From positions 1 to 27,386 of the IMG/VR virus record IMGVR_UViG_2648501669_000002: 27,386 nt of DNA, one strand, 5' to 3'. This document shows, one piece after another, positions 1 to 27,386 of the stretch (positions within the stretch are counted from its first letter, which is position 1; every line of letters starts with the position of its first letter). This DNA comes from a virus. Lineage: Duplodnaviria; Heunggongvirae; Uroviricota; Caudoviricetes. The notes beneath the pieces were generated by a model, which had not been told where the DNA came from, ran no database searches, and saw only the letters and a list, made by a program, of their open reading frames with translations. The position numbers and the translations under genes were made by a program.

Positions 1-149
1 CGGGGACGTGGGGAGACCGTCATCCCCGGTTCAAAGCTCTGCTGAACAATTGCGATCTTTTCCTGTGTGGTACGCCGTCTGCGTTTCTCCGGCCCTAAGA
101 CATCAATCATCTGTTCTCCAATGACTAGTCTAAAAACTAGTATTAAGAC

Positions 150-169
150 TATCACTTATTTAAGTGATA
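150..169. promoter_or_regulatory. Operator-like inverted repeat TATCACTT-N4-AAGTGATA upstream of the 210..485 ORF
   Basis: Read directly: 8-bp perfect arms with 4-bp spacer, about 40 nt upstream of the ATG at 210; adjacent ACTAGT palindromes at 124-129 and 136-141. The TATCAC half-site resembles lambdoid repressor operators (from memory). Confidence 0.4.
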
Positions 170-209
170 CTGGTTGTCTGGAGATTCAGGGGGCCAGTCT
201 AGATTTATC

Positions 210-485
210 ATGAGCAACATCAAGAATGTCAAAGAAACAACAAACGGTACATGTACTGAAGATAACATCAAGCCCTACATTTATGCCGGCCTATGTACTG
301 ATGAAGAGTTGATTGATTTTCTGGAAGTCGTTGTAGCTGAATTGAAATGCCGCAACAGGTTACCACTAAGACAACAACAATTACGGCATGAATTAAAAAA
401 CTACCAAGCTGAAATAGATAGAAACAATGAGTTTCTTAATTCAGTCGTGTATCGGCAGGATAAAAATCCCAAGCAGAATCCTTAA
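210..485 (+). CDS. Hypothetical small protein (91 aa) in AT-rich insert
   Basis: First in-frame ATG of track ORF 174..485 (the track start is a TTG). Long ORF in AT-rich DNA, where chance ORFs are rarer. No clear SD; predicted coiled-coil-like C-terminus. 3' end overlaps the convergent gene 436..903 by 50 nt. Confidence 0.4.
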
Positions 486-903
486 AATGCAACAGACTTT
501 CATCTTCATAACTTAAATCAGGCACTGGAGATGAGAGCTCGTACTTATAAAGAATCTGGATACGCTCGGATACATGCTCTGGTATTACATATGCATTAAT
601 ATCATTCCAGAGAACAATAAGTATGTCATGGAGACACATATTTTTGGCATCAGACAATGAAACGCCCTTTTGGGTGAAAAGATAATGATAAAGCACATTT
701 TTCCCGAAGAGGACTACGCACTTGGAATCAATATTTCTTCGATACTCGACAAGTAACAAATCCAATTTAAGGAGAATCAATGCTCGAGTAGCAACAAATG
801 CTGAGTTGGCTGTTTCTTTATCCAGCACCTCACGATAGGTTTTAGCAACTCGCTCGTAGTGTTTTTCAAAAATTCGCAGACACACAGAAGCATCTAATTC
901 CAT
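436..903 (-). CDS. Hypothetical protein (155 aa) in AT-rich insert
   Basis: In-frame Met 51 of track ORF 436..1053 (MELDASV...) preceded on the minus strand by AAGGAG with good spacing. Visibly AT-rich compared with the rest of the window. No family recognised. Confidence 0.55.
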   Translation of the reverse strand: MELDASVCLRIFEKHYERVAKTYREVLDKETANSAFVATRALILLKLDLLLVEYRRNIDSKCVVLFGKNVLYHYLFTQKGVSLSDAKNMCLHDILIVLWNDINAYVIPEHVSERIQILYKYELSSPVPDLSYEDESLLHFKDSAWDFYPADTRLN

Positions 904-996
904 AACAACTCCTTTGTGGTTAGTTGAACACGCGCCCTTTACAGCCCCTTCAAGACTGCGGGCGGTGGAAAAATACCACAAAACCATGCGCCGGGC

Positions 997-1395
997 ATGG
1001 CTAAAACCCGGCACAAATTCGCAACAGCAGCAGGATATTTTTGTATGAAGCAACGACGTAATTCTTCACAGCAGCGATTCCGCAACGGGGCGGAACGCCA
1101 CGCTAACCGCTTCGCTACCAGTGCATCACGTAGCAGCTCTCGCTACAGCCTGAGCGAAACGCACGCAACACCAGACGGACACGCTGTAAAACAAATCGGC
1201 GAGCATACCTGGCTGATTGAGAAAGCTGGAATCGTGGTCCACAAATGCCCGCGCAATCCGTTTACCGGAAACCGCATTTTTGCTCTGAGCAGCGGCGACA
1301 ATCAGTTCGGGCAGGATTTCACATTATACGAAGCGCTTCGCACGGTTGATCGTCTGCTGCGTGGACAGAGTTTTATTAAACAGGCTGATTTATAA
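997..1395 (+). CDS. Hypothetical protein (start uncertain)
   Basis: Track ORF of 132 aa. N-terminal third is low-complexity and basic and no convincing SD precedes 997, so the true start may be internal (ATG at 1045 or a later GTG/TTG). The C-terminal half looks protein-like. Confidence 0.35.
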   Translation: MAKTRHKFATAAGYFCMKQRRNSSQQRFRNGAERHANRFATSASRSSSRYSLSETHATPDGHAVKQIGEHTWLIEKAGIVVHKCPRNPFTGNRIFALSSGDNQFGQDFTLYEALRTVDRLLRGQSFIKQADL

Positions 1396-1405
1396 CAGGT
1401 GCTTT

Positions 1406-1693
1406 ATGACTAAAGACCATACTCAAGGTGTATTTATCCGCTTTATTGATTTTCGCGGTGAACTGTTATTACGCGCATCCGCTATTGATGGAGTGGCTCC
1501 GGCGGGGAAAAACGGAGCCGACGAAGCCACTTACGTTTATCTGAACGGCACGCGACTGATCGTGGAACTTCCGTACCAGACCGTACGCGAAATCATTAGC
1601 GAAGCTGAAAAGGCTCGTCAGGTTAATGGCGATAAACCCTATATCGAAATTATCTGTATGGATTCAGAAGCTGAAATCCAGAAGGCAGATTAA
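1406..1693 (+). CDS. Hypothetical early protein (95 aa)
   Basis: In-frame Met 21 of track ORF 1346..1693 (MTKDHTQGV...), directly after the stop of the preceding ORF at 1395; weak SD (AGGTG). Confidence 0.45.
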   Translation: MTKDHTQGVFIRFIDFRGELLLRASAIDGVAPAGKNGADEATYVYLNGTRLIVELPYQTVREIISEAEKARQVNGDKPYIEIICMDSEAEIQKAD

Positions 1694-1703
1694 AGGGTGT
1701 GCG

Positions 1704-1946
1704 ATGGACAAAGAATATAAAGCTCTTGTCAACAAAGCACTTGAGCGTTTTTATTTTCGCTTAAACACATCAGGGGCCCAGGCAGAACACGCAGCCTATG
1801 ATTCATTAGCGAGGGCAATCAGAAGCCTTTATGACGTGGCCTTTTACGCTGACGATTTGGATGCGATTAACGAACTTTCCGAACTCGTCTGCGCTGCAGA
1901 ATGCGGGGATCGCATTGAACCATATAAACTGGGGAATATCGCATGA
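1704..1946 (+). CDS. Hypothetical early protein (80 aa)
   Basis: In-frame Met 27 of track ORF 1626..1946 (MDKEYKALVN...) with AAAGGG about 6 nt upstream, just after the stop of the previous gene at 1693. Confidence 0.5.
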   Translation: MDKEYKALVNKALERFYFRLNTSGAQAEHAAYDSLARAIRSLYDVAFYADDLDAINELSELVCAAECGDRIEPYKLGNIA

Positions 1947-2056
1947 GTATATTTATGTCATGGATTGTTCTGATTATTTCGGTGGCCTGCGCAATCGGGA
2001 TTATGCGAATTATTCATTCAGTGAAAAAGATTGAGCGTTTTTTCTCTGACGAATAA
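1943..2056 (+). CDS. Small hydrophobic peptide (37 aa, single predicted TM helix)
   Basis: Not in the ORF track (under 60 aa). ATG overlaps the upstream stop as ATGA (1943-1946). Translation MSIFMSWIVLIISVACAIGIMRIIHSVKKIERFFSDE has a hydrophobic core then a basic tail. Lies in a short AT-rich patch. Confidence 0.35.
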   Translation: MSIFMSWIVLIISVACAIGIMRIIHSVKKIERFFSDE

Positions 2057-2149
2057 CAGCACAAATAAAAAACCAGATTAAATAAGAAAACGTGAAAACC
2101 ATCCGAATTAACGGAGGCATTCACACACGTAAATAATGGAGATACAAAA

Positions 2150-2560
2150 ATGAACGCAAAAGAAAAAGGCATTGTAACTGCGCTAAAAAATATATCGAAG
2201 ACCGCAAACAGAGCCATTCAGGATGCAACAAATGCAGGAATGATTGGGCCTGCCACCACAGCCATGATGATAGCAAGAGTAACCGCCGAAGCAGCCGAAA
2301 TTATCGAAAAACATGATGCTGAACTAACGGTTCTCAGAACACAACCAGTCACCGGACTGGATTTGTCTAACACCGGACGCCTTATTTACACAATTGGCTC
2401 GGAGCCACAGCAATACACCATTATCGCCGGATTACAGGATAAATACCTGATCACTCCTCACCCCATAAGGGAATCAGAAATTCTGACAAATCTCCGCCTG
2501 ATAGAGCGCTCTCAAGTCGCATTCATTGATGACGCACAGCGCACCGTATTTAACGCATAG
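2150..2560 (+). CDS. Hypothetical protein (136 aa)
   Basis: Track ORF with GGAG SD about 8 nt upstream of the ATG; no family recognised. Confidence 0.6.
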   Translation: MNAKEKGIVTALKNISKTANRAIQDATNAGMIGPATTAMMIARVTAEAAEIIEKHDAELTVLRTQPVTGLDLSNTGRLIYTIGSEPQQYTIIAGLQDKYLITPHPIRESEILTNLRLIERSQVAFIDDAQRTVFNA

Positions 2561-2583
2561 GGTTACTGGACAAAGGGGGCGCA

Positions 2584-2787
2584 ATGGCAATTAAGCGTTT
2601 TTCCGTCATTCGTTTCACATCCAGAGGGCGTGAATACGAAGTTGACGAACGGCTGATTAAAACGCTCGACCGTCACCGTTCGCAACCTGACGCGCATCAC
2701 ATTTATCTCACTGACGACACTTACTTCTGCGCCACCAACGTGGTGCAGGTGAACCTTATCCGACAGGTACAGGAGTCACGCAGATGA
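2584..2787 (+). CDS. Hypothetical small protein (67 aa)
   Basis: Track ORF preceded by AAGGGGG; stop overlaps the next start (ATGA at 2784-2787). Confidence 0.5.
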   Translation: MAIKRFSVIRFTSRGREYEVDERLIKTLDRHRSQPDAHHIYLTDDTYFCATNVVQVNLIRQVQESRR

Positions 2788-3029
2788 CCATTCTGGACTA
2801 CATCACAGCCAATCCGGGTTGTAGCGGTGGAGAAATCGCCGCCGCGCTGAATACCCCAACCACAGCCATTAATGCTGAGTTGCGCCGACTCTGGCGTGAC
2901 GGCTTAGTCATCAGAGAAGAGCGCAAAACAGGCGGTCGGTTCTCTTACCAGGTAAACCCGATGCCGTTCGGGTGTGGCAACCCACTTACTCACATGTTTA
3001 ACCAGCTACTGAAGGAAGCCAGAGCATGA
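2784..3029 (+). CDS. Small winged-helix DNA-binding protein (81 aa)
   Basis: Track ORF. Segment GCSGGEIAAALNTPTTAINAELRRLWRDGLVIREERKTGGRFSY has the helix-turn-helix plus wing pattern of small wHTH regulators; translationally coupled to neighbours on both sides. Confidence 0.6.
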   Translation: MTILDYITANPGCSGGEIAAALNTPTTAINAELRRLWRDGLVIREERKTGGRFSYQVNPMPFGCGNPLTHMFNQLLKEARA

Positions 3030-3325
3030 GCACCATCAACCACCAGGAACTACGCGAACTGGCAACTGACCTGCAACGAATGGCAACGCATCAAAAATTA
3101 CTGGCGTTTCGCGCAATGCTCTCGCCATCTGCCGTGTTGGCACTACTGGATGAGCTGGAGCACGCCAGAACCACACCTCTCGCCATTCGCCTGACACTCC
3201 GCCATGAAATCGAGGATTTCTGCGCACCGCTGGAGTCACTAGGCGAACCAGAAACGCCGGAAGCAATGCAACAAGAGTTGCTGCAACGCATCGACAAGGT
3301 TTTTGATTTCTTCCTTAACCAGTAA
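3026..3325 (+). CDS. Hypothetical protein (99 aa), possibly Ead/Ea22-like
   Basis: Track ORF. The ELRELA...VLALLDELEHAR motif is reminiscent of prophage Ead/Ea22-like N-termini; this is memory-based and weak. Confidence 0.5.
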   Translation: MSTINHQELRELATDLQRMATHQKLLAFRAMLSPSAVLALLDELEHARTTPLAIRLTLRHEIEDFCAPLESLGEPETPEAMQQELLQRIDKVFDFFLNQ

Positions 3326-3336
3326 AGGACCTCGAT

Positions 3337-3540
3337 ATGAACAAAAAGACCTGGTTTCGCGCATACATGTGGGCGCTGGTATGCGTCCTCGTTTCTCTCA
3401 TTCTGTATGCAGGACTACTCCCCCGAATGATTTCATCAGACAGCTCCTTCCTGGTATTGCTGGGCATTTTCATTGCCATGCTGTACCCGGCAGGCGTTGT
3501 TCGCCTTTTCAGTAGGTACATCAAGGAAATCAAACAATGA
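3337..3540 (+). CDS. Small membrane protein (67 aa, two predicted TM helices)
   Basis: Track ORF with AAAGGA SD. Two hydrophobic stretches (WALVCVLVSLILYAGLL and FLVLLGIFIAMLYPAGVV). Stop overlaps the start of the SPFH gene (ATGA at 3537-3540). Confidence 0.55.
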   Translation: MNKKTWFRAYMWALVCVLVSLILYAGLLPRMISSDSSFLVLLGIFIAMLYPAGVVRLFSRYIKEIKQ

Positions 3541-4367
3541 AGAAATTCAAACTCTTTCAGATTCTCCCGCTTTTTGCTGCCATCCTGCTGGTTGGTTGCG
3601 ATCGCGTTGAGCCAGGTAATGTGGGCATCAAAGTCAACAAACTGGGCGACGACAAAGGCGTCGGTGAAGTGGTTGGCGTTGGACGCTACTGGACAGGCTG
3701 GAATACAGAGGTTTACATCTTCCCAACCTTCAAACAAATGAAGACCTACGATGAGCCGTTCAGCTTTCAGATGAGTGACGGCACAACCATCGGCTATCAC
3801 ATCGGTGTGGCCTACAAGGTTGATCCATCCAAAGTTACTACAGTGTTTCAGACCTACCGCAAAGGCGTGGATGACATTACCGACACTGACCTGCGCCAGA
3901 AGATCGCCGACGCACTCAACCGACTGGCCAGCAAAATGACCACCGATAAATTTATCGACGGTGGCAAGTCTGAACTGCTGGATTCAGCACTTAAAGACAT
4001 TCAGGAGGAAATGACACCTATCGGCATTCAGGTAATGAGCCTCTCTTATGTCGGTAAACCGGAATACCCACCAACCGTTATCGACAGCATTAATGCCAAA
4101 GTTACGGCAAACCAGAAAACCCTGCAACGCGAACAGGAAGTCAAGCAACGTGAAGCAGAAGCCAACATGTTGCGCGCAGAAGCTGCCGGACAGGCTGATG
4201 CCATTCGCACAAAAGCCCAGGCTGAAGCCGACGCCATTCGTTTGCGTGGTGAAGCTCTGCGCCAGAACCCCGGCGTTATGGAGCTGGAAGCAATCAACAA
4301 ATGGAACGGCACGCTGCCGCAATACATGACCAGTAATACTGCTGTTCCGTTTGTTCCGGTGAAGTAA
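3537..4367 (+). CDS. SPFH/band-7 (prohibitin/HflK-like) domain lipoprotein
   Basis: Track ORF of 276 aa. N-terminal signal peptide with lipobox (LLVGC). Central region plus a Q/E/A/R-rich coiled-coil tail (QREQEVKQREAEANMLRAEAAGQADAIRTKAQAEADAIRLRGEA) is typical of SPFH proteins. Confidence 0.7.
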   Translation: MKKFKLFQILPLFAAILLVGCDRVEPGNVGIKVNKLGDDKGVGEVVGVGRYWTGWNTEVYIFPTFKQMKTYDEPFSFQMSDGTTIGYHIGVAYKVDPSKVTTVFQTYRKGVDDITDTDLRQKIADALNRLASKMTTDKFIDGGKSELLDSALKDIQEEMTPIGIQVMSLSYVGKPEYPPTVIDSINAKVTANQKTLQREQEVKQREAEANMLRAEAAGQADAIRTKAQAEADAIRLRGEALRQNPGVMELEAINKWNGTLPQYMTSNTAVPFVPVK

Positions 4368-4434
4368 TTCAACCCGGCCAGTGAAACCGCTGGCCGAAAA
4401 TATAACGAATAAACAAAAAGCCAGAGGACAGAAC

Positions 4435-4581
4435 ATGCACAAAGCCTTTGAACGATGGATGCGCCAGCGTTACGGCAATCGCTATGACCTGACAAGGGAT
4501 GTTGATGGCTACTACTGCCGCGAAATTGTGAAACGAATGTTTGAAGTGTGGTGTCACGCTCACGGCCTGTACGCCGTGTAA
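4435..4581 (+). CDS. Hypothetical small protein (48 aa)
   Basis: In-frame Met 19 of track ORF 4381..4581 with AGAGGA SD 6 nt upstream; last gene of the rightward early block before a terminator. Confidence 0.4.
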   Translation: MHKAFERWMRQRYGNRYDLTRDVDGYYCREIVKRMFEVWCHAHGLYAV

Positions 4582-4719
4582 TCCATGTCACTGTCAGAAG
4601 ATTAACCCATGTACACACAAAAAAACCGCTTGCCATGCCGTAATCAGTCAGGTTACATTTCCGCTGCACCTCATAAAACGGGTGCCGGGTTTCGCAGCCT
4701 GCTGACAACCAAAGCGCAC

Positions 4720-4740
4720 AACCGCGCCAGCGGTTTTTTT
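4720..4740 (+). terminator. Candidate rho-independent terminator
   Basis: Read directly: stem AACCGC/GCGGTT with GCCA loop, followed by a 7-T run (AACCGCGCCAGCGGTTTTTTT). Confidence 0.5.
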
Positions 4741-4752
4741 GTGCGTACTGTA

Positions 4753-4781
4753 TTGCCACGTCTTTTTCGCACACGAATTAT
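4753..4781 (+). promoter_or_regulatory. Candidate sigma70 promoter (TTGCCA-17 nt-AATTAT)
   Basis: Read directly; predicted start site falls at the 5' edge of the structured GC-rich element. Not scored computationally. Confidence 0.35.
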
Positions 4782-4788
4782 GGCGGGG

Positions 4789-4850
4789 CGTACGGGGCCG
4801 ACTTCGGTCGGGCCGGGTTCTTTGGTTGCCGGTACTGCGAACCCCGTACG
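4789..4850 (+). other. GC-rich nested stem-loop element (possible structured 5' leader, small RNA or protein-binding site)
   Basis: 9-bp inverted repeat CGTACGGGG (4789-4797) / CCCCGTACG (4842-4850) enclosing a 5-bp stem with UUCG tetraloop (4798-4811) and CCGG-containing dyads; non-coding in any convincing frame. Confidence 0.3.
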
Positions 4851-4919
4851 TCTCGCCACCCACAGTTTCGCAGCTCTGGATGGTGAGTTTTCAAAACTTA
4901 CAACCAAAGAGGCCACCCC

Positions 4920-5150
4920 ATGGCAAACCGCAAACAGCACCGCGCTATCGCGGAGCGTCGTCACATCCAGACTGAAATCAACCGCAGACTTTCCCGCGCA
5001 TTCCGCGTCGCTAAAATCATGCACATCAATATGCTGCATGAGCGTAGCTGCGAACTTTCAAACCTCTATTCATCCGCTGTTTTCAGCTATCTGGCGGATG
5101 ATCTGCGCGAGCTTCAGCAGCTCATCCAGCAGCAAAACAAACTCCATTAA
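4920..5150 (+). CDS. Hypothetical small basic protein (76 aa)
   Basis: Track ORF with AAAGAGG SD 7 nt upstream; first gene downstream of the promoter and leader candidate. Confidence 0.45.
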   Translation: MANRKQHRAIAERRHIQTEINRRLSRAFRVAKIMHINMLHERSCELSNLYSSAVFSYLADDLRELQQLIQQQNKLH

Positions 5151-5222
5151 TTCCTGTTCCGGGCCTTTCCTGCACCTTGCGGCGGGAGGCCTTCGCACAT
5201 CTGTAGTAAAGAGAATTGCAGC

Positions 5223-5612
5223 ATGATTGACGCTCATGACTTCACAAGATGGGTGCGGACACAGGACACCCGTCTGGCTCCCGTTCTTCAGGGATTATTT
5301 GATCTTTACATCCGTGGTCGTGACAACAGAGCACGCACTACAAAACCGGAGAATGCGGACACCCTTTATTTCACAGTAGACGACTGCTACCGCGTGGACT
5401 TCACACCACACGGGCTGGCGTTGCACTGCCTGACACCACACGGCGAATCACTGCTGGCGTATTACGACTCCCCGGCCTCCGTATTCGCGGCAATGCTGGC
5501 GCATCGCACTGCTGGCGGGTGTGCCTCGCTGAGTGAATACACCGCTGAATTTAACCGCCTTTCCGCCATCTTCTCGCAGGAGTGGCAGCGCGTGACGGGA
5601 TACCAGCCATGA
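5223..5612 (+). CDS. Hypothetical protein (129 aa), translationally coupled to gpA
   Basis: Track ORF with AAAGAG SD; stop overlaps the ATG of the replication gene (ATGA at 5609-5612). Confidence 0.55.
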   Translation: MIDAHDFTRWVRTQDTRLAPVLQGLFDLYIRGRDNRARTTKPENADTLYFTVDDCYRVDFTPHGLALHCLTPHGESLLAYYDSPASVFAAMLAHRTAGGCASLSEYTAEFNRLSAIFSQEWQRVTGYQP

Positions 5613-8434
5613 GCGAGTTTGCATGGAGCTGGAATGAACCACGACCAGCCATTGATCCGGCCAGATTTACGGAGCGCAGGCAGGAAACTGAAACCGACCT
5701 GCAACGCGCCATCCGTTACTACCTTGAGGCAGACAAAAGGGCACAGGAAGAACAGGAAGCGAAGGAAGAAGCCTTTTTCGCACAATCCGCCATGGGTAAA
5801 AAACTCATGGCATCCCTTGAGGAAGCCGGACAGCGTGAAAAGCTGGCACAGAGCATCATCAGTAAGCGCCGGGCAACAGAACAAGACCCAGTAGCCCGTG
5901 CCTTTGCTACACTAAAGGCACTACCTGTTTATCTGCGTGAACCACTGAGCCGCCACCTCTCTTTCCTGCGCAAAAAACAGGAAGCCGATCGCCAGAAAGG
6001 CAAAAAGAGCTGGCAGGCGGAACGCTATGCACGCGGAACCCTGCGCAAAATATTCGAACGTCTGGATCGCACTGACGGACGCTGGCTGACACCGGGTTAT
6101 CGCTCCCTTGCCGGGCGCGAACGCCTGGACGATTTGCTTTACCTGCCGCAGCTCAACAAGCACCAGATACAGACGCTGGCCACCATGATCGCGGCGATGT
6201 TCAGCAGCACCTTCGAAACACTCTGCGATGGCTTTGGTGCCAGAGATGGCGAGCTGACCATGGATGTAATGTTGAAGGCTTACCGGATGCTGGCTCGTAT
6301 CGCATTACGCCTGCACATCATGCCGCCACATTACGAAGCCCTGAACAAGAGCGAACCGGATACGGAACTGCTGCCGGGTGCAATCCTTCGCCTGACCTGT
6401 GCGGACTGGTGGAAACGCAAACTGTGGCTGTTACGTTGCGAGTGGAGAGAAGAACAACTCCGCGCCGCCTGTCTGGTTTCCAGAAAAACATCGCCTTATC
6501 TGAGCCAGGACGCGTTAAGCGAGTTTCGCGCACAGCGCGAGAAAACACGCGATTTCCTGAAAAGTTTCATGCTGGAAAACGAAGACGGGTTCACGATTGA
6601 TCTCGAGACAGTGTATTACGCGGGAGTAAGTAACCCGGTTCACCGTAAGGCAGAAATGATGGCCACCATGAAGGGGCTGGAACTTCTGGCTGAAGCCCGT
6701 GGTGACAAAGCGGTGTTTCTGACTGTCACCTGCCCGTCAAAATACCACGCAACAACGGAGAACGGTCATCCGAATCCCAAATGGAACGGGGCCACCATGC
6801 GCGACTCCAGCGATTACCTGGTTAACACGTTTTTTGCGGCGGTCCGCAAGAAACTGAACCGCGACGGCCTGCGCTGGTATGGCATCCGCACGGTGGAGCC
6901 TCACCATGACGGCACCGTGCACTGGCATATGATGGTCTTTGCCCATCCGGAAGAAATCGACACCATTGTGTCCCACACCCGCGATATTGCCATTCAGGAA
7001 GATCGTCACGAGCTGGGCGATGATATTACTCCGCGCTTTAAGGCGGAGTATGTAGACGGCTCAAAAGGCACGCCAACCAGCTACATCGCCACCTACATCG
7101 GAAAGAACCTGGACAGCCGCGCCGTGGATGGCATCGACCCGAAAACGGGCAAGCCACGCGTTGACCACGAAACAGGAAAATCAATGGCCGAGAGCGTGGA
7201 GCGCGCCATCGGCTGGGCGCGCCTTCACCGGGTCCGCCAGTTCCAGTTCTTTGGCATTCCCTCCCGTCAGGTGTGGCGTGAACTCCGCCGCCTTGCCAGC
7301 CAGATGGCACGCAACCCGGAAGGCCAGCAACGGCTGAAGGATGACGCAATGGACGCGGTTCTTGCTGCCGCTGATGCCGGATGTTTTGCCACCTACATTG
7401 AGAAACAGGGCGGCGTACTTGTTCCACGCAAAGACTACCTGATTCGCACCGCCTACGACCTCGCAGATGAGCTGAACGATTACGGTGAACAGAGCGTACA
7501 GATTTACGGGATCTGGTCGCCGCTCATCGGGGAGTCTTCCCGCGTATGTACACATCCGGATAACTGGAAGCTGGTAAGACGCAAACCGGAAGCGGGAGAC
7601 AGCGCCCGCGAAAATGGTTTTGACCTTCAGGGCGGCCCTGCCGCCCCTTGGACTCATGGCAATAACTGTCCCCGTGTACAGGAAACAGGCAACAGCGGGA
7701 CAGAACTGTCGGAAGAGCAACCAACACCGTGGCCGCAGATCCCTGACAGCGTTGATGTGGATGAATGGATGCGCTCACTGAAACGGCACGAACGCCGGGC
7801 GCTGATGCGTTCGCTGCGTGACAAACAGGCAAAAAACAGCAGTGATGAAATGCAGAGCTGGACACAGAGCCGCAAACAGCCGCGACCTTTGCCTGATAAC
7901 CACGAGTTACTCGCTAAAGAATGGCGGGAGTCTGCTGAATCTCTCGGCCTGCATATTGGTGAACAGCAGATGCAGCACCTGTTACGGGGCGGCAGTCTGT
8001 ACGTTGACGGCAGCATCATTGCACCGCAGGGATTTGAAATTGTACGCAAACCGGATACCCGCCCGGACAGCCGAATCACGCAGCTCTGGCAGCGCCTGAG
8101 CCGTAATCACGGCGTAAGCAGCACGGAGATCCGCCATAACCCGGTCGCCAGTTATCTGGAACAGCTAGGGGCATCAGACCCCGAAGCCGCCGCACGCCTG
8201 GCATCCACACTTCAGCAAGACCAGAACACCATGAAAACACCCGTTACCGTGCTTTCTGACATGCTGCGCGCCATCCGTGACGCAGAGCACGCACAGAGAA
8301 TCAGTGAAACCACTGAACGCGCCCGCCGCAAAGCAAACCTGCTGCGGGGTGGCCTGACCAGTGGAAACAAAAAACAGACAGAAACGGGATTCACAAATCC
8401 CGTAAATGAGCAAAAAACGCGCCGCGATATATGA
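5609..8434 (+). CDS. A: Rolling-circle replication initiation endonuclease, P2 gpA family
   Basis: Track ORF 5582..8434 (GTG at 5582; ATG at 5609 coupled to the upstream stop is preferred). Contains the HUH-type motif VEPHHDGTVHWHMMVFAH and a paired-tyrosine segment TSYIATYIGKN, as in the P2 gpA endonuclease domain, plus an FLTVTCPSKYH motif. At 941 aa it is longer than P2 gpA (about 760 aa, from memory). Confidence 0.85.
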   Translation: MSEFAWSWNEPRPAIDPARFTERRQETETDLQRAIRYYLEADKRAQEEQEAKEEAFFAQSAMGKKLMASLEEAGQREKLAQSIISKRRATEQDPVARAFATLKALPVYLREPLSRHLSFLRKKQEADRQKGKKSWQAERYARGTLRKIFERLDRTDGRWLTPGYRSLAGRERLDDLLYLPQLNKHQIQTLATMIAAMFSSTFETLCDGFGARDGELTMDVMLKAYRMLARIALRLHIMPPHYEALNKSEPDTELLPGAILRLTCADWWKRKLWLLRCEWREEQLRAACLVSRKTSPYLSQDALSEFRAQREKTRDFLKSFMLENEDGFTIDLETVYYAGVSNPVHRKAEMMATMKGLELLAEARGDKAVFLTVTCPSKYHATTENGHPNPKWNGATMRDSSDYLVNTFFAAVRKKLNRDGLRWYGIRTVEPHHDGTVHWHMMVFAHPEEIDTIVSHTRDIAIQEDRHELGDDITPRFKAEYVDGSKGTPTSYIATYIGKNLDSRAVDGIDPKTGKPRVDHETGKSMAESVERAIGWARLHRVRQFQFFGIPSRQVWRELRRLASQMARNPEGQQRLKDDAMDAVLAAADAGCFATYIEKQGGVLVPRKDYLIRTAYDLADELNDYGEQSVQIYGIWSPLIGESSRVCTHPDNWKLVRRKPEAGDSARENGFDLQGGPAAPWTHGNNCPRVQETGNSGTELSEEQPTPWPQIPDSVDVDEWMRSLKRHERRALMRSLRDKQAKNSSDEMQSWTQSRKQPRPLPDNHELLAKEWRESAESLGLHIGEQQMQHLLRGGSLYVDGSIIAPQGFEIVRKPDTRPDSRITQLWQRLSRNHGVSSTEIRHNPVASYLEQLGASDPEAAARLASTLQQDQNTMKTPVTVLSDMLRAIRDAEHAQRISETTERARRKANLLRGGLTSGNKKQTETGFTNPVNEQKTRRDI
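8384..8403. repeat. Palindrome ACGGGATT-CACA-AATCCCGT (copy 1, inside the 3' end of gpA)
   Basis: Read directly: perfect 8-bp arms. Confidence 0.45.
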
Positions 8435-8456
8435 AGCGCGCACAAAACAGGCGAAA

Positions 8457-8476
8457 GCGGGAGTTCAGAATCCCGT
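8457..8476. repeat. Related imperfect palindrome GCGGGAGTTCAGAATCCCGT (copy 2, upstream of parM)
   Basis: Shares the GAATCCCGTAA half with copy 1; centres about 73 bp apart; 34 nt upstream of the parM ATG. Confidence 0.4.
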
Positions 8477-8509
8477 AACCGATTAATTAATCAACATAAG
8501 GAAATCGAC

Positions 8510-9469
8510 ATGAAAATTTGTATCGACGACGGCTCCACCAACATCAAGCTGGCATGGACTGAGAACGGCGAACGCCGCAACGCCATCAGCCCGAACAGCT
8601 TCAAGTCGGAATGGTCAGCGCCGTTCGGTGGCACGCAGCCCGCGAACTACATGCTTGATGGCGTGCGCTATGGTTTTGATCCGGTCAGCGATCGCTTTGT
8701 CCAGACGACCGACACGCAATACCAGTACAGCGATGTGAATGTTATTGCCATTCATCATGCGCTGGTCAAATCAGGCATCACACCACAGGAGGTGGATGTG
8801 GTTGTCACCCTGCCACTGAGCGAGTATTTCGATACAAACGCACAGCCGGACATGGCCAACATCAGCCGCAAAAAAGCGAACGTTATGCGCCCGGTGGAGT
8901 ACCAGAACGGCGAAGCATTCACTATCCGTAACGTGCGGGTTATGCCTGAATCCATTCCGGCAGGCTTTAAAGCACTGGCTGACATGAGTCCGTTTGAATC
9001 CCTGCTGATTGTGGATTTGGGCGGAACCACGCTGGATGTGGCAAAGGTTCAGGGGCAACTGGCAGGTATCAGCCAGGTGTTTTGCGATCCACACGTAGGC
9101 GTTTCTCTGATGGCCGATGCCGTGCTGTCGGTGATGGCCACCAACGGTATGCGTACCAGTCACCACATCGCTAATACCATTATCGAACATCGCCACGATG
9201 AAGCCTGGCTGCGCCAGCACATCCACAATGACGCGCATTACGCCAGCCTGATGGCAGTTATTCGTGAAAAGGAGGAAACACTGAAACAACGCGTGATCCG
9301 CGCGCTGGCGGGTTTTTCGGGTTACGGGCGGGTGATGGTTGTCGGTGGAGGGGCGGAGATTGTGGCACCCGCCATCCGCGAAGCCTGCGGAGTTAATGCG
9401 ACTTTCATCGCGGACGGGGTGCCACAGTTTGCTCTGGTTAATGGGCTGTACGCAATGGACAAGGAGTAA
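8510..9469 (+). CDS. parM: ParM-like actin-type segregation ATPase
   Basis: Track ORF of 319 aa. N-terminus MKICIDDGSTNIKLAW closely matches plasmid R1 ParM (MLVFIDDGSTNIKLQW, from memory), with further ParM-like segments (ISPNSFK, QYSDVNVIAIHHAL, DLGGTTLD). AAGGA SD. Confidence 0.85.
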   Translation: MKICIDDGSTNIKLAWTENGERRNAISPNSFKSEWSAPFGGTQPANYMLDGVRYGFDPVSDRFVQTTDTQYQYSDVNVIAIHHALVKSGITPQEVDVVVTLPLSEYFDTNAQPDMANISRKKANVMRPVEYQNGEAFTIRNVRVMPESIPAGFKALADMSPFESLLIVDLGGTTLDVAKVQGQLAGISQVFCDPHVGVSLMADAVLSVMATNGMRTSHHIANTIIEHRHDEAWLRQHIHNDAHYASLMAVIREKEETLKQRVIRALAGFSGYGRVMVVGGGAEIVAPAIREACGVNATFIADGVPQFALVNGLYAMDKE

Positions 9470-9473
9470 ACCA

Positions 9474-9785
9474 ATGACGACACCAACCAGACGGATAAGT
9501 TTCTATCTGAAGCCCGCCGCCGTCAAGAACGAAGGCGAAGCATGCGCCTGGCTGGACAGCCTTACACCAGAAGCCCGCAAAAGCGGCCAACGCGTGGCTT
9601 TTCTGGCCGGGCTGGCACTTCTGAAAATGAATCCGGCAGAGGCTTACCGACTGGCTGCATGGGCTGATGATGAAGCGTTATCAGTGACACAGACCAGGAC
9701 AGAACGCCCCGCATCACAGCCAGTATCAACCGCACAGATAACCAGCCAGATGGCCGGGAATATCCAGGCGTTATTTCCTGAATAA
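9474..9785 (+). CDS. parR: ParR-like centromere-binding adaptor
   Basis: In-frame Met 46 of track ORF 9339..9785, 4 nt after the parM stop. RRISFYLKP...LDSLTPEARKSGQRVAFLAGLAL parallels R1 ParR (RRTIAFKLNP...LDSIPQGERSRLNRAALTAGLAL, from memory). Confidence 0.7.
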   Translation: MTTPTRRISFYLKPAAVKNEGEACAWLDSLTPEARKSGQRVAFLAGLALLKMNPAEAYRLAAWADDEALSVTQTRTERPASQPVSTAQITSQMAGNIQALFPE

Positions 9786-9791
9786 CACAAC

Positions 9792-9813
9792 ATCAGGGCA
9801 TATTTGCCCTGAT
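9792..9813. other. Perfect hairpin (9-bp stem ATCAGGGCA / TGCCCTGAT, 4-nt loop) just after the parR stop
   Basis: Read directly; no trailing U-tract, so a regulatory or processing role is as likely as termination. Confidence 0.3.
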
Positions 9814-9848
9814 ATCCCCTCTCAAACAAGGCAGCAACAAACTGCCCG

Positions 9849-9876
9849 TTGAATAACACAAATTACATGTTATGAT
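9849..9876 (+). promoter_or_regulatory. Candidate sigma70 promoter (TTGAAT-16 nt-TATGAT) for the 9900..10660 cassette
   Basis: Read directly; the -35 overlaps the second copy of the 12-bp direct repeat TGAATAACACAA (9779-9790 and 9850-9861). Confidence 0.35.
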
Positions 9877-9899
9877 TAACTCATAAGTAACCCCCGTTT

Positions 9900-10286
9900 G
9901 TGTCTTACGTTATGAATGATCAAGATTATGGGCTTGATACCCTATTGGATATGCACGGCTACCAGCACCACATGGATAATGGCTACTGGTGGAAGATTGA
10001 AGCCTACCGGGTCAGCCCAAGCCCATTCAGACCCCACGGGATACGTTACAATCTGACATTACATGACCAGTACAATTCCCGCATATTTGGGATGGATAAT
10101 GCTCATGGAATAAAACCACCGAAGAAGGGCCGTTTCACAGGGAAATTAACTGTTTACGACCATGTGCACCGCACAACATTTGACAAAGGCTATCCCTATG
10201 AATTCATTTCTGCGGAACAGCTTTTATCTGACTTCTTCGATAACGTAGATCGCATCATTGACGAAATCACAAGGGGGAATCAATGA
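9900..10286 (+). CDS. Uncharacterised protein (128 aa), candidate toxin/effector of a two-gene module
   Basis: Track ORF (GTG at 9900; first ATG at 9912). AT-richer than flanking phage genes. His/aromatic-rich segments (HGYQHHMDNGYWWK, YDHVHRTTFDKGYPYEF). Stop overlaps the start of the next gene (ATGA at 10283-10286). Confidence 0.6.
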   Translation: MSYVMNDQDYGLDTLLDMHGYQHHMDNGYWWKIEAYRVSPSPFRPHGIRYNLTLHDQYNSRIFGMDNAHGIKPPKKGRFTGKLTVYDHVHRTTFDKGYPYEFISAEQLLSDFFDNVDRIIDEITRGNQ

Positions 10287-10660
10287 AAGCCCGTATCGGG
10301 ATTATCCCTGAAAATATCCTCCGCCAGCGGCTACTGGATGTCGCCAGAGGAAAACGTAAACCACTGCCAGATGAACCAAAAGTATGGTTTTCTTCACTGC
10401 ACGCTGTAGGGCAAGCTCTGAGTAACGAAAACATTGCTCTGTTACGTCTGATGGATGAAGAAAAACCTCAAACAATGACAGAGTTGGCAGAAATGTCAGG
10501 CAGGAAACTGAGCAATCTTTCAGTAACCTTAAAAATGCTGAGCGGCTACGGTTTTGTCAGCCTGGAAAAGAAAGGCAATACCATTCTCCCGAAAGCATTA
10601 TTCACCGATTTTGAAATCATCATTGATCCATCTGTCGGAACCACTCATCGGGCCGCCTGA
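10283..10660 (+). CDS. Winged-HTH DNA-binding protein (125 aa), candidate antitoxin/regulator
   Basis: Track ORF. Segment PQTMTELAEMSGRKLSNLSVTLKMLSGYGFVSLEKKGNTI has a MarR/wHTH-like helix-turn-helix-wing pattern; translationally coupled to the upstream ORF. Confidence 0.65.
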   Translation: MKARIGIIPENILRQRLLDVARGKRKPLPDEPKVWFSSLHAVGQALSNENIALLRLMDEEKPQTMTELAEMSGRKLSNLSVTLKMLSGYGFVSLEKKGNTILPKALFTDFEIIIDPSVGTTHRAA

Positions 10661-10850
10661 TCCCCACCAAACCAGGGCGATAATCACGCATCGCCCTGCT
10701 GCACAATAGTGCACAAAAAACGCGCTTTTTCTGCGCGCAGGTGACGGGGGAACAGTCCGCGCTTCAGGGGTAAATGGCACCTCCTGAAAGATGCCACAGC
10801 ATCATAATAGAATGAGCGTGTTGTTCACGACACACGCAAAAACAAGAAAA

Positions 10851-10891
10851 CCCGGAACGGGTGCGCAAATTCTTTGTGCGCCCGTTCTGGG
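10851..10891. terminator. Long hairpin, probable intrinsic terminator between convergent operons
   Basis: 19-bp arms (CCCGGAACGGGTGCGCAAA / TTTGTGCGCCCGTTCTGGG) with a 3-nt loop. The three mismatches are G-U wobbles in plus-strand RNA. On the minus strand the hairpin is followed by a U-rich tract (complement of AAAAACAAGAAAA, 10838-10850), 23 nt downstream of the ogr-like stop. Confidence 0.5.
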
Positions 10892-10913
10892 TTGGACAAG
10901 CGAAGCGCGTCAG

Positions 10914-11171
10914 CTATCCAGCCTGCAACAGCTCCAGCGCCATCTGTTTTTCTTCCGGGCGCATCCGTTCAATCAACAGCTTTAACACACCGTTATCCAG
11001 CCCGCTGGGCACCAGTGTGTGCGAGTAGGTCAGATTCATCACCCAGGTATGTCCGCACTCGAGACGGGTGCAACGGTAATACACATCAGCAAACTGATCG
11101 GTTTTCCAGGCTGTTTTCTCAATCACTGCACGAGCACCACAGCAATGACACCGCGCTTTCTGTCTGCGCAT
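10914..11171 (-). CDS. ogr: Ogr/Delta-family zinc-finger late transcription activator
   Basis: In-frame Met 24 of track ORF 10914..11240, preceded on the minus strand by GGGAGGTGGAAA. Cys pattern C-x2-C...(23 aa)...C-x4-C (CHCC...CTRLEC) matches the P2 Ogr zinc-finger topology (CPLC...CQNVNC, from memory). Confidence 0.7.
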   Translation of the reverse strand: MRRQKARCHCCGARAVIEKTAWKTDQFADVYYRCTRLECGHTWVMNLTYSHTLVPSGLDNGVLKLLIERMRPEEKQMALELLQAG

Positions 11172-11236
11172 TTTCCACCTCCCGGAACAACGTTTTACTG
11201 CTGCTGATTTTACCCGCTCCTTCTCCATGTCGCACA

Positions 11237-12271
11237 TCACTCCGTGGCTTCATTAAATTCAAGAATAAATTCCACCTGCCCCAGTCGCCTGATATCAGGG
11301 TCACTATTGATTCCCTCCATAATCAGGCGGCGCATCGGAATAACCTCATCTCTGTAATATGCCTCGCGGGATTTCAGCGGATCACCAAGCCCGGCCGTAT
11401 TTGCGGGAATGATGCCGGCAAGTCCGGGTGGAAAACGGTGCGCAACGAGCTGATCCTGGGCACTGATGGTTTTTATATTCAGGAATTCATCTTTTGTACC
11501 TGAATCCCCGATAGGGATCACCTTAACGCCTTCTTTGTCTCCGCCAGGTATATTGATAAACATGGATTTAAAATTGCCCGCCCCTTTTGACGCCTCTATC
11601 TTTTTACGGAATTCCGCCTCGAGCTCGGGATCCATGTCCGGGTCAGTGGAATACAGGATATAACCAAGATGTGCGCCGTTCTTGTAATACTTGCGGCGAA
11701 AGCGGGTGGCATCCACATTCAGCATGGCAGATTCCATCCCGTGAATATAATCCGGGACACCGTAAACCTGCTGTTGTGGGTCATAAATTGCCACGAACAC
11801 CACTTCGCCTGGCGGGTAAACGAGATCTTCCAGTGCCGCCTGCACAATCACCGTGCCACCTTCGTTGTTGCGTCGCAGGTACAGAGAAGGCAACGTATGC
11901 AGGCGCACCACCCGCCCGAAGCCATTGCGCACTTTAAGCAGCCCCATATCCCCGAATATCAGCAGATTGGTCACTGCTGCCGCCATGGCGGCGTGTGTCA
12001 TACCACCACCACCCCGAAAACCCTGCATGATCATATTCACGCGCGCACGCAATACCGCGCCGTGATACGGTGCGATATTGGACAACATGGCGAGATCCAT
12101 GCGCTCAATGGGCGGCGTGTACCAGCCGTTATAGCCATCCCAGAGCGAGCCGTAATAACAGCCCCATGCAGCGACCGGTTCCGGGTCACCAAATTCAATA
12201 AACGTCATTTTGCTGGCTGTTTTTTTTGCCACGCCATCGTGTAACACGGGGTATTTTTTCTTTTTACTCAT
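11237..12271 (-). CDS. Q: Portal protein, P2 gpQ-like
   Basis: Track ORF of 344 aa, the same length as P2 gpQ, directly downstream of and overlapping the terminase ATPase gene on the same strand, in the conserved P2 Q-P arrangement. Confidence 0.85.
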   Translation of the reverse strand: MSKKKKYPVLHDGVAKKTASKMTFIEFGDPEPVAAWGCYYGSLWDGYNGWYTPPIERMDLAMLSNIAPYHGAVLRARVNMIMQGFRGGGGMTHAAMAAAVTNLLIFGDMGLLKVRNGFGRVVRLHTLPSLYLRRNNEGGTVIVQAALEDLVYPPGEVVFVAIYDPQQQVYGVPDYIHGMESAMLNVDATRFRRKYYKNGAHLGYILYSTDPDMDPELEAEFRKKIEASKGAGNFKSMFINIPGGDKEGVKVIPIGDSGTKDEFLNIKTISAQDQLVAHRFPPGLAGIIPANTAGLGDPLKSREAYYRDEVIPMRRLIMEGINSDPDIRRLGQVEFILEFNEATE

Positions 12272-14051
12272 CTGACAGGATCCATGTTGATTTGCGCTTG
12301 TGCTTATAGTTCAGGGGTTCATTACTTGCGGCATGAGCTATGGCAAAGAAGATGTCAGCGTGCCCGGTTTCTTCGCTACGTTCGGCGGTGAAAGTGACTT
12401 TATTGCCGCTGTTGGTGGATTCCTGACGAATGGCCAGGAATGATGCCGGAATATCCGTGGCTTCCTCATCCCACTCAATACGGTTGGCGTAAACCAGATC
12501 CAGCATCTTCATCACCAGGCGGTTTTTGGATTCCACGCTGTAATGAATGGCCACTGTTTCACGGCGGGCAAATCCCTGAACCAGCTCAAAGACACCGTAG
12601 CCAAGACCGGTGACGTCGATGCCGATAAACGTCATGTTATAGCGCGCCTTAATGCCGCGGATACGCTCTGCCATAAACTGGAATGACATGCTGCGCCAGT
12701 GGTGTTTTTCCAGCACGCGGAATCGTTCTGCCGCAACCAGCGGCGGTGCCAGCACAACAAATGTGGCGTTATCGCCGGAGCGCGCAGGATCAAAGCCGCC
12801 CCACACCTCACGGTTACCAAATGGCATGGGCTCTTCCGGGTGAAAATCCTCCCACGTACTGACATCAACACCACAACGCACAAGATCATCGAATTTAAAG
12901 ACGCTCTCTTTGTCATCCACAAACACACACATAAACAGCATATTGAACGCTGTTTCGTTGTATCTCTCGCGCAGCTCGTTGATATCAGCAAGGTTAAAGC
13001 CGCCGGCAATGGCATCTTCCAGCGTAACCACATAGCGCCACTGACCATCCGGACATTCACGCCCACCATCGCGCAGCTCATCAAAGGATGGAAACTCAAC
13101 CCCTTTTCGTTTCGGATCGCCTTTGCGCCATTCATCGCCAGACCAGAACGGGTAGCCCTGGTGTGTTTTGGATGACGGCGTGGAGAAATAGGTAATACGC
13201 CAGTGTTTATGGGTGGCCATCCCTGATGCCACTTCATTGAGACGGCGAAAACCGGGGATCCACAGGTATTCATCAATATACAGGTGGCCGCTGTTTGACT
13301 GCGCTGTGTTACTGTTGGTCGCCAGAAAATACAGTTCAGCCAGATTACTTAACTTAACCGGATTGCCTTTAATGGGAATGCCAAACTCTGTTTGTGCAAT
13401 TTTTACAATATAAGTACGGAACACTTCGGCCTGACGTTTTGATGCCGATAAAAATATCTGTGTGTCGCCGGTTAATACTGCATCTTCAAATGCCTCAAAC
13501 GCGAAGTAATACGTCGCCCCAATCTGGCGGGATTTAAGCAGGTTGCGTACACGGCGGAATTTGTTTTCACGCAGATGCAACTGATAAGCAAACAACTTTT
13601 TCGTAAACGGCTCAAAACTTTCAGCAGTCAGTCCGGAAACGTCATTAGTTTTGCGGGGACGCTCTTTCTTACCTGCACCTTTTTCTCCGCGTTCTTCTTT
13701 TCCATAACGGCCAGGCTGGGGAATGTCCACTCCCATTCGCGCAATCTCAGCCATTCGTTCCGTGTGCTTGTTTCTGACCGACATCAGTTTGACGTGATGA
13801 CCAATCAGGCGATCAAGCTCATCGTGTTCTTCCTGGGTCTTATGGTCACGTTCCGCCAGTACAGCGAGACGCCGGGCGATAACATCTTCCACGCCTTCCG
13901 TATTGAGCTGCGTGTACCACTCAAACTTTGTCGCCCAGTAATAAACAATTCGCGGGCTGTTCAGTCCGAGTTTCTTTTGTATTTCTTTTGGTGTGTGCCT
14001 TTTCAGATAGAGTGATTTTGCTGCGGCAATAACTTCTTCAGAATAAGCCAT
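12264..14051 (-). CDS. P: Terminase large (ATPase) subunit, P2 gpP-like
   Basis: Track ORF of 595 aa (P2 gpP is about 590 aa), divergent from the scaffold gene; sequence is of the P2-type terminase ATPase family (recognised from memory). Confidence 0.9.
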   Translation of the reverse strand: MAYSEEVIAAAKSLYLKRHTPKEIQKKLGLNSPRIVYYWATKFEWYTQLNTEGVEDVIARRLAVLAERDHKTQEEHDELDRLIGHHVKLMSVRNKHTERMAEIARMGVDIPQPGRYGKEERGEKGAGKKERPRKTNDVSGLTAESFEPFTKKLFAYQLHLRENKFRRVRNLLKSRQIGATYYFAFEAFEDAVLTGDTQIFLSASKRQAEVFRTYIVKIAQTEFGIPIKGNPVKLSNLAELYFLATNSNTAQSNSGHLYIDEYLWIPGFRRLNEVASGMATHKHWRITYFSTPSSKTHQGYPFWSGDEWRKGDPKRKGVEFPSFDELRDGGRECPDGQWRYVVTLEDAIAGGFNLADINELRERYNETAFNMLFMCVFVDDKESVFKFDDLVRCGVDVSTWEDFHPEEPMPFGNREVWGGFDPARSGDNATFVVLAPPLVAAERFRVLEKHHWRSMSFQFMAERIRGIKARYNMTFIGIDVTGLGYGVFELVQGFARRETVAIHYSVESKNRLVMKMLDLVYANRIEWDEEATDIPASFLAIRQESTNSGNKVTFTAERSEETGHADIFFAIAHAASNEPLNYKHKRKSTWILSDE

Positions 14052-14100
14052 AAACTACCTGTGGAATTTATTTTAATGGGTTTTCATCTTTTTCCGGTTC

Positions 14101-14118
14101 GTTCCGTAGCGTTCCGTA
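14101..14118. repeat. Tandem direct repeat GTTCCGTA-GC-GTTCCGTA in the P-O divergent promoter region
   Basis: Read directly. Confidence 0.35.
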
Positions 14119-14174
14119 ATATCCCATTATTTGCCGCAGGCATTTTTTTAACGATTATCTGTTTTCGGTATTTT

Positions 14175-14196
14175 TCGGATATATGCGCATATCCGA
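14175..14196. promoter_or_regulatory. Near-perfect 22-bp palindrome TCGGATATATGCGCATATCCGA in the P-O intergenic region
   Basis: 8-bp perfect arms; lies in the 230-bp AT-rich divergent region where P2-type phages have Ogr-dependent late promoters (established for P2; assignment here is inference). Confidence 0.35.
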
Positions 14197-14281
14197 AAGT
14201 ACCGGAAATTAATCAGATGACGACGTTTTCATTTCTCCGTTAAATAACGCCAGTTTAATTTTTATCAGCGGATTAATTCAG

Positions 14282-15178
14282 ATGACGAAGCAGAAAACAG
14301 ACTGGGTTGTGGTTGCCACATCAGGCCCCACCATCGACGGTCGGGAAATTGATCCGAAGTGGCTGACGGATGCCGCCGAGGTTTACAACCCGGACGAGCG
14401 AGCCGCCATGCTCTGGCCATATCACGCCGATTCCGGATGGCGTGCCTTCACCAATAACTACGGCATTGTTGATGCCCTGAAAGTCGAAAAATTTGGTGAA
14501 AAGGTGCAGCTTAAAGCACGCCTGATCCCAAATCGCTTCCTGATTGAAGCCAATAAGGCCGGGCAGAAACTTTTTACCTCCATTGAAGTGCGGGAAAACT
14601 ATCTGGGCACGGGCAAATTCTTTGTGTCCGGTATCGCCGTGACGGATACCCCAGCCAGCATTAACACTACACGCCTGCAGTTTTCCATGGGGGAAGCCAT
14701 CCATATGGGCAACGCAGAGGCGCTGAATTTTACGCTGCAGCCTGATGATGAGCAGGCCAAGCGCAACTTCTTCTCCCGCTTCTTCTCATCTGACAATCAC
14801 CAACAGGGAATTTACCAAGCCATGAACGAAGAACAGTTCAGCCAGTTAATGGGTGCCATTAATAAAACCAGTGAACGCCTGGACGAGCTGGAAAAAAACG
14901 TCGCGCAGTTCAGCGCGAAGGATGCCCCGAAAGATACCGGTGATAACAAGCCGGAAGGCAGCACCGGCGATCAGGGGCAGGACAACGCAGAACAGAACAA
15001 CAAGGACGACAAAACCTTCACGCTGACCACCGAGCAGGGCGAAAAGCTGTTCTCCACAGTGAACGCCATCGCGGAGAAGGTTACCAGTATGGAAACCGCA
15101 TTTGCTGAACTCAGCAAGGACGCCACGAAGCTGCCGGGCAACAATCCGGCCGGTGGCGAAACTTTTAACCTGGTGTAA
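14282..15178 (+). CDS. O: Capsid scaffolding protein, P2 gpO-like
   Basis: Track ORF of 298 aa; N-terminal region (VVVATSGPTIDGREIDP...FVSGIAVTDTPAS) parallels P2 gpO; conserved position. Confidence 0.85.
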   Translation: MTKQKTDWVVVATSGPTIDGREIDPKWLTDAAEVYNPDERAAMLWPYHADSGWRAFTNNYGIVDALKVEKFGEKVQLKARLIPNRFLIEANKAGQKLFTSIEVRENYLGTGKFFVSGIAVTDTPASINTTRLQFSMGEAIHMGNAEALNFTLQPDDEQAKRNFFSRFFSSDNHQQGIYQAMNEEQFSQLMGAINKTSERLDELEKNVAQFSAKDAPKDTGDNKPEGSTGDQGQDNAEQNNKDDKTFTLTTEQGEKLFSTVNAIAEKVTSMETAFAELSKDATKLPGNNPAGGETFNLV

Positions 15179-15192
15179 CCGGAGAGAGCGCA

Positions 15193-16206
15193 ATGAATTT
15201 CACACCAGAAGCACAAAAGCTGGTTAATCGCTATATCAGCGAACTGCAAAAAACATTCAGTGACTGCGAACGCTCGAGCGATCGTTACTTTTCACTGACC
15301 GAACCGCGCAGCATTGCCCTGCGTAAAGCCCTGCTGGAAAGCACGGAGTTTCTGAGTTTCATCACCTGCATGGACGTTCCGCACCCGCAGGGGCAGGTCG
15401 TCACCGTGGGCGAATCCACACTGCGCACCGGTCGCGTGAAAAGCGGTCGTTTCGCTAAAGGTTCGGGCATCAAAGGCAACGAATTTAAACTCGTTGAAAC
15501 TGATTCCTGCTGCGTGATCACCTGGGAACAACTCGCCATCTGGGCGAATGCCGGCAGCCCGCAGGAATTTTTCAACCTGATGAACTCCGCCGCCGTCACC
15601 AACTTTGCGCTGGATATGCTGCGCATTGGCTTTAACGGTAAAACAGCAGCGGAAAACTCTGACCCGGAAAGTCATCCGAACGGCGAAGACGTCAACATCG
15701 GCTGGCATGAAATCGCCAAAAAGTGGGGAGAACAGCCCGGCAATACCTCCCGTATTCTGACAGACGCCGTTACCCTGGGCGAAGGCGGCGATTATGTCGG
15801 TCTTGATGCCATGGCCTCAGACCTGATCCGCACTTACATCCCGGCACAGTATCACAACGACCCACGACTTACCGTACTGGTCGGCGCAGACCTTGTGGCT
15901 GCTGAAGAACTACGCCTCTACAACAAAGAGGATAAGCCTACCGAAAAAGTGGCCGCACAGTTGCTGACAAAGAACATTGCAGGCCGCAAGGCTATCATTC
16001 CGCCGTTTATGCCGGGCAAACGTATGGTGGTGACCATGCTGCCAAACCTGCAGATCCTGACGCTGAAAGGCTCCCGCCGCCGCAAGGCAGAAGATGTGGG
16101 CGATCGCAAACAGTTCGAAAACTCATACTGGCGTTATGAGGGGTACGCCCTGGGCGATCCGGATTTATATGCTGCCGTGGATGAGTCTGCGGTCACCATC
16201 TCCTGA
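15193..16206 (+). CDS. N: Major capsid protein, P2 gpN-like
   Basis: Track ORF of 337 aa; segments LRIGFNGKTAAENSD, GEGGDYVGLDAM and DPRLTVLVGADL parallel P2 gpN (MAGFNGVKRAETSD, GKGGDYASLDAL, DPDLVVIVGRQL, from memory). Confidence 0.85.
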   Translation: MNFTPEAQKLVNRYISELQKTFSDCERSSDRYFSLTEPRSIALRKALLESTEFLSFITCMDVPHPQGQVVTVGESTLRTGRVKSGRFAKGSGIKGNEFKLVETDSCCVITWEQLAIWANAGSPQEFFNLMNSAAVTNFALDMLRIGFNGKTAAENSDPESHPNGEDVNIGWHEIAKKWGEQPGNTSRILTDAVTLGEGGDYVGLDAMASDLIRTYIPAQYHNDPRLTVLVGADLVAAEELRLYNKEDKPTEKVAAQLLTKNIAGRKAIIPPFMPGKRMVVTMLPNLQILTLKGSRRRKAEDVGDRKQFENSYWRYEGYALGDPDLYAAVDESAVTIS

Positions 16207-16223
16207 TAAACGGAGCGCACGGT

Positions 16224-16934
16224 ATGCCAACGCCAATGCAGCGACAACGTGCCCGACAGATGGATGAGCGCCGTGCGGCGCTCATGACCAGAACAGACGG
16301 GCGCGCCGTCAGCACAGAGAGTCAGCACATTAAGCTGCTGGCACTGGATAACGATGTCAGACAACTGCACAACATGGAGCTGCTGTCTGACAAGCTGGAA
16401 TTCAAGCGGAACACGCTGCTGCCCCGCTGGCTGCCACACGCACAGGCTTATCTGGAGGGGGAACGCGTCTATCAGAATCCCATTCTGGTGTACTGCATCA
16501 TCTGGCTGTTCGATACCGGGCAGTTTGAGATGGCGCTGCGGTGGGCTGACATTGCCATTGAGCAGGGGCAAAAGACGCCGGAGAACTTCAAAAGCGAGCT
16601 GCCAACGTTTGTGGCCCATTTCATTCTTGAATGGGCAGAAGCCGAAGCTGAACGCGGGAACAGTATCGCGCCATATTTTCAGCAGGTGTTTGAAAAAATC
16701 CGCGACAAATGGCGCGTGAATGAACGCCTTGCTGCCCGCTACTGGCGCTTTGCAGGCATCCTGCTGCTGCGCGGCGATGACGGCAAGCCACAGGCCAGCG
16801 CAATTAACGATCCGGAGAGACTGCAACAGGCCGACCAGTGCCTGGAACGGGCTGCCTGGCTGCATCCCAAAATTCAGGTGAAAACCCTGCGCCAGCGCAT
16901 TGCCGCAAGACTGCGCGCGTTGCAGGGCACGTAA
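16224..16934 (+). CDS. M: Terminase small/endonuclease subunit, P2 gpM-like
   Basis: Track ORF of 236 aa (P2 gpM is about 247 aa); conserved position after N. Confidence 0.8.
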   Translation: MPTPMQRQRARQMDERRAALMTRTDGRAVSTESQHIKLLALDNDVRQLHNMELLSDKLEFKRNTLLPRWLPHAQAYLEGERVYQNPILVYCIIWLFDTGQFEMALRWADIAIEQGQKTPENFKSELPTFVAHFILEWAEAEAERGNSIAPYFQQVFEKIRDKWRVNERLAARYWRFAGILLLRGDDGKPQASAINDPERLQQADQCLERAAWLHPKIQVKTLRQRIAARLRALQGT

Positions 16935-17032
16935 ACGACTCCCAACAACCGGGCGGGCGCGGTGGAGGTGTGCCGGTAAAAGCCATCAGCACACTGCGGA
17001 AACCGGTCAGCCCGCCTTTCCCCGGAGTGAGC

Positions 17033-17527
17033 ATGTTTGACGGGAAAAGCATTCACTATCAGCAGGCCATTATTCAGAACGATGGATTCTGGCCGGATAT
17101 TGATGCCGGCGATTTTGAAAAGAGCCGCAGCATCCCCGCCGTCACGTCACACGAAACGGTGCTGACGGCGCTGCTTTGCGCGGTAACAGAAATTAACACT
17201 GAACTGGCTGCACGCCGTGAATACTGGCAGGAACAGGGCCACACCCGGGCCGCCGATATTCCGGGTTACACCGTGTTGCAACCAGAACCGCGCAATACGG
17301 ATGCACAACCTGAACGGATGCAGAACCACATTACAGCACTGTACACCAAGGCTGTGTATGCCCGCGCAAAGGCCGATCTTTTGCCGGAATCTGCCAGCGT
17401 GGGGCGACGCGAGGCGCAGCCCTCATCAGAAGCCAGCGAGAGCCGCCGGACGTTGCTGGCTGAAGCGGCAATGGCGGTGCGAGCGCTGCTGGGCCGACCG
17501 CGTGCATCCATCGCGCTGATTGATTAA
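17033..17527 (+). CDS. L: Head completion/stabilisation protein, P2 gpL-like
   Basis: In-frame Met 66 of track ORF 16838..17527 with GGAG SD 5 nt upstream; 164 aa (P2 gpL is 169 aa); FWPDIDAGDF and the C-terminal GRPRASIALID resemble P2 gpL. Confidence 0.7.
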   Translation: MFDGKSIHYQQAIIQNDGFWPDIDAGDFEKSRSIPAVTSHETVLTALLCAVTEINTELAARREYWQEQGHTRAADIPGYTVLQPEPRNTDAQPERMQNHITALYTKAVYARAKADLLPESASVGRREAQPSSEASESRRTLLAEAAMAVRALLGRPRASIALID

Positions 17528-17536
17528 GGAAATGGT

Positions 17537-18010
17537 ATGACGCAACTCGCCAGCCTGACGGCATTCATTGAAAACAATCTGCCGGCACGCGCACACATTC
17601 CGTTCACCAGTGACATGGACGACATCACGCTCGTTCCGTTTACGAAGTCGCTGGGGCACGGGCAGTTATGTACGCAGGTCCGAAAATATACGGCTTTTCT
17701 GCGATGGGACGCATGGCCCTATCGTCAGCTCAATCCGGATTTGGTGTTTTCTCTGGTTGAAGCCTGGCTGGCAGACAACGGCGGCGACCTGCGCCAGCGC
17801 CTGGCACCGGATGCGCCAGCCGTTGACGTCGAAGTGGATGATGAAAATGAAGTTGCATGGCTGGAAATCAGTCTGCCGCTGGTTGATCCCATCACCCTGG
17901 TTGAGGACGAAAACGGCCCCATCCCCAGAGGCGGGAAACGTTATCAGCTGGAAAAGCCTGAAATCTGGGTGGCTCAGGCGCATCAGCTTCACTGTCAGGT
18001 GATGCCATGA
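17537..18010 (+). CDS. R: Tail completion protein, gpR-like
   Basis: Track ORF of 157 aa (P2 gpR is 155 aa); the EAWLADNGGD and ISLPLVDPITLVED pattern resembles P2 gpR. Confidence 0.6.
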   Translation: MTQLASLTAFIENNLPARAHIPFTSDMDDITLVPFTKSLGHGQLCTQVRKYTAFLRWDAWPYRQLNPDLVFSLVEAWLADNGGDLRQRLAPDAPAVDVEVDDENEVAWLEISLPLVDPITLVEDENGPIPRGGKRYQLEKPEIWVAQAHQLHCQVMP

Positions 18011-18720
18011 CGCGCCCCGTGATTAACGAGTCACAACTCCGGCAGGTTCGCCGCGCCATCAGAGAGGCAGAGCTTCCGCCGGCAAAGGCCAGAAAGCTGC
18101 TGGTTCGCATTGCGAAATACGGCCTGATACCGGCTGCACGACGCAATGTGAAAGCACAGCGAACACCGGAGGGGGTAGCCTGGGCACCACGAAAAAGACC
18201 GGATAAAGCCAGCGGCAGGTATAAAAACAAAATGCTGCTGGGGCTGCCGAAGCTGCTGGCCATCAGGGTTGACGGCAGCGGGAAAAGTGTCCGCCTTTTC
18301 TTCAAAAAAGGGGATTACAACACCGGCTCTCATGGTGGGGCGGTCGCGTGGGTGCAACAGCACGGCGCAACCATCAAAAGCCGCGCCACAAAACGCCGGG
18401 ACAGCGAAGCCATGCGCACCCGTCCCGCCACACGACGGCAGGCAGAACGCCTTCTTTCTCTGGGCTTTCGCGCCCCCGTCGGCGCAGTCAGCAAAAAAAC
18501 CGGACGCAGAGGACGCAGAAAGCCTTCTCTGAAATGGATTATGGAAAACATGAGTATGGCGCAGGCCGGACTGGTGATCAGCATTCTGAAAGGCGAGCAG
18601 AAAAAACGTGTATGGGAAATCAAAATCCCCTCCCGCGCATTTCTGGGAGCCAGCGATGCTGAATTTGCCCGCATTCTGGAAGCGCAGCTGCGCAGCCTGC
18701 ATTACGGCGGCACGAGATAA
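18007..18720 (+). CDS. Virion morphogenesis / tail completion protein, gpS-like, with extended basic C-terminal region
   Basis: Track ORF of 237 aa overlapping the R stop; the position matches P2 S but it is about 90 aa longer, so the family call is tentative. Confidence 0.5.
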   Translation: MTRPVINESQLRQVRRAIREAELPPAKARKLLVRIAKYGLIPAARRNVKAQRTPEGVAWAPRKRPDKASGRYKNKMLLGLPKLLAIRVDGSGKSVRLFFKKGDYNTGSHGGAVAWVQQHGATIKSRATKRRDSEAMRTRPATRRQAERLLSLGFRAPVGAVSKKTGRRGRRKPSLKWIMENMSMAQAGLVISILKGEQKKRVWEIKIPSRAFLGASDAEFARILEAQLRSLHYGGTR

Positions 18721-18739
18721 CAAAATCAGGAGACAAATT

Positions 18740-19888
18740 ATGACCTGGCCATCTGTCACAATTGAACAGTACAACACGTTCAGTAGCTCGCCGGACGGCG
18801 TGGAAAATACGCTGCTGTTTGTGGGCAATGCACAAAACAACAAAGGTAAGGTTCTGCCGGTTAATGCCAACAGCGATCTGGATGAACTGCTGGGAACAAA
18901 CGCCAGCCCGCTGAAGAACTTCCTTCGGTCTGCGCTGACCAATGCCGGACAGAATGCCTTTTTCTATGTTGCCGTTCTGCCGGAAGCCGGCAAAGGCAAA
19001 GAAGCGACGCCAGCCTGCCAGGTATGGCAGAACGCCATACTGGCGGCTCAGGAAACTGTTTCAGTTGAAGGCGTGGTGATCACCGAACCGGTCAGCACGA
19101 AGGATGACATCAACGCCATACAGGCGTTACGTCAGACCATCATCAATAAATATCAGCGCCGCATCTGGTTCATTCTGACCATTGCCGCCAATAACGGCAG
19201 CAAAACCTGGGCAGATTACGTTGCTGAACTGACCACGCTACAGGAAGGCATCGCCGCCCCGCAAATCATGCTGGTTCCGGAAATTTTTGGATTTGAACCG
19301 GGCGTTCTTGCCGGCCGTCTGTGTAACAGCGCCGTCACCATTGCTGATAGTCCGGCGCGTGTGGCAACCGGAGCGCTGTCCGCACTGAAGACCACGGAAC
19401 GCCCGAAAGACAGCGCAGGGCAGGCAATTGATCTCGACACTCTGCAGGCACTGGCAACCGCCCGCTACAGCGTGCCCATGTGGTATGCCGACTATGACGG
19501 CCTTTACTGGGCTGACGGTGTAACACTTGAGGTGGAAGGCGGGGACTACAACGTCATTGAGCATGTCCGCATTGCTGATAAGGTGGCGCGCCGCGTGCGG
19601 CTGATGGCCATCCCCAAGATTGCCGACCGCTCGCTGAACAGCACGCCGGGCAGCATTGCCGCACATGAAACGCTGTTTGCCCGCCCACTGCGTGCCATGG
19701 CGAAATCCATGCAAATTAACGGCATCACGTTTCCGGGCGAAGTGAAATCGCCCCGGAAAGGCGACGTAGTTATCACCTGGCAGGACGAAAAGACGGTCAG
19801 CATCAGCATTGTCGTCCGCCCTTACGCCTGCCCTAAAACCATCAAAGTGGGCATTCAGCTGGATAAATCTCTGGAGGAAAACGCATGA
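18740..19888 (+). CDS. Major tail structural protein, sheath-like (382 aa)
   Basis: In-frame Met 45 of track ORF 18608..19888 with CAGGAG SD 7 nt upstream; size and position (before a tube-like gene, chaperone and tape measure) fit a contractile-tail sheath. No clear similarity to P2 FI recalled. Confidence 0.5.
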   Translation: MTWPSVTIEQYNTFSSSPDGVENTLLFVGNAQNNKGKVLPVNANSDLDELLGTNASPLKNFLRSALTNAGQNAFFYVAVLPEAGKGKEATPACQVWQNAILAAQETVSVEGVVITEPVSTKDDINAIQALRQTIINKYQRRIWFILTIAANNGSKTWADYVAELTTLQEGIAAPQIMLVPEIFGFEPGVLAGRLCNSAVTIADSPARVATGALSALKTTERPKDSAGQAIDLDTLQALATARYSVPMWYADYDGLYWADGVTLEVEGGDYNVIEHVRIADKVARRVRLMAIPKIADRSLNSTPGSIAAHETLFARPLRAMAKSMQINGITFPGEVKSPRKGDVVITWQDEKTVSISIVVRPYACPKTIKVGIQLDKSLEENA

Positions 19889-20340
19889 CGACCCGCATTA
19901 ACGGCATGGCGTTTGACACTTTTATCGGTGGAACGGATATCCATGTGAAAAGCATCTCACTGGACATCAGCGATGAAAGCGCCGTTGCCAAAACCCGTGG
20001 CATCCCTGACGGCAAACTGCGCGGCCCTGTCAGTGCCGAAGGTGAAATCGAAATGAGTACCCGCAGCTTTAACCAGCTCGGGGAAGTGGCTGCTCAGGCG
20101 GGATCGTGGCGTGACCTGCCGCCAATGGATTTTGTGTTTTACGCCAATACGGGAACCGAAGAAATCCGCGTTGAAGCCTTCGGTTGTGAGCTGATGCTTT
20201 CCGGCCTGTTAAGCATTGACACCGAGAGCGCAGATCTGACCACGCACAAAATCAAGTACGTGGTGGCAAGCCCTGACTTTGTGCGTATCAACGGCGTGCC
20301 CGTTCTCTCAGAGAACGACGTGCGCGGACTGATGGGGTGA
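19885..20340 (+). CDS. Tail tube-like protein (151 aa)
   Basis: Track ORF overlapping the sheath-like stop (ATGA); size and position fit a tube protein. Family call by synteny only. Confidence 0.45.
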   Translation: MTTRINGMAFDTFIGGTDIHVKSISLDISDESAVAKTRGIPDGKLRGPVSAEGEIEMSTRSFNQLGEVAAQAGSWRDLPPMDFVFYANTGTEEIRVEAFGCELMLSGLLSIDTESADLTTHKIKYVVASPDFVRINGVPVLSENDVRGLMG

Positions 20341-20343
20341 ATC

Positions 20344-20640
20344 ATGCAGGAGCATGAGCGCACCATTATCACTCTGGGCATTCTGGGCGGAATCGCTGCC
20401 GCAAGTCGGGTGCTGGCTGGCGCAGAGCCGATTACGTTGCGGTTGTTTGTGGGCCGAACCCTGCTGGGGAGCGCGCTGGGTGTTTCTGCCGCTGCCCTGC
20501 TGGTTCGCTACCCGAACCTTGACCCACTGGCCATTGCCGGCGCAGGCACCGCAATGGGCGTTGCCGGTTACCAGATTGTTGAAATCTTCCTGCGTCATAT
20601 GCGCCGGAAGCTGGGCGAGAAAGAGAACAAAGAGGAGTAA
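20344..20640 (+). CDS. Putative holin (98 aa, three predicted TM segments and a charged C-terminus)
   Basis: Track ORF. Hydrophobic stretches (IITLGILGGIAAASRVLAG; LLGSALGVSAAALLV; LAIAGAGTAMGVAGYQIV) followed by RHMRRKLGEKENKEE; sits immediately upstream of the endolysin. Confidence 0.6.
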   Translation: MQEHERTIITLGILGGIAAASRVLAGAEPITLRLFVGRTLLGSALGVSAAALLVRYPNLDPLAIAGAGTAMGVAGYQIVEIFLRHMRRKLGEKENKEE

Positions 20641-20645
20641 CAGCA

Positions 20646-20753
20646 ATGCTGTCCCGCAGGGAACAAAAAGCTGCCGCCATTGCCTGGAAAATTATCCGGG
20701 CACTGTGGCACTGGCTGCACAAACCTCAACAACCCCGTAAGGAGCAAAAATGA
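20646..20753 (+). CDS. Possible small lysis-associated ORF (35 aa)
   Basis: Not in the track. ATG at 20646 with GAGGAG upstream; stop overlaps the endolysin ATG (ATGA). Translation MLSRREQKAAAIAWKIIRALWHWLHKPQQPRKEQK is amphipathic and basic. Could instead be untranslated spacer. Confidence 0.25.
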   Translation: MLSRREQKAAAIAWKIIRALWHWLHKPQQPRKEQK

Positions 20754-21091
20754 AACTCTCTGATAAACAACAAAAATTTACCGTCATGATCGGAAAACTC
20801 ATCCAGTTTGCCCATCAGCGCGGTTATGGCCTGACGTTCGGTGAAGCGTACCGCACGCCAGAACAGGCAAAACTCAACGCACAAAAGGGATCAGGCATTG
20901 CCAACAGCCTGCACTGTCAGCGGCTGGCCGTGGATTTTAACCTGTTTATTAACGGTGAATATCAGACCCGCACAGAGGCCTACCGCGAGCTGGGCGAGTA
21001 CTGGGAATCCCTTGGTGGCGCATGGGGCGGTCGTTTTAAAAACCGCCCGGATGGCAATCATTTCAGCCTTGAGCACGACGGCGTGCGCTGA
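20750..21091 (+). CDS. Endolysin, peptidase M15 (VanY-like zinc D,D- or L,D-peptidase) family
   Basis: Track ORF of 113 aa with AAGGAG SD. Zinc-ligand pattern H-x6-D (SLHCQRLAVD) and a C-terminal DGNHFSLEH as in M15 peptidase endolysins. Confidence 0.75.
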   Translation: MKLSDKQQKFTVMIGKLIQFAHQRGYGLTFGEAYRTPEQAKLNAQKGSGIANSLHCQRLAVDFNLFINGEYQTRTEAYRELGEYWESLGGAWGGRFKNRPDGNHFSLEHDGVR

Positions 21092-21098
21092 TTTTACG

Positions 21099-21128
21099 CT
21101 TAATAAGCCTTCCTGCAGGCTTATTAAG
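21099..21128 (+). terminator. Near-perfect 30-bp palindrome / hairpin after the endolysin
   Basis: 12-bp stem (CTTAATAAGCC.../...GGCTTATTAAG) followed by a moderately U-rich stretch; 8 nt downstream of the endolysin stop. Confidence 0.4.
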
Positions 21129-21155
21129 CCCTCTTATTCTTGACTTTAAAAGGAA

Positions 21156-21449
21156 ATGATGATGAACGATAAAAACACCCAGACTACCGCAGAGAACACC
21201 ATCACTTTGCAGGTCGGCGAGCATGAACTGACGTTTATCCCGACCGTTAAAGCCTACAACGATCTGCAGAACGACTTCATGCCGGATAACAAAATCGCGC
21301 CGCTGAAAAACTACCTGCGCCGCATCGTGATTAAAGAGCACCGCGATCTGCTGAACCAGTTGCTGGAAAAACCAGGAATGCCGGCCAGCCTGGCAACAGC
21401 CGTGAATAACGAGTTTGTGCCGGAAGTGGAAATCACCGTAAAAAAATAA
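21156..21449 (+). CDS. Tail assembly chaperone (P2 gpE / lambda gpG analogue)
   Basis: Track ORF of 97 aa immediately upstream of the tape measure gene; it ends in the A-run that forms the slippery site. Confidence 0.7.
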   Translation: MMMNDKNTQTTAENTITLQVGEHELTFIPTVKAYNDLQNDFMPDNKIAPLKNYLRRIVIKEHRDLLNQLLEKPGMPASLATAVNNEFVPEVEITVKK

Positions 21450-21637
21450 AAAGCCATCTGGGGGCCATTGATCGCAATGACCTTACCCGGATGCTGATCC
21501 TGCGCCGCCACTGGCTGCCCGGCGAGGATGACTCGCCGCAGTCACTGGCTGCCGCCGTCTGGCTGGATAACCACTACTGGGAAAATATGAGCATCGCCGT
21601 CAATAACGGCATTATCCGTGCTTTTAAGGGATCGTAA
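21156..21637 (+). CDS. Frameshift-extended chaperone product (gpE+E-prime / G-T analogue), about 160 aa
   Basis: Chaperone frame joined to the -1 frame at 21440-21446; the conserved position of this chaperone frameshift upstream of tape measure genes is established knowledge. Confidence 0.5.
21440..21446 (+). other. Programmed -1 ribosomal frameshift slippery heptamer A_AAA_AAA
   Basis: Read directly. The -1 frame stays open from the heptamer for about 64 codons to the TAA at 21635-21637, which overlaps the tape measure ATG (TAATG). Confidence 0.55.
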
Positions 21638-23733
21638 TGTCACAACAGCGCCTTGAATTACTTCTTGAACTGACAGACCGCCTGACAAGGCCGTTGCGTG
21701 CAGCCGGGCGACAGGTTCAGGGATTTGCTGCAACAAGTCGGGGAGCCTTTCGGGACATTGCTACCGGAGGCGCTGCGCTCTGGGGAGTGGGTGCAGCCAT
21801 TCAGGGGGCACTGATGCCAGCCATTGAAATGGACAGGGCGCTCGGTGAGGTGAAATCACTGGGCGTCGCAGAGTCCGGATTGCGTAAACTCAGCCGCGCC
21901 GCCGTTGATTTCACTATGGAATACGGCGGGGCTGCGCAGGATTTTGTGCGTGCTTCTTACGACATCCAGTCAGCCATTGCCGGGTTAACTGACGATGAGC
22001 TGTCCCGCTTCACCACCGCATCAGCAACGGTGGCAGCAGCAACCAAATCCAGCAGCCAGACCATTACCGCCTACATGGGCACCATGTACGGCATCTTTAA
22101 AGACCAGGCTGATGCCATGGGAAAAAGCAAATGGGTGGAGCAGGTCGCCGGGCAAACCGCCACCGCCGTGCAAATGTTTAAAACAACCGGCGATAACATG
22201 TCAGCAGCGTTCACCACGCTGGGTGCCAGTGCAAAAGCGGCCGGTATTGATGCGGCTGAACAGTTCGCCGTGCTGGGACAACTACAGGCCACAATGAGTG
22301 GCAGCGAGGCCGGGACAAAATACAAGGCATTTCTTGCCGCAGTAGGCAGCGCCCAGAAAAAGCTGGGGCTTAATTTCGTGAATAAAGACGGCACGATGAA
22401 AAGTGTTGTCGAGATCATGAAACTTATCAGGGGTAAATTTGGTGATCTGTCAAAAGTGGCTGATTCCGATTTGCTGAAAAGCGCCTTTGGCTCCGATGAA
22501 GCTGTGGCCATGATTAAATTACTCAATGCGGACATTGGCGGACTTGAAAAGAATATCGCCACGCTGGGCAATATCAAAGGTATGGATAAGGCTGTCGAAA
22601 TGGCGCAGGCCATGGCTGATCCATGGGAACAGGCCGCCGCAATTATTAACGGCATTCGCATCGAAATCGGCACGCAGTTGCTGCCTGTTCTGTACCCGTT
22701 TATCCAGAAAAGCAACGAAGGCGGTAAATCCTTTGTTGCCTGGTTACGTCTGTATCCCAATATCACACGGGCTATTGGTTTACTGTCTGCCGCCCTGCTG
22801 GGCATTGCCGCAGTGGGTGCCGTTGTCAACATTATGGTGGGTGTGGCGAAGTTTGTCTGGACAGGACTGCGGCTGGTCTGGCTGGCAGCAGTTGCACCCC
22901 TGAAGATTCTCATTCTGCTGAAACGCACACTGACGGCTACCATGTGGGCGTTCACTGTAGTTGCCCGAACGGTCAGGGCGCTGTATCTGGCCATGTCCAT
23001 TGCTATGGGAACATACAACGTCAAAGCAAAAATTCAGCTGGCGCTGCTGAAATTACAGCGCGCCGGACTCTGGCTTTATTCTGTTGCGCTGGGTGCCGCC
23101 GGCATAGCAATGAAAATCTACACCGCAGTCACCAGCGGAGCTGCAATTGCAACACAGTTACTTTTCAGCCCCATCACATTAATCATCCTGGCACTGGCTG
23201 CGCTGGGCGTGGGCATTTATTTCCTGATCACCCGCTGGGATGAGATTAAAGCCGCGCTGATGGATACCGCCGCCTTTCAGTGGGTGGCTGAAATGGTCGG
23301 CAGTATGGGGGCATGGTTCGGCAATGCATGGAACACAATCCAGGACGGCTGGAATGCACTGGTTAACTATTTTTCCACGCATTCACCTCTGGACGCCCTG
23401 AAGGATATCGCCGGCGGCATCCTGAACATTTTCAGTAACCTCTGGGAACTGGTGAAACAGTCCTTCAGTGATTCATGGGGCTGGATTGTAGGCAAGCTCA
23501 ACATGATCCCCGGCGTCAATATCGACACACCGGAAAGCACAGGAAGTGGCGAAGGCTCCGTATTAACCGGCGGCAAAGCCATCAGTGCGGGACCGGGCGG
23601 CATTGCGGCAGAGATGCAGAACAACAGCGAAAACCAGACCACCATCGACAACTCCCGTCGTGTGGTTAACGTCAATGTGCAGGATCCATCCCCTGCCCGT
23701 CTTAACGAGTGGATGGAGCTGCATGCATACTGA
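21637..23733 (+). CDS. Tail tape measure protein
   Basis: Track ORF of 698 aa; alpha-helical, Ala/Gly-rich sequence with hydrophobic segments in the C-terminal half; directly after the chaperone frameshift. Confidence 0.8.
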   Translation: MSQQRLELLLELTDRLTRPLRAAGRQVQGFAATSRGAFRDIATGGAALWGVGAAIQGALMPAIEMDRALGEVKSLGVAESGLRKLSRAAVDFTMEYGGAAQDFVRASYDIQSAIAGLTDDELSRFTTASATVAAATKSSSQTITAYMGTMYGIFKDQADAMGKSKWVEQVAGQTATAVQMFKTTGDNMSAAFTTLGASAKAAGIDAAEQFAVLGQLQATMSGSEAGTKYKAFLAAVGSAQKKLGLNFVNKDGTMKSVVEIMKLIRGKFGDLSKVADSDLLKSAFGSDEAVAMIKLLNADIGGLEKNIATLGNIKGMDKAVEMAQAMADPWEQAAAIINGIRIEIGTQLLPVLYPFIQKSNEGGKSFVAWLRLYPNITRAIGLLSAALLGIAAVGAVVNIMVGVAKFVWTGLRLVWLAAVAPLKILILLKRTLTATMWAFTVVARTVRALYLAMSIAMGTYNVKAKIQLALLKLQRAGLWLYSVALGAAGIAMKIYTAVTSGAAIATQLLFSPITLIILALAALGVGIYFLITRWDEIKAALMDTAAFQWVAEMVGSMGAWFGNAWNTIQDGWNALVNYFSTHSPLDALKDIAGGILNIFSNLWELVKQSFSDSWGWIVGKLNMIPGVNIDTPESTGSGEGSVLTGGKAISAGPGGIAAEMQNNSENQTTIDNSRRVVNVNVQDPSPARLNEWMELHAY

Positions 23734-24073
23734 TAAACCGCTTTACATTGATTTGCTCATCACCGGCCGCAATCTCACGCTGAACAGCGCCAGTGAGCCG
23801 GTGTTATGCAACAACAGGGAAAGTATTGCCCAGGACTGCCAGCACGCCATCATTGAGAGCGGACTGGCAACGCGCCTGCTGGCTGAAAAAAGCCCGACAC
23901 TTCGTGCTGACATCATGATGCAGATGACGCTGCTGATTGAAGATGATGAGCGCATCACACCCGGCACGGTCAGTGTGACAGAAGAAACCCCGCTTTCTGG
24001 TCGCCTGCTGATTAGCGCCCACACCGAAGATTTTTTTGAACCCCTGACTTTTACGGTATCTCTTGATGATTAA
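23723..24073 (+). CDS. Baseplate wedge protein, gpW/gp25-like (116 aa)
   Basis: In-frame Met 47 of track ORF 23585..24073, overlapping the tape measure end by 11 nt; length matches P2 gpW (115 aa); loose similarity to the gpW C-terminal pattern (from memory). Confidence 0.5.
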   Translation: MHTDKPLYIDLLITGRNLTLNSASEPVLCNNRESIAQDCQHAIIESGLATRLLAEKSPTLRADIMMQMTLLIEDDERITPGTVSVTEETPLSGRLLISAHTEDFFEPLTFTVSLDD

Positions 24074-25250
24074 CGGCAAACCCACCGCAGATTACGAGCG
24101 CATTCTGGCTGATAACGGCATGCCGGTAACCGAAGAACAGGCACGCGCTGAATTTGAAGCCATTGTCAAAGACGAAGGGCTTATCACCAACACATCCCGC
24201 ATGTCGCCGTTCTGGCGACTGATTACAGCTATCACCACAAAACCCGTGATGTGGCTGAAAGATGCGCTGGTTAATGTGGTGATGAAAAACCTGTTTCTGG
24301 CTGATGCCAGCGGTGTATTCGTTGATGTTTTTGCCTGGGCGGTAAACCTGCAACGCAAGGCCGCCACGCACGCAGCCGGCGTGATTCGTTTCACCAAAAA
24401 CGACATTGATCGCGCAGTTACCGTGCCGGCCGGTACGCAGATTCAGACAGAACGCATTAACGGCGTGATTTATACGCTGACCGTTGTCAGGGATACCGTT
24501 ATTCCGGCAGGAACACTCAGCATGAACATCGATGTTTCTGCAGAACAGGCCGGAGCCGGCTTTAACCTTGCGCCGGGATATTACCGCATCCTTCCGGTGG
24601 CGATTGATGGTATTGCCGGTGTTGAGAACGATGAAAACTGGCTGACCACACCGGGTGCCAACGAAGAAAGCGATGACGAGCTGCGTGATCGTGTTCGTAA
24701 TCAGTTTAATCTTGCCGGCGCTTATCACACCGATGCCGTTTACCGGGGATTAATTGCCGGCGTTGCCGGCATCAGTGCCGACCGCATCTATTTTCTGCAT
24801 GACGCACCACGCGGCCCCGGCACAGCAAATGCTTACATTCTGCTGGATACCGGCATCGCATCCGAACCGTTCGTTGATGCAGTAAACGCATTCATTAACG
24901 ATGAAGGTCATCACGGACACGGTGATGATCTGCGCTGTTTTTCCATGCCTGAAACACGCCACACCCTGACCGTGACACTCTGGTTATATGCAACGCTGAA
25001 CCTCAGCGATGAGGAAATTCAGACGTTATTGCGCAATGTGGAAAATCTGGTTCGCTGTGCATTTCGAGAAAACAGCGATTATGACGTTCAGAAAACATGG
25101 CCGTATAGCCGTTTCAGCATGTCCAGACTGGGCGAAGAGATCCACCAGGTATTTCCACAGGTGGAGTCGGTTACATTTTCTCTTCCGGATATTCTCAGTG
25201 ATCTGGCTGTTCCTCGTCTGGAATCCCTTACTGTGGAGGTGAGCGCATGA
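24063..25250 (+). CDS. J: Baseplate J-like protein (gpJ / gp47 family)
   Basis: Track ORF of 395 aa overlapping the W-like gene; position and general sequence character fit the baseplate J family. Confidence 0.7.
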   Translation: MMINGKPTADYERILADNGMPVTEEQARAEFEAIVKDEGLITNTSRMSPFWRLITAITTKPVMWLKDALVNVVMKNLFLADASGVFVDVFAWAVNLQRKAATHAAGVIRFTKNDIDRAVTVPAGTQIQTERINGVIYTLTVVRDTVIPAGTLSMNIDVSAEQAGAGFNLAPGYYRILPVAIDGIAGVENDENWLTTPGANEESDDELRDRVRNQFNLAGAYHTDAVYRGLIAGVAGISADRIYFLHDAPRGPGTANAYILLDTGIASEPFVDAVNAFINDEGHHGHGDDLRCFSMPETRHTLTVTLWLYATLNLSDEEIQTLLRNVENLVRCAFRENSDYDVQKTWPYSRFSMSRLGEEIHQVFPQVESVTFSLPDILSDLAVPRLESLTVEVSA

Positions 25251-25882
25251 AACTTCCGGAGATCCCTGAATTCCCGCTCCCCACCTGGATGAATAAAGGT
25301 GAGCCGTTAACGCTGGCACATTCATCGCATCGCTACTGGGAAAAGGTATACAGCTGGCTGACGTGGCCACTACAGCAGATTGATGTCGACACCTGCGCAG
25401 AGCCTTTACTTAACCTGCTGGCTTATCAGCGCAATATCACCCGATTTAAAGGTGAGCCGGTTTCATTATTTCGCTTAAGAGTGAAACACGCGTTTATTAA
25501 CGCTCAGGACTCTGGCGAACGCGCCGGCTTCGAACGCATCTTTAAGCGTCTTGGCGTGGGAGACGTTAAAACACTGGAACGGCAACTGCAGCATGACTGG
25601 GACGTTATTTTACTGCGCATTAATGACACCCAGTTAAGTGAAAACAACGCGCTGATGATGCAGCTCGTGCGCCAGTATGGTCGTACCTGCAGGCGCTATT
25701 TCTTTCAGGTAATCAATACAACCACTGCCCGGATGACAGCCGGCACATTCGATGGCCATTACAGGTATCACACAGCAGAAGCAACGGTGAGAAAGGACAC
25801 CATCTGGTTAACCGCTTCGCTACAGGCAGGACATTACGGCCTGTCCGTGGAACATTACACATTACAGGCAGATGAAGCATGA
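25247..25882 (+). CDS. I: Tail protein I-like (gpI family)
   Basis: Track ORF of 211 aa overlapping the J stop and the tail-fibre start; conserved J-I-H order. Confidence 0.65.
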   Translation: MKLPEIPEFPLPTWMNKGEPLTLAHSSHRYWEKVYSWLTWPLQQIDVDTCAEPLLNLLAYQRNITRFKGEPVSLFRLRVKHAFINAQDSGERAGFERIFKRLGVGDVKTLERQLQHDWDVILLRINDTQLSENNALMMQLVRQYGRTCRRYFFQVINTTTARMTAGTFDGHYRYHTAEATVRKDTIWLTASLQAGHYGLSVEHYTLQADEA

Positions 25883-27386
25883 GCACGATTATTACTGAAC
25901 AGTACGAACACTGGTGCGCAAATCAAATCATCAGCGGAAAAGCTGCGCGCCCGGATACATTTGTTTTTGCATATATTCCGGGACAGGATGAATCCGCAGA
26001 GATCCCCCGCGATGAGATACTCCCTGATGAATCCATGATTCAGTATCGTGCGCCGGTCACCCAGTACGGCCTCCTGTCGCCGAACGCGACCGCGTTTTCC
26101 ATCATTCTGGACACGACAGTCGGCGACTTCGAATACAACTGGATCGGTCTGCTGAACGAAGAAAGCGGCGTGCTCTGCATGATTGCACACACACCTCGTC
26201 AGCAAAAAATTAAAACAGCGAACGGCGTGCAGGGAAACAACCTGATCCGCACATTTTCCATGGAGTTTGACGGCGCAGCCGCAGCAATGCATATCGATGT
26301 CAGCGCTGATGTCTGGCAGATTGATTTCACTGCACGCCTTGCAGGAATGGATGAGGCCCGCCGGCTGCTGGCGTTTGATCACTACGGTGAAGCCGCTTTT
26401 CTGGGGGATGGTTTTCAGGTCAGCTATCAGGACGGTACCGCTACTGTTGCCGCCGGCGTGGGGTATGTGGGAGGTCTGCGCGTCAGTCTGCGCGAACCTT
26501 ACAGCCTGCCGGCTGCGGTCGGGGATACCCTCTGGATTGATGCAAGCTGGCAGGGATTTGTTACCGGCGAATGGAATACCGTTTTTACGTTCTGCGCCCG
26601 CCAGGAACATGCGTCTTATACAGACGGTAACGGCTTCCGACACTTTGTCGCGCCACTTGCAAAAATGACAGGAGACGGCCCACAGGACCTGCGCCCGGAG
26701 ACACCCGACGAAGAACAAAGCAATGCACTGGCAGAGCACGAAAAATCCCGCCATCATCCGGACGCAACACTGAAGGAGAAAGGCTTTGCGCAGTACAGCA
26801 ACGCCACCGACAGCGACGCAGAAGACCGCGCCGCCACATCAAAGGCAGTAAAAGCCGCAATGGATAAAGCAAAAGACGCTGTTGAGCGCGACGGCGACAC
26901 CATGACCGGGGAGCTGAAAATCCGTGGTGTTAATGCACTGAGGATTTTCAACGAAGCTTTTGGCCTGATTTTTCGTCGTTCTGAAGAGTGCCTGCATCTT
27001 ATTCCCACCCGGGAAAATCAGGGCGAAAACGGCGATATTGGCCCCCTGCGTCCGTTCACTATTAATTTGCGGACGGGTGAAATATCCATGTCGCATAAAG
27101 TGTCTGTTGGCGGTGGTTCTCAGGTCAATGGTGCGCTGGGTATCGGCGTTCAGAACGCGCTGGGTGGAAACTCAATTGCTTTCGGGGATAACGATACCGG
27201 CCTGAAACAGAATGGTGATGGCCTGCTGGATGTTTATGCCAATAGCGTGCATGTGTTGCGTTTTCAGGCTGGCAGTATCCAGAGTAATAAACCTGTAAAC
27301 GTTACCGGGCGGGTAACACCGTCAGACTACGGAAACTTTGATGCCCGTTACCAGACCAAATCAGGGGGCGTGCAGGATGTGCGTTA
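25879..27386 (+). CDS. H: Tail fibre protein, gpH-like (partial, continues past the window end)
   Basis: Not in the track because no stop occurs in-window. ATG at 25879 overlaps the gpI stop (ATGA); the frame stays open to 27386. Contains AEHEKSRHHPDATLKEKGFAQYSNATDS...ATSKAVKAAMDKA, matching the conserved P2 gpH motif (AEHEQSRRHPDASLTAKGFTQLSSATNS...ATPKAVKAAYDLA, from memory). Confidence 0.75.
   Translation, partial: MSTIITEQYEHWCANQIISGKAARPDTFVFAYIPGQDESAEIPRDEILPDESMIQYRAPVTQYGLLSPNATAFSIILDTTVGDFEYNWIGLLNEESGVLCMIAHTPRQQKIKTANGVQGNNLIRTFSMEFDGAAAAMHIDVSADVWQIDFTARLAGMDEARRLLAFDHYGEAAFLGDGFQVSYQDGTATVAAGVGYVGGLRVSLREPYSLPAAVGDTLWIDASWQGFVTGEWNTVFTFCARQEHASYTDGNGFRHFVAPLAKMTGDGPQDLRPETPDEEQSNALAEHEKSRHHPDATLKEKGFAQYSNATDSDAEDRAATSKAVKAAMDKAKDAVERDGDTMTGELKIRGVNALRIFNEAFGLIFRRSEECLHLIPTRENQGENGDIGPLRPFTINLRTGEISMSHKVSVGGGSQVNGALGIGVQNALGGNSIAFGDNDTGLKQNGDGLLDVYANSVHVLRFQAGSIQSNKPVNVTGRVTPSDYGNFDARYQTKSGGVQDVR

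Follow-up and report, generated by a model that had tools for sequence, protein, structure and literature searches.

The 27,386-nt window analyzed here (positions 1 to 27,386 of IMG/VR record IMGVR_UViG_2648501669_000002) comes from an IS2-damaged P2-like prophage, and the AT-rich stretch near its left edge is an accessory cassette of the early lytic operon. This cassette comprises three parts: a leftward gene of the ECs1072 family, the conserved non-coding leader of this gene and a convergent rightward partner gene. The reading that we favor, tentatively although we consider it quite possible, is that a gene expressed in lysogeny is combined with a matching neutralizer produced from the lytic operon, in a manner resembling the Tha/Ith pair.

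The window opens with the left end of an IS2 copy (IS3 family; 1–201, minus strand), as indicated by thousands of 92–97% matches annotated as IS2 or IS3-family transposase. The start codon of its orfA/insC is located at 110–108 on the minus strand and its terminal inverted repeat stops at 201, a terminus which was read from the sequence itself and from the onset of homology to the relative H1 at 202; the IS2-annotated matches all end at about 213–229. Both the terminal sequence and orfA are as in IS2 copies, of which the window holds the left end alone. An IS66-type element, also considered for this edge, was rejected since the sequence search matched IS2. The insertion truncated a cox-family early gene, whose last 12 nt remain (202–213, plus strand, with the TGA stop at 211–213): homology to relatives begins at 202 and, in the relative L001, a 175-aa gene annotated as "transcriptional regulator / Cox family" ends at the equivalent of window position 213. 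The core early genes resume beyond the insert with the DUF4761 gene (1045–1395, plus strand; PF15958, 234 bits), whose start is annotated in relatives at the equivalent of 1045 and marks the cassette boundary. The DUF4761 gene, gpA (5582–8434, downstream of the insert), portal, terminase and further genes form a P2-like backbone and place the cassette in a prophage.

Between cox and the DUF4761 gene, the true insert extends from about 214 to 1032. In relatives which lack it, homology resumes only at about 1033–1038, so that roughly 100 nt of conserved non-coding sequence (904–1032) are part of the insert. The insert has a GC content of 0.38, while the remainder of the window is at 0.53, and among 1,027 windows of the same size taken from 1001–27386 (mean 0.532, sd 0.037, minimum 0.418) none is as low as the 0.381 of region 202–935. 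Codon usage follows the same trend, with GC3 values of 0.34 and 0.38 in the two cassette ORFs versus 0.61 in gpA. The original prediction of an AT-rich insert at 120–930 was therefore correct as to composition, which is extreme, and has to be amended at both edges: its left 82 bp (120–201), regarded as cargo, are IS2, positions 202–213 are the end of cox and the right edge is near 1032. The proposal that this cargo was horizontally acquired is supported, as judged from the foreign composition and from the distribution of the insert. Indeed, cox directly abuts the DUF4761 gene in most related E. coli P2-like prophages, where the insert is absent, and the cassette is rare, occurring in 2 of 5,426 complete E. 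coli genomes. Elsewhere, the gene pair occupies different junctions within the early regions of P2-like phages, and a lambda-like prophage carries it too; in phages of the Enterobacter and Salmonella types, it sits between the repressor gene and cox, within the switch region. The insert does not occupy the classical P2 cargo positions, between gpA and portal or among the tail genes (Z/fun).

The leftward gene (436–903, minus strand) encodes a protein of 155 residues and is antisense to the early operon. As originally described, it is preceded by a strong Shine-Dalgarno sequence, AAGGAG (909–914, minus strand), 5 nt upstream of the ATG and itself preceded by a CA-rich linker; the AAGGA core is invariant in eight aligned homologous loci. 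This protein had been thought to match no recognized family, which proved incorrect, since it belongs to NCBIfam NF033230 (111 bits, E = 4.6e-32, curated cut-off 70), with residues 8–154 aligned to positions 3–141 of 142. NF033230 is a "hypothetical equivalog" designated "ECs1072 family phage-associated protein", without assigned function; the family is small, confined to Enterobacterales and prophage-encoded, as is the protein in the window. The latter is part of a P2-like subfamily, distant from the lambdoid founder (hhalign probability 70%). The AF2 model is entirely alpha-helical and confident (pLDDT 89, pTM 0.87), and no structural or sequence relative was found in the PDB or among the viral folds of BFVD, nor any match in profile searches of PDB sequences. 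Likewise, a tblastn search of 50,697 phage records returned no match, and a scan of genome contigs yielded four loci only. In PADLOC-DB 2.0, this protein gave chance-level matches to Cas7f (E about 0.01) and the partner protein gave none, so neither significantly matches a defense model of this collection; Pfam, PHROGs and PADLOC profile searches of both proteins provided nothing useful besides the NCBIfam name. Where relatives differ, the 155-aa ORF is under purifying selection (pN/pS 0.33–0.47). Arrays of the Sakai lysogen registered a signal for the founder gene, ECs1072 (PMC2241611).

The partner gene (210–485, plus strand, 91 aa) has the same orientation as the early lytic operon, and its product corresponds to the part conserved throughout a family that has no name. 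The start codon of the gene overlaps the stop codon of cox (ATGA), an arrangement also present in L001, and its pN/pS is 0.26 against the relative L002. Here the earlier view that no recognized family is matched holds, since the partner family has no Pfam match. Its 39 homologs range from 50 to 203 aa and share a core of about 65 aa predicted to form one long helix; in the window protein, AF2 places this helix at residues 31–79 (pLDDT 77). The model consists of this single long helix and has a low pTM, as would be expected for a protein that folds on its target. The N-terminal domain preceding the core is variable, being of E. coli type, of Enterobacter type or absent, while the core is kept throughout. 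In the window and in L001, this domain is wholly missing and the core is retained beside the ECs1072-type gene, whereas the partner of L002 is a 202-aa form. Interpretation of the 91-aa ORF as a decay-type deletion remnant of the 202-aa form was rejected because forms reduced to the core, of 69–110 aa, are repeatedly encountered in Yersinia, Erwinia, Serratia and Brenneria. The RefSeq record NZ_CM143727 has no annotation for the 91-aa ORF, nor has the reference O157:H7 Sakai genome for its partner gene.

The architecture of the partner proteins bears on the idea that they are the active components of counter-defense or anti-satellite cargo, directed, from the start of infection, against for example host defenses or P4-like satellites, with the leftward genes as their antagonists or regulators in lysogeny. 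Partner-type genes are first or second in the early operon, and their N-termini are constant within each phage group while their C-termini vary, a turnover typical of arms-race genes. However, no match was obtained among known anti-defense families, and the core still stands beside an ECs1072-type gene in the window and in L001 despite the loss of the N-terminal domain. We regard this idea as highly unlikely.

The 3′ ends of the two genes overlap tail to tail by exactly 50 nt (436–485), in agreement with the original prediction, which overlooked the co-inheritance of the pair as a module and the presence of its leader in front of many further cargo genes. An overlap of precisely 50 nt recurs in the Enterobacter and Salmonella homologs (~45% identity), and the overlap measures 53 nt in Erwinia, 98 nt in Serratia and 23 nt in Brenneria. 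The partner core and an ECs1072-type gene occur together in 16 of 16 non-redundant loci carrying the core, always convergent and with a 3′ overlap of 23–98 nt, regardless of the partner N-terminus or of the junction occupied. In every P2-like locus, the partner follows the direction of the early operon and the ECs1072-type gene opposes it, in the direction of the repressor and integrase genes. Eight genera harbor P2-like prophages with this pair, and Sp4, a lambda-like prophage of Sakai, has it as well; ECs1072-family members without partner are a Rahnella orphan and a Salmonella lambdoid copy. A simple scan of the overlap disclosed no terminator-like hairpin between the convergent genes. Antisense cross-regulation, as first suggested, is plausible from this arrangement.

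It might be argued that these are chance or degenerate ORFs decaying in the AT-rich spacer of a defective prophage, given the IS2 copy in the prophage and the rarity of the cassette in E. coli. This can be virtually discounted: both proteins are conserved in eight or more genera, down to about 27–45% identity, their pN/pS values stay under 0.5, the structure model is confident, the gene arrangement is fixed and the leader helix covaries, and these conservation data refute it. The results that could have countered the original prediction turned out in its favor: the GC content differs strongly from the flanks, both ORFs are conserved and neither protein matches a core lysogeny gene.

The non-coding leader is conserved more strongly than any cargo protein and is common to unrelated cargos. 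Upstream of the Shine-Dalgarno sequence, it contains a helix (929–967, minus strand) with compensatory base changes across loci. In the window, its folding energy is −20.9 kcal/mol (z = −3.2), and z is below −2 in 33 of 56 leaders; seven of its nine pairs vary on both sides, with a covariation score of 0.249 versus 0.110 in shuffles (reached by none of 500). Its wobble pairs, an ambiguous guide to the strand, agree marginally better with the early (rightward) direction than with the leftward one. Further upstream, the stretch TGgTATTTT (970–978, minus strand) resembles the consensus of an extended −10 element (TGnTAnnnT) and is kept in most loci that bear the element; a simple promoter scan flagged nothing at the leader, as this candidate motif has no −35 hexamer. 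The leader also contains a near-invariant dyad, TGTGCCGGGT-N9-GCCCGGCGCA (987–1015, minus strand), which holds a second inverted repeat, CCATG-N7-CATGG (984–1000). An exact 17-mer of this dyad is present in 82 IMG/VR contigs and the full element in roughly 75; one Brenneria copy has compensated arms (CCACG/CGTGG). Rfam gave no match in 1–1500. The dyad does not seem to follow the pattern of a P2 late-promoter activator site (TGT-N12-ACA), that of a Cox box or that of a repressor operator, and these assignments were set aside.

Such a leader raises the question of whether the leftward transcript itself controls the lysis–lysogeny decision, by collision and antisense pairing, with the proteins being secondary or acting as switch regulators. 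The transcript would then be comparable to the lambda oop RNA acting on cII or to the leftward pE of phage 186, and might read into cox and the repressor–integrase genes. The oop RNA of lambda is a 77-nt non-coding RNA exerting antisense control at the cII–O junction. Similarly, the leftward unit described here originates where the following early gene begins and overlaps the upstream early gene by ~50 nt at its 3′ end. The founder ECs1072 gene of Sp4 is at the exact position of oop: it is leftward, starts at the head of a replication gene and converges on the cII-side gene, facing a partner-like ORF (hhalign probability 90%). This control role is also favored by the location of the cassette inside the repressor–cox switch region in Enterobacter- and Salmonella-type phages, by the conservation of the non-coding leader, which exceeds that of the unrelated cargos it serves, and by the combination of a −10-like motif lacking a −35 with a dyad over the −35 position, an arrangement found in promoters under the control of an activator or repressor. 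However, oop is a short non-coding RNA, while the leftward unit encodes a conserved protein of 150 aa facing a gene other than cII; thus, the geometry matches, but a selected protein and the lack of an Rfam match separate the cassette from oop-type RNAs. Purifying selection on both proteins and the presence of the partner core solely beside ECs1072-type genes would moreover be unneeded for an RNA-only role, and most P2-like phages switch without such a cassette. Control by the transcript itself thus appears rather unlikely.

In related phages, this leader also precedes about 20 further small leftward genes, which are unrelated. Opposite each of these sister genes lies a gene of the early operon, and comparisons, where made, show the C-terminal part of that gene varying in step with the sister gene; in the two best-sampled phage groups, every leftward gene has a C-terminal module of its own in the gene that faces it. 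A convergent early-sense ORF is present in 69 of 76 non-redundant loci and ends between −330 and +80 nt from the leftward stop (about −100 to +63 nt for clearly called pairs). Most sister cargo proteins have just 58–95 aa, a size which suits regulators or antitoxins as well as effectors. When ten of them were compared with Pfam and PADLOC, none clearly matched a known defense model; the strongest PADLOC match was that of a zinc-ribbon protein to the candidate family PDC-M14A (33 bits).

These observations lead us to propose, as a possibility that we consider doubtful when all its parts are taken jointly, that the early operon of Peduoviridae hosts a previously undescribed cassette-exchange system in which matched pairs are swapped between anchors. 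The anchors would be the near-invariant dyad and leader on one side and, on the other, the N-terminal part that is conserved in the facing early gene. Each pair would consist of a leftward gene expressed in lysogeny and of the C-terminal module belonging to its controlling early protein. If so, the ~20 leftward families would be effectors, involved in defense, exclusion or switch control, with an off-switch coupled to the life cycle, and the dyad would be a putative site for a shared regulator.

A small, co-inherited and strictly cognate pair is also what could be anticipated for a toxin–antitoxin-like addiction or stabilization module, keeping the prophage or punishing leaky early transcription. 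As in type II systems, the unit has two genes encoding a short helical protein, of the target-wrapping kind, and a globular one, and one sister cargo falls just under the Pfam threshold of the GhoS antitoxin (20 versus 21 bits). Classical type II modules are, however, co-transcribed bicistrons, whereas the genes described here are convergent in all loci and belong to oppositely regulated units, and neither protein was found to have a fold or domain known from toxins or antitoxins. In addition, IS2 probably uncouples the partner from its promoter and yet the ECs1072-family gene is intact, which is hard to reconcile with an unopposed toxin. A module of this type is consequently judged improbable.

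The favored reading, a lysogeny-expressed gene with its lytic neutralizer, can be formulated as follows. In the lysogen, the early promoter Pe would be repressed and the leftward gene alone transcribed, from the leader; such expression in lysogeny is suggested by the orientation of the gene and by its consensus-like −10. The ECs1072-family protein would act in the lysogenic cell, most likely in exclusion of, or abortive defense against, other phages, or through another activity harming lytic growth. Upon entry into the lytic cycle, transcription from Pe would cross the cassette, collide and pair with the leftward transcript and yield the partner protein, whose long helix would bind and neutralize the ECs1072-family protein already made, so that the phage would be spared by its own gene. 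In the window, this switch is probably broken, since IS2 separates the partner from Pe. The slight early-strand preference of the leader helix, the family members without partner, the small size of the sister cargos and the lack of a clear defense match all argue against this reading.

The closest parallel is the Tha/Ith system of S. aureus prophages (phage 80alpha), in which a defense gene expressed in lysogeny is turned off on induction via a small overlapping antisense gene (PMC11087260). It was described as a "noncontiguous operon" in which the small protein inhibits the larger one, allowing the phage to escape its own system (Rostol et al., 2024; PMC11087260). In both cases, an accessory gene and a small gene overlap on opposite strands next to the lysogeny switch, here through the 50-nt coding overlap and the adjacent cox and repressor genes. 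The two transcription units of Tha/Ith are active in opposite states of the life cycle, and those of the cassette would be so too, as judged from orientation and the −10-like motif. However, there is no relation in sequence or fold, and the phage family and host differ. The HEPN RNase effector of Tha/Ith has no counterpart here, neither a HEPN or other domain nor a fold match having been found. While the defense gene of 80alpha is in the repressor operon and its inhibitor under its own constitutive promoter, the cassette has its putative inhibitor placed in the lytic operon and its larger gene provided with a separate leader.

Within P2-like phages, variable cargo has been described at the gpA–portal (old/tin) and Z/fun hotspots (Rousset et al., 2022, PMC9122126; Egorov et al., 2024, preprint; NAR 2026, PMC13586616), and the int–gpA interval is reported as a minor defense hotspot, accounting for 8% of recognized P2 defense systems (PMC13586616). 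The cassette resembles these in being variable cargo at a fixed place of a conserved P2-like backbone. It differs from them by its locus in the early operon by cox, by cargo which is antisense to an essential operon, and by bringing its own conserved leader together with a facing-gene module that matches the cargo. None of these publications mentions the early-operon locus, the antisense cargo, the leader or the matched module, nor is such a cassette mentioned in the accessible portion of a transcriptome study of the P2-like Salmonella prophage BTP5, a 186-like phage.

The conserved 17-mer and leader provide a search handle: a single scan leads to ~20 small uncharacterized families with candidate cognate partners, and the pairs found in this way constitute a list of candidate effectors and neutralizers for phage exclusion, abortive infection or lysis–lysogeny control. 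The ECs1072 family, so far named but functionless, gains a genomic niche, antisense in early lytic operons by the immunity region. If the proposed logic is right, the cassette would be a gram-negative, P2-family counterpart of the Tha/Ith answer to prophage autoimmunity, built from unrelated parts and carried as an exchangeable cassette.

Both ORFs of the convergent pair predicted at the left edge of the window have been confirmed: a 91-aa ORF on the plus strand (210-485) and a 155-aa ORF on the minus strand (436-903), whose ATG is preceded by AAGGAG with a spacing of 5 nt, overlap tail to tail by exactly 50 nt (436-485, both strands). The AT-rich break is strong, with a GC content of 0.381 for 202-935 against a mean of 0.532 (sd 0.037, minimum 0.418) over 1,027 equally sized windows taken from the remaining sequence, and third-codon-position GC is 0.34 and 0.38 in the two ORFs versus 0.61 in the replication gene. 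While the core of the interval originally proposed as an insert (120-930) holds, its limits do not: the left 82 bp (120-201) belong to IS2, whose left end occupies 1-201 on the minus strand (terminus at 201, orfA start at 110), and the right edge lies at ~1032, beyond 930. Positions 202-213 (plus strand) are what the window retains of a cox-family gene cut by IS2, its final four codons. In the close relative L001 (NZ_CM143727.1), this gene ends at the position equivalent to window 213, its stop codon and the start codon of the 91-aa ORF sharing bases as ATGA. The similarity of insert-less E. coli relatives to the window starts at ~1033-1038 (1078 in one group); in most related E. coli prophages cox is followed 11-38 nt later by a DUF4761 gene, one relative having instead a small 68-aa gene at this junction. 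At least 80% of the bases of 100-1000 are present in only 2 of 5,426 complete E. coli genomes. This rarity, together with the absence from most relatives, marks ~214-1032 as a true accessory insert between cox and the DUF4761 gene, in support of the proposed acquired cargo. Only the left end of IS2, in minus orientation, lies in the window, 12 nt ahead of the cox-family stop codon, and the left edge of the window is probably an assembly break within the element. Since IS2 splits the early promoter region from the remaining early operon, the prophage is probably defective.

The 155-aa protein had been thought to match no recognised family. It belongs, over its full length, to NCBIfam NF033230, "ECs1072 family phage-associated protein" (111 bits; cut-off 70), a named family without known function; ECs1072 appears in a microarray table (PMC2241611). 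The family is small and restricted to Enterobacterales: a profile-seeded word search returned 24 clusters, and searching 1.84 billion proteins exhaustively with HMMER gave 64 representatives at E ≤ 0.001. With a pI of 5.5, the 155-aa protein is mildly acidic; it is not a membrane protein, and a confident AlphaFold2 model (24 sequences; pLDDT 89, pTM 0.87) is alpha-helical throughout. The protein has no match in Pfam or PADLOC, none among PDB sequences by profile search, and its model has none reaching E = 1 among viral structures with Foldseek.

Judging from its sequence relatives, the 91-aa ORF is a real gene and not a chance ORF. A profile search retrieved 39 uncharacterised homologues (50-203 aa), and the core of this partner family, ~65 residues, reads P-x-I-[FY]-x-G-x-L-x-D-x-E-L-x-x-[FW]-L followed by a long helix; the 91-aa protein is modeled as one long helix (residues 31-79), with a low pTM. 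Longer relatives carry additional N-terminal domains (202 aa in E. coli L002; 153 aa in Enterobacter and Salmonella), and core-only partners of 69-110 aa are found in Yersinia, Erwinia, Serratia and Brenneria. The window and L001 lack the N-terminal domain, their core beginning at the cox stop codon. Homologues were thus found for each ORF and, in close relatives that differ, both cassette genes are under purifying selection (pN/pS 0.26-0.47); these conservation data refute the view that the pair consists of junk ORFs. The intact partner ORF of L001 (5009-5284), its start overlapping the cox stop, is unannotated in RefSeq despite being conserved. The cassette is also mosaic: the 91-aa gene of the window is nearly identical to the L001 copy, while the window's ECs1072-type gene, at pS 0.06, is much closer to its counterparts in L002 and E. 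albertii L015 than to the L001 gene (pS 0.17), a pattern across 210-903 which implies recombination within the cassette.

Comparison with homologues from Enterobacter, Salmonella, Serratia, Erwinia and Brenneria (27-48% identity for the ECs1072-type protein) established that, in every P2-like locus compared, the ECs1072-type gene is co-oriented with the repressor and integrase genes and opposes the early operon, and is met tail to tail by a partner-family gene reading with that operon. The 3' ends overlap by 50 nt in Enterobacter and Salmonella, 98 in Serratia, 53 in Erwinia and 23 in Brenneria. The junction used is the repressor gene|cox interval in Enterobacter, Salmonella and Brenneria phages and lies downstream of cox in E. 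coli, Erwinia and Serratia phages. Among 76 non-redundant loci, the partner core occurs in 16, each with an ECs1072-type gene, irrespective of the N-domain attached to the core (E. coli type, Enterobacter type or no N-domain). What is directly observed is how the cassette is built, that its two genes are inherited together, and which way each points with respect to lysogenic and lytic transcription. Three exceptions were found: a lone ECs1072-type gene in Rahnella bruchi (L017, 4968-5438), beside lactate-utilisation genes with neither prophage nor partner; a distant lambdoid member from Salmonella, without partner, which lies beside kilR within the leftward early operon and antisense to it; and Brenneria rubrifaciens (L013, 5574-7540), where an IS21-family element replaced most of the partner gene. 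That the two genes form a toxin-antitoxin-like pair seems quite unlikely, given their convergent layout and the fact that the ECs1072-type gene of the window is intact although IS2 has probably uncoupled its partner from the early promoter, Pe.

The founder gene, ECs_5703 (formerly ECs1072), belongs to Sp4, a lambda-like prophage of O157:H7 Sakai, where it lies in antisense orientation with the cII-position gene on one side and the replication gene on the other. Converging on it is an unannotated ORF (L106, NC_002695.2, 19168-19677; starting MSNDKKLTLSVYENSPHIWRGGLSDVELAEWL), which matches the partner-family profile (hhalign probability 90%, E = 1.5e-6), ECs_5703 itself matching the P2-type profile with a probability of 70%. 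A perfect TATAAT is present within the 5' end of the replication gene, 38 nt ahead of the start codon of ECs_5703. The location of ECs_5703 is that of lambda oop, which favors a switch-control element acting chiefly through the leftward RNA, as oop does; we consider this reading rather unlikely overall.

Over ~100 nt upstream of the ECs1072-type start codon, conservation exceeds that of the protein. On the leftward strand, this leader comprises in order a near-invariant dyad, TGTGCCGGGT-N9-GCCCGGCGCA (987-1015), a -10-like motif, a helix (~929-967), a CA-rich linker and the ribosome-binding site. The dyad contains a second inverted repeat, CCATG-N7-CATGG, with compensated arms (CCACG/CGTGG) in one Brenneria copy. 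On the leftward RNA it is predicted to fold into a 10-bp stem closed by a 9-nt loop, with a U-rich tail after it, a structure which could serve as an insulating terminator; no terminator-like site was found between the convergent genes. The sequence TTTTGTGGTAnTTT (970-978, leftward strand) fits the extended -10 motif TGnTAnnnT, and a -35 hexamer for it is absent from the leader. The helix changes in sequence while keeping its pairing: in 26 diverse leaders, 7 of 9 pairs show changes on both sides, with a covariation score of 0.249 versus 0.110 for shuffles (0 of 500 reaching 0.249) that falls to 0.05-0.12 when the partners are slid, and in 33 of 56 leaders the folding is stronger than that of shuffles (z < -2). 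As C·A cells outnumber G·U cells on the leftward strand (17 versus 6), the helix would be slightly better paired on the early transcript or as DNA.

This element is not confined to ECs1072-type genes. Exact copies of the 17-mer CCATGCCCGGCGCATGG are found in 82 IMG/VR contigs, ~75 of them P2-sized contigs with clearly the same element, and in the isolated phages SEN4 and SEN5 of Salmonella and vB_YpM_115, vB_YpM_117 and vB_YenM_42.18 of Yersinia; it is rare in E. coli (17 of 5,426 genomes). It is found at three or more early-region junctions, always antisense to the early region, and ~20 unrelated genes lie downstream in the same orientation (27 groups on clustering, several artefactual), encoding mostly proteins of 58-95 aa and a few of ~155 aa with predicted membrane helices. 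Two contigs have tandem copies (885 nt apart in L048, ~690 nt in L074), each heading its own leftward gene, an arrangement suggesting that cassettes can stack. Among the cargo are a protein of 92-94 aa, encoded directly after the element (L026, L043, L070, L089), that scores just under the Pfam threshold for the GhoS antitoxin endoribonuclease (20 versus 21 bits), and a 75-aa zinc-ribbon protein (L092) matching the PADLOC candidate family PDC-M14A at 33 bits. A recurrent cargo of ~153-161 aa with hydrophobic, membrane-helix-like segments (L024, L037, L048, L065, L077, L093, L094) matches no Pfam or PADLOC family and is sometimes preceded by a very short acidic ORF (MADDDDNKFHRLHKPAP...).

An early-direction ORF ends between -330 and +80 nt from the stop of the leftward gene in 69 of the 76 non-redundant loci (~-100 to +63 nt for clearly called pairs, typically -50, -7, -4, 0, +9 or +21). 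Within each of the two best-sampled phage groups, these facing proteins have a common N-terminal part (..ALLERLETLKNEKPHQKLLLVFPGKPQVEISIDYHEL... in the E. coli group, MVMKHEGRGEGFCCRYASAG... in the Enterobacter group), while their C-terminal ends vary in step with the leftward gene. The exchangeable unit therefore consists of the C-terminal module of the early gene, the leftward gene and the leader, with a conserved stretch at either end.

The window is a P2-like prophage in which the insert is followed rightward by DUF4761, DUF4754, MarR-like, SPFH, Ash-family and gpA genes, then portal, terminase and capsid genes. The early operon encodes an SPFH/Band-7 domain protein (276 aa, 3537-4367) and an Ash-family protein (205 aa, 4609-5226). 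It has a second AT-rich dip (1900-2300, GC 0.36-0.39), near which similarity to the two closest relatives stops (2129 and 2161) and a 136-aa ORF (2150-2560) has no Pfam or PADLOC match; this region may be another variable spot. After the replication endonuclease gene gpA (5582-8434), the classical gpA-portal cargo hotspot holds a ParM/StbA actin-like plasmid-segregation protein (8510-9469, 319 aa; Pfam StbA_N 274 bits, ParM_N 230 bits), an unusual cargo for an integrated P2-like phage, followed by a winged-helix protein of the HVO_A0114/MarR type (10283-10660); ORFs 9900-10286 and 10874-11503 are without family match.

The ECs1072 family name and a precedent for antisense-controlled prophage accessory genes are already known. 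The searched literature, whose coverage is incomplete, holds no description of this locus, its conserved leader, its matched modular partner or the breadth of unrelated cargo behind one element, which to that extent appear to be new. The int-gpA interval has been reported as a minor defence hotspot of P2-like phages (PMC13586616); as the locus also adjoins the immunity region, a role in exclusion or defence has a modest prior. In the lysogen, where Pe is repressed, the leftward gene alone would be expressible, from its own leader. During lytic growth, transcription from Pe would traverse the cassette, opposing the leftward unit through collision and antisense pairing and also yielding the partner, whose matched helical module would bind and switch off the leftward-gene protein already made. 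The same logic has been demonstrated for Tha/Ith in staphylococcal prophages (PMC11087260). Alternatively, the early operon could carry counter-defence genes whose antagonists are expressed in lysogeny, a reading that we hold to be very unlikely. We tentatively favor, at somewhat less than an even chance, an exclusion or defence cassette in which the leftward gene would be expressed during lysogeny and its product neutralized by a partner supplied from the lytic operon.

Follow-up and report, generated by a model that had tools for sequence, protein, structure and literature searches.

SPFH proteins such as HflK/C, stomatin, prohibitin and flotillin form membrane cages that sequester client proteins, and why bacterial viruses encode proteins of this kind is a question that has been little studied. 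The literature that we found on phage SPFH proteins consists of annotations and speculation, with no experiment, and in a 2026 paper the reason for the presence of an SPFH gene in a phage genome was still called unclear (PMC13239085). The sequence analysed here, a stretch of 27,386 nt (the window), is a prophage similar to P88 (Xuanwuvirus, P2-like), with which it shares 95% DNA identity. The P88 genes gp11 and gp12 are the same genes as the pair in the window, and the SPFH protein of the window is 100% identical to P88 gp12 (tblastn). The two are catalogued as PHROG 1130 and PHROG 200, and the P88 and PHROG records label them only as "membrane protein" and as "lipoprotein", "putative SPFH domain protein" or "serine protease". 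The last of these labels, which is also used for phiP27 and Stx phages, was rejected, as a Pfam search found no protease domain, and it most likely goes back to the earlier name "HflA protease".

Among solved structures, HflK/HflC was the best match to the window SPFH protein by both sequence (E. coli HflK, E = 1e-4) and fold. Like the E. coli proteins, the phage protein has a long coiled-coil helix after its SPFH domain, and it is predicted to have the same periplasmic orientation. It differs from them in being much shorter, in having only ~17-19% identity in structural alignments, and in having a lipobox signal peptide instead of an N-terminal TM anchor. Furthermore, whereas HflK and HflC are a hetero-pair, there is a single phage SPFH gene, which has its own 67-aa two-TM partner. 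An orthologous relationship was rejected on the scores against the NCBIfam equivalogs, which were 25.7 bits for hflC (cutoff 134.4) and 23.5 bits for hflK (cutoff 159.4).

The overlapping genes and the SPFH lipoprotein

The earlier note on this DNA had described a small two-TM protein whose stop overlaps the start of a longer lipoprotein gene, and both ORFs were found as described (Table 1), with the TGA of the partner and the ATG of the SPFH gene sharing the sequence ATGA at 3537-3540. An AAGGA Shine-Dalgarno-like motif is located 7-9 nt 5' of both starts, at 3325-3329 for the partner and at 3523-3527 for the SPFH gene. In full-length profile searches the 276-aa protein matched PHROG 200 with E = 1.8e-112 and the 67-aa protein matched PHROG 1130 with E = 2.1e-22, and more than 700 homologues were found in the databases. 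Therefore, the ORF pair is far beyond what would be expected by chance.

Table 1. Positions in the window of the two genes and of the features of their products
Feature	Position	Strand	Description
Small partner ORF	3337..3540	+	67 aa, two-TM, PHROG 1130, without Pfam family
Conserved partner loop, periplasmic in the predicted topology	3421..3447	+	P29-R-M-I-S-S-D-S-S; best conserved stretch in alignments A2 and A3
SPFH/Band-7 lipoprotein ORF	3537..4367	+	276 aa, PHROG 200, Pfam Band_7
Signal peptide (residues 1-20), Cys21 and Asp22	3537..3602	+	read from sequence; Cys21 codon 3597-3599
Band_7/SPFH domain	3603..4163	+	residues 23-209, Pfam PF01145 envelope
Long Ala/Glu/Gln-rich helix	4071..4265	+	residues 179-243, DSSP on AlphaFold2 model, pLDDT 76-87
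C-terminal motif K-W-N-G-T-L-P	4299..4319	+	residues 255-261, alignment A1; followed by conserved P-F-x-x-x-K tail

The SPFH protein begins with the signal peptide MKKFKLFQILPLFAAILLVG; next come Cys21, which ends the lipobox L-V-G-C, and Asp22. MKKFK-LFQILPLFAAILLVG-C21 fits the lipobox rule [LVI][ASTVI][GAS]C, with a positive n-region and a hydrophobic h-region ahead of it. Of 208 related loci, 193 had a recognisable lipobox, and the +2 residue of these relatives was Asp in 168 and Glu in 19 (Asp or Glu in 187/193). Asp at +2 is the canonical Lol-avoidance, or inner-membrane retention, residue in Enterobacteria, and Arg at +3, which is present in the window protein, is not among the strongest retention contexts. 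Retention of the SPFH lipoprotein in the inner membrane through Asp22 is predicted from these residues, but not with certainty. As some relatives have Glu instead of Asp at +2 and one variant (P0117) has Tyr in place of the lipobox Cys, neither inner-membrane retention nor lipidation is universal in the family.

A Pfam search, which had been proposed as a check on the SPFH assignment, identified a Band_7 domain (PF01145) with E = 5.7e-31 and 108.4 bits against a cutoff of 23.6. In the AlphaFold2 model, residues 179-243 form one continuous helix and strands are found at residues 66-95 and 164-176; the model is of moderate quality (mean pLDDT 67.7), being confident for residues ~65-250 and having values below 50 for residues 18-64. 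The best Foldseek matches of the model were cage subunits of HflK/C, erlin1/2, prohibitin and stomatin, with E ~1e-8 and a probability of 1.0. The helix, which aligns with HflK residues 180-306 in a sequence comparison, is, as judged from the model, the equivalent of the coiled-coil wall helix in SPFH cages. The lipobox, the domain match, the modelled helix and the structural matches thus uphold the description of this product as an SPFH/Band-7 lipoprotein with a coiled-coil tail, and the overlap of the two genes agrees with its translational coupling to the two-TM protein.

At the C-terminus, W256, N257, G258, L260, P261, P271, F272 and K276 are invariant in alignment A1, and the KWNG.LP motif recurs in PVP-SE1, PaCe and phiE125, with MbpS of phage K having EKWNGKQP. 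The dN/dS of the mature SPFH part is 0.008-0.04, which suggests that it is under strong constraint, as would be the case for an oligomer with several interfaces. This dN/dS, taken together with the fold and the conserved C-terminal tail, suggests that the protein may form a ring or cage.

Whether such a cage would work as HflK/C does has to be considered at this point, as hflK and hflC have classically been linked to lambda lysogenisation. The phage cage could mimic HflK/C by capturing, or competing for, FtsH or another membrane protease, thereby altering the turnover of substrates of the phage or the host, for instance lysis-lysogeny regulators or those concerned with membrane quality control. 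Besides the closeness of HflK in sequence and the shared orientation predicted for the domain, the finding that the top fold matches are HflK/C-FtsH complexes favours this explanation, as does the inference of a function in lysogenisation that was made for an SPFH protein of a Pseudomonas satellite prophage (PMC4936722). However, the equivalog scores are far under their cutoffs, the phage SPFH protein has a dedicated partner that is not FtsH, and members of the family occur in haloarchaeal viruses and in virulent phages, for which no decision on lysogeny arises. To our knowledge, haloarchaeal hosts lack FtsH. On balance, we consider mimicry of HflK/C unlikely.

A dedicated two-TM partner

The partner has hydrophobic stretches at residues 10-28 and 37-55, with the short loop PRMISSDSS between the helices, and both of its termini are positively charged. 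It is predicted to be a two-TM hairpin with both termini in the cytoplasm (N-in/C-in). The loop consensus of the partner family is YGxxxP-x-L-V-S-A-K-D-T, in which Pro29 is the sole invariant column in alignments A2 and A3. Following the logic of SPFH-NfeD pairing, the earlier note had entertained an NfeD-like partner. This idea had to be abandoned, as the window partner and 25 diverse relatives (26 members) gave no NfeD match at E <= 1 and no match to any Pfam family above noise. Of these relatives, 17/26 were assigned to PHROG 1130 and 4/26 to PHROG 11110. As far as can be judged from these searches, the partner belongs to a distinct non-NfeD family, PHROG 1130, which has no Pfam entry.

Delineation of this family depended on profiles, as the 67-aa protein used as a single-sequence query found close relatives only. 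The first pass with a partner HMM missed a Burkholderia group and a second group of loci (L110-L118); iteration on stop-to-stop peptides regained the former, and the partners of the latter stay below threshold (E = 1.2) and have the same loop motif by eye. By profile search the partner family comprises 643 clusters, which are small stand-alone proteins in all but one case, a fusion.

With profile detection, 195 of 209 loci were found to have a partner-family ORF immediately 5' of the SPFH gene; these include all 134 loci in which the SPFH protein is at least 55% identical to that of the window, and the stop of the partner overlaps the start of the SPFH gene in 183 loci. The partner is therefore a co-directional, adjacent and conserved gene for a small membrane protein, as in SPFH-NfeD operons. 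Furthermore, two natural fusions of the partner to the SPFH protein (P0312 and P0001) were identified; in P0312, residues 1-52 correspond to the partner and are followed by a TM segment with a lipobox and then by Band_7 at residues 94-288. These fusions indicate a topology in which the partner is N-in/C-in and the SPFH domain is outside. What is added here to the description of phage SPFH lipoproteins is that, on the evidence of sequence and gene order, they have a dedicated, conserved, non-NfeD two-TM partner.

The two proteins have diverged to very different degrees. Comparison of P2-, P1- and lambda-like phages gave 97-98% identity for the mature SPFH part and just 22-40% for the partner and the signal peptide. 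The break in identity is at the Cys codon, and at the DNA level the window becomes homologous to the P1-like and Stx/phiP27 copies from 3594-3597 onwards. No co-variation of partner type with SPFH sequence was visible, the same mature SPFH protein being found with very different partners. As these partners are only 22-38% identical, a tight co-evolving interface is not evident.

The size and predicted topology of the partner (~67 aa, two TMs, N-in/C-in, charged C-terminal tail) are like those of class II holins or pinholins, and the pair could instead be a regulated pore, in which the hairpin is a permeabiliser that the SPFH cage restrains or times, serving as a lysis-timing or abortive-infection switch. 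The homologous pair of phage K, MbpV-MbpS, is located directly after the holin-endolysin genes, MbpV resembles holins according to the authors of the phage K study (PMC7150955), and a Pseudomonas-phage member of the family is named "Holin" in one database. However, searches of the 26 partner-family members against holin and T4 Imm-type Pfam families returned noise-level TM matches only, the best being Phage_holin_10 with E = 0.058 in one of the 26, and no Imm family. In addition, the small protein of phage K has a single TM and was missed by the profile searches for the partner family, and the early-region position of the pair, apart from the lysis genes, is common to the window and to most of the other phages examined. 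We therefore regard a regulated pore as distinctly unlikely.

Genome context and proposed role

The pair lies inside a tight run of + strand genes, between an ead/Ea22-like gene and replication gene A (5582..8434; Phage_GPA, E = 1e-130), which agrees with the early-region setting that the earlier note had proposed. In the collinear Xuanwuvirus Shae_phiSM a different gene is present in the same slot after the ead/Ea22-like gene, and the SPFH segment also occurs in phages of the P1-like, lambdoid/Stx and N4-like groups. These comparisons bear out the view of the pair as accessory cargo and identify its position, at the level of sequence, as a variable cargo slot. The pair was also considered as an autonomous moron, for which separate promoter and terminator sites and a deviant base composition would be expected, and this was rejected: no sigma70-like promoter site was found on the + strand from 2137 to 4630, no + strand terminator-like site was found between the SPFH stop and 4720, and the GC content of the pair (48-52%) is like that of the neighbouring genes. 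The only + strand terminator-like matches near the pair, at 3371-3388 and 3450-3464, are inside the partner ORF and are not convincing.

The immunity/promoter region of the window itself is missing or replaced. In PVP-SE1 the pair is located downstream of annotated promoters, and in the P1-like RCS47 it shares its strand with ban and has a bipartite C1 operator upstream of it. By analogy with these relatives, the pair would be expressed early in the window prophage. A general association with lysis genes was also considered and was rejected, as adjacency to lysis genes was seen in phage K alone and was absent from the seven Gram-negative phage contexts inspected.

Homologues of the SPFH protein were found in 768 of 50,697 phage records, and family members are present in haloarchaeal viruses as well. 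The virulent phages with the pair include PVP-SE1 (gp115/gp117) and an N4-like phage, which are strictly virulent, and LUZ24-like phages. Since the pair occurs in virulent phages and occupies an early-operon position, a purely lysogenic role is unlikely, and if the pair has a membrane function, this most likely belongs to the lytic cycle. The superinfection exclusion that the earlier note had put forward may accordingly have more to do with lytic infection than with lysogenic conversion.

These observations bear on lysogenic conversion, in which the prophage would express a surface or vesicle lipoprotein that benefits the host through virulence, immune modulation or envelope stress tolerance. 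In its favour, 530 (~10%) of 5,426 complete E. coli genomes carry the SPFH gene. In addition, PM0222 of Pasteurella multocida, a prophage HflK/C-like protein of 25-35 kDa that is likened to the window protein by description alone, is a component of outer-membrane vesicles that signals via TLR1/2 and has a part in virulence (PMC9872710). The detection of this Pasteurella protein in the vesicles of a lysogen also counts against the reading that we prefer below (PMC9872710). On the other hand, Asp at +2 predicts inner-membrane retention, the pair has no promoter or terminator signals of its own and occurs in virulent phages, and a conserved inner-membrane partner is hard to square with a role in the outer membrane or in vesicles. 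Lysogenic conversion is thus improbable as the function of the pair.

The reading that we prefer, with a probability of about 40%, is that the pair is an inner-membrane, periplasm-facing, HflK/C-like SPFH scaffold module that acts early in lytic infection. In this model, the 276-aa protein would be exported, lipidated at Cys21 and held in the inner membrane by Asp at +2, which would place the SPFH domain directly on the periplasmic membrane surface. Driven by the long helix and the C-terminal KWNG.LP tail, the protein would then assemble into a ring or cage of the kind formed by HflK/C, stomatin and prohibitin. The 67-aa hairpin, translated together with it, would show its short conserved loop at the periplasmic surface of the membrane and could serve as a membrane-embedded anchor or client of the cage, presumably through direct contact. 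The module would be transcribed with the early lytic operon and not as a lysogenic-conversion gene. The payoff is the step that we put forward with most caution: most likely, a patch of the inner membrane of the infected cell would be insulated or stabilised early in infection, so that the DNA of superinfecting phages would be blocked and/or premature depolarisation would be prevented, keeping the lytic programme on schedule.

A broader form of the scaffold model, which we consider doubtful, is that the pair represents a general and hitherto unrecognised viral device, in which a cage assembles by itself early in infection and fences off a patch of the host cytoplasmic membrane, thereby excluding superinfecting genomes or shielding the membrane. 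Such a device might be used by Gram-negative phages, and with variant partners by Gram-positive phages and archaeal viruses, and the shield could protect from abortive-infection effectors that depolarise the membrane and from holins that are triggered too early. In this device, the rapidly evolving partner would be the specificity subunit and the near-invariant SPFH protein the scaffold.

The SPFH gene and its partner constitute a defined two-gene unit that can be tested in tractable phages such as P88, P1-like phages and PVP-SE1, and its early-operon position in temperate as well as virulent phages points to the lytic cycle over lysogenic conversion. If the pair is an exclusion or membrane-shield device, it would represent a new mechanism class in phage-phage competition, and structural studies would gain a minimal model of an SPFH cage. 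Should it be a membrane chaperone only, it would be an ordinary accessory gene.

Relation to known membrane systems

In the SPFH-NfeD operons (QmcA/YbbK-YbbJ, YqiK-YqiJ and Pyrococcus PH1511-PH1510), as in the phage pair, the SPFH gene is co-transcribed with a gene for a small membrane protein. However, the phage partner is just a 67-aa hairpin without an NfeD domain or OB-fold, and in the phage order the partner comes first. Furthermore, QmcA and YqiK face the cytoplasm, whereas the phage SPFH domain is predicted to face the periplasm.

The MbpV-MbpS pair of Kayvirus (Staphylococcus phage K) also has a small membrane-protein gene whose stop overlaps the SPFH start, and the C-terminal KWNG is common to both SPFH proteins. 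MbpS differs from the window protein in that it is only ~25% identical and has a TM anchor and no canonical lipobox; MbpV differs from the partner in having one TM and a long charged tail, and the phage K pair adjoins the lysis cassette. MbpV-MbpS has been discussed as being of unknown function (PMC7150955).

A search for known anti-phage defence systems gave no SPFH match in PADLOC-DB 2.0, and the only hit of the partner was to PDC-M18B, with E = 0.014 over 21 residues; the pair was therefore rejected as such a system. The likeness to T4 Imm/Sp is a functional analogy only. In both systems an early expressed (by prediction for the window) small two-TM inner-membrane protein is combined with a periplasm-facing, membrane-anchored protein, but no sequence relationship was detected with Pfam immunity or holin families, and the T4 proteins do not belong to the SPFH superfamily.

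In Bacillus subtilis, the SPFH protein YdjI acts together with small membrane proteins that are not NfeD, as is proposed for the phage protein. YdjI is encoded by a Gram-positive host and not by a phage, has no lipobox, and is likened to the phage protein by its SPFH domain alone. It is described as an SPFH protein that links PspA to the membrane, which provides a precedent for membrane-stress protection by a protein of this kind (PMC8581546).

Architecture of the SPFH lipoprotein and its partner

The 276-aa protein contains a Pfam Band_7/SPFH domain at residues 23-209 (E=5.7e-31; score 108 bits, cutoff 23.6), which bears out the SPFH-like core that an earlier note had read from the sequence. 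The NCBIfam HflC and HflK models gave weak matches only, far below the equivalog cutoffs, and the only sequence relatives among solved structures were E. coli HflK (E=1e-4) and prohibitin-2. In an AlphaFold2 model (mean pLDDT 67.7; good for residues ~65-250, poor for 18-64), the protein comprises an SPFH alpha/beta core and one continuous helix, residues 179-243, in agreement with the coiled-coil tail proposed previously, and a Foldseek search with this model returned HflK/C, erlin1/2, prohibitin and stomatin, all of them SPFH proteins that form cages (E ~1e-8, probability 1.0). A C-terminal K-W-N-G-x-L-P...P-F motif is invariant among close relatives and recognisable in the homologues from PVP-SE1, Pseudomonas and Burkholderia phages and Staphylococcus phage K.

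At the start of the ORF is a signal peptide typical of lipoproteins, MKKFKLFQILPLFAAILLVG; Cys21 of the lipobox comes next, in line with the lipoprotein assignment of the earlier note, and then Asp22. Of 208 related loci, 193 have a recognisable lipobox, whose Cys is followed by Asp in 168 and by Glu in 19. In Enterobacteria the canonical Lol-avoidance signal is an Asp at +2, and on this basis the prediction for the window SPFH protein is retention in the inner membrane, in the periplasm-facing orientation of HflK/C. Two caveats are the Arg at its +3 position, which makes for less than the strongest retention context, and the Glu at +2 of some relatives. A third is P0117, an abundant variant among the database relatives (175 contigs, the longest 252 kb), in which Tyr replaces the lipobox Cys. 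Since the SPFH beta-strands begin three residues past the predicted acylated Cys, the SPFH domain must lie flat on the membrane, the surface at which the short conserved loop of the partner emerges.

Both ORFs, the 67-aa two-TM protein and the lipoprotein whose start it overlaps, were found exactly as first described. The partner TGA overlaps the SPFH gene's ATG (ATGA), an AAGGA motif lies 7-9 nt 5' of both starts, and the ribosome-binding site of the partner directly adjoins the stop codon of the gene before it; the pair is therefore a tightly packed, translationally coupled unit.

Coordinates of the pair and of features in the window and the compared loci
Feature	Sequence	Position	Strand	Size or match
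IS2 TnpA/InsC, first 36 aa	window	3-110	-	E=3.3e-18
AT-rich segment	window	1-1037		37-42% GC
ECs1072-family phage-associated protein	window	436..1053	-	E=1.2e-31
Preceding gene	window	3026..3325		
Variable cargo site	window	3330-4396		
Partner ORF	window	3337..3540	+	67 aa
SPFH lipoprotein ORF	window	3537..4367	+	276 aa
Mosaic junction	window	3594-3599		
Hairpin	window	4375-4396		7 bp
Replication gene A	window	5582..8434		Phage_GPA E=1e-130
ParM-type actin-like segregation protein	window	8510..9469		StbA_N E=4.4e-82
Bipartite C1 operator	P1-like RCS47 (L003)	965-992		
Pair	P1-like RCS47 (L003)	2730..3774		
MbpV-MbpS	Staphylococcus phage K (L209)	3654..4753		
DNA-binding protein	Citrobacter phage Shae_phiSM (L210)	3341..3892		183 aa

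The partner has hydrophobic stretches at residues 10-28 and 37-55, separated by a nine-residue loop (PRMISSDSS), and both its N-terminus (MNKKTWFR) and its C-terminus (RLFSRYIKEIKQ) are basic, from which the positive-inside rule predicts a hairpin with both ends in the cytoplasm (N-in/C-in) and very few residues exposed in the periplasm. A Pfam search with the window partner and 25 diverse relatives returned no family, with NfeD, holin and Imm all absent, and thus the NfeD-like partner considered at first was not borne out. The window partner falls in PHROG 1130 and the Pseudomonas-phage members in PHROG 11110.

We assembled 209 loci, consisting of the window, loci from phage records and loci retrieved from IMG/VR near SPFH homologues that represent three subfamilies. 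In 195 of them, an iterated partner HMM detected a same-strand partner ORF just upstream of the SPFH gene; of the loci whose SPFH protein is at least 55% identical to that of the window, all 134 have it. In 183 loci the partner stop is located 38-57 nt ahead of the lipobox Cys codon and hence overlaps the SPFH start; in nine it lies ~210-228 nt before that codon, which is the PVP-SE1 arrangement with one small gene between. Among the loci missed by the HMM, a two-TM ORF with the same loop motif was recognised by eye in L110-L118, and PaCe has a weak match two genes upstream. In phiP27 and the P1-like RCS47, homologous partner ORFs directly 5' of the SPFH gene are unannotated. The sole invariant residue of the alignment is Pro29, at the start of the periplasmic loop, within the family consensus YGxxxP-x-L-V-S-A-K-D-T..V..GFA....P. 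An exhaustive profile search over 1.84 billion representative proteins (E<=1e-3) gave 643 clusters, the best 150 of which are all 57-90 aa except P0312. The partners constitute a genuine family, both conserved and distinct.

P0312 (360 aa) is an in-frame fusion of a partner (1-52), a third TM with the lipobox and Band_7 (94-288); it is a distant relative, 35% identical to the window SPFH protein along its full length. The second fusion, P0001 (347 aa), is recent: a P1-type partner has been joined to its SPFH protein by a frameshift within the 20 nt over which the two genes overlap. These fusions support a functional link between the two proteins, and a topology in which the partner C-terminus is cytoplasmic and the SPFH protein outside.

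Distribution and prophage context

The databases contain more than 700 relatives of the SPFH gene in Enterobacterales. Among 5,426 complete E. coli genomes, 530 have the gene, and 145 of these 530 carry both members of the pair as the window does; of the 609 places that matched, 191 are plasmid-borne. By tblastn, homologues were found in 768 of 50,697 phage records, including both temperate phages (P1-like, lambdoid/Stx and Burkholderia phiE125-type) and strictly virulent or large lytic ones (PVP-SE1, an N4-like phage, LUZ24-like phages, Staphylococcus phage K, Enterococcus EF24C, phiCbK-like phages and Halorubrum tailed viruses). The pair could be an HflK/C mimic acting on FtsH, but its dedicated partner and its presence in virulent phages and archaeal viruses weaken this explanation, which we consider unlikely.

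In P1-like phage-plasmids, RCS47 among them, the pair lies between upl and tRNA-Met/ban, with a bipartite C1 operator on the same strand 1.7 kb 5' of it; at this place P1 itself carries tciABC. In phage K, MbpS, a distant SPFH homologue, follows MbpV (102 aa, one TM), whose stop overlaps the MbpS start, and the two form a transcription unit between two annotated terminators, immediately 3' of holin-endolysin. The topology of the partner and this neighbourhood in phage K suggest a holin-like protein restrained by a putative SPFH cage, which is somewhat less probable still than action on FtsH, given that no holin family matched the window partner or its 25 relatives and that most copies of the pair are far from lysis genes. 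SPFH ORFs of T4-like phages were listed in 2006 as novel ORFs (PMC1524935), a 2026 paper regards the reason for an SPFH gene in a phage as unclear (PMC13239085), and discussion of the Kayvirus MbpV/MbpS pair is speculative only (PMC7150955); our literature search found no function for the phage SPFH gene.

The window is a P88-type prophage (Xuanwuvirus, P2-like). Its DNA is 95% identical to that of P88 over 3000-4396, with P88 homology stopping at 4396, and its SPFH protein is P88 gp12 at 100% identity, the small protein being gp11. The hairpin (CGGCCAG, 8-nt loop, CTGGCCG), which is GC-rich and begins 8 nt 3' of the SPFH stop, ends at the same base; it has no T run and is thus not a canonical terminator. 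Replication gene A and parM follow 3' of the pair, adjoining each other as in P88. The collinear Shae_phiSM has the order C repressor, cox, small early genes, HTH gene, ead/Ea22, 183-aa DNA-binding protein and gene A, in which the DNA-binding protein fills exactly the slot of the pair, and window homology to it stops at 3329. The position immediately 3' of the ead/Ea22-like gene thus holds variable cargo in the Xuanwuvirus Cox-side early operon, and since Shae_phiSM has another gene in this slot, the pair is accessory cargo of the early region, as the earlier note had supposed. By analogy with Pasteurella PM0222, the SPFH protein might be a lysogenic-conversion lipoprotein, the least probable of the alternatives that we weighed. 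An autonomous moron was not supported, because no sigma70-like site was found on the + strand over 2137-4630, terminator-like matches on the + strand near the pair occur solely within the partner ORF, with none from the SPFH stop to 4720, and the GC content of the pair is unremarkable.

The window opens inside IS2, and its AT-rich first segment is not homologous to int-C-cox of P88 or Shae_phiSM. The promoter for the window copy is not readable from the window. The immunity and integration end of this prophage seems to have been replaced or disrupted.

Unequal evolution within the pair

The mature SPFH protein of the window is 98% identical to that of RCS47 and 97% to that of the lambdoid phiP27, while identities are 38% and 22% for the partner and 30% and 40% for the signal peptide. 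At the lipobox Cys codon (window 3597), the P1-like and phiP27/Stx2a copies go sharply from 30-60% to 80-95% DNA identity with the window. For mature SPFH, dS is 0.5-1.0 and dN 0.008-0.02 (dN/dS 0.008-0.04), whereas dS has reached saturation in the partner and signal peptide. The mature-SPFH segment could have been swapped among unrelated phage lineages more recently than the upstream half, or alternatively, the partner could be evolving much faster. The extreme constraint on mature SPFH would fit a multi-interface oligomer. Near-identical SPFH proteins occur with widely differing partners, so that if the two proteins touch, they must do so through the small number of conserved loop residues; if not, the variable 'specificity' part of the module would be the partner.

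Candidate role and comparison with known systems

Our tentative main reading, the best supported and with a probability of about 0.4, is that the pair would assemble into a ring or cage resembling that of HflK/C on the inner membrane, on its periplasmic side. The N-terminal lipid would hold this cage in place, and the partner hairpin would be its embedded anchor or client. The module would be expressed early in the lytic programme, as suggested by its Cox-side early operon position in the window, the distal early-left region adjoining xis and int in phiP27, the location downstream of the C1 operator and upstream of ban in RCS47, and that downstream of annotated promoters in PVP-SE1. We infer, beyond what sequence can prove, that the most likely benefit would be insulation or stabilisation of the infected cell's inner membrane, which may exclude superinfecting DNA at entry or prevent premature depolarisation and lysis.

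The window pair belongs to the SPFH superfamily, PHROG 200 and PHROG 1130, and is the same as annotated P88 genes; its sequence is not new, and as an example it is an ordinary one that catalogues already include. The family as a whole is widespread and under strong constraint, and the SPFH-partner pairing offers a clean experimental handle. HflK/C and an SPFH-NfeD operon were both rejected as identities, defining features of each having been tested and found absent, and no known defence system matched the pair. The window SPFH protein shares with HflK/C the predicted periplasm-facing inner-membrane orientation, whereas, in contrast to SPFH-NfeD operons, its partner is a dedicated non-NfeD two-TM protein. 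The pair is thus a variant of the known SPFH-plus-partner theme in a previously undescribed combination, that of a predicted lipid-anchored, periplasm-facing scaffold with a non-NfeD two-TM partner, carried in early operons of temperate and virulent phages alike.

Follow-up and report, generated by a model that had tools for sequence, protein, structure and literature searches.

In lysogens of the satellite P4, expression of the replication genes is blocked by premature termination that depends on an antisense RNA (t1, t4, timm). In P1, P7 and P4 alike, the mature antisense RNA of about 77 nt is cut out of a longer transcript, with RNase P acting at its 5' end, and silences the gene that follows. 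Transcription in this family comes from a promoter upstream of isrK (seqA in P4), and base pairing by the RNAs turns off an anti-repressor and replication operon in P1 and P4. The locus is arranged in the order PLE-seqA-CI-seqC-kil/eta-epsilon-alpha, and its long Ash/Eta ORF (PF10554) opens ahead of the internal promoter and extends across the RNAs. P4 eta is truly translated on transcripts from the upstream promoter, and its translation prevents termination (PMC10111431). The immI locus of P1 and P7 carries, behind promoter P51b, the elements a1, b1, c4, a2, b2, icd and ant1/2, and the annotation in the P1 record reads 'repression of icd ant translation'. The precursor of C4 is a substrate of RNase P, according to the P1/P7 work of Hartmann et al. 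(1995) as cited in PMC4919922.

The isrK locus of Salmonella Gifsy-1 is the founding member of Rfam family RF01394. IsrK binds Hfq and exists in a short and a read-through form (PMC4825925). The read-through transcript contains a C4-like processed RNA followed by an anti-repressor gene, and this combination of read-through and downstream processing has been likened to P4 seqA and CI (PMC4825925); IsrK-C4 has also been equated with P4 seqA-CI (PMC3632133). At Gifsy-1 the outcome is activation in trans by IsrK, the middle of which is complementary to the downstream RNA, with translational coupling via a 45-codon ORF (PMC4825925). Here we describe how a locus in a P2-like prophage compares with these systems.

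Results

Two RNA families between the flanking genes

The window, that is the whole stretch of 27,386 nt that was analysed, carries a complete P2-like E. coli prophage of the P88 type (Xuanwuvirus), with gpA, portal and tail genes. The 338 bp between the flanking genes at positions 4582-4919 had been taken, in a sequence-only reading, for a non-coding gap of 340 bp. Its size was essentially right, but it holds a probable promoter and an isrK small RNA and is crossed by an ORF of 205 codons. The Rfam search proposed in that reading returned two full-length matches on the plus strand: isrK (RF01394) at 4666-4740, with 65.9 bits against a gathering score of 50 (model positions 1-77 of 77, E 3e-12), and the C4 antisense RNA (RF01695, clan CL00128; CI RNA in P4) at 4776-4863, with 87.1 bits against 45 (model positions 1-87 of 87, E 3.5e-16). 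Since both matches lie well over their gathering scores, the module is beyond chance. Along the plus strand the order is a promoter-like site (4630-4659), isrK, C4, boxes a2 and b2, an epsilon-like gene and gpA. By analogy with the systems described above, the gap is quite probably a P4/P1-type antisense-RNA 'immunity' module (isrK plus C4) of a P88-like prophage.

Both models also match P88, F039, mEp460 and P4, in P4 on seqA (8615-8692, minus strand) and on CI (8420-8507, minus strand). The F039 record already annotates the two ncRNAs. Both RNAs are catalogued, and the present copy is an ordinary member, not a new kind of element. The region is present in 1283 of 5426 complete E. coli genomes, with up to four modules in one genome. 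RefSeq/PGAP labels it a partial 'ash family protein' pseudogene adjoining a 'derepression protein'. At other loci the first gene behind C4 encodes a Rha, Bro-N, AntA/ANT, P22 antirepressor or Icd/Kil-like product.

isrK, its probable promoter and its terminator

The isrK RNA, which corresponds to the seqA region of P4, is made of hairpin 1 (4666-4685), hairpin 2 (4686-4701), a single-stranded linker and an intrinsic terminator. Hairpin 1 shows compensatory changes in relatives (CCUC/GGGU versus CCAG/CUGG). The terminator at 4720-4740, which had been recognised from the letters of the sequence, is real: an AACCGC/GCGGTT stem (4720-4735) with the loop GCCA precedes a U-run (4736-4740) and forms the 3' end of the full-length isrK match. 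It is kept in 14 of 14 aligned relatives and also in P1 and P4, and by its position it is the equivalent of P4 t1. The family RF03163 (c4-a1b1) scored below threshold at 4653-4705 (20.5 bits against a gathering score of 46.7); although boxes a1 and b1 are present, the region is not filed there because the isrK model describes it better.

Scanning and conservation point to a probable isrK promoter at 4630-4659, with a -35 hexamer TTGCCA (4630-4635), an 18-nt spacer and a -10 hexamer TACATT (4654-4659). The -10 ends 7 nt before isrK model position 1, with which the predicted start near 4666 coincides. The hexamers (-35 TTG; -10 TACAYT or CATACT) are found in register in P88-like and lambdoid phages and in one more distant relative. 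This site is the probable equivalent of P4 PLE and P1 P51b. In a promoter scan of 1.1 kb, two promoter-like sites were found, compared to 0.7 +/- 1.0 in shuffled sequences. The sigma70 promoter proposed in the sequence-only reading at 4753-4781 (TTGCCA-17-AATTAT) is weak, and the 4630-4659 site appears to be the better conserved of the two as a promoter.

The C4 RNA folds and co-varies as a cloverleaf

C4 begins after a spacer of 35 nt. Its outer stem of 17 bp (4781-4797 with 4842-4858, including two G-U pairs) encloses hairpin 1 (4798-4811), which has a UUCG loop, and hairpin 2 (4812-4833), which has a 12-nt loop. The minimum free energy fold of 4776-4863 (-49.8 kcal/mol, z = -3.9) is the family structure, and the opposite strand folds worse (-37.8 kcal/mol). 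The sequence-only reading had delimited an element of 62 nt at 4789-4850. Its 9-bp stem (4789-4797/4842-4850) and its UUCG hairpin do form; however, that stem is only the upper half of the C4 stem, hairpin 2 had been overlooked, and the real element measures 78-88 nt rather than 62. The model is flanked on its 5' side by an invariant AUUAUGG, which holds an AUG at 4780-4782. A tRNA/tmRNA search across the 27-kb window found none.

The covariance analysis that had been suggested together with folding was carried out on 38 distinct C4 loci. These were chosen by a pattern (UUCG loop, GCCGG...CCGG stem, at least 14 of 17 outer-stem pairs) that inflates the percentage of paired cells, which was 93% as compared to 79% in shuffled controls and 34-53% with partners slid. 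The choice does not inflate compensatory changes or the complementarity of the flanks. Compensatory changes were observed at 14 of the 25 C4 pairs in the 38 sequences, including the lower outer stem (columns 10/89, 13/81 and 14/80). G-U pairs, which correspond to A-C mismatches on the opposite strand, are frequent in the stem across loci.

Recognition segments and target boxes

Two segments of C4 are complementary to boxes on either side of it. The b' loop of hairpin 2, GUUCUUUGGUUG (4817-4828), can pair with box b1, CAACCAAAG (4706-4714), located in the isrK linker, and with box b2, CAACCAAAGAG (4901-4911). The a' segment CUGCGAA (4835-4841), at the junction of hairpin 2 and the outer stem, can pair with box a1, UUCGCAG (4691-4697), in the loop of isrK hairpin 2, and with the identical box a2 (4867-4873), 9 nt past the C4 stem. 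Box a2 is the equivalent of P1 a2 and of part of P4 seqC. Box b2 overlaps the Shine-Dalgarno sequence AAGAGG (4907-4912), which sits 7 nt before the ATG at 4920. The calculated duplexes with b' reach -13.9 kcal/mol for b1 and -14.2 kcal/mol for b2, values equalled by 2 and 6 of 1000 shuffles respectively; for a1 with a' the value is -16.4 kcal/mol (2 of 1000). Within the 27-kb window the b-box 9-mer occurs at 4706 and 4901 only, and its complement at 4820 only.

Structure and box complementarity co-vary locus by locus among the 38 C4 loci. The a' segment matched its cognate a2 in 36 of 38 loci (3.5% of non-cognate pairs) and its cognate a1 in 36 of 38 (6.7%), as scored on the exact core, an earlier run-length statistic having been blurred by loci that share a core. 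For the b' loop, the cognate match was found in 34 of 38 loci for b2 (1.3% of non-cognate pairs) and in 27 of 38 for b1 (4.0%).

A conserved motif, GGAUGGUGAG (4878-4887), lies between a2 and b2 and could base-pair with positions 4852-4861 of C4 (its 3' strand and tail). The alternative helix so formed, which would put a2 in a loop, is seen in the fold of the 275-nt transcript. The majority of the 38 loci have the motif, and some of the changes in it are compensatory. No stable conserved hairpin resembling P4 t4 was detected between a2 and b2 (median z -0.33; -2.2 kcal/mol in the window).

The genes behind the module

The position of the element, upstream of a gene at 4920 that leads into the replication gene, had been read correctly. 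The first gene that the module would control (4920-5150, plus strand) encodes a protein of 76 aa, which matches the derepression protein family PF25738 with 29.5 bits against a cut-off of 27 (P4 epsilon itself scores 170 bits) and phrog_3688 with an E value of 3.5e-45; existing annotation names it 'derepression protein'. BLASTP gave 29% identity to P4 epsilon over 66 aa (E 1e-8) and no similarity to P1 Icd. Judged on these matches, the 4920 gene is a homologue of P4 epsilon. It is followed on the plus strand by an ORF of 129 aa (5223-5612) and by an ORF for a gpA-type replication endonuclease (5582-8434; PF05840, E 1e-130), both presumably gated by the module. NCBIfam held no family for the 76-aa, 129-aa or 205-aa products.

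The 205-codon ORF (4609-5226, plus strand) is a putative Ash/Eta-like frame. It begins 21 nt before the -35 of the isrK promoter, spans isrK, C4 and a2/b2, and overlaps the epsilon-like gene in another frame; its stop overlaps the next start as ATGA. Residues 16-107 match PF10554 (Phage_ASH) with 31.9 bits against a cut-off of 26. Over the isrK-C4 regions of other elements, the same family scores 82 bits for P4 eta and 57 bits for the long Rha ORF of mEp460.

Comparison with described loci

The plan of P4 is found again here, with a1 in a hairpin loop, b1 in a linker, a terminator, C4, a2 and b2 over a Shine-Dalgarno sequence, a long Ash/Eta ORF whose start precedes the internal promoter, and, further downstream, genes for an epsilon homologue and for a replication protein. 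However, the carrier is a complete P2-like phage and not a satellite, and the replication protein is of the gpA type in place of the alpha primase. The first gene past b2 is the epsilon homologue, which is not nested in frame with the long ORF, whereas in P4 it is the Icd-like kil. The isrK-to-C4 spacer is 35 nt long as compared to about 107 nt in P4, and the recognition segments differ, P4 having UAUCCUGUGAAG as b' and UUCUCAC as a'.

Element order and spacing also resemble those of a1-b1-c4-a2-b2-icd in P1/P7 immI (NC_005856). P1 a2 lies 4 nt past c4, and here a2 lies 9 nt past the C4 stem and 4 nt past the Rfam match; P1 b2 lies 11 nt before icd, and from the end of b2 to the ATG the distance here is 9 nt. 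Both loci further share the C4 cloverleaf, a hairpin behind b1 that resembles a terminator and has a U-run, and a cargo of presumed anti-repressor type. Unlike in P1, the cargo is epsilon-like and not Icd-like, no C1-type operator is evident at the promoter, and the phage belongs to another family. With Gifsy-1 the locus shares the presumed read-through arrangement and the complementarity of isrK to the downstream RNA, but the frame from AUG 4780 runs for 149 codons and the downstream gene is epsilon-like, not AnrP. Finally, lambdoid and Stx phages (mEp460, ST64B, F039 and many Stx2a phages) show 66-73% blastn identity across isrK and C4. Their spacer is 11 nt shorter than here, and their cargo is Rha, Ant or peptidase-like, usually in frame with the long ORF.

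Discussion

Proposed mechanism

By analogy with P4 and P1, the module would most likely act as an RNA immunity switch that controls the epsilon-like gene and the replication genes. In the scheme that we propose, every functional step, i.e. transcription, processing, termination and repression, is proposed by homology. As in P1, P4 and Gifsy-1, transcripts from the isrK promoter would mostly stop at the isrK terminator. Those that read through would be processed, RNase P cutting near 4781 at the base of the tRNA-acceptor-like stem, and a stable C4 RNA of about 78 nt would result. Through its b' loop this RNA would pair with b2, and through its a' junction with a2, so masking the Shine-Dalgarno sequence in front of the 4920 gene. 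Left untranslated, the transcript would then be terminated, so that neither the epsilon-like protein nor the product of the 129-aa ORF nor gpA would be made from the isrK promoter. Pairing of a1 and b1 with C4 would link the two RNAs in one of two ways: C4 may strengthen the stop at the isrK terminator, an autoregulation of the P4 t1 kind, or free IsrK may sequester C4, or the C4 sequence in cis, and turn translation on as in Gifsy-1. Transcripts arriving from the upstream early operon could escape, and ribosomes may translate the 4609-5226 ORF through the module on these, like P4 eta.

Alternative explanations

The Gifsy-1 outcome suggests a switch of positive sign. Positions 4776-4863 would act in cis within a silent read-through mRNA of the isrK-orf45-anrP type, which IsrK would open in trans; a small ORF from AUG 4780 and/or the 4920 gene would thereby be activated, and the module would be an inducer and not an immunity repressor. 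Such a switch was demonstrated at the homologous Salmonella isrK locus, compensatory mutations included, and in the fold of 4666-4940 base pairs connect the middle of isrK to the 3' half of C4, in the manner of 'structure A' (PMC4825925). The AUG at 4780-4782 moreover lies in the invariant flank and is in frame with the long ORF. We nevertheless hold this to be possible rather than probable, because the whole C4 cloverleaf co-varies down to the lower stem, as for a folded excised RNA, because changes in the C4 loops go together with matching changes in the a2/b2 boxes over the Shine-Dalgarno sequence, as repression of the P1/P4 type directly predicts, and because a processed stable RNA, STnc1160, is detected downstream of IsrK (PMC4825925). 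The two models are not mutually exclusive. The sequence-only reading, in turn, proposed that a small RNA or a structured leader governs access to the replication operon. This was right in substance and wrong in detail, as regards the length of the element and its dedicated promoter, and the upstream sRNA and the target boxes had been overlooked. In its strict form, an independent sigma-70 promoter at 4753-4781 would start a 62-nt cis leader near 4788. The 9/12 consensus match, the 17-nt spacing and the formation of the 9-bp stem and UUCG hairpin speak for this. Yet the -35 is variable (TCGCCA in P88 and four other close relatives, i.e. 5 of 9 P88-like loci), lambdoid relatives lack 11 nt of the spacer with C4 itself intact, and in all lineages the '-10' AATTAT belongs to the invariant AUUAUGG that flanks C4 on its 5' side. 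Transcription starting about 7 nt past this '-10' would cost 7-8 nt of the co-varying stem; as the stem, with compensatory changes, reaches 8 bp further in the 5' direction, 4781 is the latest position at which the functional RNA can begin. Furthermore, the P1 record annotates no promoter between b1 and c4, and deletion of the isrK promoter in Gifsy-1 removes the downstream RNA (PMC4825925). An independent leader therefore seems very unlikely, and we judge the 4753-4781 match to be a chance or secondary one, not the C4 promoter.

Conservation of the region might also reflect an 'Ash family protein' encoded by the 4609-5226 ORF, the RNA structures being incidental. The PF10554 score is above cut-off, PGAP and phage records name an ash or a hypothetical protein, the frame is open through the module in 24 of 38 loci and its stop overlaps the next start; the homologous eta frame is, besides, a translated one (PMC10111431). 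However, 11 of the 38 loci have no open frame across the module and keep C4 and the boxes intact, and the variation is RNA-like, with compensatory pairs and loop-target co-variation. The distances from isrK start to C4 start (100, 101, 110, 111, 140, 185 and 82) fall into all three classes modulo 3. The C-terminal 100 residues, out of frame with the epsilon-like gene, are low-complexity-like, and BLASTP of the 205-aa ORF against P4 Eta found no similarity although both match PF10554. When the epsilon gene was resampled synonymously, the frame stayed open over it in 13-60% of trials, and PGAP itself flags the gene as a partial pseudogene. A protein-coding origin of the conservation is thus improbable; most likely, PF10554 is a protein-space shadow of the RNA module, in which ribosome transit and not the polypeptide matters. 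A site acting at the DNA level (replication origin, cos or protein binding), which the sequence-only reading had also entertained, has in its favour that GC-rich inverted repeats are found near the replication gene, together with the string GGCGGGG. P2-type origins lie within gene A. We consider such a site exceedingly improbable, given that the plus strand folds much better than the minus strand, that the pairing co-varies as plus-strand RNA with frequent G-U pairs in the stem, and that lambdoid, P1, P4 and P2-like phages, whose replication and packaging systems are unrelated, all carry the element. A P2 cos sequence, searched across the whole window with 3 mismatches allowed, had no match; this lends no support to a cos site in the gap and does not bear on where cos lies.

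Implications for P2-like prophages

The chief value of the P4/P1-type reading is one of annotation: the 'ash family protein' pseudogene label hides two regulatory RNAs. In this reading a helper-type P2-like phage has a P4/P1-style RNA immunity switch ahead of its epsilon-like and gpA genes. The module bears on prophage induction, and RNA cross-talk between helpers, satellites and lambdoid prophages is possible. A more speculative proposal, which we put forward as rather doubtful, is that isrK-C4 of P88-type phages may be an induction switch whose epsilon-like product acts as an anti-repressor against the phage's own or a co-resident P2-like C repressor, shared a and b boxes leading to cross-regulation or exclusion. 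If so, helpers, satellites and lambdoid prophages residing in one cell would cross-regulate or exclude one another according to the combinations of a and b boxes that they share. Cross-regulation among co-resident elements is conceivable because P4-type satellites carry the same two-box RNA code. Across nine P88-like loci, the b' loop came in 7 versions and the a' core in 4, combined in a shuffled way, which suggests diversifying selection on specificity.

An isrK-C4 module in the gap upstream of the epsilon-like gene

Megablast of the window retrieved PhiR44_2 (95% identity), P88 and relatives, and the window is a P2-like prophage of the P88 type (Peduoviridae, genus Xuanwuvirus). Two RNAs lie in the gap that runs from the end of the preceding ORF at 4581 to ATG 4920. 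An Rfam scan of the whole window at gathering thresholds gave full-length matches to isrK (RF01394) at 4666-4740 (+; 65.9 bits, gathering score 50) and to the C4 antisense RNA (RF01695) at 4776-4863 (+; 87.1 bits, gathering score 45). Both recurred in a more permissive scan, and a tRNA/tmRNA search of the window found none. Neither the kind of element nor its family is new, and Rfam detects it automatically, which answers the database search proposed in the sequence-only reading. The intrinsic terminator noticed there is confirmed, with its stem at 4720-4735 and a U-run that reaches 4740, and it is the 3′ terminus of isrK. The 62-nt nested stem-loop drawn at 4789-4850 was right in structure but too short, being only the upper part of C4. 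At minimum free energy, C4 4776-4863 (−49.8 kcal/mol, z = −3.9) folds into an outer stem of 17 bp (4781-4797 with 4842-4858, +) that encloses two hairpins, one with a UUCG loop (4798-4811, +) and one with a 12-nt loop (4812-4833, +). The opposite strand of this region folds markedly more poorly (−37.8 kcal/mol).

Two C4 segments are complementary to boxes on either side, all on the + strand. Segment a′ (CUGCGAA, 4835-4841) lies at the C4 junction and b′ (GUUCUUUGGUUG, 4817-4828) in the loop of hairpin 2. Upstream, box a1 (UUCGCAG, 4691-4697) occupies the loop of isrK hairpin 2, and b1 (CAACCAAAG, 4706-4714) is complementary to b′. Downstream, a2 (UUCGCAG, 4867-4873) is complementary to a′, and b2 (CAACCAAAGAG, 4901-4911) overlaps the Shine-Dalgarno AAGAGG (4907-4912) of ATG 4920. 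The predicted duplexes were −14.2 kcal/mol for b′-b2 (matched by 6/1000 shuffled targets), −10.5 for a′-a2 (50/1000), −13.9 for b′-b1 (2/1000) and −16.4 for a′-a1 (2/1000). A search of all 27 kb of the window located two copies of the b box, at 4706 and 4901, and a single copy of its complement, at 4820.

The P1 record (NC_005856) annotates, in order, promoter P51b, a1, b1, c4 RNA, a2, b2 and icd, and notes that C4 represses icd-ant translation at a2 and b2. The window carries the five elements in identical order and at nearly equal spacing. In P4 both Rfam models match (CI RNA 8420-8507(−), seqA region 8615-8692(−)), and the plan is that of the window, with b2 over the AGGAGG of kil. Two papers equate IsrK with seqA and C4 with CI RNA, and place isrK-C4-type modules in lambdoid prophages, P1, P7 and N15 (PMC3632133; PMC4825925). 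Judged by its sequence, the module of the window is the P1/P4 arrangement. One related Stx phage has both RNAs annotated in its INSDC record. Of 5426 complete E. coli genomes, 1283 contain the module (at least 80% identity), in up to four copies per genome, almost all chromosomal. Its role in P88-type P2-like phages is not documented in the literature consulted, and its position there, ahead of a P4-epsilon homologue and gpA, provides a reasonable lead.

Covariation of C4 and its targets

Comparative analysis used 38 distinct C4 sequences, from an IMG/VR pattern scan with an outer-stem filter and from annotated phages; the selection was for a UUCG loop and a GCCGG stem, together with 14 or more of the 17 outer-stem pairs. 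When 15 of these loci were re-scanned with Rfam, all reached the gathering score for C4, 6 that for isrK and 2 that for c4-a1b1. RNAalifold returned a cloverleaf with compensatory changes in 14 of 25 pairs, so that the covariance check suggested earlier supports the structure. Paired cells amounted to 93.2%, compared to 79.0% in column shuffles and 34-53% with partners slid, a percentage inflated by this pre-selection of the loci. The compensatory changes, including those in lower-stem columns 10/89, 13/81 and 14/80, are unaffected by this bias.

Each recognition core was scored in the 38 loci for an exact Watson-Crick or G-U match to its cognate or to non-cognate target regions. Cognate matches were found in 36/38 loci for a′-a2 (3.5% of non-cognate pairs), 36/38 for a′-a1 (6.7%), 34/38 for b′-b2 (1.3%) and 27/38 for b′-b1 (4.0%). 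The recognition boxes and their targets co-vary locus by locus.

Nine P88-like loci (the window, L001, L044, L054, L067, L091, L094, L104 and L111) combine nearly identical C4 stems with 7 different b′ loops and 4 different a′ cores, which are shuffled among the loci, and their flanking boxes match accordingly. The window and L094 share b′ and differ in a′; a common a′ with differing b′ is seen in the window, L091, L104 and L111. The pattern suggests that immunity specificity has diversified in a modular way. At L054, a1 (UUCUCAC, isrK hairpin 2 loop) mismatches the locus's own a′ (GUGGAAA) and a2 matches it; L054 may be a recombinant whose isrK and C4 arms differ in specificity.

A conserved GGUGGUGAG-like motif at 4878-4887, 20-30 nt 3′ of C4, resembles the 5′ strand of the C4 outer stem. 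Most of the 38 loci contain it, some of them with compensatory changes (e.g. L096, L063, L065, L020). It can pair with the C4 3′ strand (4852-4861), leaving a2 in a hairpin loop, and the unprocessed transcript may adopt this helix as an alternative fold.

Putative promoter of the module

A sigma70 promoter had been read from the sequence at 4753-4781 (TTGCCA-17-AATTAT, a 9/12 match). In an alignment of 14 relatives its −35 is variable (TCGCCA in 5/9 P88-like loci) and its spacer lacks 11 nt in the lambdoid group. Its "−10" is AUUAUGG, the invariant 5′ edge of C4 across all lineages. A start about 7 nt downstream would remove the 5′ strand of the co-varying lower stem, and P1 annotates no promoter at that place. 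By comparison, TTGCCA-18-TACATT at 4630-4659 ends 7 nt 5′ of isrK model position 1, and its hexamers stay in register in P88-like and lambdoid loci and in one more distant locus. In Gifsy-1, deletion of the isrK promoter led to loss of the downstream RNA (PMC4825925). Because of this contrast in conservation, the C4 edge, the P1 annotation and the Gifsy-1 deletion, 4753-4781 is rejected and the putative promoter of the module is therefore placed at 4630-4659.

Genes downstream of b2

The gene at 4920-5150 (+) encodes a 76-aa protein that matches Pfam PF25738 (Derepression protein family) and phrog_3688 and is 29% identical to P4 epsilon (E 1e-8), which itself scores 170 bits on PF25738. It is followed by a 129-aa ORF and a gpA-type replication protein (PF05840, E 1e-130), and the gene order is the same in the P88 record. 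In most lineages b2 is followed first by a gene of anti-repressor type, for example Rha, Bro-N, AntA/ANT, the P22 antirepressor N-domain or Icd/Kil-like, with epsilon-like in the P88 group.

At one comparison locus, L026, the first ORF after C4 (start +54, with b2 as ribosome-binding site) encodes an 85-aa product that matches the Tad2-like (Thoeris anti-defence 2) domain, PF11195 (27.7 bits, cut-off 25). The C4 module of L026 might therefore gate an anti-defence gene, not an anti-repressor.

The Ash/Eta-like reading frame

Beginning 21 nt before the −35 of the putative 4630-4659 promoter, a 205-codon ORF (4609-5226, +) traverses isrK, C4, a2/b2 and, in another frame, the whole epsilon-like gene, and its stop overlaps the start of the next ORF as ATGA. 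Its residues 16-107, which coincide exactly with the RNA module, match PF10554 (Ash protein family, Phage_ASH), and RefSeq/PGAP labels it a partial "ash family protein" pseudogene. BLASTP of its product against Eta found no similarity. Since the P4 eta ORF (8168-8812, minus strand) and the long mEp460 "Rha" ORF match PF10554 exactly over their own isrK-C4 regions, this family appears to be largely a protein-space shadow of the conserved RNA module. The frame is open in 24/38 loci, 11/38 have no open frame at all, and its openness over the epsilon gene is statistically not compelling. P4 eta is translated only on upstream-promoter transcripts, and its translation prevents termination (PMC10111431). 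By analogy, early-operon transcripts could pass through the module; if the ORF matters, it would act via ribosome transit.

Proposed mechanism

What the sequences show directly is homology, a structure with covariation, and complementarity that covers the ribosome-binding site; P1, P4 and Gifsy-1 suggest the functional steps. The isrK promoter would yield a short IsrK ending at 4740, plus some read-through, and C4 would be cut out of the read-through transcript. In P1/P7 the C4 precursor is an RNase P substrate (Hartmann et al. 1995, as cited in PMC4919922). C4 would pair with a2 and b2 and block initiation at 4920. The untranslated RNA would then be terminated, so that the epsilon-like protein and gpA would not be expressed from the isrK promoter. 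On a1/b1, C4 could increase termination at the isrK terminator in the manner of P4 t1, for which such an increase was reportedly described by Briani et al. in 2000. Alternatively, IsrK could be an anti-antisense activator, as in Gifsy-1 (PMC4825925).

Other features of the window and comparison loci

Directly after the gpA gene, 8510-9469 (+) encodes a ParM/StbA-type plasmid segregation ATPase (PF06406, PF21523), and in relatives a "plasmid partitioning/stability" gene comes next, which hints at a plasmid-like maintenance option for a P2-like prophage. In P88 and in E. coli strain 700481, the DUF4761 gene has integrase, HTH C repressor and Cox on its left; in their place the window encodes a 205-aa ECs1072-family phage protein with no Pfam match (436-1053, −), and its immunity/left-end region therefore seems to differ from that of P88. 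Two genes upstream of the RNA module, the early operon includes an SPFH/Band 7 domain protein (3537-4367, +; PF01145, E 6e-31). Unrelated Rfam matches in the comparison loci were a HEARO RNA (106 bits, L005 7332-7573 (+)) and a TwoAYGGAY RNA (58.9 bits, L099 2832-2951 (−)).

Follow-up and report, generated by a model that had tools for sequence, protein, structure and literature searches.

Two conserved palindromes upstream of parMR in a P88-like prophage are candidate ParR-binding sites of a type II partition module

Results

Organization of the gpA-parM-parR region

The stretch of DNA analysed here (the window, 27,386 nucleotides in all) is a P88-like (Xuanwuvirus, P2-like) prophage, in which gpA is followed in order by parM (R1-type), parR, variable cargo, ogr and portal. 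The names gpA, parM and ParR-like, which an initial annotation had given to these genes from the letters of the sequence, proved correct by Pfam. The gpA gene (5609-8434, + strand) encodes a replication endonuclease (PF05840, E 1e-130) that is 30% identical to P2 gpA, and its 3' end overlaps the first of the repeats and palindromes described below. The product of parM (8510-9469, + strand) is an actin-like partition ATPase of the R1 type (PF06406, E 4e-82; PF21523, E 1e-68), which matches the R1 ParM structure 1mwk over residues 2-316 (E 9e-93) and has about 47% identity to R1 ParM. Four nt past the parM stop starts parR (9474-9785, + strand), encoding a 103-aa member of the StbB family (PF10784, E 4e-24) that is presumed to be the centromere-binding adaptor. 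Both parM and parR are intact and R1-type.

ParR aligns with R1 StbB/ParR, including the C-terminal tail, and in ParR alleles spanning 44-96% identity an N-terminal TRRISFYLKPA and a C-terminal NIxxLFP are invariant. In one phage, whose ParR allele is 53% identical, the N-terminal 18 residues are unchanged and both palindromes are retained. A sequence search of the PDB with ParR returned no match to a solved structure, and an AlphaFold2 model of the ParR monomer, based on an 18-sequence alignment, was poor (pLDDT 55) and uninformative, the expected N-terminal strand being modelled as a helix; poor monomer models can occur for obligate dimers. A PADLOC scan of ParM and ParR gave no defence-system match.

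The parMR pair behaves as part of the conserved backbone of the phage, and variable cargo begins only after the parR stop. Beyond that stop the sequence differs among relatives from the first base, and hence no conserved repeat is present downstream of parR. Of 5426 complete E. coli genomes, 1304 carry the gpA-parM junction, nearly always in the chromosome, a count that agrees with the passages of Rousset et al. (2022) in which a partition locus is noted in the P2-like gpA-gpQ region; those passages describe no cis site. Published comment is limited to the suggestion that the module may allow maintenance as a plasmid (PMC9122126). A deletion variant in E. coli, which lacks gpA and both palindromes and keeps parMR, is a degraded prophage and says nothing on function.

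Two palindromes are the cores of a 38-nt direct repeat

Two related palindromes, each proposed here as a putative ParR-binding site, span the 3' end of gpA and the region upstream of parM (sites, repeat units and spacer are given without strand). Site 1 (ACGGGATTCACAAATCCCGT, 8384-8403) is a perfect 8+4+8 palindrome within the gpA reading frame, 31 nt ahead of the stop codon (8432-8434). Site 2 (GCGGGAGTTCAGAATCCCGT, 8457-8476) is intergenic and is, in the window, a degenerate palindrome copy: its CGGGA/TCCCG arms match perfectly, and with a 4-nt centre 6 of 7 arm positions are paired. The initial annotation had reported these two palindromes, their common CCCGTAA end and a distance of about 73 bp between them, and each of these observations is borne out by the sequence, in which the period is 73 bp.

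The palindromes are the cores of a longer direct repeat of 38 nt (8368-8405 versus 8441-8478), the two copies of which are identical at 28 of 38 positions (74%); their similarity thus reaches beyond what had been described. In repeat unit 1 (8368-8405), within the last gpA codons, palindrome 1 is preceded by the A-rich left flank CAAAAAACAGACAGAAA, and in unit 2 (8441-8478), which is intergenic, palindrome 2 is preceded by CACAAAACAGGCGAAAG. The gpA stop codon falls in the spacer between the units (8406-8440), together with a GC-rich inverted repeat around GATATATGAA. Downstream of unit 2 is a conserved leader (8481-8502, + strand) consisting of the palindrome GATTAATTAATC, CAACAT, and the AAGGA ribosome-binding site of parM.

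This arrangement is non-random. The 28/38 repeat is the top local direct repeat of 38 nt in the whole 27-kb window, and none of 200 first-order Markov simulations reached 28 identities over 38 nt, the maximum being 27. A looser test, which accepted any two palindromes with 5-bp arms no more than 150 bp apart and at least 14 of 20 positions in common, was passed in 13 of 200 simulations, so that the palindrome pair alone is only moderately unusual. The looser statistic also flagged a second pair of related palindromes at 19029/19110, which lies in coding sequence and looks like chance. CGGGA-N8-TCCCG occurs only twice in the window, at sites 1 and 2, and motif searches through the full window and the complete P88 genome yielded no further convincing sites. 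With up to one mismatch, the P88 genome has 4 matches against 1.0 expected, the other two of which are within structural genes; the motif is not dispersed through this genome beyond chance.

Variation of the sites among close relatives

Close relatives of the window (79, representing 56 distinct sequences) usually carry site 2 as ACGGGATTTCAGAATCCCGT or as (A/G)CGGGATTTAAAAATCCCGT, the latter being a perfect 9+2+9 palindrome when A comes first; the perfect 9+2+9 form ACGGGATTTAAAAATCCCGT is found in some relatives. Compared with these usual forms, the copy in the window is slightly degenerate. The left flank of unit 1 (8368-8384) is almost invariant among 38 distinct close relatives. In site 1 the CGGGA and AATCCC segments are almost invariant and positions 8390, 8395, 8402 and 8403 vary, some of this variation altering the gpA protein. 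Five site positions are polymorphic at 31-49% within the close family, and substitutions that break the stems are present without compensation. A conservation profile of the close family gave no support to the sites, since the palindromes are no better conserved there than their flanks.

The sites keep their position and spacing in distant lineages

P2-like prophages of Hafnia and Plesiomonas, whose ParM proteins are 62% and 63% identical to that of the window, have two GGG-N10-CCC sites upstream of parM at a similar distance to those of the window. The core centres lie at -116.5 (site 1) and -43.5 (site 2) from the parM ATG in the window, at -120.5/-47.5 in Hafnia and at -123.5/-51.5 in Plesiomonas. 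GGG-N10-CCC is found only about 3-6 times per 11-kb locus, and the spacing between the two sites is conserved at 72-73 bp (73, 72 and 73 bp in the three lineages). The sequence of the spacer is poorly conserved between lineages while its length is kept, with no gaps between the sites in the alignment. The ATTAAT.AA of the leader is likewise invariant in the P88-like, Hafnia and Plesiomonas lineages, and the A-rich flank is absent from Hafnia and Plesiomonas.

The coding context of the sites is not maintained. In Hafnia an unrelated 167-aa ORF separates the sites from gpA, site 1 lies inside this ORF in a different reading frame, and the sites still adjoin parM. In Plesiomonas the C-terminal tail of gpA is unrelated, yet the DNA site is kept. 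The constraint thus acts on DNA and not on protein. On the parC-like reading of the initial annotation, the repeats should be conserved where parMR-like genes are. This holds for position and spacing in Hafnia and Plesiomonas, but the Serratia and Enterobacter lineages have a different repeat arrangement, and the two-dyad design is therefore not universal. In a Serratia prophage whose ParM is 58% identical, the family consensus of the left part of unit 2, ACAGGCAAAAACGGGA, is present as 16 identical nt upstream of parM. Intermediate lineages were sought in genomes and viral contigs with the window ParM, and only ParM of at least 98% identity was recovered; when the ParM proteins of Hafnia and Plesiomonas were used to scan viral contigs, a single further locus, of the Enterobacter type, was recovered, and a contig with an 81%-identical ParM begins inside parM.

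Comparison with the R1 centromere

R1 parC is located directly upstream of parM and consists of ten direct 11-bp iterons in two sets of five, one on either side of a 39-bp promoter core; approximately one ParR dimer is bound per iteron (PMC2241845). The phage locus has in common with R1 a ParM of the R1 type, a StbB-family ParR (PF10784), two repeat blocks with a spacer directly upstream of parM, an A-rich top strand and CCC cores. The right half-sites AAATCCCGTAA (in Hafnia AAACCCAAAAAC) resemble R1 iterons, and two copies of the Hafnia 12-mer are present in genuine R1 parC, with no other occurrence among 104 loci. Sequence features common to the two are limited to an AAnCCCnnAA pattern and this one 12-mer in the Hafnia site. 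A crude weight matrix of the R1 iteron, run over the window, had one of its 60 best hits in 8340-8500, where 0.35 would be expected, which is not above background, and we therefore make no claim of R1-like iterons.

The differences from R1 lie in layout. Only two 20-bp dyads 73 bp apart were found, in place of the ten direct 11-bp iterons (5+5) of R1; one of the sites is inside the upstream gene; and the element is an integrating P2-like phage, whereas R1 is a plasmid. R1 has the par promoter, which ParR represses, between its repeat blocks. For the phage sites, sigma-70 scans of the window and of the upstream regions in Hafnia and Plesiomonas, which detect only near-consensus promoters, gave no match between or beside them. 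Weak promoter hexamers picked by hand were not convincing, and none is claimed.

Discussion

The locus has the composition of a type II (ParMRC) system, namely an actin-like ATPase, ParM; a small adaptor, ParR, encoded directly downstream and conserved at both ends, where such adaptors have a DNA-binding region (N-terminal) and a tail that binds ParM (C-terminal); and repeated cis sites directly upstream of parM, here two related dyads in 38-nt repeats, 34-126 bp from the gene. We consider that the two palindromes are probably ParR-binding, parC-like sites of this module, which is the phage's own. This assignment is favoured because the sites are directly upstream of an intact R1-type parM-parR pair, as are R1 parC and srpC. 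That they are candidate parC-like sites had been suggested in the initial annotation, and the suggestion gains support from the position and 72-73 bp spacing that are kept with parMR where ParM is 62-63% identical. For binding by ParR the support is indirect, in that the sites and the N terminus of ParR are conserved together. Such sites are an expected component of a known kind of system; the two-site layout is unusual. None of the papers in the library searched analyses them.

In the mechanism that we propose, ParR, a presumed ribbon-helix-helix-type adaptor encoded 1 kb downstream, would bind each 20-bp dyad as dimers, recognizing a core of GGG-N10-CCC with A/T-rich inner positions. Since the 73 bp between the dyads correspond to approximately seven helical turns, both dyads would lie on one face of the helix. 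ParM filaments could then be captured at their ends by the conserved C-terminal tail of ParR, and the filaments would push DNA copies apart. Given that no promoter consensus was detected at the sites and that the genes follow gpA directly on the same strand, parMR is presumably transcribed with the early (replication) operon, in which case the target of the complex would be phage DNA that has been excised or is replicating, and not the integrated prophage. Occupancy of site 2 by ParR, 34 bp ahead of the parM start codon, may in addition lower parMR expression. We tentatively extend this to a proposal that we regard as possible though doubtful, namely that the locus is a minimal type II centromere of two dyads (four half-sites), positioned partly inside a replication gene and expressed with the early operon, which lets an integrating P2-like phage actively separate or position its excised and replicating genomes. 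Were this the case, the partition machine would serve the lytic or episomal phase and not the inheritance of a plasmid.

Other explanations for the palindromes place their function in RNA or in replication. Hairpins at the gpA-parM junction could act at the RNA level by terminating or attenuating transcription, by marking a site for RNase processing, or by stabilising the mRNA and so setting the ratio of gpA to ParM expression. The sites do lie at an operon junction, the hairpin of site 1 is stable (-11 kcal/mol, z -4.1), and its minus strand gave a weak terminator-like match, because the complement of the A-rich flank provides a T-rich tail. However, no minus-strand gene nearby needs termination, the coding strand has no U-tract after either hairpin, the fold of site 2 is no better than that of many shuffles (z -1.7), and an Rfam search of 8200-8600 matched no family. 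Moreover, stems are broken in close relatives by substitutions that are not compensated, and the equivalents in Hafnia and Plesiomonas, where the A-rich flank is missing, form only 3-4 bp stems with 10-nt loops (z-scores -0.15 to -2.7). A function in RNA is unlikely on this evidence, and an intrinsic (Rho-independent) terminator was rejected for want of a + strand U-tract and of hairpins conserved in distant lineages. The retention of the sites whatever ORF overlaps them, together with the weakness of the distant hairpins, suggests a site that works as double-stranded DNA and moves together with parMR. A role of that DNA in replication, for which the initial annotation had left room, would be in keeping with the P2 origin, which is inside gene A (rep_origin at 29892, NC_001895), with the position of site 1 inside gpA, and with a distance of only about 735 bp to the predicted nick site. 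The palindromes are not themselves the gpA nick site of a P2-type origin, because the P2 nick sequence GCCGCGCCTCGGAGTCCTGTCAATAACTGT has a clear homologue, GCCGCCCCTTGGACTCATGGCAATAACTGT, at 7630-7670 of the window, about 735 bp upstream, where the aligned gpA residues are AAPWTHGNNC. What survives of the replication role is that the dyads serve as accessory sites for gpA or a host replication factor within the phage origin. We hold this to be very unlikely, given that the unrelated ORF in Hafnia parts the sites from gpA and leaves them beside parM, and that the gpA C-terminal tails overlapping site 1 are non-homologous between lineages.

The two remaining explanations accept a DNA element and dispense with ParR. 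The sites could be operators through which some other regulator, of host or phage, controls parMR: palindromes of this size are typical of dimeric regulators, site 2 is 34 bp from the parM start codon, and the assignment to ParR is itself deduced from sequence. Against such a regulator, the motif is not present at other P88 promoters beyond chance, the sites co-occur with parMR across genera, and the half-sites resemble the iterons bound by R1 ParR, all of which makes it improbable. The repeat might instead be without function, a remnant of a local 73-bp duplication or a recombination scar, as a direct repeat at the boundary of the replication and partition modules could suggest and as would fit the close family, in which the sites are no better conserved than their flanks. 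But the boundary of the variable cargo falls after parR and not at the repeat, and the geometry is kept across three lineages in which the sequence between the sites is no longer recognizably related; we find a functionless scar most improbable.

ParR-binding sites as proposed here would have counterparts on other elements that reside in chromosomes. In SXT/R391, srpC lies upstream of a ParM-like gene and is bound by SrpR, and srpMRC is expressed under the element's activation programme (PMC4489591). This is also a ParMRC-like module on an element that is normally integrated in the chromosome, and in the number of half-sites (four) and in biological logic it is the closest match to the phage locus. 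It differs in that SrpM and SrpR are no more than distant relatives of their R1 counterparts, unlike the phage proteins, which are clearly R1-type; the repeat sequences are unrelated, and the element is an ICE rather than a phage. In the Corynebacterium glutamicum prophage CGP3, the AlpAC-alpS system comprises the actin-like AlpC and the adaptor AlpA, which binds alpS, and functions in viral DNA transport and replication after induction (PMC5539076). Here too a prophage encodes an actin-like filament and a DNA-binding adaptor with specific sites; the two systems differ in actin-like family, in adaptor and in host phylum.

With the candidate cis site defined, it becomes possible to test what an R1-type ParMRC module does in an integrating phage, and whether its target is the prophage, the excised circle or the replicating genome. 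A centromere of two dyads would also offer a compact substrate for determining the smallest number of ParR dimers that can cap a ParM filament. The P2-like phage concerned is present in about a quarter of E. coli genomes.

A paired, repeat-embedded palindrome upstream of parM

The region surrounding the two palindromes shares 95-97% identity with P88-like phages (P88, P884B11 and Citrobacter phiSM among them), which belong to the P2-like genus Xuanwuvirus of the Peduoviridae. The gpA replication endonuclease gene (5609-8434; PF05840, E 1e-130) is followed by parM (8510-9469; PF06406 and PF21523), parR/StbB (9474-9785; PF10784), a two-gene cargo (9900-10660) and, on the minus strand, ogr (10914-11240) and the portal gene Q (11237-12271). 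A search of solved structures matched the parM product to R1 ParM (E 9e-93). Both 20-mers are present exactly where the initial annotation placed them. Site 1 (8384-8403), within gpA, is a perfect 8+4+8 palindrome, and site 2 (8457-8476), between genes, is imperfect in the window. Their relatedness, as originally described, is present but extends further, into a 38-nt direct repeat (8368-8405 and 8441-8478) identical at 28/38 positions with a period of 73 bp. This is the top local 38-nt repeat of the window, and its score was reached in 0 of 200 Markov simulations. Since the looser statistic of related palindrome pairs alone was equalled by 6.5% of simulations, the single-sequence evidence for the palindrome pair is moderate. 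In 79 close relatives, representing 56 distinct sequences, the usual forms of site 2 are ACGGGATTTCAGAATCCCGT and (A/G)CGGGATTTAAAAATCCCGT; with A in first position, the second form is a perfect 9+2+9 palindrome. Against these forms the window's site 2 is a slightly decayed copy. Between site 2 and the ribosome-binding site of parM there is a separate perfect 12-bp palindrome, GATTAATTAATC (8481-8492), whose ATTAAT.AA core does not vary in the Hafnia and Plesiomonas lineages.

Conservation of the two-site geometry with parMR

The initial annotation had proposed the two dyads as candidate parC-like sites for ParR. This reading is the best supported, and probably correct, as the two-site geometry is kept with parMR in Hafnia and Plesiomonas; the searchable literature yielded no characterisation of these sites. 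On this reading they are a part to be expected in a system of known type, in an uncommon two-dyad layout.

ParM homologues form a tight clade of at least 91% identity, set apart from plasmid ParMs of at most 55%, with a few chromosomal proteins in between. The contigs encoding these intermediates share a P2-like order of gpA, parM, parR, cargo, and then portal and terminase, with ogr preceding portal in Hafnia and Plesiomonas; their ParM identities to the window are 62% (Hafnia), 63% (Plesiomonas), 57-58% (Serratia) and 54% (Enterobacter). Both sites recur in the same geometry in Hafnia and Plesiomonas, each of which has two GGG-N10-CCC elements within 130 bp 5' of parM; such elements total just 3-6 per 11-kb locus. 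Their centres relative to the parM ATG are -116.5/-43.5 in the window, -120.5/-47.5 in Hafnia and -123.5/-51.5 in Plesiomonas, with pair spacings of 73, 72 and 73 bp across the three. In the three-lineage alignment both sites line up and the interval separating them is ungapped, while its sequence is barely conserved.

The Serratia and Enterobacter lineages use a different design: two ~20-nt arms (GGGAACGAAATAGAAAAAT), inverted and ~30 bp apart, and then further short repeats. A 16-nt stretch of unit 2, the second repeat copy, as found in the P88 family (ACAGGCAAAAACGGGA), nonetheless recurs without mismatch in Serratia. Partition centromeres are expected to differ between lineages in the repeat architecture 5' of the motor gene. 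In Serratia/Enterobacter-type prophages (loci L088, L098, L096, L101 and L106) this different candidate centromere lies ~120 to 50 bp 5' of parM, and Serratia additionally has ATTTCATGACC direct repeats upstream of parM.

DNA-level constraint and alternative functions of the sites

The coding context of site 1 differs among lineages. In Hafnia the site falls inside a 167-aa ORF that is unrelated to gpA and is read in a different frame, and in Plesiomonas the gpA C-terminal tail over the site has no similarity to the window's tail. RNA hairpins are weak in both lineages, and close relatives carry stem-breaking changes without compensation. Together these observations favour a recognition site in double-stranded DNA travelling with parMR, and the constraint acts on DNA rather than on protein. 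A terminator or RNA element is disfavoured: the sense strand lacks a U-tract, the terminator match at site 1 is weak and antisense only, the hairpins are unconserved, and Rfam returned no match.

A role in replication, which the initial annotation had left open, is likewise disfavoured. In P2 the annotated origin nick falls within gene A. A clear counterpart of the P2 sequence around it is found at 7630-7670, where the aligned gpA residues are AAPWTHGNNC, and so ~735 bp 5' of site 1. Given this position and the Hafnia arrangement, it is very unlikely that the sites are the gpA nick site; the predicted nick site (origin) at 7630-7670 has the sequence GCCGCCCCTTGGACTCATGGCAATAACTGT, a homologue of the nick region annotated for the P2 ori. 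As for a rival role as sites for another regulator, the motif is not dispersed in the P88 genome beyond chance.

ParR and the resemblance to R1 parC

The putative ligand of the candidate parC-like sites is itself polymorphic. ParR alleles of E. coli are numerous and 44-96% identical to the window's, yet all keep an N-terminal TRRISFYLKPA, which aligns with the R1 ParR N-terminus, and a C-terminal NIxxLFP, around a hypervariable linker. In one phage with a ParR only 53% identical, the first 18 residues are unchanged and both dyads are retained. The pattern is indirect evidence, consistent with an N-terminus that reads DNA and a tail that binds ParM. ParR (parR 9474-9785; proteins P0121-P0196) is highly polymorphic within Escherichia, while ParM is at least 98% identical in nearly all members; the hypervariable linker, invariant termini and near-constant ParM suggest that recombination or diversifying change has been limited to the middle of ParR.

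The R1 parC used for comparison is genuine: it comes from a plasmid with a ParM that agrees with the 1mwk sequence at 319/320 positions. Its sequence is rich in A and has CCC cores (e.g. AAAACCCAAAA), a pattern shared by the right half-sites of the window (AAATCCCGTAA), Hafnia (AAACCCAAAAAC, AAATCCCAGAA) and Plesiomonas (AAAACCCGAAA); among 104 loci, R1 parC alone shares the Hafnia 12-mer and carries two copies of it. Because a crude R1-iteron weight matrix did not single out the window's sites, the likeness is treated as a resemblance without membership of the R1 parC type. In R1 parC a promoter core of 39 bp has five direct 11-bp iterons on either side (PMC2241845), whereas the window has two dyads, at which promoter scans detected no consensus promoter.

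Backbone, distribution and flanking features

Since relatives diverge from the first base 3' of the parR stop, parMR and the dyads belong to the conserved backbone of the P88-like phage group, and the variable gpA-gpQ hotspot effectively begins after parR. Of 5426 complete E. coli genomes, 1304 have the gpA-parM junction (8300-8560), O157:H7 strains among them, with 1441 of 1443 places chromosomal; this frequency agrees with the roughly one quarter of P2-like phages reported to carry a putative partition system (PMC9122126). In P88, cox through parR are all on the same strand, downstream of the C/Cox switch. As integration is the element's normal state and parMR shows no promoter of its own, the pair would be expressed together with the early replication operon and would act on excised or replicating DNA.

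The variable cargo (9786-10660) starts at the first base past the parR stop and is, in the window, a two-gene operon with a promoter-like site at 9849-9876. Its first gene (9900-10286) has no Pfam match; the second (10283-10660) encodes a winged-helix protein of HVO_A0114/MarR-like type, which PADLOC matched weakly to CasR-type HTH models. Lying in the P2 gpA-gpQ hotspot, the two genes could form a toxin-antitoxin or defence pair. Directly 3' of parR, a hairpin with a 12-bp stem (AACATCAGGGCATATTTGCCCTGATATC; 9789-9816), variant in P88 and absent from other relatives, may be the early operon end.

A degraded prophage in the E. coli EC7518 chromosome (L104, 3480-3540) bears a deletion joining the end of a DUF4761 gene to the equivalent of window position 8476, the last base of site 2; gpA and both dyads are lost, and parM and parR are kept. 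The 272-kb Salmonella IncHI2 plasmid pS2122_1 (L103) contains a P88-like segment, from early genes to capsid genes, with a 99.7% identical ParM, and holds a second ParM match elsewhere. ParM homologues of ~50% identity in Dickeya and Mangrovibacter chromosomes (L099 and L100) are part of integrated elements of conjugative or plasmid-like type (TraG_N; Rep3 and umuDC) rather than of P2-like prophages.

Follow-up and report, generated by a model that had tools for sequence, protein, structure and literature searches.

This P2-like Escherichia coli prophage carries, between its replication gene and its head genes, an interval built of three modules rather than of a single island. The account that we consider probable is that a partition operon, which is core sequence of P88-like (Xuanwuvirus) phages, comes first, that a published swap slot of ~0.85 kb follows and carries a toxin-first, type II TumE-TumA toxin-antitoxin (TA) cassette working as proposed below, and that a cos-proximal flank with the terminator of the late genes completes it. 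The interval (8435-10913) was analyzed within a window of 27,386 nucleotides, the whole stretch of DNA under study, and its features are listed in Table 1.

Table 1. Features of the interval and its flanks, with positions in the window
Feature	Position	Strand	Basis
gpA replication endonuclease gene	5582-8434	+	PF05840 (Phage_GPA), E=1e-130
Palindrome pair, candidate parC/operator	8384-8402, 8458-8476		repeat families D1, I1
parM	8510-9469	+	StbA_N (E=4e-82) and ParM_N (E=1e-68) over full length; phrog_691, partition protein
parR (StbB-type adaptor)	9474-9785	+	Plasmid_stab_B (PF10784), E=2e-24; phrog_2515
Stem-loop closing parMR module	9792-9813	+	9-bp perfect arms; folding energy -15.7 kcal/mol, z -6.2
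Variable cargo slot (promoter, tumE, tumA)	9815-10660	+	homology loss among relatives
Sigma-70-type promoter	9849-9876	+	scan; hexamers kept in five unrelated prophages
Candidate TumA operator palindrome	9870-9886		inverted repeat over -10
tumE-like toxin gene, 124 aa	9912-10286	+	DUF6516/PF20126 homologues
tumA-like HVO_A0114 partner gene, 125 aa	10283-10660	+	PF25212, E=1e-15
Stem-loop right after tumA	10673-10698	+	9-bp perfect arms; z -4.9
Conserved non-coding block, candidate cos region	10709-10814		80-88% identity across interval types
Intrinsic terminator, leftward late operon	10849-10893	-	21-nt arms, -26 kcal/mol, U-run
Ogr/Delta-like zinc-finger late activator gene	10914-11240	-	PF04606, E=8e-13; phrog_603
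Portal gene (gpQ-like)	11237-12271	-	PF04860
Large terminase gene	12264-14051	-	

Layout of the interval and the partition operon

A sequence-only reading of this DNA had placed the interval between gpA and the portal gene. The left limit stands, as gpA ends one nucleotide before the interval; on the right, the interval adjoins the ogr-like gene, which lies directly downstream of the portal gene, so that the portal is one gene further away and the large terminase gene lies beyond it. The P2 layout given in that reading, with tin and old between A and cos/Q, agrees with the P2 reference order (A, orf91, tin, old, cosR / cosL, tQ, Q). The contents that it had described were likewise recovered, namely parM, parR, a two-gene cassette with its own promoter, a strong terminator and several dyad elements, the last being the palindrome pair, the operator palindrome and the two stem-loops of Table 1. 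Terminator-like sites numbered 10, compared with 3.3 ± 2.0 in shuffles, and Rfam yielded no credible RNA family in 8300-11300.

The genes following gpA encode an actin-like ParM and a ParR adaptor in one operon, which by its profile matches is an R1-type parM-parR operon. We collected relatives with a ParM scan of viral contigs, since a ParR scan of genome contigs gave only three loci, which was too few. Across 80 related viral contigs from IMG/VR, ParM identity is 99-100%, and parMR was found in 1,401 of 5,426 complete E. coli genomes. Judged by this conservation, parMR is core sequence of the P88-like lineage and makes up more than half of the 2.5-kb interval.

Two copies of one ~19-nt palindrome, 73-74 nt apart, lie upstream of parM and are a candidate parC/operator. 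The pair is kept in 76 loci whatever the ParR allele, and its sequence does not co-vary with the two alleles. In common with R1/NR1 ParMRC (StbA/StbB), the operon has a full-length ParM, a StbB-type ParR encoded behind it, and palindromic sites ahead of parM. It differs in residing on an integrating P2-like prophage and in having two ParR alleles (~97% and ~54% identical among relatives) alongside an invariant ParM. Moreover, ParMRC has an iteron array, whereas the only repeated sites found upstream of parM here are the two palindromes, 73 nt apart. Downstream of parR, the stem of the first stem-loop is retained across loci via compensatory changes, and the sequences diverge directly after it. 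By alignment, this stem-loop ends the conserved parMR module and marks the left border of the swap slot.

Variability of the slot and conservation of its flanks

Homology among the relatives is lost between ~9815 and ~10655, which delimits by comparison a swap slot of only ~0.85 kb (about 9815-10660). The locus is the positional equivalent of P2 tin/old and a real cargo hotspot, with the replication endonuclease gene on one side and the cos-like block, the tQ-like terminator and the portal gene on the other. The earlier reading was correct in treating the locus as variable among P2-like prophages and as a hotspot, but the 2.5-kb extent that it had proposed includes parMR, which is conserved core. 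Conservation is indeed high in parM, the upstream palindromes and the 10709-10814 block, as it would be if the entire interval were core sequence without special variability, an outcome that the earlier reading had named as contrary to its own. We assign this a negligible probability. In 64 loci with ParM 99-100% identical, the stretch from parR to the portal gene holds 32 unrelated types of content with 49 protein families, and no complete E. coli genome matches more than 63% of the interval. For 9815-10660, and hence for the cassette, conserved-core status is refuted, as relatives with near-identical ParM carry unrelated contents there.

Other alleles of the slot in the 64-locus set carry matches to IetA (4e-89) with IetS (7e-41), AbiLi (3e-27, with an AbiLi/ii pair present), an RmrA-like protein (3e-35), PDC-M04A (3e-35), and PDC-M11A (4e-131) with PDC-M11B (6e-51). 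Further TA pairs, Doc/Phd and Gp49/HTH_37 (HigBA-like), are also among the occupants. The gpA-gpQ hotspot of P2-like phages has already been published with 1,650 arrangements, and about one quarter of P2-likes were reported to have a partition system (Rousset et al. 2022, PMC9122126); this cos-proximal hotspot is also covered in PMC13586616. Our locus shares with it the position, the extreme turnover of content between near-identical phages and the presence of known defense systems in other alleles. It differs in that conserved parMR fills the left part and the swap slot begins after parR. Equivalence to old and tin is positional only; the cargo is unrelated to P2 Old (ABC ATPase-TOPRIM) and Tin, and profile scans of the interval ORFs detected neither ATPase nor TOPRIM nor Tin-like domains.

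The early region, gpA (~93% nucleotide identity), parMR and the cos-like block are ~93% identical to phage P88, but two other small genes occupy the slot of that phage. The late genes, from ~10830 onward, come from a lineage other than that of P88, and megablast matched them to none of the phage records searched. Between these parts, the stem-loop right after tumA is common to P88-type loci with other cargo and, on that comparison, is the start of the right conserved flank.

The non-coding block that follows is conserved in 27 of the 32 interval types and is absent from L041/L114-type relatives. Its core, GCGCGCAGGTGACGGGGGAAC at 10733-10753, also occurs in other P2-like lineages, and with respect to tQ and Q the block lies where cos does in P2, making it a candidate cos region. 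Because the core matches P2 cosL at 12 of 19 positions, an estimated chance level, and a scan allowing up to 5 mismatches gave no match, we do not claim cos identity. Record ends did not help to locate cos, as those of P88_4B11 are not at cos. The strong terminator that the sequence-only reading had described is present (z -4.45), but it reads on the minus strand, where UUUUCUUGUUU comes right after the hairpin, and serves the leftward ogr/portal/terminase operon, not the cassette.

The tumE-tumA cassette

The precomputed Pfam hit of the exact 124-aa protein, the product of the first gene in the cassette, is PF20126 (TumE), marked weak. The same family is present in all listed homologues at 50-94% identity, with unmarked (strong) hits in Shewanella and Legionella relatives. 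RefSeq relatives at 80% identity are named "toxin-antitoxin system TumE family protein", and their partners "HVO_A0114 family putative DNA-binding protein". Local scans with Pfam, NCBIfam, PADLOC and PHROGs gave no match to the ORF even at E ≤ 10, so the family assignment rests on the precomputed hits and the homologues. Local hmmscan was also silent for the RefSeq-named TumE relatives, and the local library does not report the TumE model. By this homology, the cassette belongs to the TumE-TumA superfamily and is probably a toxin-first, type II system. The earlier reading had named the interval as the best place to look for an uncharacterized defense or maintenance function. At family level, however, the cassette is a characterized one, of TumE-TumA type (PMC10584680), and the hotspot is already published (PMC9122126). 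That reading had also called for a defense-system scan; PADLOC found no defense model for the cassette. PADLOC-DB 2.0 has no model for the tumE-like ORF and returned for the tumA-like ORF only weak, wHTH-level matches to CasR/CARF3 models (E 5e-5 to 4e-3), and the toxin-first TumE/HVO_A0114 pair is absent from both PADLOC and PHROGs.

In the AF2 model of the TumE-like protein (pLDDT 87.8), two helices and an antiparallel sheet make up an alpha+beta fold, for which neither sequence search nor structure comparison of the model gave a PDB analogue. Residues H42, H51, D62, H65, D83, H86 and D91 are invariant, which suggests a catalytic site. The partner is a winged-helix protein whose model (pLDDT 87) matched ArsR/SmtB/MarR wHTH proteins in Foldseek. 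Of 44 TumA homologues, 37 have -AA as their last two residues, at the tip of a disordered tail. The two genes overlap by 4 bp, and dN/dS values of 0.04-0.07 for tumE and 0.04-0.06 for tumA indicate strong purifying selection on both.

Upstream of tumE lies the promoter TTGAAT-16-TATGAT with a TG extension (extended -10). The promoter scan alone was not above chance (2 sites compared with 2.7 expected), yet both hexamers are conserved in five unrelated cassette-bearing prophages. An inverted repeat, TTATGA-N5-TCATAA, overlaps the -10 hexamer and is a candidate operator to which TumA may bind. It is invariant in five prophage loci and in Yersinia and has one change in Shewanella; the Legionella locus has a different palindrome in its place. 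Promoter and palindrome travel with the cassette.

The pair occurs in the same order in five prophage lineages and in Yersinia, Shewanella and Legionella, and its order and adjacency (overlap or within ~2 nt) are kept across E. coli, Salmonella, Yersinia, Shewanella and Legionella. It is mobile as a two-gene unit beside integrases and other TA genes. None of the 50,697 phage records searched contained the cassette, and plasmid records gave one near-full-length match (a 1.0-Mb E. coli record), a partial match in Pantoea and a short one in Legionella.

The TumE-TumA superfamily (DUF6516/PF20126) was validated in 2023 by Durairaj et al. in Nature (PMC10584680). In expression and metabolic-labeling assays, each of six TumE proteins, WP_213381069.1 being one of the validated members, proved toxic and inhibited translation, and each was neutralized by its cognate TumA (PMC10584680). 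The six validated pairs, from Thioploca, Thiothrix, Crenothrix, Methylotuvimicrobium, Ectothiorhodospiraceae and Allochromatium, belong to subcluster 1a, and TumE is mostly encoded downstream of its partner (PMC10584680). Our cassette resembles these systems in being a two-gene operon with a DNA-binding partner on mobile elements of Gammaproteobacteria and in its DUF6516-type protein of ~120 aa, whose alpha+beta fold and lack of a PDB analogue agree with what that paper reports for TumE. It differs, by description and construct lengths, in being toxin-first and in its larger HVO_A0114 partner; the validated antitoxins, made from synthetic DNA constructs of 289-388 bp (PMC10584680), would by these lengths have ~75-108 aa. 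Neutralization by an HVO_A0114-type partner would thus be by analogy. The layout of toxin gene first, downstream antitoxin with a DNA-binding domain and palindromic operator in the promoter is that of higBA and mqsRA, but sequence and fold are unrelated, the TumE fold having no solved relative.

The weak Pfam match of the exact protein and a partner unlike validated TumA proteins leave room for a system that is not a toxin at all, but a "moron" with a host-modulating role in which a small enzyme or binding protein has a dedicated winged-helix regulator; HVO_A0114/MarR-like proteins are ordinary regulators. We consider this improbable given the toxicity of every TumE protein assayed, the presence of Doc/Phd and HigBA-like pairs among the slot occupants, and the translational coupling, operator over the -10 hexamer and mobile two-gene unit that are typical of type II TAs.

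Type II TAs classically stabilize replicons, and this counts for a second alternative, in which the TA pair and parMR together form a plasmid-stability duo of active partition and post-segregational killing rather than phage defense. Such a duo would keep a P88-like genome extrachromosomally or penalize prophage loss. parMR directly adjoins the cassette, one complete 34.5-kb circular P88-like genome has been deposited as a plasmid, and plasmid-like maintenance through the partition system was a speculation of Rousset et al. (PMC9122126). Against this, nearly all copies are integrated (1,965 chromosomal places vs 2 on plasmids), and relatives of the element contain an integrase. The modules are also not linked, because only 1 of 80 parM-bearing loci carries tumEA, and the cassette also occurs in the A-Q slot of unrelated P2-like prophages without parMR. 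We therefore regard the duo as unlikely.

Proposed working and significance

As a TumE-TumA system, the cassette would work as follows. Transcription from the sigma-70 promoter would cover tumE together with tumA, whose translation would be coupled to that of tumE. TumA, probably as a dimer, would bind the palindrome over the -10 hexamer via its winged helix and repress the operon, and would neutralize TumE through direct binding. The disordered C-terminal -AA tail may render TumA protease-labile. TumA would decay on loss of the element or on a collapse of host gene expression, such as another phage causes when it infects. Free TumE, a putative His/Asp-rich hydrolase or RNase, would then block translation and arrest the cell. 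Judging by the other cargo found in this slot, the cassette would most likely benefit its carrier by keeping out competing phages through abortive infection. More tentatively, the TumE/HVO_A0114 pair may be an unrecognized abortive-infection system, a self-contained promoter-operator-TA cartridge that circulates among the cos-proximal hotspots of P2-like lineages in E. coli and Salmonella and is triggered by decay of an antitoxin with a conserved C-terminal -AA degron; we see this as possible.

Overall, the finding is sound but largely ordinary and leaves current understanding unchanged. Independently of earlier work, our survey recovers the published pattern of near-identical P2-like core genes with completely different cargo, and it sharpens the slot borders in the P88-like lineage to two conserved stem-loops. 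TumE-TumA has been validated only as a TA system in a heterologous host (PMC10584680). Here, a TumE-TumA subfamily recurs as cargo in the best-documented prophage defense hotspot, beside IetAS, AbiL and other TA pairs. A role for TumE-TumA in phage exclusion is thereby a concrete and cheap hypothesis, for which the native promoter and operator are available.

Genes and signals between gpA and the late operon

Genes of the window, a P2-like (Peduoviridae) prophage, were assigned from the ORF listing and Pfam scans (see table). The P2 layout given in the sequence-only reading agrees with the reference P2 record (A, orf91, tin, old, cosR, then cosL, tQ and Q), and the two-gene cassette, its own promoter and the multiple dyads described for this interval are all genuine. 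A strong terminator was also described. The hairpin exists (21-nt arms, -26 kcal/mol), but a U-run follows it on the minus strand only, and it therefore serves the ogr/portal/terminase operon, not the cassette. Terminator-like sites were enriched (10 observed versus 3.3 ± 2.0 in shuffles), and promoter-like sites were not (2 observed versus 2.7 expected). Directly 3' of portal is the Ogr/Delta zinc-finger late-activator gene, which seems to share the leftward operon of portal; neither P2 nor Escherichia phage P88 has a gene at this position.

Features of the region from gpA to the late genes (positions in the window)
Feature	Position	Strand	Match or property
gpA	5582-8434	+	PF05840
Palindrome ACGGGAYTCACAAATCCCGT, copy 1	8384-8402		within gpA 3' end
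Palindrome ACGGGAYTCACAAATCCCGT, copy 2	8458-8476		upstream of parM
parM	8510-9469	+	StbA_N and ParM_N, full length
parR	9474-9785	+	PF10784 Plasmid_stab_B
Direct repeat TGAATAACACAA, copy 1	9779-9790		overlaps parR stop codon
Stem-loop	9792-9813		3' of parR; -15.7 kcal/mol, z -6.2
Cassette promoter	9849-9876		TTGAAT-16-TATGAT
Direct repeat TGAATAACACAA, copy 2	9850-9861		overlaps promoter -35 hexamer
Inverted repeat	9870-9886		TTATGA-N5-TCATAA, over -10 hexamer
124-aa ORF (TumE-like)	9912-10286	+	no match in local Pfam
125-aa ORF (TumA-like)	10283-10660	+	PF25212 HVO_A0114 winged helix; 4-bp overlap with 124-aa ORF
Stem-loop	10673-10698		3' of cassette
Cos-like block	10709-10814		106 bp
Block core GCGCGCAGGTGACGGGGGAAC	10733-10753
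Late-gene module	10830-16300
Hairpin	10849-10893		terminator
Ogr/Delta gene	10914-11240	-	PF04606
Portal	11237-12271	-	PF04860
Large terminase	12264-14051	-	Terminase_6N and Terminase_6C

A variable slot between parMR and the late-gene module

ParM is 99-100% identical to that of the window in 80 IMG/VR loci, 63 of which contain the complete parR-to-portal stretch. Clustered together with the window (mutual coverage ≥85% at ≥85% identity), these stretches formed 32 interval types of 988-4,167 bp, encoding 49 protein families. This diversity among 64 loci bears out the proposal that the interval is a cargo hotspot. The proposed 2.5-kb extent is too broad, with parMR being a lineage feature; comparison of conserved flanks and variable content among relatives showed that the interval is not conserved throughout and placed the varying part at 9815 to ~10655. 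In none of 5,426 complete Escherichia coli genomes did coverage of the interval exceed 63%, this same portion being what was missing. Homology stops directly 3' of the stem-loop that follows parR, the stem of which is maintained across loci through compensatory changes, and returns where the final cargo gene ends, at its stop codon (~10656). In place of the cassette, E. coli 31B19CPO012 carries one ead/Ea22-like gene, P88 two small genes, PhiR44_2 six genes and Shae_phiSM a membrane protein gene on the reverse strand. Within the ParM-matched set, L026, a locus identical to the window, was the sole carrier of the cassette.

The two stem-loops flanking the slot are alike and GC-rich (CAGGGC…GCCCTG) and may mark transcript ends or serve as landmarks of recombination. 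The exact 12-nt direct repeat TGAATAACACAA, with copies 71 nt apart, may be a trace of the cassette's recombination junction, or may have arisen by chance.

The parMR operon is intact and is a feature of the P88-like lineage. Across its early half (1033 to ~10800), the window is ~93% identical to P88 and other Xuanwuvirus genomes, and matches to the interval, nearly all chromosomal, were found in 1,401 of the 5,426 E. coli genomes. ParR in the 80 loci falls into two alleles, about 83-100% versus about 51-57% identical to that of the window (typically ~97% and ~54%). Residues 1-16 and a few at the C terminus are kept, and the middle is divergent. An invariant ParM next to two such alleles implies a putative recombination breakpoint at the parM/parR junction. 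Both copies of the palindrome ACGGGAYTCACAAATCCCGT (spacing, 73 nt) are kept in all loci whichever ParR allele is present, and no covariation with the allele was found across loci. These palindromes may be parC, a parMR operator or a gpA-related element. A circular 34,461-bp E. coli record deposited as a plasmid (NZ_CP148288.1) comprises an entire P88-like phage genome, including an integrase, parMR and the full set of virion genes; it derives either from an episome or from DNA of an induced phage captured in the assembly.

Downstream of the slot, 27 of the 32 interval types share the cos-like block at 80-88% identity. Its core, GCGCGCAGGTGACGGGGGAAC, is common to P88-like and other P2-like lineages and occupies the position of P2 cos relative to tQ and Q; P2 cosL is alike at 12 of 19 positions, by estimate a chance level. 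The block is missing (within ±20 kb) from two prophage types (L041 and L114) whose ogr–portal–terminase genes are 97% identical to those of the window. Given this absence and the limited resemblance to cosL, we regard the block as no more than a candidate cos. Its absence from prophages sharing the late genes also suggests that the window is a recombinant joined at about 10830-10840. Megablast against 50,697 phage records gave no match to the late-gene module, which does occur in 43 complete E. coli genomes. The L114 tail genes in this module (DUF2586, DUF2590 and tape measure) look unlike the P2 tail set.

A putative TumE–TumA toxin–antitoxin pair

Both cassette genes occur at 75-79% nucleotide identity in at least 13 complete E. 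coli genomes (blastn), where RefSeq names the toxin-like gene 'toxin-antitoxin system TumE family protein' or 'DUF6516 family protein' and its partner 'HVO_A0114 family putative DNA-binding protein.' In these genomes and in Salmonella, the pair also sits between gpA and portal, in P2-like prophages with a different gpA and without parMR. The proteins of one such relative (L006) are 80% (TumE-like) and 82% (TumA-like) identical to those of the window. Every listed homologue of the 124-aa protein, at 50-94% identity, has PF20126 on record, and the exact protein, found on at least 149 Escherichia contigs, is recorded as PF20126:TumE (weak). Local hmmscan did not report PF20126 even for RefSeq-named TumE members, and its silence is therefore ascribed to the local library, not the protein. 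PHROGs has no model for the TumE-like toxin.

Durairaj et al. (PMC10584680) defined TumE–TumA and found that six gammaproteobacterial DUF6516 proteins are toxic in E. coli and that cognate partners neutralise them; one toxin inhibited translation, with RNase activity a proposal only. The pairs validated so far are from subcluster 1a and have partners smaller than the 125-aa protein described here. In most cases the partner gene precedes TumE (PMC10584680), whereas our cassette is toxin-first with an HVO_A0114 partner. The cargo is a putative toxin–antitoxin pair and a new subfamily member of a known superfamily; at the family level, it is not uncharacterised.

The order and adjacency of the pair (overlapping or within ~2 nt) are kept in Shewanella (island adjoining an integrase), Legionella (island adjoining relB and an integrase) and Yersinia (chromosomal site). 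Both genes are under purifying selection (dN/dS 0.04-0.07 versus four alleles), and the promoter is conserved together with the cassette. The inverted repeat over the -10 hexamer shows no change across five prophage lineages and Yersinia, and a single change in Shewanella; in Legionella, whose partner protein shares only 36% identity, another palindrome occupies this site. This pattern is as expected for an autoregulatory operator, making the repeat a candidate operator.

The TumE-like protein was modeled as an antiparallel sheet with two helices (pLDDT 87.8). No solved structural analogue was found, in agreement with the report on the TumE family. Its invariant residues (H42, H51, D62, H65, D83, H86 and D91) fit a putative hydrolase site. 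In the AF2 model of the partner (pLDDT 87), a beta-alpha unit at the N terminus is accompanied by an ArsR/SmtB/MarR-like winged helix and a tail that is disordered. This tail is variable apart from its terminal residues, which are -AA in 37 of 44 homologues and -VA in 4; the -AA terminus may be a ClpXP-type degron suiting a labile antitoxin.

Other occupants of the slot

The gpA–gpQ hotspot is already published. Rousset et al. (2022) resolved 18,150 E. coli loci into 1,650 arrangements, with a putative partition system in about a quarter of P2-like phages (PMC9122126), and a 2026 study described very fast cargo exchange among elements with identical core genes (PMC13586616). Our survey reproduces this arrangement diversity and fast swapping. 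Table S5A of Rousset et al. already lists the arrangement, unannotated, with the wHTH partner of the L005-type cassette as 'hypothetical' (PMC9122126).

PADLOC matches in other alleles were IetA/IetS (L094), AbiLi/AbiLii (L033, AbiL-like), PDC-M04A (L078), PDC-M11A/B (L087) and an RmrA-like protein with a PIN partner (L069). The alleles with recognised or candidate defence systems sit in P88-like contigs with near-identical ParM. Pfam matches in other alleles were Doc/Phd and Gp49/HTH_37 (HigBA-like) pairs, DUF4760 proteins and ClpX-zinc-finger proteins. Several further alleles encode only proteins without a PADLOC match or outside the set scanned, for example families of 174 and 187 aa, which had no Pfam match, and a 196-aa Ead/Ea22-like family.

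PADLOC has no model for our cassette, and the cassette was absent from all 50,697 phage records searched. Given these results and the subfamily differences, a defence role is suggested solely by what else occupies this slot. The location of the cassette offers a lead that TumE–TumA might act in phage exclusion.

Follow-up and report, generated by a model that had tools for sequence, protein, structure and literature searches.

Located directly after the replication gene of a P2-like phage, the cassette described here is best read, from its sequence, as a complete and functional type II (R1-type) ParMRC segregation module. ParMRC is the textbook plasmid-segregation machine. We propose, with a probability of roughly 55%, that in this setting the cassette plays a role in the transient extrachromosomal phase of an integrating phage and not in stable plasmid lysogeny. 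Within one integrating P2-like lineage, the P88-like Xuanwuvirus group together with relatives from other Enterobacterales, it forms a constant, vertically transmitted component of the early/replication module, and we regard it neither as accessory cargo nor as the sign of a plasmid lifestyle. The presence of the cassette is already known from public annotation, GenBank and RefSeq labelling the Xuanwuvirus genes as ParM and partition protein, and it has been noted in print for P88 (PMC7969092); in the papers on P88 and phiSM it is entered simply as a partition or 'fitness' gene.

Genomic setting of the cassette

The 27,386-nucleotide stretch of viral DNA that was analysed (hereafter called the window) harbours gene A at positions 5612-8434 of the plus strand. 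It codes for a 940-residue P2-type rolling-circle replication endonuclease, gpA (Pfam Phage_GPA, PF05840, 1e-130), and is the only replication gene that we found; no plasmid-type initiator of the Rep_3 or RepB types was detected in the early region of the window. The parM gene follows gene A on the same strand after 75 bp, and no plus-strand terminator-like site or consensus promoter was found between the gene A stop codon and parM. Downstream of parR come two small cargo open reading frames, ogr/delta, the portal gene and the terminase gene, so that the element combines parMR with the portal, terminase, scaffold, capsid and tail genes of a phage. The original prediction of a ParM/ParR pair inside a P2-type element, placed between the replication and head genes, was therefore correct, gpA being upstream and the portal and terminase genes downstream. 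At its left end the window consists of an IS fragment without host flank. A search for the P2 cos sequence gave no match.

The ParM and ParR proteins

The parM gene (8510-9469, plus strand) codes for an actin-fold, filament-forming ATPase of 319 residues, as assigned from Pfam, PDB and PHROG matches. The protein matches Pfam signatures from end to end, with StbA_N at 4e-82 and the ParM C-terminal domain at 1e-68, and R1 ParM (PDB 1mwk) aligns to its residues 2-316 with an E value of 9e-93. The similarity to R1 ParM, initially noticed in the N-terminal part, thus extends over the full length, and these homology searches establish the protein as ParM-like. In the alignment with 1mwk, the nucleotide-binding motifs are intact, including the phosphate-1 motif IDDGSTNIK, PESIPAG, DLGGTTLD and GGGAE. 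ParM also belongs to PHROG 691, 'partition protein'. An NCBIfam search returned only sub-threshold matches for ParM and none for ParR.

The parR gene (9474-9785, plus strand) codes for a 103-residue protein predicted to be a ribbon-helix-helix centromere-binding adaptor on the basis of Pfam, a profile match to PDB entry 2jd3 and PHROG. Its ATG at 9474, four bases past the parM stop codon, is preceded by GGAG and is supported by the gene calls of its relatives; on these grounds we rejected the TTG at 9339, the start of the mechanically called open reading frame. ParR matches Plasmid_stab_B (PF10784) at 4e-24 and corresponds to PHROG 2515. As a single query it yielded no match in a PDB sequence search; a profile built from eight ParRs, the window protein and its relatives, was required to reach pB171 ParR/StbB (PDB 2jd3), at an E value of 4e-15. 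The proposed ParR-like partner is thereby confirmed. Two segments are invariant from phage through plasmid ParRs, namely the N-terminal RRISFYLKP strand and a C-terminal N..LF(P) motif. In the latter, an N-x4-F/L motif, N96 and F101 are invariant in phage and plasmid-type proteins alike. The R1 ParR included in the alignment serves as an illustration, and these conclusions rest on two plasmid-type ParRs (L021 and L022) and 2jd3. One ParM is accompanied by two circulating ParR alleles, which share an identical ParR DNA-reading strand and identical half-sites in the candidate parC described below.

The two protein components of a type II system are therefore present, with a ParM/StbA-family actin-fold ATPase whose nucleotide-binding motifs are intact and a gene for a small ribbon-helix-helix adaptor directly 3' of parM.

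Candidate centromere and flanking signals

The upstream repeats mentioned in the original prediction are present as a 38-nt unit that occurs twice, each copy containing an 18-bp palindrome. Site 1 (8368-8405; direct repeat D1, inverted repeat I24) harbours the palindrome CGGGATTcacaAATCCCG (8385-8402) and falls within the 3' end of gene A. Site 2 (8441-8478), with the palindrome CGGGAGTTCAGAATCCCG (8458-8475), falls within the 75 bp that separate gpA from parM, 52 bp ahead of the ATG of parM. The two palindromes are 73 bp apart and follow the pattern CGGGAnT-N4-AATCCCG, for which the next-best match in the window, at 6621-6638, has two mismatches (chance expectation, 0.59 matches). Comparison of 20 E. 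coli-type loci showed conserved half-sites and a variable 4-nt spacer. Two sites of diverged sequence, spaced by 72-73 bp, also precede parM in Plesiomonas (L016, 6336/6408) and Hafnia (L017, 7872/7945), such that the two-palindrome layout upstream of parM is conserved in three genera. From these sequence features we regard the pair as a candidate centromere (parC), although the palindromes could be mere operators.

Between site 2 and the parM ribosome-binding site (AAGGA, 8498-8502) lies a conserved AT-rich box, ATTAATTAATCAAC (8482-8495, plus strand), and ATTAATCAA is common to the regions upstream of parM in E. coli, Plesiomonas and Hafnia. The box may represent the -10 region of a weak promoter or a leader element. 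A sigma-70 consensus scan upstream of parM revealed no promoter at a threshold of 9/12; a hand-picked candidate, TTCAGA-16-ATTAAT, was discarded, as it scored 8/12 and has no A at position 2 of its second hexamer, where one is required. The parC of R1 comprises ten 11-bp iterons, and the two visible ParR sites of the window, like the lack of a consensus promoter, were counted against an episomal-phase role.

Directly 3' of parR, a hairpin of 12 pairs (9789-9816; inverted repeat I23) delimits the conserved gpA-parMR module, and the homology with P88 stops within it, at 9813. The hairpin may also be a transcript end; its stem is not followed by a T-run on the plus strand.

Conservation, phylogeny and selection

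The gpA-parM-parR order is shared by P2-like prophages of Escherichia, Plesiomonas, Hafnia, Serratia and Enterobacter. On a larger scale, the arrangement gpA-parM-parR-[variable slot]-(ogr)-portal-terminase is found in prophages of E. coli, E. albertii, Salmonella, Plesiomonas, Hafnia, Serratia and Enterobacter. A scan of the genome collection with the single ParM identified three near-identical loci, and deeper relatives were reached by protein searches and their contigs; the checks of genomic context covered five lineages. The synteny of parMR with gpA was observed in every relative examined, down to a ParM identity of 54% (four other genera), and parMR is present in 14/14 P88-group phage records as well as in all prophage relatives examined. 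The variable slot begins right after parR, and its genes, which include toxin-antitoxin and defence-like genes, differ among relatives.

In a neighbour-joining tree, the phage ParMs form one clade with 69% bootstrap, composed of two subclades with 100% each. They are separate from the plasmid ParMs, the best of which is ~52% identical to the window protein. The ParM phylogeny called for in the original prediction thus groups the phage proteins apart from those of plasmids, with moderate bootstrap support for their monophyly. We found no plasmid ParMs at 60-95% identity to the window ParM and accordingly rejected the idea of a recent capture of parMR from a resident plasmid.

With a dN/dS of 0.04, compared with 0.30 for the adjacent gpA, parM is the most constrained gene of the region; the value for parR, within the allele, is 0.24. 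No internal stop was present in any of the 11 distinct alleles of parM that were examined. Truncated forms represent ~1/5 of the ParM member sequences in the database (clusters P0006, P0010 and P0017), suggesting that some lysogens tolerate the loss of the cassette, and parM is split into pieces in phage record 503458. These truncated forms and the moderate support for ParM monophyly were also counted against an episomal-phase role.

It is very probable, in our estimation, that the cassette is an intact ParMRC kept by selection. The suggestion that the actin-like pair had been co-opted as cargo in a variable locus is contradicted by its synteny with gpA down to 54% ParM identity, by the dN/dS of parM, by the clustering of the phage ParMs and by the fact that the variable slot starts only after parR.

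Chromosomal and extrachromosomal states

We surveyed the places occupied by the cassette in sequence records. It is carried by 1303/5426 complete E. coli genomes (24%), the chromosomal carriers including well-studied pathogens such as EPEC E2348/69, and at least 80% of its length is covered in 1278 of these 1303 genomes. In this set, 1449 places are chromosomal versus 2 on plasmid records. Wherever the left end of a locus was captured, a tyrosine integrase, a repressor and Cox adjoin host genes, and in all 14 cases with captured flanks the locus is integrated next to host genes, at sites that vary (pheA/tyrA, prpC, pdxB, ppa and others). Some genomes harbour two or three copies of the cassette.

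Most plasmid-labelled records carrying the cassette were rejected as phage-plasmids. Of the two examined, one is part of a prophage inserted in a large IncC plasmid and the other a linear piece of a decayed prophage, and several more are records of 0.27-1.4 Mb, far above the size of a phage genome. In contrast, NZ_CP148288.1 is a circular 'plasmid' record of 34,461 bp that corresponds to an entire phage of the window's type, and a Plesiomonas relative is found on a phage-sized contig of 32 kb that ends 141 bp past the integrase gene. Judged from such records, the cassette is almost always chromosomal, with one circular whole-phage record.

The gene content expected of a phage-plasmid, virion and packaging genes together with a partition system, is found on the element, but its only initiator is gpA and the 1449 to 2 distribution, used as a proxy, speaks against extrachromosomal maintenance. 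The phage-plasmid reading initially envisaged is therefore not supported as the normal state, given this distribution and the integrases, although the circular record allows for a transient or occasional episome. Pfeifer et al. (2021) noted the partition genes of P88 and suggested both episomal and integrated states; P88 was classed with the phage-plasmids by a gene-content screen in which it scored for 'plasmid-like replication genes' (PMC7969092).

Alternative explanations

We think it unlikely that the phage leads a dual lifestyle, in which it integrates but can also be propagated over many generations as a circular low-copy episome that ParMRC stabilises. Such a lifestyle would agree with the strong selection on a complete partition module, with NZ_CP148288.1 and the 32-kb Plesiomonas contig, with the classification of P88 (PMC7969092) and with the precedent of KS14, a P2-like plasmid prophage (PMC3091744). 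It fits poorly, however, with the overwhelming chromosomal location of the cassette in complete E. coli genomes, with the nature of the plasmid-labelled records (IncC insert, decayed fragment and 0.27-1.4 Mb records) and with the tyrosine integrase, repressor and Cox present wherever the left end was captured. Furthermore, the copies in genomes with two or three of them have the same parC and ParR and, being identical in this respect, would be mutually incompatible as plasmids. Lastly, gpA is the only replication gene, whereas KS14 has a plasmid RepB and ParA. A somewhat less probable proposal is an accessory function of ParR/parC, alone or together with ParM, that is expressed in the lysogen and benefits the host or the prophage, for instance by exclusion (incompatibility) of plasmids or phages with the same centromere, or as a regulator, in the manner of P2 tin and old. 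That the cassette edges a slot holding toxin-antitoxin and defence-like genes in relatives, that it is counted as a 'fitness' gene in the phiSM paper and that two ParR alleles with one ParM could reflect diversifying specificity are points in its favour. Nevertheless, the presence of parMR is invariant among relatives and tracks the gpA lineage over deep divergence, and the two alleles do not differ in their parC half-sites or in the DNA-reading strand of ParR. The ATPase, which would be needless if ParR/parC alone exerted incompatibility, is the most constrained component. A PADLOC search of defence-system models with ParM and ParR gave no match, for which reason the notion of a defence gene was set aside.

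Two further explanations appear far less plausible. ParMR of the integrated prophage might act on the chromosome, by pushing apart the sister copies of the locus that bears parC; both parC and parMR are indeed chromosomal in 24% of complete E. coli genomes, and Firmicutes have functional chromosome-encoded ParMs (PMC12270681). We consider this very improbable, as the integration sites differ so widely that no particular chromosomal position is served, and inheritance follows the phage replication gene and not a host locus. Even less credible is a non-functional relic of an ancestral plasmid-phage fusion, for which the many assemblies with truncated ParM variants and the fragmented parM of record 503458 could be invoked. 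The selection analysis argues against it, with a parM dN/dS of 0.04 and no internal stop in the 11 distinct alleles, and the three components are retained across at least five genera.

Proposed role

Our preferred reading remains a role in the transient extrachromosomal phase, in which a working ParMRC would handle the extrachromosomal circular phage DNA made by gpA. P2-type gpA replication produces monomeric double-stranded circles. ParR ribbon-helix-helix dimers would bind both 18-bp palindromes, probably one dimer pair on each; their spacing of 73 bp, running from the last part of gene A into the spacer before parM, corresponds to about seven helical turns. The conserved C-terminal tail of ParR, whose homology with plasmid ParRs is clear, would then capture the ends of ATP-ParM filaments. 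Growth of ParM filaments separates sister DNA in the case of R1, and growth at the ParR/parC complex might similarly drive sister circles apart here. Since the presumed substrate is the extrachromosomal circular genome, the module would act in the episomal phase, after infection or induction, to spread out or place the circles as they replicate and to divide them among the daughter cells. Expression of parMR is probably also regulated through binding at site 2. That parM adjoins gene A without a plus-strand terminator or consensus promoter between them is consistent with an episomal-phase role. R1-type ParM works on pairs of low-copy plasmids, and the many phage copies of the lytic phase, set against these pairs, were counted against such a role.

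More tentatively, we suggest that this P2-like lineage has long kept its own ParMRC, with a minimal two-palindrome centromere, as a viral cytoskeleton that moves or apportions the circles made by gpA while they are extrachromosomal. If a role in the extrachromosomal phase is correct, it would extend the viral use of actin cytoskeletons to common enterobacterial prophages and provide a tractable E. coli system with a small two-site centromere. Should episomal persistence apply instead, the censuses of prophages and phage-plasmids would need adjusting. A 2025 study treated chromosome-encoded ParMs as occasional (PMC12270681). In contrast, we find a close R1-type homologue on the chromosome in 24% of complete E. 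coli genomes, always tied to a P2-like prophage replication gene and more conserved than gpA itself.

Comparison with known systems

The window cassette shares with R1/NR1 ParMRC and pB171 par2 the gene order parC, parM, parR, and as in R1 and pB171 the repeats are directly upstream of parM. Its ParM is homologous to that of R1 over the full length, at most ~52% identity being reached with plasmid ParMs, and its ParR belongs to the same family as pB171 ParR/StbB, with the conserved C-terminal tail retained. It differs from R1 and pB171 in being carried after gene A by an integrating P2-like phage and not by a plasmid, and from plasmid ParMs in that the phage proteins form their own clade. It also has two 18-bp palindromes in lieu of the short direct iteron arrays of plasmid-type loci, one of which (L022) harbours many TATCTC repeats upstream.

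The closest relatives are P88 and other Xuanwuvirus members (Peduoviridae), including Citrobacter phage phiSM, with 87-95% DNA identity over the early region of the window (1033-9813) and 99.7% identity in the ParM protein. Unlike in these phages, ogr adjoins the portal gene in the window, the tail genes are of the DUF2586/HP1-Orf24 type, the cargo after parR is different and an IS fragment occupies the left end; the late genes of the window have no close match in the phage collection. In P2, the TO region between gene A and the packaging genes contains the accessory genes orf91, tin and old. The cassette has the same map position, after gene A and before the portal and terminase genes. However, the TO genes are accessory, lineage-variable exclusion genes, whereas parMR is conserved with gpA and only the slot after parR varies.

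Like the phage-plasmids P1/D6, N15, SSU5 and KS14, the element combines phage structural genes with a partition system, and D6 ParM is 48% identical to the window protein. KS14, a P2-like Burkholderia phage whose prophage is a plasmid (PMC3091744), shows that the virion genes of a P2-like phage can be combined with a plasmid lifestyle. Those phages are nonetheless found as plasmids with plasmid-type initiators. KS14 has RepB, ParA and a serine recombinase, in contrast with the gpA, tyrosine integrase, repressor, Cox and chromosomal location of the window lineage.

By analogy, the best functional counterpart of the cassette is AlpC/AlpA of CGP3, an integrated prophage of Corynebacterium glutamicum that also possesses an actin-like ATPase and a co-transcribed, DNA-binding adaptor. 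In CGP3, AlpA recognises a site preceding alpAC and links the circular phage DNA to AlpC filaments, and both proteins are induced early and required for efficient replication (PMC4446434). The adaptor site, a candidate one here, similarly lies upstream of the operon. Support for an AlpAC-type role comes from the gene arrangement, in which the cassette directly follows gpA without a plus-strand terminator between them. The two systems differ in host phylum and in that the window proteins are close homologues of classical plasmid ParM and ParR; if the proposed role is correct, the cassette would be a Gram-negative equivalent of AlpAC and would give a classical R1-type ParM a function outside plasmids.

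Identity of the cassette genes

The original prediction had described a ParM/ParR-type segregation pair lying between the replication gene and the head genes of a P2-like element, and the sequence matches and gene neighbours showed this observation and its coordinates to be correct. The parM gene (8510-9469, + strand) codes for a full-length ParM of 319 residues, as indicated by Pfam and PDB matches. The protein matches the Pfam families StbA_N (4e-82) and ParM C-terminal domain (1e-68) end to end, its residues 2-316 align with crystallised R1 ParM (1mwk, E=9e-93), and that alignment shows that the nucleotide-binding motifs DDGSTNIK, PESIPAG, DLGGTTLD and GGGAE are kept. A mechanical ORF listing begins parR at TTG 9339, but its real start is the ATG of 9474-9785 (+ strand), 4 bases past the parM stop codon and preceded by GGAG; gene calls in relatives back this start, which yields a protein of 103 residues. 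ParR belongs to PF10784 (Plasmid_stab_B, 4e-24). A PDB sequence search with the single ParR sequence gave no match among solved structures, but a profile built from eight ParRs of phages and plasmids matched pB171 ParR/StbB (2jd3, E=4e-15). The alignment of these ParRs shows no variation in the N-terminal strand RRISFYLKP or in a C-terminal N-x4-F motif. Directly upstream of parM is gene A (5612-8434; Phage_GPA, 1e-130), coding for the replication endonuclease gpA, and the portal and terminase genes are found downstream.

Comparison of the window with loci L007, L010, L013 and L023-L026 revealed two ParR alleles, of 103 (window) and 104 residues, which accompany near-identical ParMs and identical parC half-sites. 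Their N-terminal DNA-binding parts are alike; beyond these, no DNA alignment is possible except at a terminal N..LFP motif, through neither the middle nor the C-terminal part.

A candidate centromere with two palindromes

The repeats expected upstream of the genes are present as two copies, 73 bp apart, of a 38-nt unit, each harbouring an 18-bp palindrome, CGGGAnT-N4-AATCCCG. Copy 1 of this candidate parC (8368-8405) falls in the final codons of gene A; copy 2 (8441-8478) falls within the 75 bp that separate gene A from parM and precedes the parM ATG by 52 bp. Within the window the pattern, for which 0.59 matches are expected by chance, is essentially confined to this region, with one further site at 6621-6638 that has two mismatches. 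Among 20 E. coli-type relatives the 4-nt spacers vary and the half-sites are kept. Plesiomonas and Hafnia prophages, whose ParMs are 62-63% identical to that of the window, have other palindromes in the same two-site layout, with spacings of 72 and 73 bp. The Serratia/Enterobacter subclade has instead an inverted repeat of 14-20 nt with arms 26-28 nt apart, to which the Serratia locus adds an 11-mer direct repeat. The plasmid-type locus L022 differs in having a classical array of short iterons. A consensus scan between gene A and parM detected neither a sigma-70 promoter nor a + strand terminator; parMR may be transcribed from a promoter of its own under ParR control or by read-through from the early operon.

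Conservation of the cassette with the replication gene

ParMs at 54-63% identity, from Plesiomonas, Hafnia, Serratia and Enterobacter, are all encoded in the order gpA-parM-parR-[variable genes]-(ogr)-portal-terminase, and homologues at 49-50% identity are found in a conjugative element and an integrated plasmid. The proposed comparison with plasmid and phage ParMs gave a separation: in a neighbour-joining tree of 107 ParMs, every one with a known P2-like context falls in one clade (bootstrap 69% for the whole, 100% for each of two subclades), with R1 and other plasmid ParMs outside. The plasmid collection holds no ParM at 60-95% identity to that of the window, the best true plasmid ParMs being ~52% identical. 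In the phage collection, ParM is carried only by 14 P88-group records and, at 48% identity, by phage-plasmid D6; homologues of gpA are found in 378 phage records, P2, 186 and PSP3 among them.

In E. coli-type loci, pairwise dN/dS is 0.04 for parM, 0.24 for parR within one allele and 0.30 for gpA; parM is thus more constrained than gpA. In the same prophage set, dS is 0.18 for gene A versus 0.08 for parM; the lower value for parM may reflect the spread of a single parM allele by recombination.

The kept gene order, the ParM clade and the low dN/dS indicate that the cassette is a conserved component of the replication module, with the variable locus starting just after parR. The proposal that it is cargo co-opted into a variable locus was therefore not borne out, synteny with gpA extending to 54% identity. 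The slot after parR differs among relatives, with HicAB, an HTH/Peptidase_M78 pair, a KAP NTPase, an Rrf2 regulator or ead/Ea22. DUF3368 accompanies the HTH/Peptidase_M78 gene in this slot.

Integrated and circular forms

Whether the element is integrated or circular had been raised as a check, and the answer is mostly integrated. Of 5426 complete E. coli genomes, 1303 contain the parC-parM-parR fragment (at least 80% of its length in 1278 of these), in up to three copies per genome; it occupies 1449 chromosomal places versus 2 on plasmid records. In the assembly collection, 194 blocks include the exact ParM protein. We read ten such places, two of them from one genome: all are prophages with gpA upstream, head genes downstream and a tyrosine integrase, most also with a repressor and Cox, and they adjoin host genes at differing sites (pheA/tyrA, ppa, pdxB, a citrate-synthase-family gene). 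Four more loci, reached via the leftmost ORF, are also integrated.

Plasmid-labelled records with the cassette are mostly not phage-plasmids. Several measure 0.27-1.4 Mb, a linear one is a prophage fragment riddled with IS1, and the conjugative IncC KPC plasmid pC-Ec2-KPC (NZ_MK439959.1) embeds an IS26-bounded P88-like prophage piece with gpA-parMR and head and tail genes. The only direct assembly hint of a free circular form is NZ_CP148288.1, a circle of 34,461 bp made up of one complete phage of the cassette-bearing type, integrase included. A Plesiomonas relative lies on a 32-kb contig, the size of a phage; this fits active excision and proves nothing. A 98%-identical ParM on a contig of 226 kb assigned to Vagococcus sp., a Firmicute (NZ_JBQPOM010000071.1), most likely reflects contamination or a mislabelled enterobacterial contig.

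A mosaic phage

Over the early region (1033-9813), DNA identity to P88 (Xuanwuvirus, Peduoviridae) and relatives including Citrobacter phage phiSM is 87-95%, and this homology ends 28 bp past parR. Two small ORFs, an ogr/delta gene and the portal and terminase genes follow. The two ORFs (9900-10286 and 10283-10660, + strand, 4-nt overlap) fill the next 0.9 kb, differ from P88 and have a promoter-like site of their own at 9849-9876; they may form a toxin-antitoxin or defence-like pair. The second codes for an HVO_A0114-type winged helix (Pfam, 1e-15), which in PADLOC weakly resembles CasR/CARF regulators associated with CRISPR. No family was matched by the first, which is tagged 'TumE (weak)' in relatives. 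A 12-pair hairpin (9789-9816) follows parR, flanked by an exact 12-nt direct repeat, TGAATAACACAA, at 9779-9790 and 9850-9861, 71 bp apart; this repeat around the homology limit at 9813 may mark a module-exchange junction.

The late region (10914-27386) encodes P2-type portal, terminase, scaffold, capsid and small terminase proteins, with ogr/delta directly beside the portal gene and DUF2586/HP1-Orf24-type tail genes. Megablast against the 50,697 records of the phage collection found no close match to it. Given its P88-like early region, the phage is thus a mosaic, and it appears to represent a type without a sequenced isolate, though E. coli prophages of this type are common (L004, L007-L012).

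At the left end, 3-110 (- strand) encodes the N-terminus of an IS3-family (IS2-like) transposase OrfA (HTH_Tnp_1, E=4e-4) that runs off the end; the window therefore displays neither the integrase/immunity end nor a host junction. This fragment probably accounts for the >5000 plasmid records matching the window at >=99%. The AT-rich ORF 436-903 (- strand, 155 residues) has no family match and is probably one more accessory gene; in relatives it lies on the opposite strand, between cox and a DUF4761 gene. The SPFH/Band-7 gene at 3537-4367 (+ strand) is ~90% identical in DNA to a gene of many ~90 kb E. coli plasmids and of phage phiP27.

Possible role of the cassette

All three parts, parC as a candidate, are intact and under selection and are inherited with gpA in integrating phages, and judging from sequence the cassette is very probably a functional ParMRC. 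That it is a relic is accordingly the least credible reading. P2-type replication gives monomeric circles. We favour, at a probability of roughly 55%, a role that follows infection or induction, not one in stable lysogeny, with the phage genome in its extrachromosomal circular form as the target. ParR would bind the paired palindromes and couple DNA to ParM filaments, the substrate would be the circle made by gpA, and by analogy the system would work like AlpAC, the actin-like protein and adaptor of a Corynebacterium glutamicum prophage.

Occasional or stable plasmid lysogeny, the other option originally raised, would suit the single complete circle, and the preponderance of chromosomal places makes it rather unlikely. 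A function expressed in the lysogen, in exclusion or regulation, we hold to be slightly less likely still. Action of ParMR on a chromosomal locus would suit integration, but the differing host sites and shared inheritance with gpA count against it; we consider it improbable.

Comparison with known systems

Neither the cassette nor the phage-plasmid idea is new to public annotation and literature: GenBank/RefSeq label the genes as ParM and partition protein, PHROGs has a family for each, and P88 is listed among phage-plasmid candidates by Pfeifer et al. (2021, PMC7969092), who pointed to its partition genes and proposed that it exists in episomal as well as integrated form. The P88 and phiSM papers did not study the cassette genes, and a 2025 study of chromosome-encoded ParMs mentions neither phages nor E. 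coli (PMC12270681). Our analysis adds deep conservation, constraint stronger than that on gpA, a conserved two-palindrome architecture and an almost always chromosomal location. The cassette is a deeply conserved core feature of this P2-like lineage, probably of single origin. Another P2-like phage, KS14, is a plasmid prophage with RepB, ParA and a serine recombinase (PMC3091744). The closest functional precedent is AlpC/AlpA of prophage CGP3 (PMC4446434).

Follow-up and report, generated by a model that had tools for sequence, protein, structure and literature searches.

The stretch of DNA analysed here, hereafter the window, comprises 27,386 nucleotides of a viral record assigned to the Caudoviricetes and harbors, immediately downstream of a pair of partition genes, two short genes in tandem, which are preceded by a predicted promoter and a candidate operator. 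The features of the region are as follows.

8510-9469: gene for ParM, which forms a partition pair with Plasmid_stab_B and lies immediately before the cassette.
About 9474-9785: gene for Plasmid_stab_B (StbB), the second member of this partition pair, likewise immediately before the cassette.
9849-9876, plus strand: predicted cassette promoter from a sigma-70-like consensus scan, with a -35 box TTGAAT at 9849-9854, a 16-nt spacer and a TG-extended -10 box TATGAT at 9871-9876.
9867-10660, plus strand: mobile cassette of about 0.8 kb, extending from the -10 box and operator through the stop codon of ORF2.
9870-9886, unstranded: candidate operator, the palindrome TTATGA-ttaac-TCATAA, the left half-site of which coincides with the -10 box.
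9912-10286, plus strand: most likely extent of ORF1 (tumE), a gene assigned to the TumE/DUF6516 toxin family; 124 aa, ATG start.
9900-10286, plus strand: ORF1 from the alternative GTG start at 9900; 128 aa.
10271-10286, plus strand: translational coupling region as judged by sequence inspection, with the Shine-Dalgarno sequence AAGGGGGA at 10271-10278 and an ATGA start/stop overlap at 10283-10286.
10283-10660, plus strand: ORF2, an HVO_A0114-family winged-helix-turn-helix (wHTH) gene, the proposed antitoxin and autorepressor with a TumA-like role; 125 aa.
10652-10657, plus strand: codons for the C-terminal Ala-Ala of ORF2 (...HRAA), a candidate ssrA-like degradation signal.

Two overlapping, translationally coupled genes in an AT-richer patch had been noted in a preliminary description of the locus, and both observations were confirmed: across the family the two genes typically overlap by 4 nt or are separated by very few nucleotides, and the GC content is 0.43-0.46 over positions 9850-10600 as opposed to 0.54-0.61 in the flanks. 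The same description had given ORF1 a length of 128 aa. A reading frame of this length indeed exists from the GTG at 9900, but the true start is most likely the ATG at 9912, since the orthologue P0001 (94% identical, 124 aa, N-terminus MNDRDYGL) and the other close homologues, which are 119-125 aa long and start within a few residues of the P0001 start, begin at or near this position. For both genes, comparison with two orthologous cassettes yielded dN/dS values of 0.04-0.06, indicative of strong purifying selection, and these values together with hundreds of homologues rule out that the reading frames arose by chance.

When the ORF1 product of the window was searched directly, hmmscan reported nothing against Pfam, NCBIfam or PADLOC, and nothing significant was obtained against PHROGs; its family was therefore assigned through close homologues and profile comparison. 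By this route ORF1, for which no domain could previously be named, is placed on sequence grounds in the TumE/DUF6516 family (Pfam PF20126), the toxins of the TumE-TumA superfamily. PF20126 is present in 275 ORF1 homologues, which go by the names TumE family or DUF6516, and PF20126.4 is matched directly by 29 of 74 members of the ORF1 clade (52-94% identical to ORF1; best E-value 7e-11). Among these close relatives, P0012 (62% identical to ORF1) scores 33.8 bits on PF20126 at a cut-off of 23.4, and P0001 bears the domain in its precomputed annotation. Alignment of the ORF1 clade profile with that of a Pfam-passing clade by hhalign gave a probability of 99.8% and an E-value of 9e-28 over 110 columns, and homologues with 60-62% identity to ORF1 are listed by NCBI as 'toxin-antitoxin system TumE family protein'. 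The AlphaFold2 (AF2) model of ORF1 (pLDDT 86.5, pTM 0.81) shows an alpha+beta protein in agreement with the published description of TumE, i.e., two helices packed against a sheet of antiparallel strands, a fold for which no related structure has been solved (PMC10584680).

The residues that are invariant in the family are all intact in ORF1, including H42, Y46, H51, R57, N63, D83 and H86. Of the two histidine-rich motifs to which metal binding or catalysis had been tentatively ascribed, DHxH (D83, H84, H86) shows little or no variation within the family, whereas the histidines of HGYQHH are not conserved and only G16 and G24-Y25-W26 are kept in that region. No relationship to RelE- or HigB-type toxins was found at the level of either sequence or fold. 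In E. coli, Durairaj et al. (Nature 2023, PMC10584680) established six gammaproteobacterial TumE-TumA pairs as toxin-antitoxin (TA) systems: each of the six TumE proteins tested proved toxic, and each was neutralised by its cognate partner. A reduction of 35S-Met incorporation, i.e., inhibition of translation, was shown solely for the TumE of A. tepidum, and an RNase activity of TumE was proposed but not proven (PMC10584680). Thus, the module is not an undescribed one, as had been suggested: its toxin belongs to a family whose TA pairs were published in 2023 and whose members already carry a name at NCBI.

A winged-helix segment had been suspected in ORF2, and this assignment was borne out by several lines of evidence. 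Residues 31-103 match PF25212 (HVO_A0114) with 57.8 bits at a cut-off of 27.6, phrog_11214 is matched as well, and NCBI lists ORF2 homologues as 'HVO_A0114 family putative DNA-binding protein'. The AF2 model (pLDDT 84.6) begins with a strand-helix unit, which is followed by a wHTH core (residues 48-105) and ends in a low-confidence tail (residues 116-125), and a Foldseek search identified repressors of the ArsR/SmtB/MarR type as the closest solved folds. The core, at about residues 48-105, superposes on the structures of ArsR, CzrA, SmtB and MarR with a Foldseek probability of 1.0, and, as for these dimeric repressors, a palindromic target would be expected for a dimer. However, ORF2 falls well below the NCBIfam cut-off for ArsR/SmtB (25 vs 55 bits), its best family match being HVO_A0114, and it differs from the ArsR/SmtB and MarR repressors in the additional N-terminal strand-helix unit and in a C-terminal Ala-Ala tail.

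As it had been suggested that the two genes be checked for co-occurrence in other genomes, it is relevant that, of 84 loci across Proteobacteria, 83 encode the wHTH partner directly downstream of tumE in the same orientation, and that in the sole exception the contig breaks off 53 nt past tumE. The order of TumE followed by the wHTH protein is also kept in copies of only 36-43% identity, in line with the effector-first, regulator-second module of the TA type that had been proposed for the locus. No conserved gene was found upstream of tumE, the largest cluster of upstream ORFs comprising four related loci. Three distant loci (L004, L085 and L096) possess an extra gene of about 100 aa upstream of tumE; in these loci a different protein may be the real antitoxin and the wHTH protein only a regulator. 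A homology search seeded with the distant TumE of L004 recovered only an alphaproteobacterial clade.

The pair resembles the published TumE-TumA systems in its homologous toxin (homologues 60-94% identical to ORF1 carry PF20126), which has the same small alpha+beta fold, and in its compact bicistronic operon, in which the other gene encodes a DNA-binding protein. In the window, however, the toxin gene comes first, while the published partners are mostly located upstream of the toxin (PMC10584680). The partner is a winged-helix protein of 125 aa, whereas the six validated TumA proteins appear to be shorter, at about 76-109 aa according to the size of the synthetic genes, and one published partner family is RelB-like (PMC10584680). 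Because the validated partners appear shorter, are mostly upstream and in one family RelB-like, the HVO_A0114 type of partner seems not to be among the validated antitoxins.

In HigBA-type systems the toxin gene comes first and the gene for a DNA-binding antitoxin second. Compared on the basis of general knowledge, the pair shares with this type the gene order, the start/stop overlap and a palindrome over the promoter, and its proposed antitoxin would probably be labile; it differs in that DNA binding by the antitoxin would rely on an ArsR/MarR-like wHTH instead of an Xre-HTH or a ribbon-helix-helix.

Regulation of the pair was assessed from its upstream region. The promoter scan on its own did not exceed chance (2 sites found vs 2.2 expected). 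The layout of TTGAnn, a spacer of 15-18 nt and TATGAT recurs in 13 of the 20 loci with a TATGA-type palindrome, and in the Salmonella cassette the -35 and -10 boxes are identical to those of the window. Judged by this arrangement upstream of orthologues in other genomes, the putative sigma-70-like promoter ahead of the pair is conserved, and the two genes retain the promoter of their own with which they had been credited. The downstream terminator had to be abandoned: the hairpin at 10720-10738 is flanked by a run of T residues only on the minus strand and sits in conserved phage backbone outside the cassette, and no canonical plus-strand terminator was found after ORF2.

The palindrome core TAT[GC]A-N5-T[GC]ATA occurs a single time in the 27-kb window (9871-9885). 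In 75 of 91 loci it is found no more than 100 nt ahead of tumE, most of the others displaying one-mismatch variants, at a background of 6 matches in 1.69 Mb. Between clades the half-sites change symmetrically (TATGA/TCATA vs TATCA/TGATA), and a 24-nt block around the palindrome is identical at 23 positions between the window and locus L001, while the cassettes as a whole are only 75.7% identical. The pair is thus predicted to be autoregulated via an operator at its promoter, a criterion for type II TA systems for which the support here is computational.

The C-terminus of the partner is also of note. In 47 of 80 non-identical loci (59%) the protein ends in -AA, compared to 3% of background ORFs (ORFs of at least 150 aa from the same loci), and in 62 of 80 it ends in -A, compared to 11% of this background; the tail preceding the two alanines is variable in sequence. 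A C-terminal Ala-Ala resembles the ssrA-like signal recognized by ClpXP. The ending of ORF2 suggests a degradation signal of the ssrA type, which a protease might recognize.

The strict pairing order, the palindrome and the Ala-Ala ending are together consistent with a labile, self-repressing antitoxin encoded with a translation-blocking toxin, i.e., a type II arrangement. We consider it likely that the region is a self-contained type II TA cassette of the TumE family that is carried as prophage cargo, with the wHTH protein serving as antitoxin and autorepressor. By homology to the characterized members, TumE would act as the toxin and halt growth through a block of protein synthesis. Its probable target, RNA or the translation machinery, would be attacked via a conserved His/Asp/Asn/Arg site, for which PHG.RY.LTLH ... 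G.DNAH ... DHxH are the candidate motifs, and TumE may be an RNase. ORF2, translationally coupled to ORF1, would form a dimeric HVO_A0114/ArsR-MarR-like winged-helix protein that binds TTATGA-N5-TCATAA over the -10 box and thereby represses the operon. The same protein would neutralise TumE through direct binding and, due to a flexible Ala-Ala tail that is proposed to render it a substrate of a ClpXP-type protease, would be short-lived. Upon arrest of synthesis of the pair, the antitoxin would decay and TumE would shut down translation; such an arrest could follow when the prophage is lost or when an infecting phage shuts off transcription.

A different explanation would be that the two genes do not constitute a TA system at all, ORF2 being solely the transcription factor for ORF1 and ORF1, within its clade, a non-toxic enzyme or a nucleic-acid-binding accessory protein. 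The operator evidence speaks to regulation only and not to neutralisation, the wHTH type of partner lies apparently outside the validated antitoxins (as inferred from construct lengths), and the separate small upstream gene of some distant loci could encode the real antitoxin. Nevertheless, we regard this explanation as improbable: the catalytic-looking invariant residues are all retained in ORF1, six out of six tested family members are toxic (PMC10584680), and the 4-nt overlap, near-universal pairing, compact mobile cassette and Ala-Ala tail are typical of a type II TA system rather than of an enzyme and its regulator.

The genomic context of the putative type II cassette bears on what it might do for its carrier. 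A phage cargo hotspot had been proposed for the region and was corroborated: the cassette occupies, as cargo, the variable slot that lies near cos between gpA and gpQ (gpA-gpQ slot) in a P88/P2-like prophage, and this slot is a documented hotspot for anti-phage systems of P2-like phages (Rousset et al. 2022, PMC9122126). The backbone ends at 9785-9811 and picks up again at 10656; in about 1,400 E. coli genomes, gpA/ParM/StbB on one side and the cos-side backbone on the other are conserved while the content enclosed by them varies, even between backbones that are otherwise 95% identical. The cassette is the sole hotspot segment common to the window and a P2-like prophage of E. coli STEC639 (75.7% identity), and as two further P2-like backbones carry it in their gpA-gpQ slot, it is found in three in all. 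As with the other cargo of this slot (old, tin and many defence systems), it adjoins the packaging end, and content varies between conserved gpA-side and gpQ-side flanks. In searches at the DNA level, neither the 5,426 complete genomes of E. coli nor the 50,697 phage records yielded a copy of the pair, the only matches being to the 3' flank from 10656 onward, which is conserved phage backbone.

In this position the cassette may stabilise the prophage, abort infections by competing phages, or both. With respect to the former, the pair could be an addiction module that stabilises the prophage or an extrachromosomal form by post-segregational killing, alongside the ParM/StbB partition genes. The cassette directly follows this partition pair, one E. 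coli genome with this backbone has a classical Doc/Phd TA pair in the slot, and many other TumE-wHTH pairs reside on plasmids and conjugative elements. However, ParM and StbB belong to the conserved backbone of the phage lineage irrespective of the slot content, ParMR is absent from the Salmonella prophages that carry this cassette, and the matches to the backbone in E. coli are chromosomal in 1,932 of 1,934 places. Addiction appears to us a possible but rather doubtful role.

The function under selection might alternatively be anti-phage defence by abortive infection, which would rely on the same machinery as the TA cassette but give it another biological role. An infecting phage that shuts off host transcription, or that inactivates or depletes the wHTH protein, would free TumE, and translation would stop before the phage cycle is completed. 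The hotspot location, the variation of the slot content and the independent acquisition of the same cassette by three different P2-like backbones argue for such a role. In addition, a 2026 NAR study reported that six of eight randomly chosen P4-satellite loci of unknown function were protective and that many unknown-function proteins of P2/P4 hotspots are predicted to be antiviral (PMC13586616). On the other hand, a comparison with known defence systems, which had been recommended earlier, lent no support: ORF1 has no match in PADLOC-DB v2.0 at E <= 1, ORF2 has only weak, generic wHTH matches (CasR/CARF-HTH, E-values of 5e-5 to 4e-3), and the TumE-wHTH combination is not among the defence systems modelled in PADLOC v2. 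In the literature searched there was no report of anti-phage activity of TumE/DUF6516 or of TumE in a P2-like phage hotspot. Furthermore, no P2-type portal, terminase or gpA gene was present within 6 kb in 80 fetched genomic loci, copies elsewhere being located on plasmids, on conjugative elements (adjoining Trb transfer genes) or near recombinase or integrase genes, and tblastn of ORF1 was negative in 50,697 deposited phage genomes. Defence as the selected function is accordingly put forward here only tentatively. Going one step further, TumE and its HVO_A0114-type wHTH partner might represent a distinct branch of the TumE family, in which a winged-helix protein with a degradation tail acts at once as antitoxin, autorepressor and infection sensor, and might constitute in P2-like prophages a new abortive-infection system missing from present defence catalogues; we consider this to be rather unlikely.

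For annotation, the region should be labeled as a TumE-family toxin gene with an HVO_A0114-type partner gene rather than as a new system. Beyond the literature we found, the analysis indicates that the dominant arrangement in proteobacteria is the toxin first and a winged-helix partner second, with a conserved candidate operator overlapping the -10 box and a partner that usually ends in Ala-Ala, suggesting a route to its instability. The recurrence of the cassette in the gpA-gpQ slot of three P2-like prophages makes it a reasonable candidate for phage defence, and such a role, if true, would tie the TumE family to immunity against phages. An enterobacterial TumE that is easy to handle would, if toxic, also offer a suitable system in which to search for the biochemical target of the toxin.

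ORF1, the first gene of the two-gene cassette, encodes a member of the TumE/DUF6516 toxin family (PF20126). The preliminary description could name no domain in this protein because a direct hmmscan against Pfam, NCBIfam and PADLOC returns no match; its homologues, however, identify it. A large protein collection holds 275 of them (the 120 listed are 53-94% identical), nearly all pre-annotated with PF20126, and their NCBI/UniRef names are 'DUF6516 family protein' or 'toxin-antitoxin system TumE family protein'. Judged from sequence, membership is confirmed by three further results: PF20126 directly matches 29 of the 74 members of the ORF1 clade, a 62%-identical relative scores 33.8 bits (cut-off 23.4), and a profile of the clade aligns with a Pfam-passing alphaproteobacterial clade over 110 columns (probability 99.8%, E 9e-28). 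The conserved core visible in alignments and profiles comprises PHG-x-x-Y-x-LTLH, R57, G-x-DNAH, DH-x-H, PY and DF. Of the His-rich motifs singled out earlier, DHVHRTT falls within this core, whereas conservation does not extend to the histidines of HGYQHH. The module can thus no longer be called undescribed, as the family has been characterised, in the literature searched only by the Durairaj study. In E. coli, six members proved toxic and were neutralised by their own partners, and one tested TumE lowered 35S-Met incorporation, while RNase activity is a proposal only (PMC10584680).

The features of the cassette and its surroundings are as follows.

Features of the window around the TumE-wHTH cassette
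5582-8434, plus strand: gpA replication protein (Pfam)
8510-9469, plus strand: ParM (StbA_N/ParM; Pfam)
about 9474-9785, plus strand: Plasmid_stab_B, StbB-like (Pfam)
9849-9876, plus strand: sigma-70-like promoter, TTGAAT, 16 nt, TG-extended TATGAT (promoter scan and other genomes)
9867-10660, plus strand: TumE-wHTH cassette
9900-10286, plus strand: ORF1 (tumE) as first read from GTG; likely ATG 9912-10286 (sequence reading)
10283-10660, plus strand: ORF2, winged-helix partner (sequence reading)
10914-11240, minus strand: Ogr/Delta-like zinc finger (Pfam)
11237-12271, minus strand: portal gpQ (Pfam)
12264-14051, minus strand: terminase gpP (Pfam)
14282-15178, plus strand: scaffold gpO (Pfam)

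As first described, the two same-strand genes are coupled by an ATGA start/stop overlap (10283-10286), with the Shine-Dalgarno sequence AAGGGGGA 5' of it, within ORF1, and they lie in an AT-richer patch (GC 0.43-0.46 across 9850-10600 versus 0.54-0.61 in both flanks). An ORF of 128 aa from GTG 9900 is present, but the true start is most likely ATG 9912, giving 124 aa, since a 94%-identical Salmonella orthologue (P0001, 124 aa) begins with MNDRDYGL and the starts of other close homologues fall only a few residues from there. Strong purifying selection acts on both genes, as dN/dS values of 0.04-0.06 against two orthologous cassettes indicate.

The partner, in which a winged-HTH segment had already been noticed, scores 57.8 bits on PF25212 (HVO_A0114; cut-off 27.6) and matches MarR, ArsR and TrmB more weakly. 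In its predicted structure (pLDDT 84.6) a strand-helix unit at the N-terminus precedes a winged-helix core, and the C-terminal tail is of low confidence; the nearest solved folds are ArsR/SmtB/MarR repressors. Of 80 non-identical loci, 47 encode a partner with Ala-Ala at its C-terminus and 62 one whose last residue is Ala, the corresponding figures for other ORFs in those loci being 3% and 11%; the tail preceding the Ala-Ala is variable. In the ssrA-type signal that ClpXP recognises, a C-terminal Ala-Ala is the key element.

The two genes are strictly paired. Scanning a single genome from each species confirmed at least 455 relatives, of which the best 80 loci were fetched and joined by four plasmid loci; in 83 of these 84 a homologue of ORF2 lies directly 3' of tumE on the same strand, the sole exception being a contig that ends 53 nt past tumE. 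Alpha-, beta- and deltaproteobacterial copies with no more than 36-43% identity keep this order, and their partner too is PF25212. A conserved gene upstream of tumE was sought across the loci and not found. In a large, distant, mainly alphaproteobacterial TumE clade, found on plasmids and conjugative elements, an extra ORF of 99-105 aa overlaps the tumE start, and the operon runs small ORF, TumE, HVO_A0114 wHTH, recombinase; this may be a three-component variant.

Extra ORF before tumE in three related loci (99-105 aa, without Pfam family)
L004, 2678-2995
L085, 1187-1504
L096, 2205-2504

The cassette had been credited with its own promoter, and a sigma-70-like promoter indeed lies 24 nt 5' of GTG 9900; a promoter scan of the region by itself is not above chance, but comparison with other genomes supports the layout and makes the promoter credible, a -35 box standing at the correct spacing beside a palindrome in 13 of 20 TATGA-type loci. 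This palindrome, TAT(G/C)A-N5-T(G/C)ATA, occurs 9-33 nt upstream of the tumE start in 75 of 91 loci, with one-mismatch variants in most of the remainder, against only 6 matches per 1.69 Mb of surrounding sequence. It is found once in the entire window (9871-9885), its left half-site forming the -10 hexamer. The half-sites read TTATGA/TCATAA in enterobacterial loci and TTATCA/TGATAA in Legionella, betaproteobacterial and other loci, a symmetric switch such as a site bound by a dimeric protein should show; the palindrome is a candidate operator. The 24 nt around it are identical at 23 positions between the window and the cassette of E. coli STEC639, whereas the whole cassettes share only 75.7% identity. 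The downstream terminator fared less well: a GC-rich hairpin is present at 10720-10738, but its T-run is on the minus strand and it belongs to the conserved phage backbone outside the cassette.

The cassette lies in a P2-family phage, in the cos-proximal region between gpA and gpQ; the phage records closest to its flanks are those of P88-like phages (genus Xuanwuvirus) and of related phages of E. coli. Of 5,426 complete E. coli genomes, roughly 1,400 carry the flanking backbone (8400 to 9785-9811 and 10656-10829) at about 95% identity. Between these flanks the content varies (ead/Ea22-like genes, DUF3800 genes, Rrf2-type genes and, in a single genome, the toxin-antitoxin pair Doc/Phd), in keeping with the cargo hotspot proposed earlier; the TumE pair is absent from these roughly 1,400 genomes, and tblastn for TumE in 50,697 phage records gave no match. 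The same slot holds the cassette in two further P2-like backbones, that of E. coli STEC639, where 9867-10660 is the only part in common with the window, and that of a Salmonella enterica prophage lineage, in which P0001 is recorded on 21 contigs; the four examined all come from P2-like prophages whose gpA has 763 aa and which lack ParMR. The gpA-family protein of the window has 950 aa (Phage_GPA domain at residues 194-513). The slot is a known hotspot of anti-phage systems (PMC9122126; PMC13586616), and abortive-infection defence is a plausible, if tentative, role for the pair. Elsewhere, TumE-wHTH copies reside on plasmids, beside conjugative-transfer (Trb) genes or beside recombinase/integrase genes, and in the 80 loci from species genomes no portal, terminase or gpA gene of P2 type occurs within 6 kb. 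Stabilisation of the prophage or plasmid is equally plausible and compatible with a defence role, and we would put it forward with similarly low confidence.

Several further observations concern the slot and the window. ParM and Plasmid_stab_B genes (8510-9785, plus strand) stand between gpA and the cassette, and this plasmid-type partition system is, by sequence conservation, a fixed feature of a chromosomally integrated P2-family lineage, because most of the matching E. coli genomes share 8400-9785 at about 95% identity and phage P88_4B11, also a Xuanwuvirus, carries similar genes; in that phage the slot behind them holds an unrelated gene of 196 aa. At the left edge an exact 12-nt direct repeat, TGAATAACACAA (9779-9790 and 9850-9861), brackets a hairpin with a 9-bp stem (9792-9813); the first copy spans the StbB-like stop codon, the tumE promoter has its -35 box partly within the second, and the repeat may be a scar of cassette exchange. 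The backbone restarts at 10656, four bases short of where the stop codon of ORF2 (10658-10660) ends, and forms two hairpins (about 10673-10698 and 10720-10738). Beyond them lies a candidate cos, GGTGACGGGGGAACAGTCC (10741-10759), which by manual comparison agrees at only 12 of 19 positions with P2 cosL, GGCGAGGCGGGGAAAGCAC (cosL is annotated at 1-19 of the record). In the early region upstream of gpA, an SPFH/Band 7 family gene (3537-4367, plus strand, 108 bits) may be another accessory or cargo gene. Rfam also places an isrK Hfq-binding RNA (4666-4740, 65.9 bits) and a C4 antisense RNA (4776-4863, 87.1 bits), both on the plus strand and above gathering score, within or adjoining an Ash-family ORF (4609-5226), an arrangement reminiscent of a P1/P7-type antisense immunity element of the early region.

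The module belongs to the TumE-TumA superfamily and can be likened to classical type II toxin-antitoxin systems of the toxin-gene-first kind; it is not in PADLOC v2. Its partner appears to fall outside the validated antitoxins, since those seem to be 76-109 aa, judged by synthetic-gene sizes, and the study places the partners of the family mostly upstream and calls one partner family RelB-like (PMC10584680), whereas the partner here is a downstream 125-aa HVO_A0114 protein. A weak match of the DUF2290 protein of the hotspot system 'Helicase+DUF2290' to PF20126/DUF6516 (HHpred 87.8%, E 2.9; Rousset et al. 2022 supplement, PMC9122126) may point to a remote relationship of that system to TumE-like folds. 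Family membership, strict pairing, the candidate operator and the Ala-Ala bias together favour the toxin-antitoxin reading given at the outset. By homology, TumE would be a growth-arresting toxin that blocks protein synthesis, and the winged-helix protein would act as autorepressor and antitoxin at once; its Ala-Ala tail would render it short-lived through proteolysis, so that interrupted expression would free TumE. What is new is modest, namely a wHTH class of partner, a conserved candidate operator, the Ala-Ala tail and the recurrent capture of the pair by the P2 hotspot.

Follow-up and report, generated by a model that had tools for sequence, protein, structure and literature searches.

The stretch of DNA analysed here (the window) comprises the 27,386 nucleotides of the IMG/VR virus record IMGVR_UViG_2648501669_000002. 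It contains a small zinc-finger gene of the Ogr/Delta family, ogr, which is the final gene of the terminase-portal unit in a complete P2-family structural module. The genes and features at this locus are as follows.

5582-8434, plus strand: GPA replication gene, which precedes cargo genes and then ogr, the portal gene and TerL, these three on the minus strand
10709-10815, no strand assigned: P2-type cos-like block, with the core GGTGACGGGGGAACAGTCC at 10740-10758
10838-10893, minus strand: intrinsic terminator (hairpin and U-run) closing the terminase-portal-ogr unit
10895-10913, no strand assigned: the 19-mer GACAAGCGAAGCGCGTCAG, abutting the ogr stop codon
10914-11171, minus strand: ogr, an Ogr/Delta zinc-finger gene of 85 aa (PF04606 and phrog_603) for a putative late-gene transcription activator
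11172-11236, minus strand: portal-ogr spacer of 65 nt, without a terminator and without a good sigma-70 consensus
11175-11183, minus strand: Shine-Dalgarno sequence GGGAGGTGG, read from the sequence, 3 nt short of the ogr ATG
11237-12271, minus strand: HP1-type portal gene (gpQ homologue; PF04860)
12264-14051, minus strand: HP1-type large terminase gene (gpP homologue), with Terminase_5, Terminase_6N and Terminase_6C domains
14173-14198, no strand assigned: perfect dyad TTTCGGATAT-ATGCGC-ATATCCGAAA, a candidate activator site in the divergent terminase/scaffold promoter region
14282-15178, plus strand: capsid scaffold gene (gpO homologue), whose equivalent in relatives matches PF05929 (Phage_GPO_N)

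We searched for the family of the ogr product (MRRQKARCHCCGARAVIEKTAWKTDQFADVYYRCTRLECGHTWVMNLTYSHTLVPSGLDNGVLKLLIERMRPEEKQMALELLQAG), a protein of 85 aa that begins with MRRQKARCHCCG and ends with ELLQAG. It matched the whole of the Pfam model Ogr_Delta PF04606 (model positions 1-47 of 47, E=5.6e-13, 49 bits with a cut-off of 26.3) and the phrog_603 family, a 'transcriptional regulator' (E=2.3e-29). Its cysteines are arranged as C8-X2-C11-X22-C34-X4-C39, which is the family spacing CX2CX22CX4C, and none of the four varies in an alignment with the SW3, phiO18P and K139 homologues, 186 B and P88 Ogr. Ogr/Delta proteins bind zinc and activate sigma-70 RNA polymerase via its alpha subunit. The small size of the family (about 70-90 aa) and its four-cysteine zinc motif are both found in the 85-aa protein. 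An NCBIfam search with the protein gave no match, and a sequence search of the PDB returned zinc-ribbon matches only, all of them insignificant. A longer form of the ORF, starting from the GTG at 11240, was considered unnecessary, as relatives are annotated with the 85-aa form, and an antisense ORF of 209 aa (10874-11503, plus strand) was rejected as spurious. The absence of a strong promoter of its own might suggest that the ogr ORF arose by chance or is a relic that is not expressed, but the full-length Pfam match, the strong Shine-Dalgarno sequence and the retention of all four cysteines argue against it. So do the identical protein on many independent contigs (it was present in 69 blocks of public contigs), the homologues in SW3, phiO18P and K139, which are 42-52% identical and occupy the same position across genera, and the lack of any family match for the antisense ORF; we give a relic or chance ORF almost no probability. 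It is very likely, in our view, that the ORF encodes an Ogr-family zinc-finger activator of the HP1-type late module of a P2-related (Peduoviridae) prophage.

The ogr ATG is located at 11171, 65 nt past the portal stop. A terminator scan between the portal gene and ogr found none, and a sigma-70 promoter scan of the ogr strand found nothing convincing for ogr itself. The spacer does contain a -10-like TAAAAT (11207-11212), and SW3 has a TAAAAT at a similar upstream distance; folding of the 65 nt was not better than that of shuffled sequences (z=0.58). The terminator on the other side of ogr has its hairpin at 10849-10893, then UUUUCUUGUUUUU (10838-10848), and is kept in all relatives. The 92-nt segment containing it (10825-10916) folded with -35.6 kcal/mol, and its z value against shuffles was -3.1. 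The preliminary description of this DNA had reported an Ogr-like zinc-finger gene with a strong Shine-Dalgarno sequence, 65 nt past the portal stop and followed by a strong terminator. The family assignment is borne out by PF04606, phrog_603 and the invariant cysteines, and the sequence facts all hold. The 19-mer GACAAGCGAAGCGCGTCAG overlaps the portal stop in P88-like phages, and it was found exactly in P88, P884B11, P88-like E. coli prophages and all hybrid relatives. It is probably a module boundary or a recombination joint.

Comparison of the two sides of this joint gave different relatives. The early region (1033-10830) is ~93% identical to P88-like phages (Xuanwuvirus); besides cargo genes, it encodes GPA for replication and ParM/StbA for partition. 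Beyond it, from 10837, no megablast-level match was found among 50,697 deposited phage genomes, and the late part is ~97% identical to prophages of 42 complete E. coli genomes. One prophage, that of GCA_047262145.1, is 99.4% identical to positions 5930-27384 of the window, and a 32.8-kb composite of it spans the early genes (from ~900 nt inside the window) to the far-end cos described below. One of the 42 genomes is that of E. coli A2, in which the element sits between pheL and raiA. The portal protein showed 49-54% identity to HP1-type phages (HP1 54%; K139 40%) versus 30-32% to P88 and 186 (P88 30%). The corresponding values were 53-56% (HP1, phiO18P, K139 and SW3) versus 36-43% (P88 and 186) for TerL, and 41-47% (HP1-type phages) versus 24-26% (P88 and 186) for TerS. 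The scaffold gene is the first of the rightward late operon, and the tail genes, all on one strand, lie after the head genes and include the families DUF2586 (sheath), HP1_Orf24 and HP1_ORF34. As judged from these sequence comparisons, the window is a mosaic of a P88-like early region and an HP1-type late module.

The order of terminase, portal and ogr-like genes is common to HP1, K139, phiO18P and SW3. As in these phages, the ogr homologue of the window has the replication region on one side and the portal gene, co-oriented with it, on the other. The K139 order is P, Q, orf14 and orf13 (zinc finger), and in phiO18P gp19 (10920-11171) begins 65 nt past the portal gene (11237-12250, both in phiO18P coordinates). 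HP1 carries an unannotated, apparently frameshifted ogr homologue in the gap past its portal gene. Among IMG/VR sequences, an Ogr homologue was found just beyond the portal gene wherever the locus reached far enough, in 30 loci. Conversely, neither the 32.8-kb composite nor any of the 31 related loci had an Ogr-type ORF following the D-like gene. That is the position occupied in the 186 record by B, which follows gene D beside attP/int, and in P88 by an unannotated P2-type Ogr ORF immediately after gene D; gp53, the last annotated gene of P88, showed no similarity to Ogr. The position of ogr in K139 and Smhb1 has been given in print (PMC8537503), and the HP1/K139-type layout has been described in the literature (PMC8537503, PMC2771037). 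The location of ogr beside the portal gene is thus the normal and already described HP1/K139-type layout, and the finding is an ordinary one because this is the known position in HP1/K139-type P2 relatives. The preliminary description had contrasted the arrangement with that of P2 and proposed a synteny comparison, which places the window with K139, phiO18P, SW3 and HP1 and not with 186 or P88. The arrangement indeed differs from that of P2 and 186, whose ogr/B follows gene D by attP/int and whose cos abuts the portal gene, but it is not unusual, being the standard order of HP1, K139, phiO18P and SW3.

The late promoters of P2, P4 and 186 carry an activator site, TGT-N12-ACA, near -55. None was found in the promoter regions of the window; the four matches in the window all lie within genes or overlap gene ends and are fewer than expected by chance. 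TGT-N12-ACA was rejected as the target site on this ground, and target recognition must therefore differ from that of P2 Ogr. The perfect dyad at 14173-14198, on the other hand, is unique within the window, lies in the 230-nt terminase/scaffold intergenic region and is flanked by a second, weaker half-site pair. The same arms are also present in the terminase/scaffold intergenic regions of K139 (TTTCGGATATAACCCCATATCCGAAT) and HP1 (TTCGGATATAGCACGTTATCCG). A scan of IMG/VR with the exact pattern TCGGATAT-N6-ATATCCGA found 58 loci, of which 47 belong to HP1-type phages and have the dyad in the gap separating divergently transcribed terminase and scaffold genes. Among these are lineages with TerL only ~60% identical (in one case 41%) and Ogr 45-52% identical to the queries. 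The dyad centre is ~96 nt upstream of the scaffold ATG in the window and ~106 nt upstream in K139, a placement compatible with a site near -55 to -65. The exact dyad is absent from SW3 and phiO18P, which have different dyads, though the Ogr of SW3 is the closest. Taken from the pattern of conservation, the dyad TCGGATAT-N6-ATATCCGA is likely an activator site conserved across HP1-type phages.

Considering that the Ogr/Delta family includes satellite-encoded trans-activators, the zinc-finger protein may be something other than the late activator of its own element, either a trans-activator of a helper or satellite, as P4 Delta, or a regulator of lysogeny. The absence of the P2-type binding site and the C-terminal SHTL(S/V)PS extension, which P2-type Ogr proteins lack, could be read in this way. 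But neither the window nor the 32.8-kb composite contains an Ogr-type ORF besides ogr, and PF04606 had no match elsewhere in the gene lists of this prophage type. Moreover, ogr travels with the late module across lineages, along with a conserved dyad at the late promoters, and the element has a full structural gene set and is not a satellite. A role of this kind is highly improbable. As an activator of its own late module, the Ogr protein would bind the dyad between the divergent terminase and scaffold genes and from there activate both late promoters via RNA polymerase, a mode of action known for P2 Ogr and 186 B at TGT-N12-ACA sites. Since no terminator separates the portal gene from ogr, late transcription from the terminase promoter should enter ogr. 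Because ogr is located at the 3' end of the late operon, such read-through would give positive feedback late in infection. The same feedback logic applies to P2, in which ogr sits behind the FETUD operon. The first switch-on of ogr may come from a weak promoter of its own or from basal transcription.

The cohesive ends of HP1 and phiO18P are annotated in their records just past the last tail gene and just before attP/int, and both cos regions consist of CCACGGAA(A) repeats followed by a pyrimidine-rich end. In the E. coli relatives of the window, the sequence CACGTAAAC..GACGTAAAG..GACGTAAACCGCG-CTACCCCCTCCAACCCGC-GGG was found ~155-190 nt past a 565-aa D-like gene, and it aligns well with ..CACGGAATCCGCG-CTCATCCGCTCCCGCC-TGCGGG of phiO18P. 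The HP1/phiO18P-like motif after the D-like gene is also present in E. coli A2 and SW3. In the GCA_047262145.1 prophage, it lies ~155 nt past the last tail gene, at a position equivalent to ~33,065 of the window and ~22 kb from ogr. The window itself, which ends at 27386, contains no HP1-type cos motif with up to 3 mismatches. The cognate cos would accordingly be of HP1/phiO18P type, with (C/G)ACG(G/T)AAA repeats and then the pyrimidine-rich CTACCCCCTCCAACCCGC, and would lie outside the window, ~155 nt past the D-like tail gene and ~22 kb off, beside cargo genes and attP. The preliminary description had implied that cos is elsewhere than beside the portal gene. This is most probably so, and it is supported by homology because a prophage with 99.4% identity has the motif, as do all 21 of the fetched loci that cover this flank (one mismatch at most). 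By these comparisons, one late module of ~22 kb, grafted onto a P88-like early region, carries the activator together with its likely target promoters and the probable cognate cos as it travels.

A P2-type cos sequence, which the preliminary description could not recognise nearby, does have a counterpart here in the cos-like block at 10709-10815. The block sits 100-200 nt downstream of the ogr stop, with ogr and its terminator between it and the portal gene. An A-run is followed in it by a short hairpin (CGCGC-TTTTTCT-GCGCG) and by GGTGACGGGGGAACAGTCC-GCGC. Its architecture and a related core are shared with the annotated cohesive ends of P2 (GGCGAGGCGGGGAAAGCAC-TGCGCGC), 186 (GGCGTGGCGGGGAAAGCAT-TGCGCGC) and phiCTX (GGCGTGGCGGGGGGACGACT-GCGCGCG). 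The intergenic region that separates the portal gene of P88-like phages from their early genes matches the block at 83-94% identity. Among 5426 complete E. coli genomes the block was found in 997, once in each and always in an intergenic position, and in the two contexts examined it stands out as a conserved island, with variable cargo genes on one side and the portal gene on the other. In view of its single-copy intergenic occurrence and its setting as a conserved island, the block is very probably the cos of the P88 lineage. A literature search for a mapped cos of P88 or Xuanwuvirus found no data.

Conservation of the block among the relatives of the window was less uniform. In 10 contigs with the identical Ogr, the block was 100% conserved in eight, had a 1-nt deletion in one and was missing from one. 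It is also missing from the Rrf2 variant (E. coli A2, L010) and from at least 10 IMG/VR sister prophages in which Ogr, portal and terminase are 93-98% identical. All prophages without the block keep the HP1-type cos motif where the flank is covered. We considered whether the layout could be P2-like with an insertion, the block being the working cos and ogr having been inserted between cos and the portal gene. The alignment with experimentally annotated cohesive ends of P2, 186 and phiCTX, including the A-run and hairpin flank, the conserved island in the variable region of P88-like prophages and the eight fully conserved contigs would be in keeping with such a layout. Yet the identity of TerS and TerL to their P88 and 186 counterparts is only 24-43%, as opposed to 41-56% for the HP1-type phages with cos beside attP, the at least 10 sister prophages do without the block, and the HP1-type motif is present at the other end in every one of the 21 loci covering it. 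We consider a P2-like layout with a working block very unlikely. Because sister prophages appear to manage without it and the terminase proteins belong to the HP1 type, the block is unlikely to be a working cos. Instead, as a piece of the P88-like early region that the sister prophages lack, it is probably a relic or orphan cos, and it would have arrived with that region when the two lineages recombined. A cos directly downstream of ogr would have spoken against the preliminary description; a cos-like sequence is present there, at 10740-10758, but it probably does not serve as one. The earlier interpretation as a whole pointed in the right direction and is partly supported.

A bolder reading combines both cos sites with the dyad: two sites of differing specificity, the element's own of HP1 type after the tail genes and an intact one of P88/P2 type near ogr, could bring this prophage into conflict with P88-like phages, and the activator would use a second class of operator. 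We regard this combination as unlikely. If it were true, a P88-like phage resident in the same cell might be able to cut this genome and package it, or might suffer interference from it. The result would be piracy or conflict based on cos, with two full-sized temperate phages as the parties and not a phage and a satellite. Separately, the dyad TCGGATAT-N6-ATATCCGA would represent a second, undescribed operator class, that of the HP1-type branch of the Ogr family. The probable orphan cos remains our preferred reading of the block. With ogr by the portal gene and cos by attP, HP1-like peduoviruses differ from P2-like ones in the textbook manner, and the finding has little discovery value. For annotators, it means that no cos is to be expected next to the portal gene in this common type of E. 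coli prophage. Of modest side interest are the probable orphan P2-type cos near ogr in a P88/HP1-type hybrid and the conserved candidate operator of the HP1-type Ogr branch.

The closest genome architecture is that of the HP1-like viruses (Lavigne et al. 2009). The protein belongs to the same subfamily as K139 orf13, phiO18P gp19, the 'transcriptional regulator' of SW3/SI7 and the Smhb1 homologue, and shares with these HP1-type Ogr homologues the ECGH after the fourth cysteine and the SHTL(S/V)PS extension at the C-terminus. The phages that carry them have the same ogr position, HP1-type head and tail modules and the same cos motif architecture after the D-like gene, and the 65-nt gap between portal and ogr is common to phiO18P and the window. 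In contrast to these relatives, the late module of the window adjoins an early region of P88-like (Xuanwuvirus) type that includes ParM partition genes, and a P2-type cos-like block lies just downstream of ogr. In addition, the upstream motif AAAAACACAG..ATTGA.GTA.GAT of K139 and phiO18P is absent from the window. P2 Ogr, 186 B and P88 Ogr belong to the same family PF04606 and have the same CX2CX22CX4C motif, with 22-26% identity to the Ogr of the window. Their genes are likewise located at the 3' end of a late operon and followed by a terminator, and the role of sole late activator is presumably common to all of them. In P2, 186 and P88, ogr comes after the tail gene D, beside attP/int, and the portal gene borders on cos, whereas in this prophage ogr and the probable cos have effectively changed places.

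The DNA between the partition genes and ogr, the Ogr/Delta-family zinc-finger gene of the prophage, was found to contain a P2-type cos-like block next to a variable slot. The following features were located in this part of the window:

8510-9469, ParM/StbA actin-like partition gene, early region
after 9469 to about 9800, ORFs that include a Plasmid_stab_B gene, early region
9900-10660, cargo gene pair in a variable slot from the partition genes to ogr
10709-10815 (core 10740-10758), P2-type cos-like block with an A-run, a hairpin and GGTGACGGGGGAACAGTCC
10895-10913, 19-mer GACAAGCGAAGCGCGTCAG, adjoining the ogr stop

The window shares the cos-like block with P88-like phages, and a survey of 5426 complete E. 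coli genomes found it in 997. The terminase of the prophage carrying it is of the HP1 type, and the block was missing from sister prophages, relatives with closely similar Ogr, portal and terminase proteins. It is probably an orphan cos, a remnant of recombination.

Of the cargo pair in the variable slot, one gene weakly resembles TumE, a Pfam match made with the copy in the relatives, and the other encodes an HVO_A0114/MarR-like winged-helix protein. The sister prophages carried a hypothetical gene and an Rrf2 regulator in place of this pair, and the slot is possibly a hotspot for defence or toxin-antitoxin genes. Both partition genes were also found in P88-like phages; the P2-family prophage that carries them here is an integrating one.

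The HP1-type late module (10837-27386) was common among E. coli genomes, with one of its tail proteins occurring in 658 blocks of contigs. Searches of deposited phage genomes gave no match to the module at the megablast level, and the lineage therefore seems to be known only as prophage. Within this module, two repeats lay in the intergenic region between the divergent terminase and capsid scaffold genes:

14098-14120, tandem direct repeat CGTTCCGTA-G-CGTTCCGTA, nearer the terminase gene
14173-14198, perfect dyad TTTCGGATAT-N6-ATATCCGAAA

The tandem repeat might be part of the leftward late promoter. Exact matches to TCGGATAT-N6-ATATCCGA numbered 58 in IMG/VR, and 47 of them fell at the corresponding place between the terminase and scaffold genes of HP1-type phages. 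To our knowledge, the dyad site has not been described before.

Comparison with P2-related phages revealed ogr homologues and an upstream motif:

P88 (NC_026014), about 34476-34740 (+), P2-type Ogr ORF (MFRCPLCGASARIRTS...), unannotated in the RefSeq record, immediately 3' of tail gene D
HP1 (NC_001697), 10390-10757 (-), unannotated Ogr-like ORF downstream of the portal gene
K139, about 3895-3945, and phiO18P, about 11195-11235, motif AAAAACACAG-N3-ATTGA-N-GTA-N-GAT of about 30 nt

In the HP1 record, a frameshift appears to split the ORF between cysteine pairs 1 and 2. The motif lay just upstream of the ogr homologues of K139 and phiO18P and was conserved between them, even though the encoded proteins share less than 50% identity. 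This motif, which was not found in the window, probably serves as a promoter or operator. The 19-mer GACAAGCGAAGCGCGTCAG looks like a conserved module boundary or recombination joint common to two otherwise unrelated late modules. In some relatives, a cargo insertion separated it from the ogr and portal genes. In P88, the 19-mer overlaps the portal stop, whereas in the window it adjoins the ogr stop instead.
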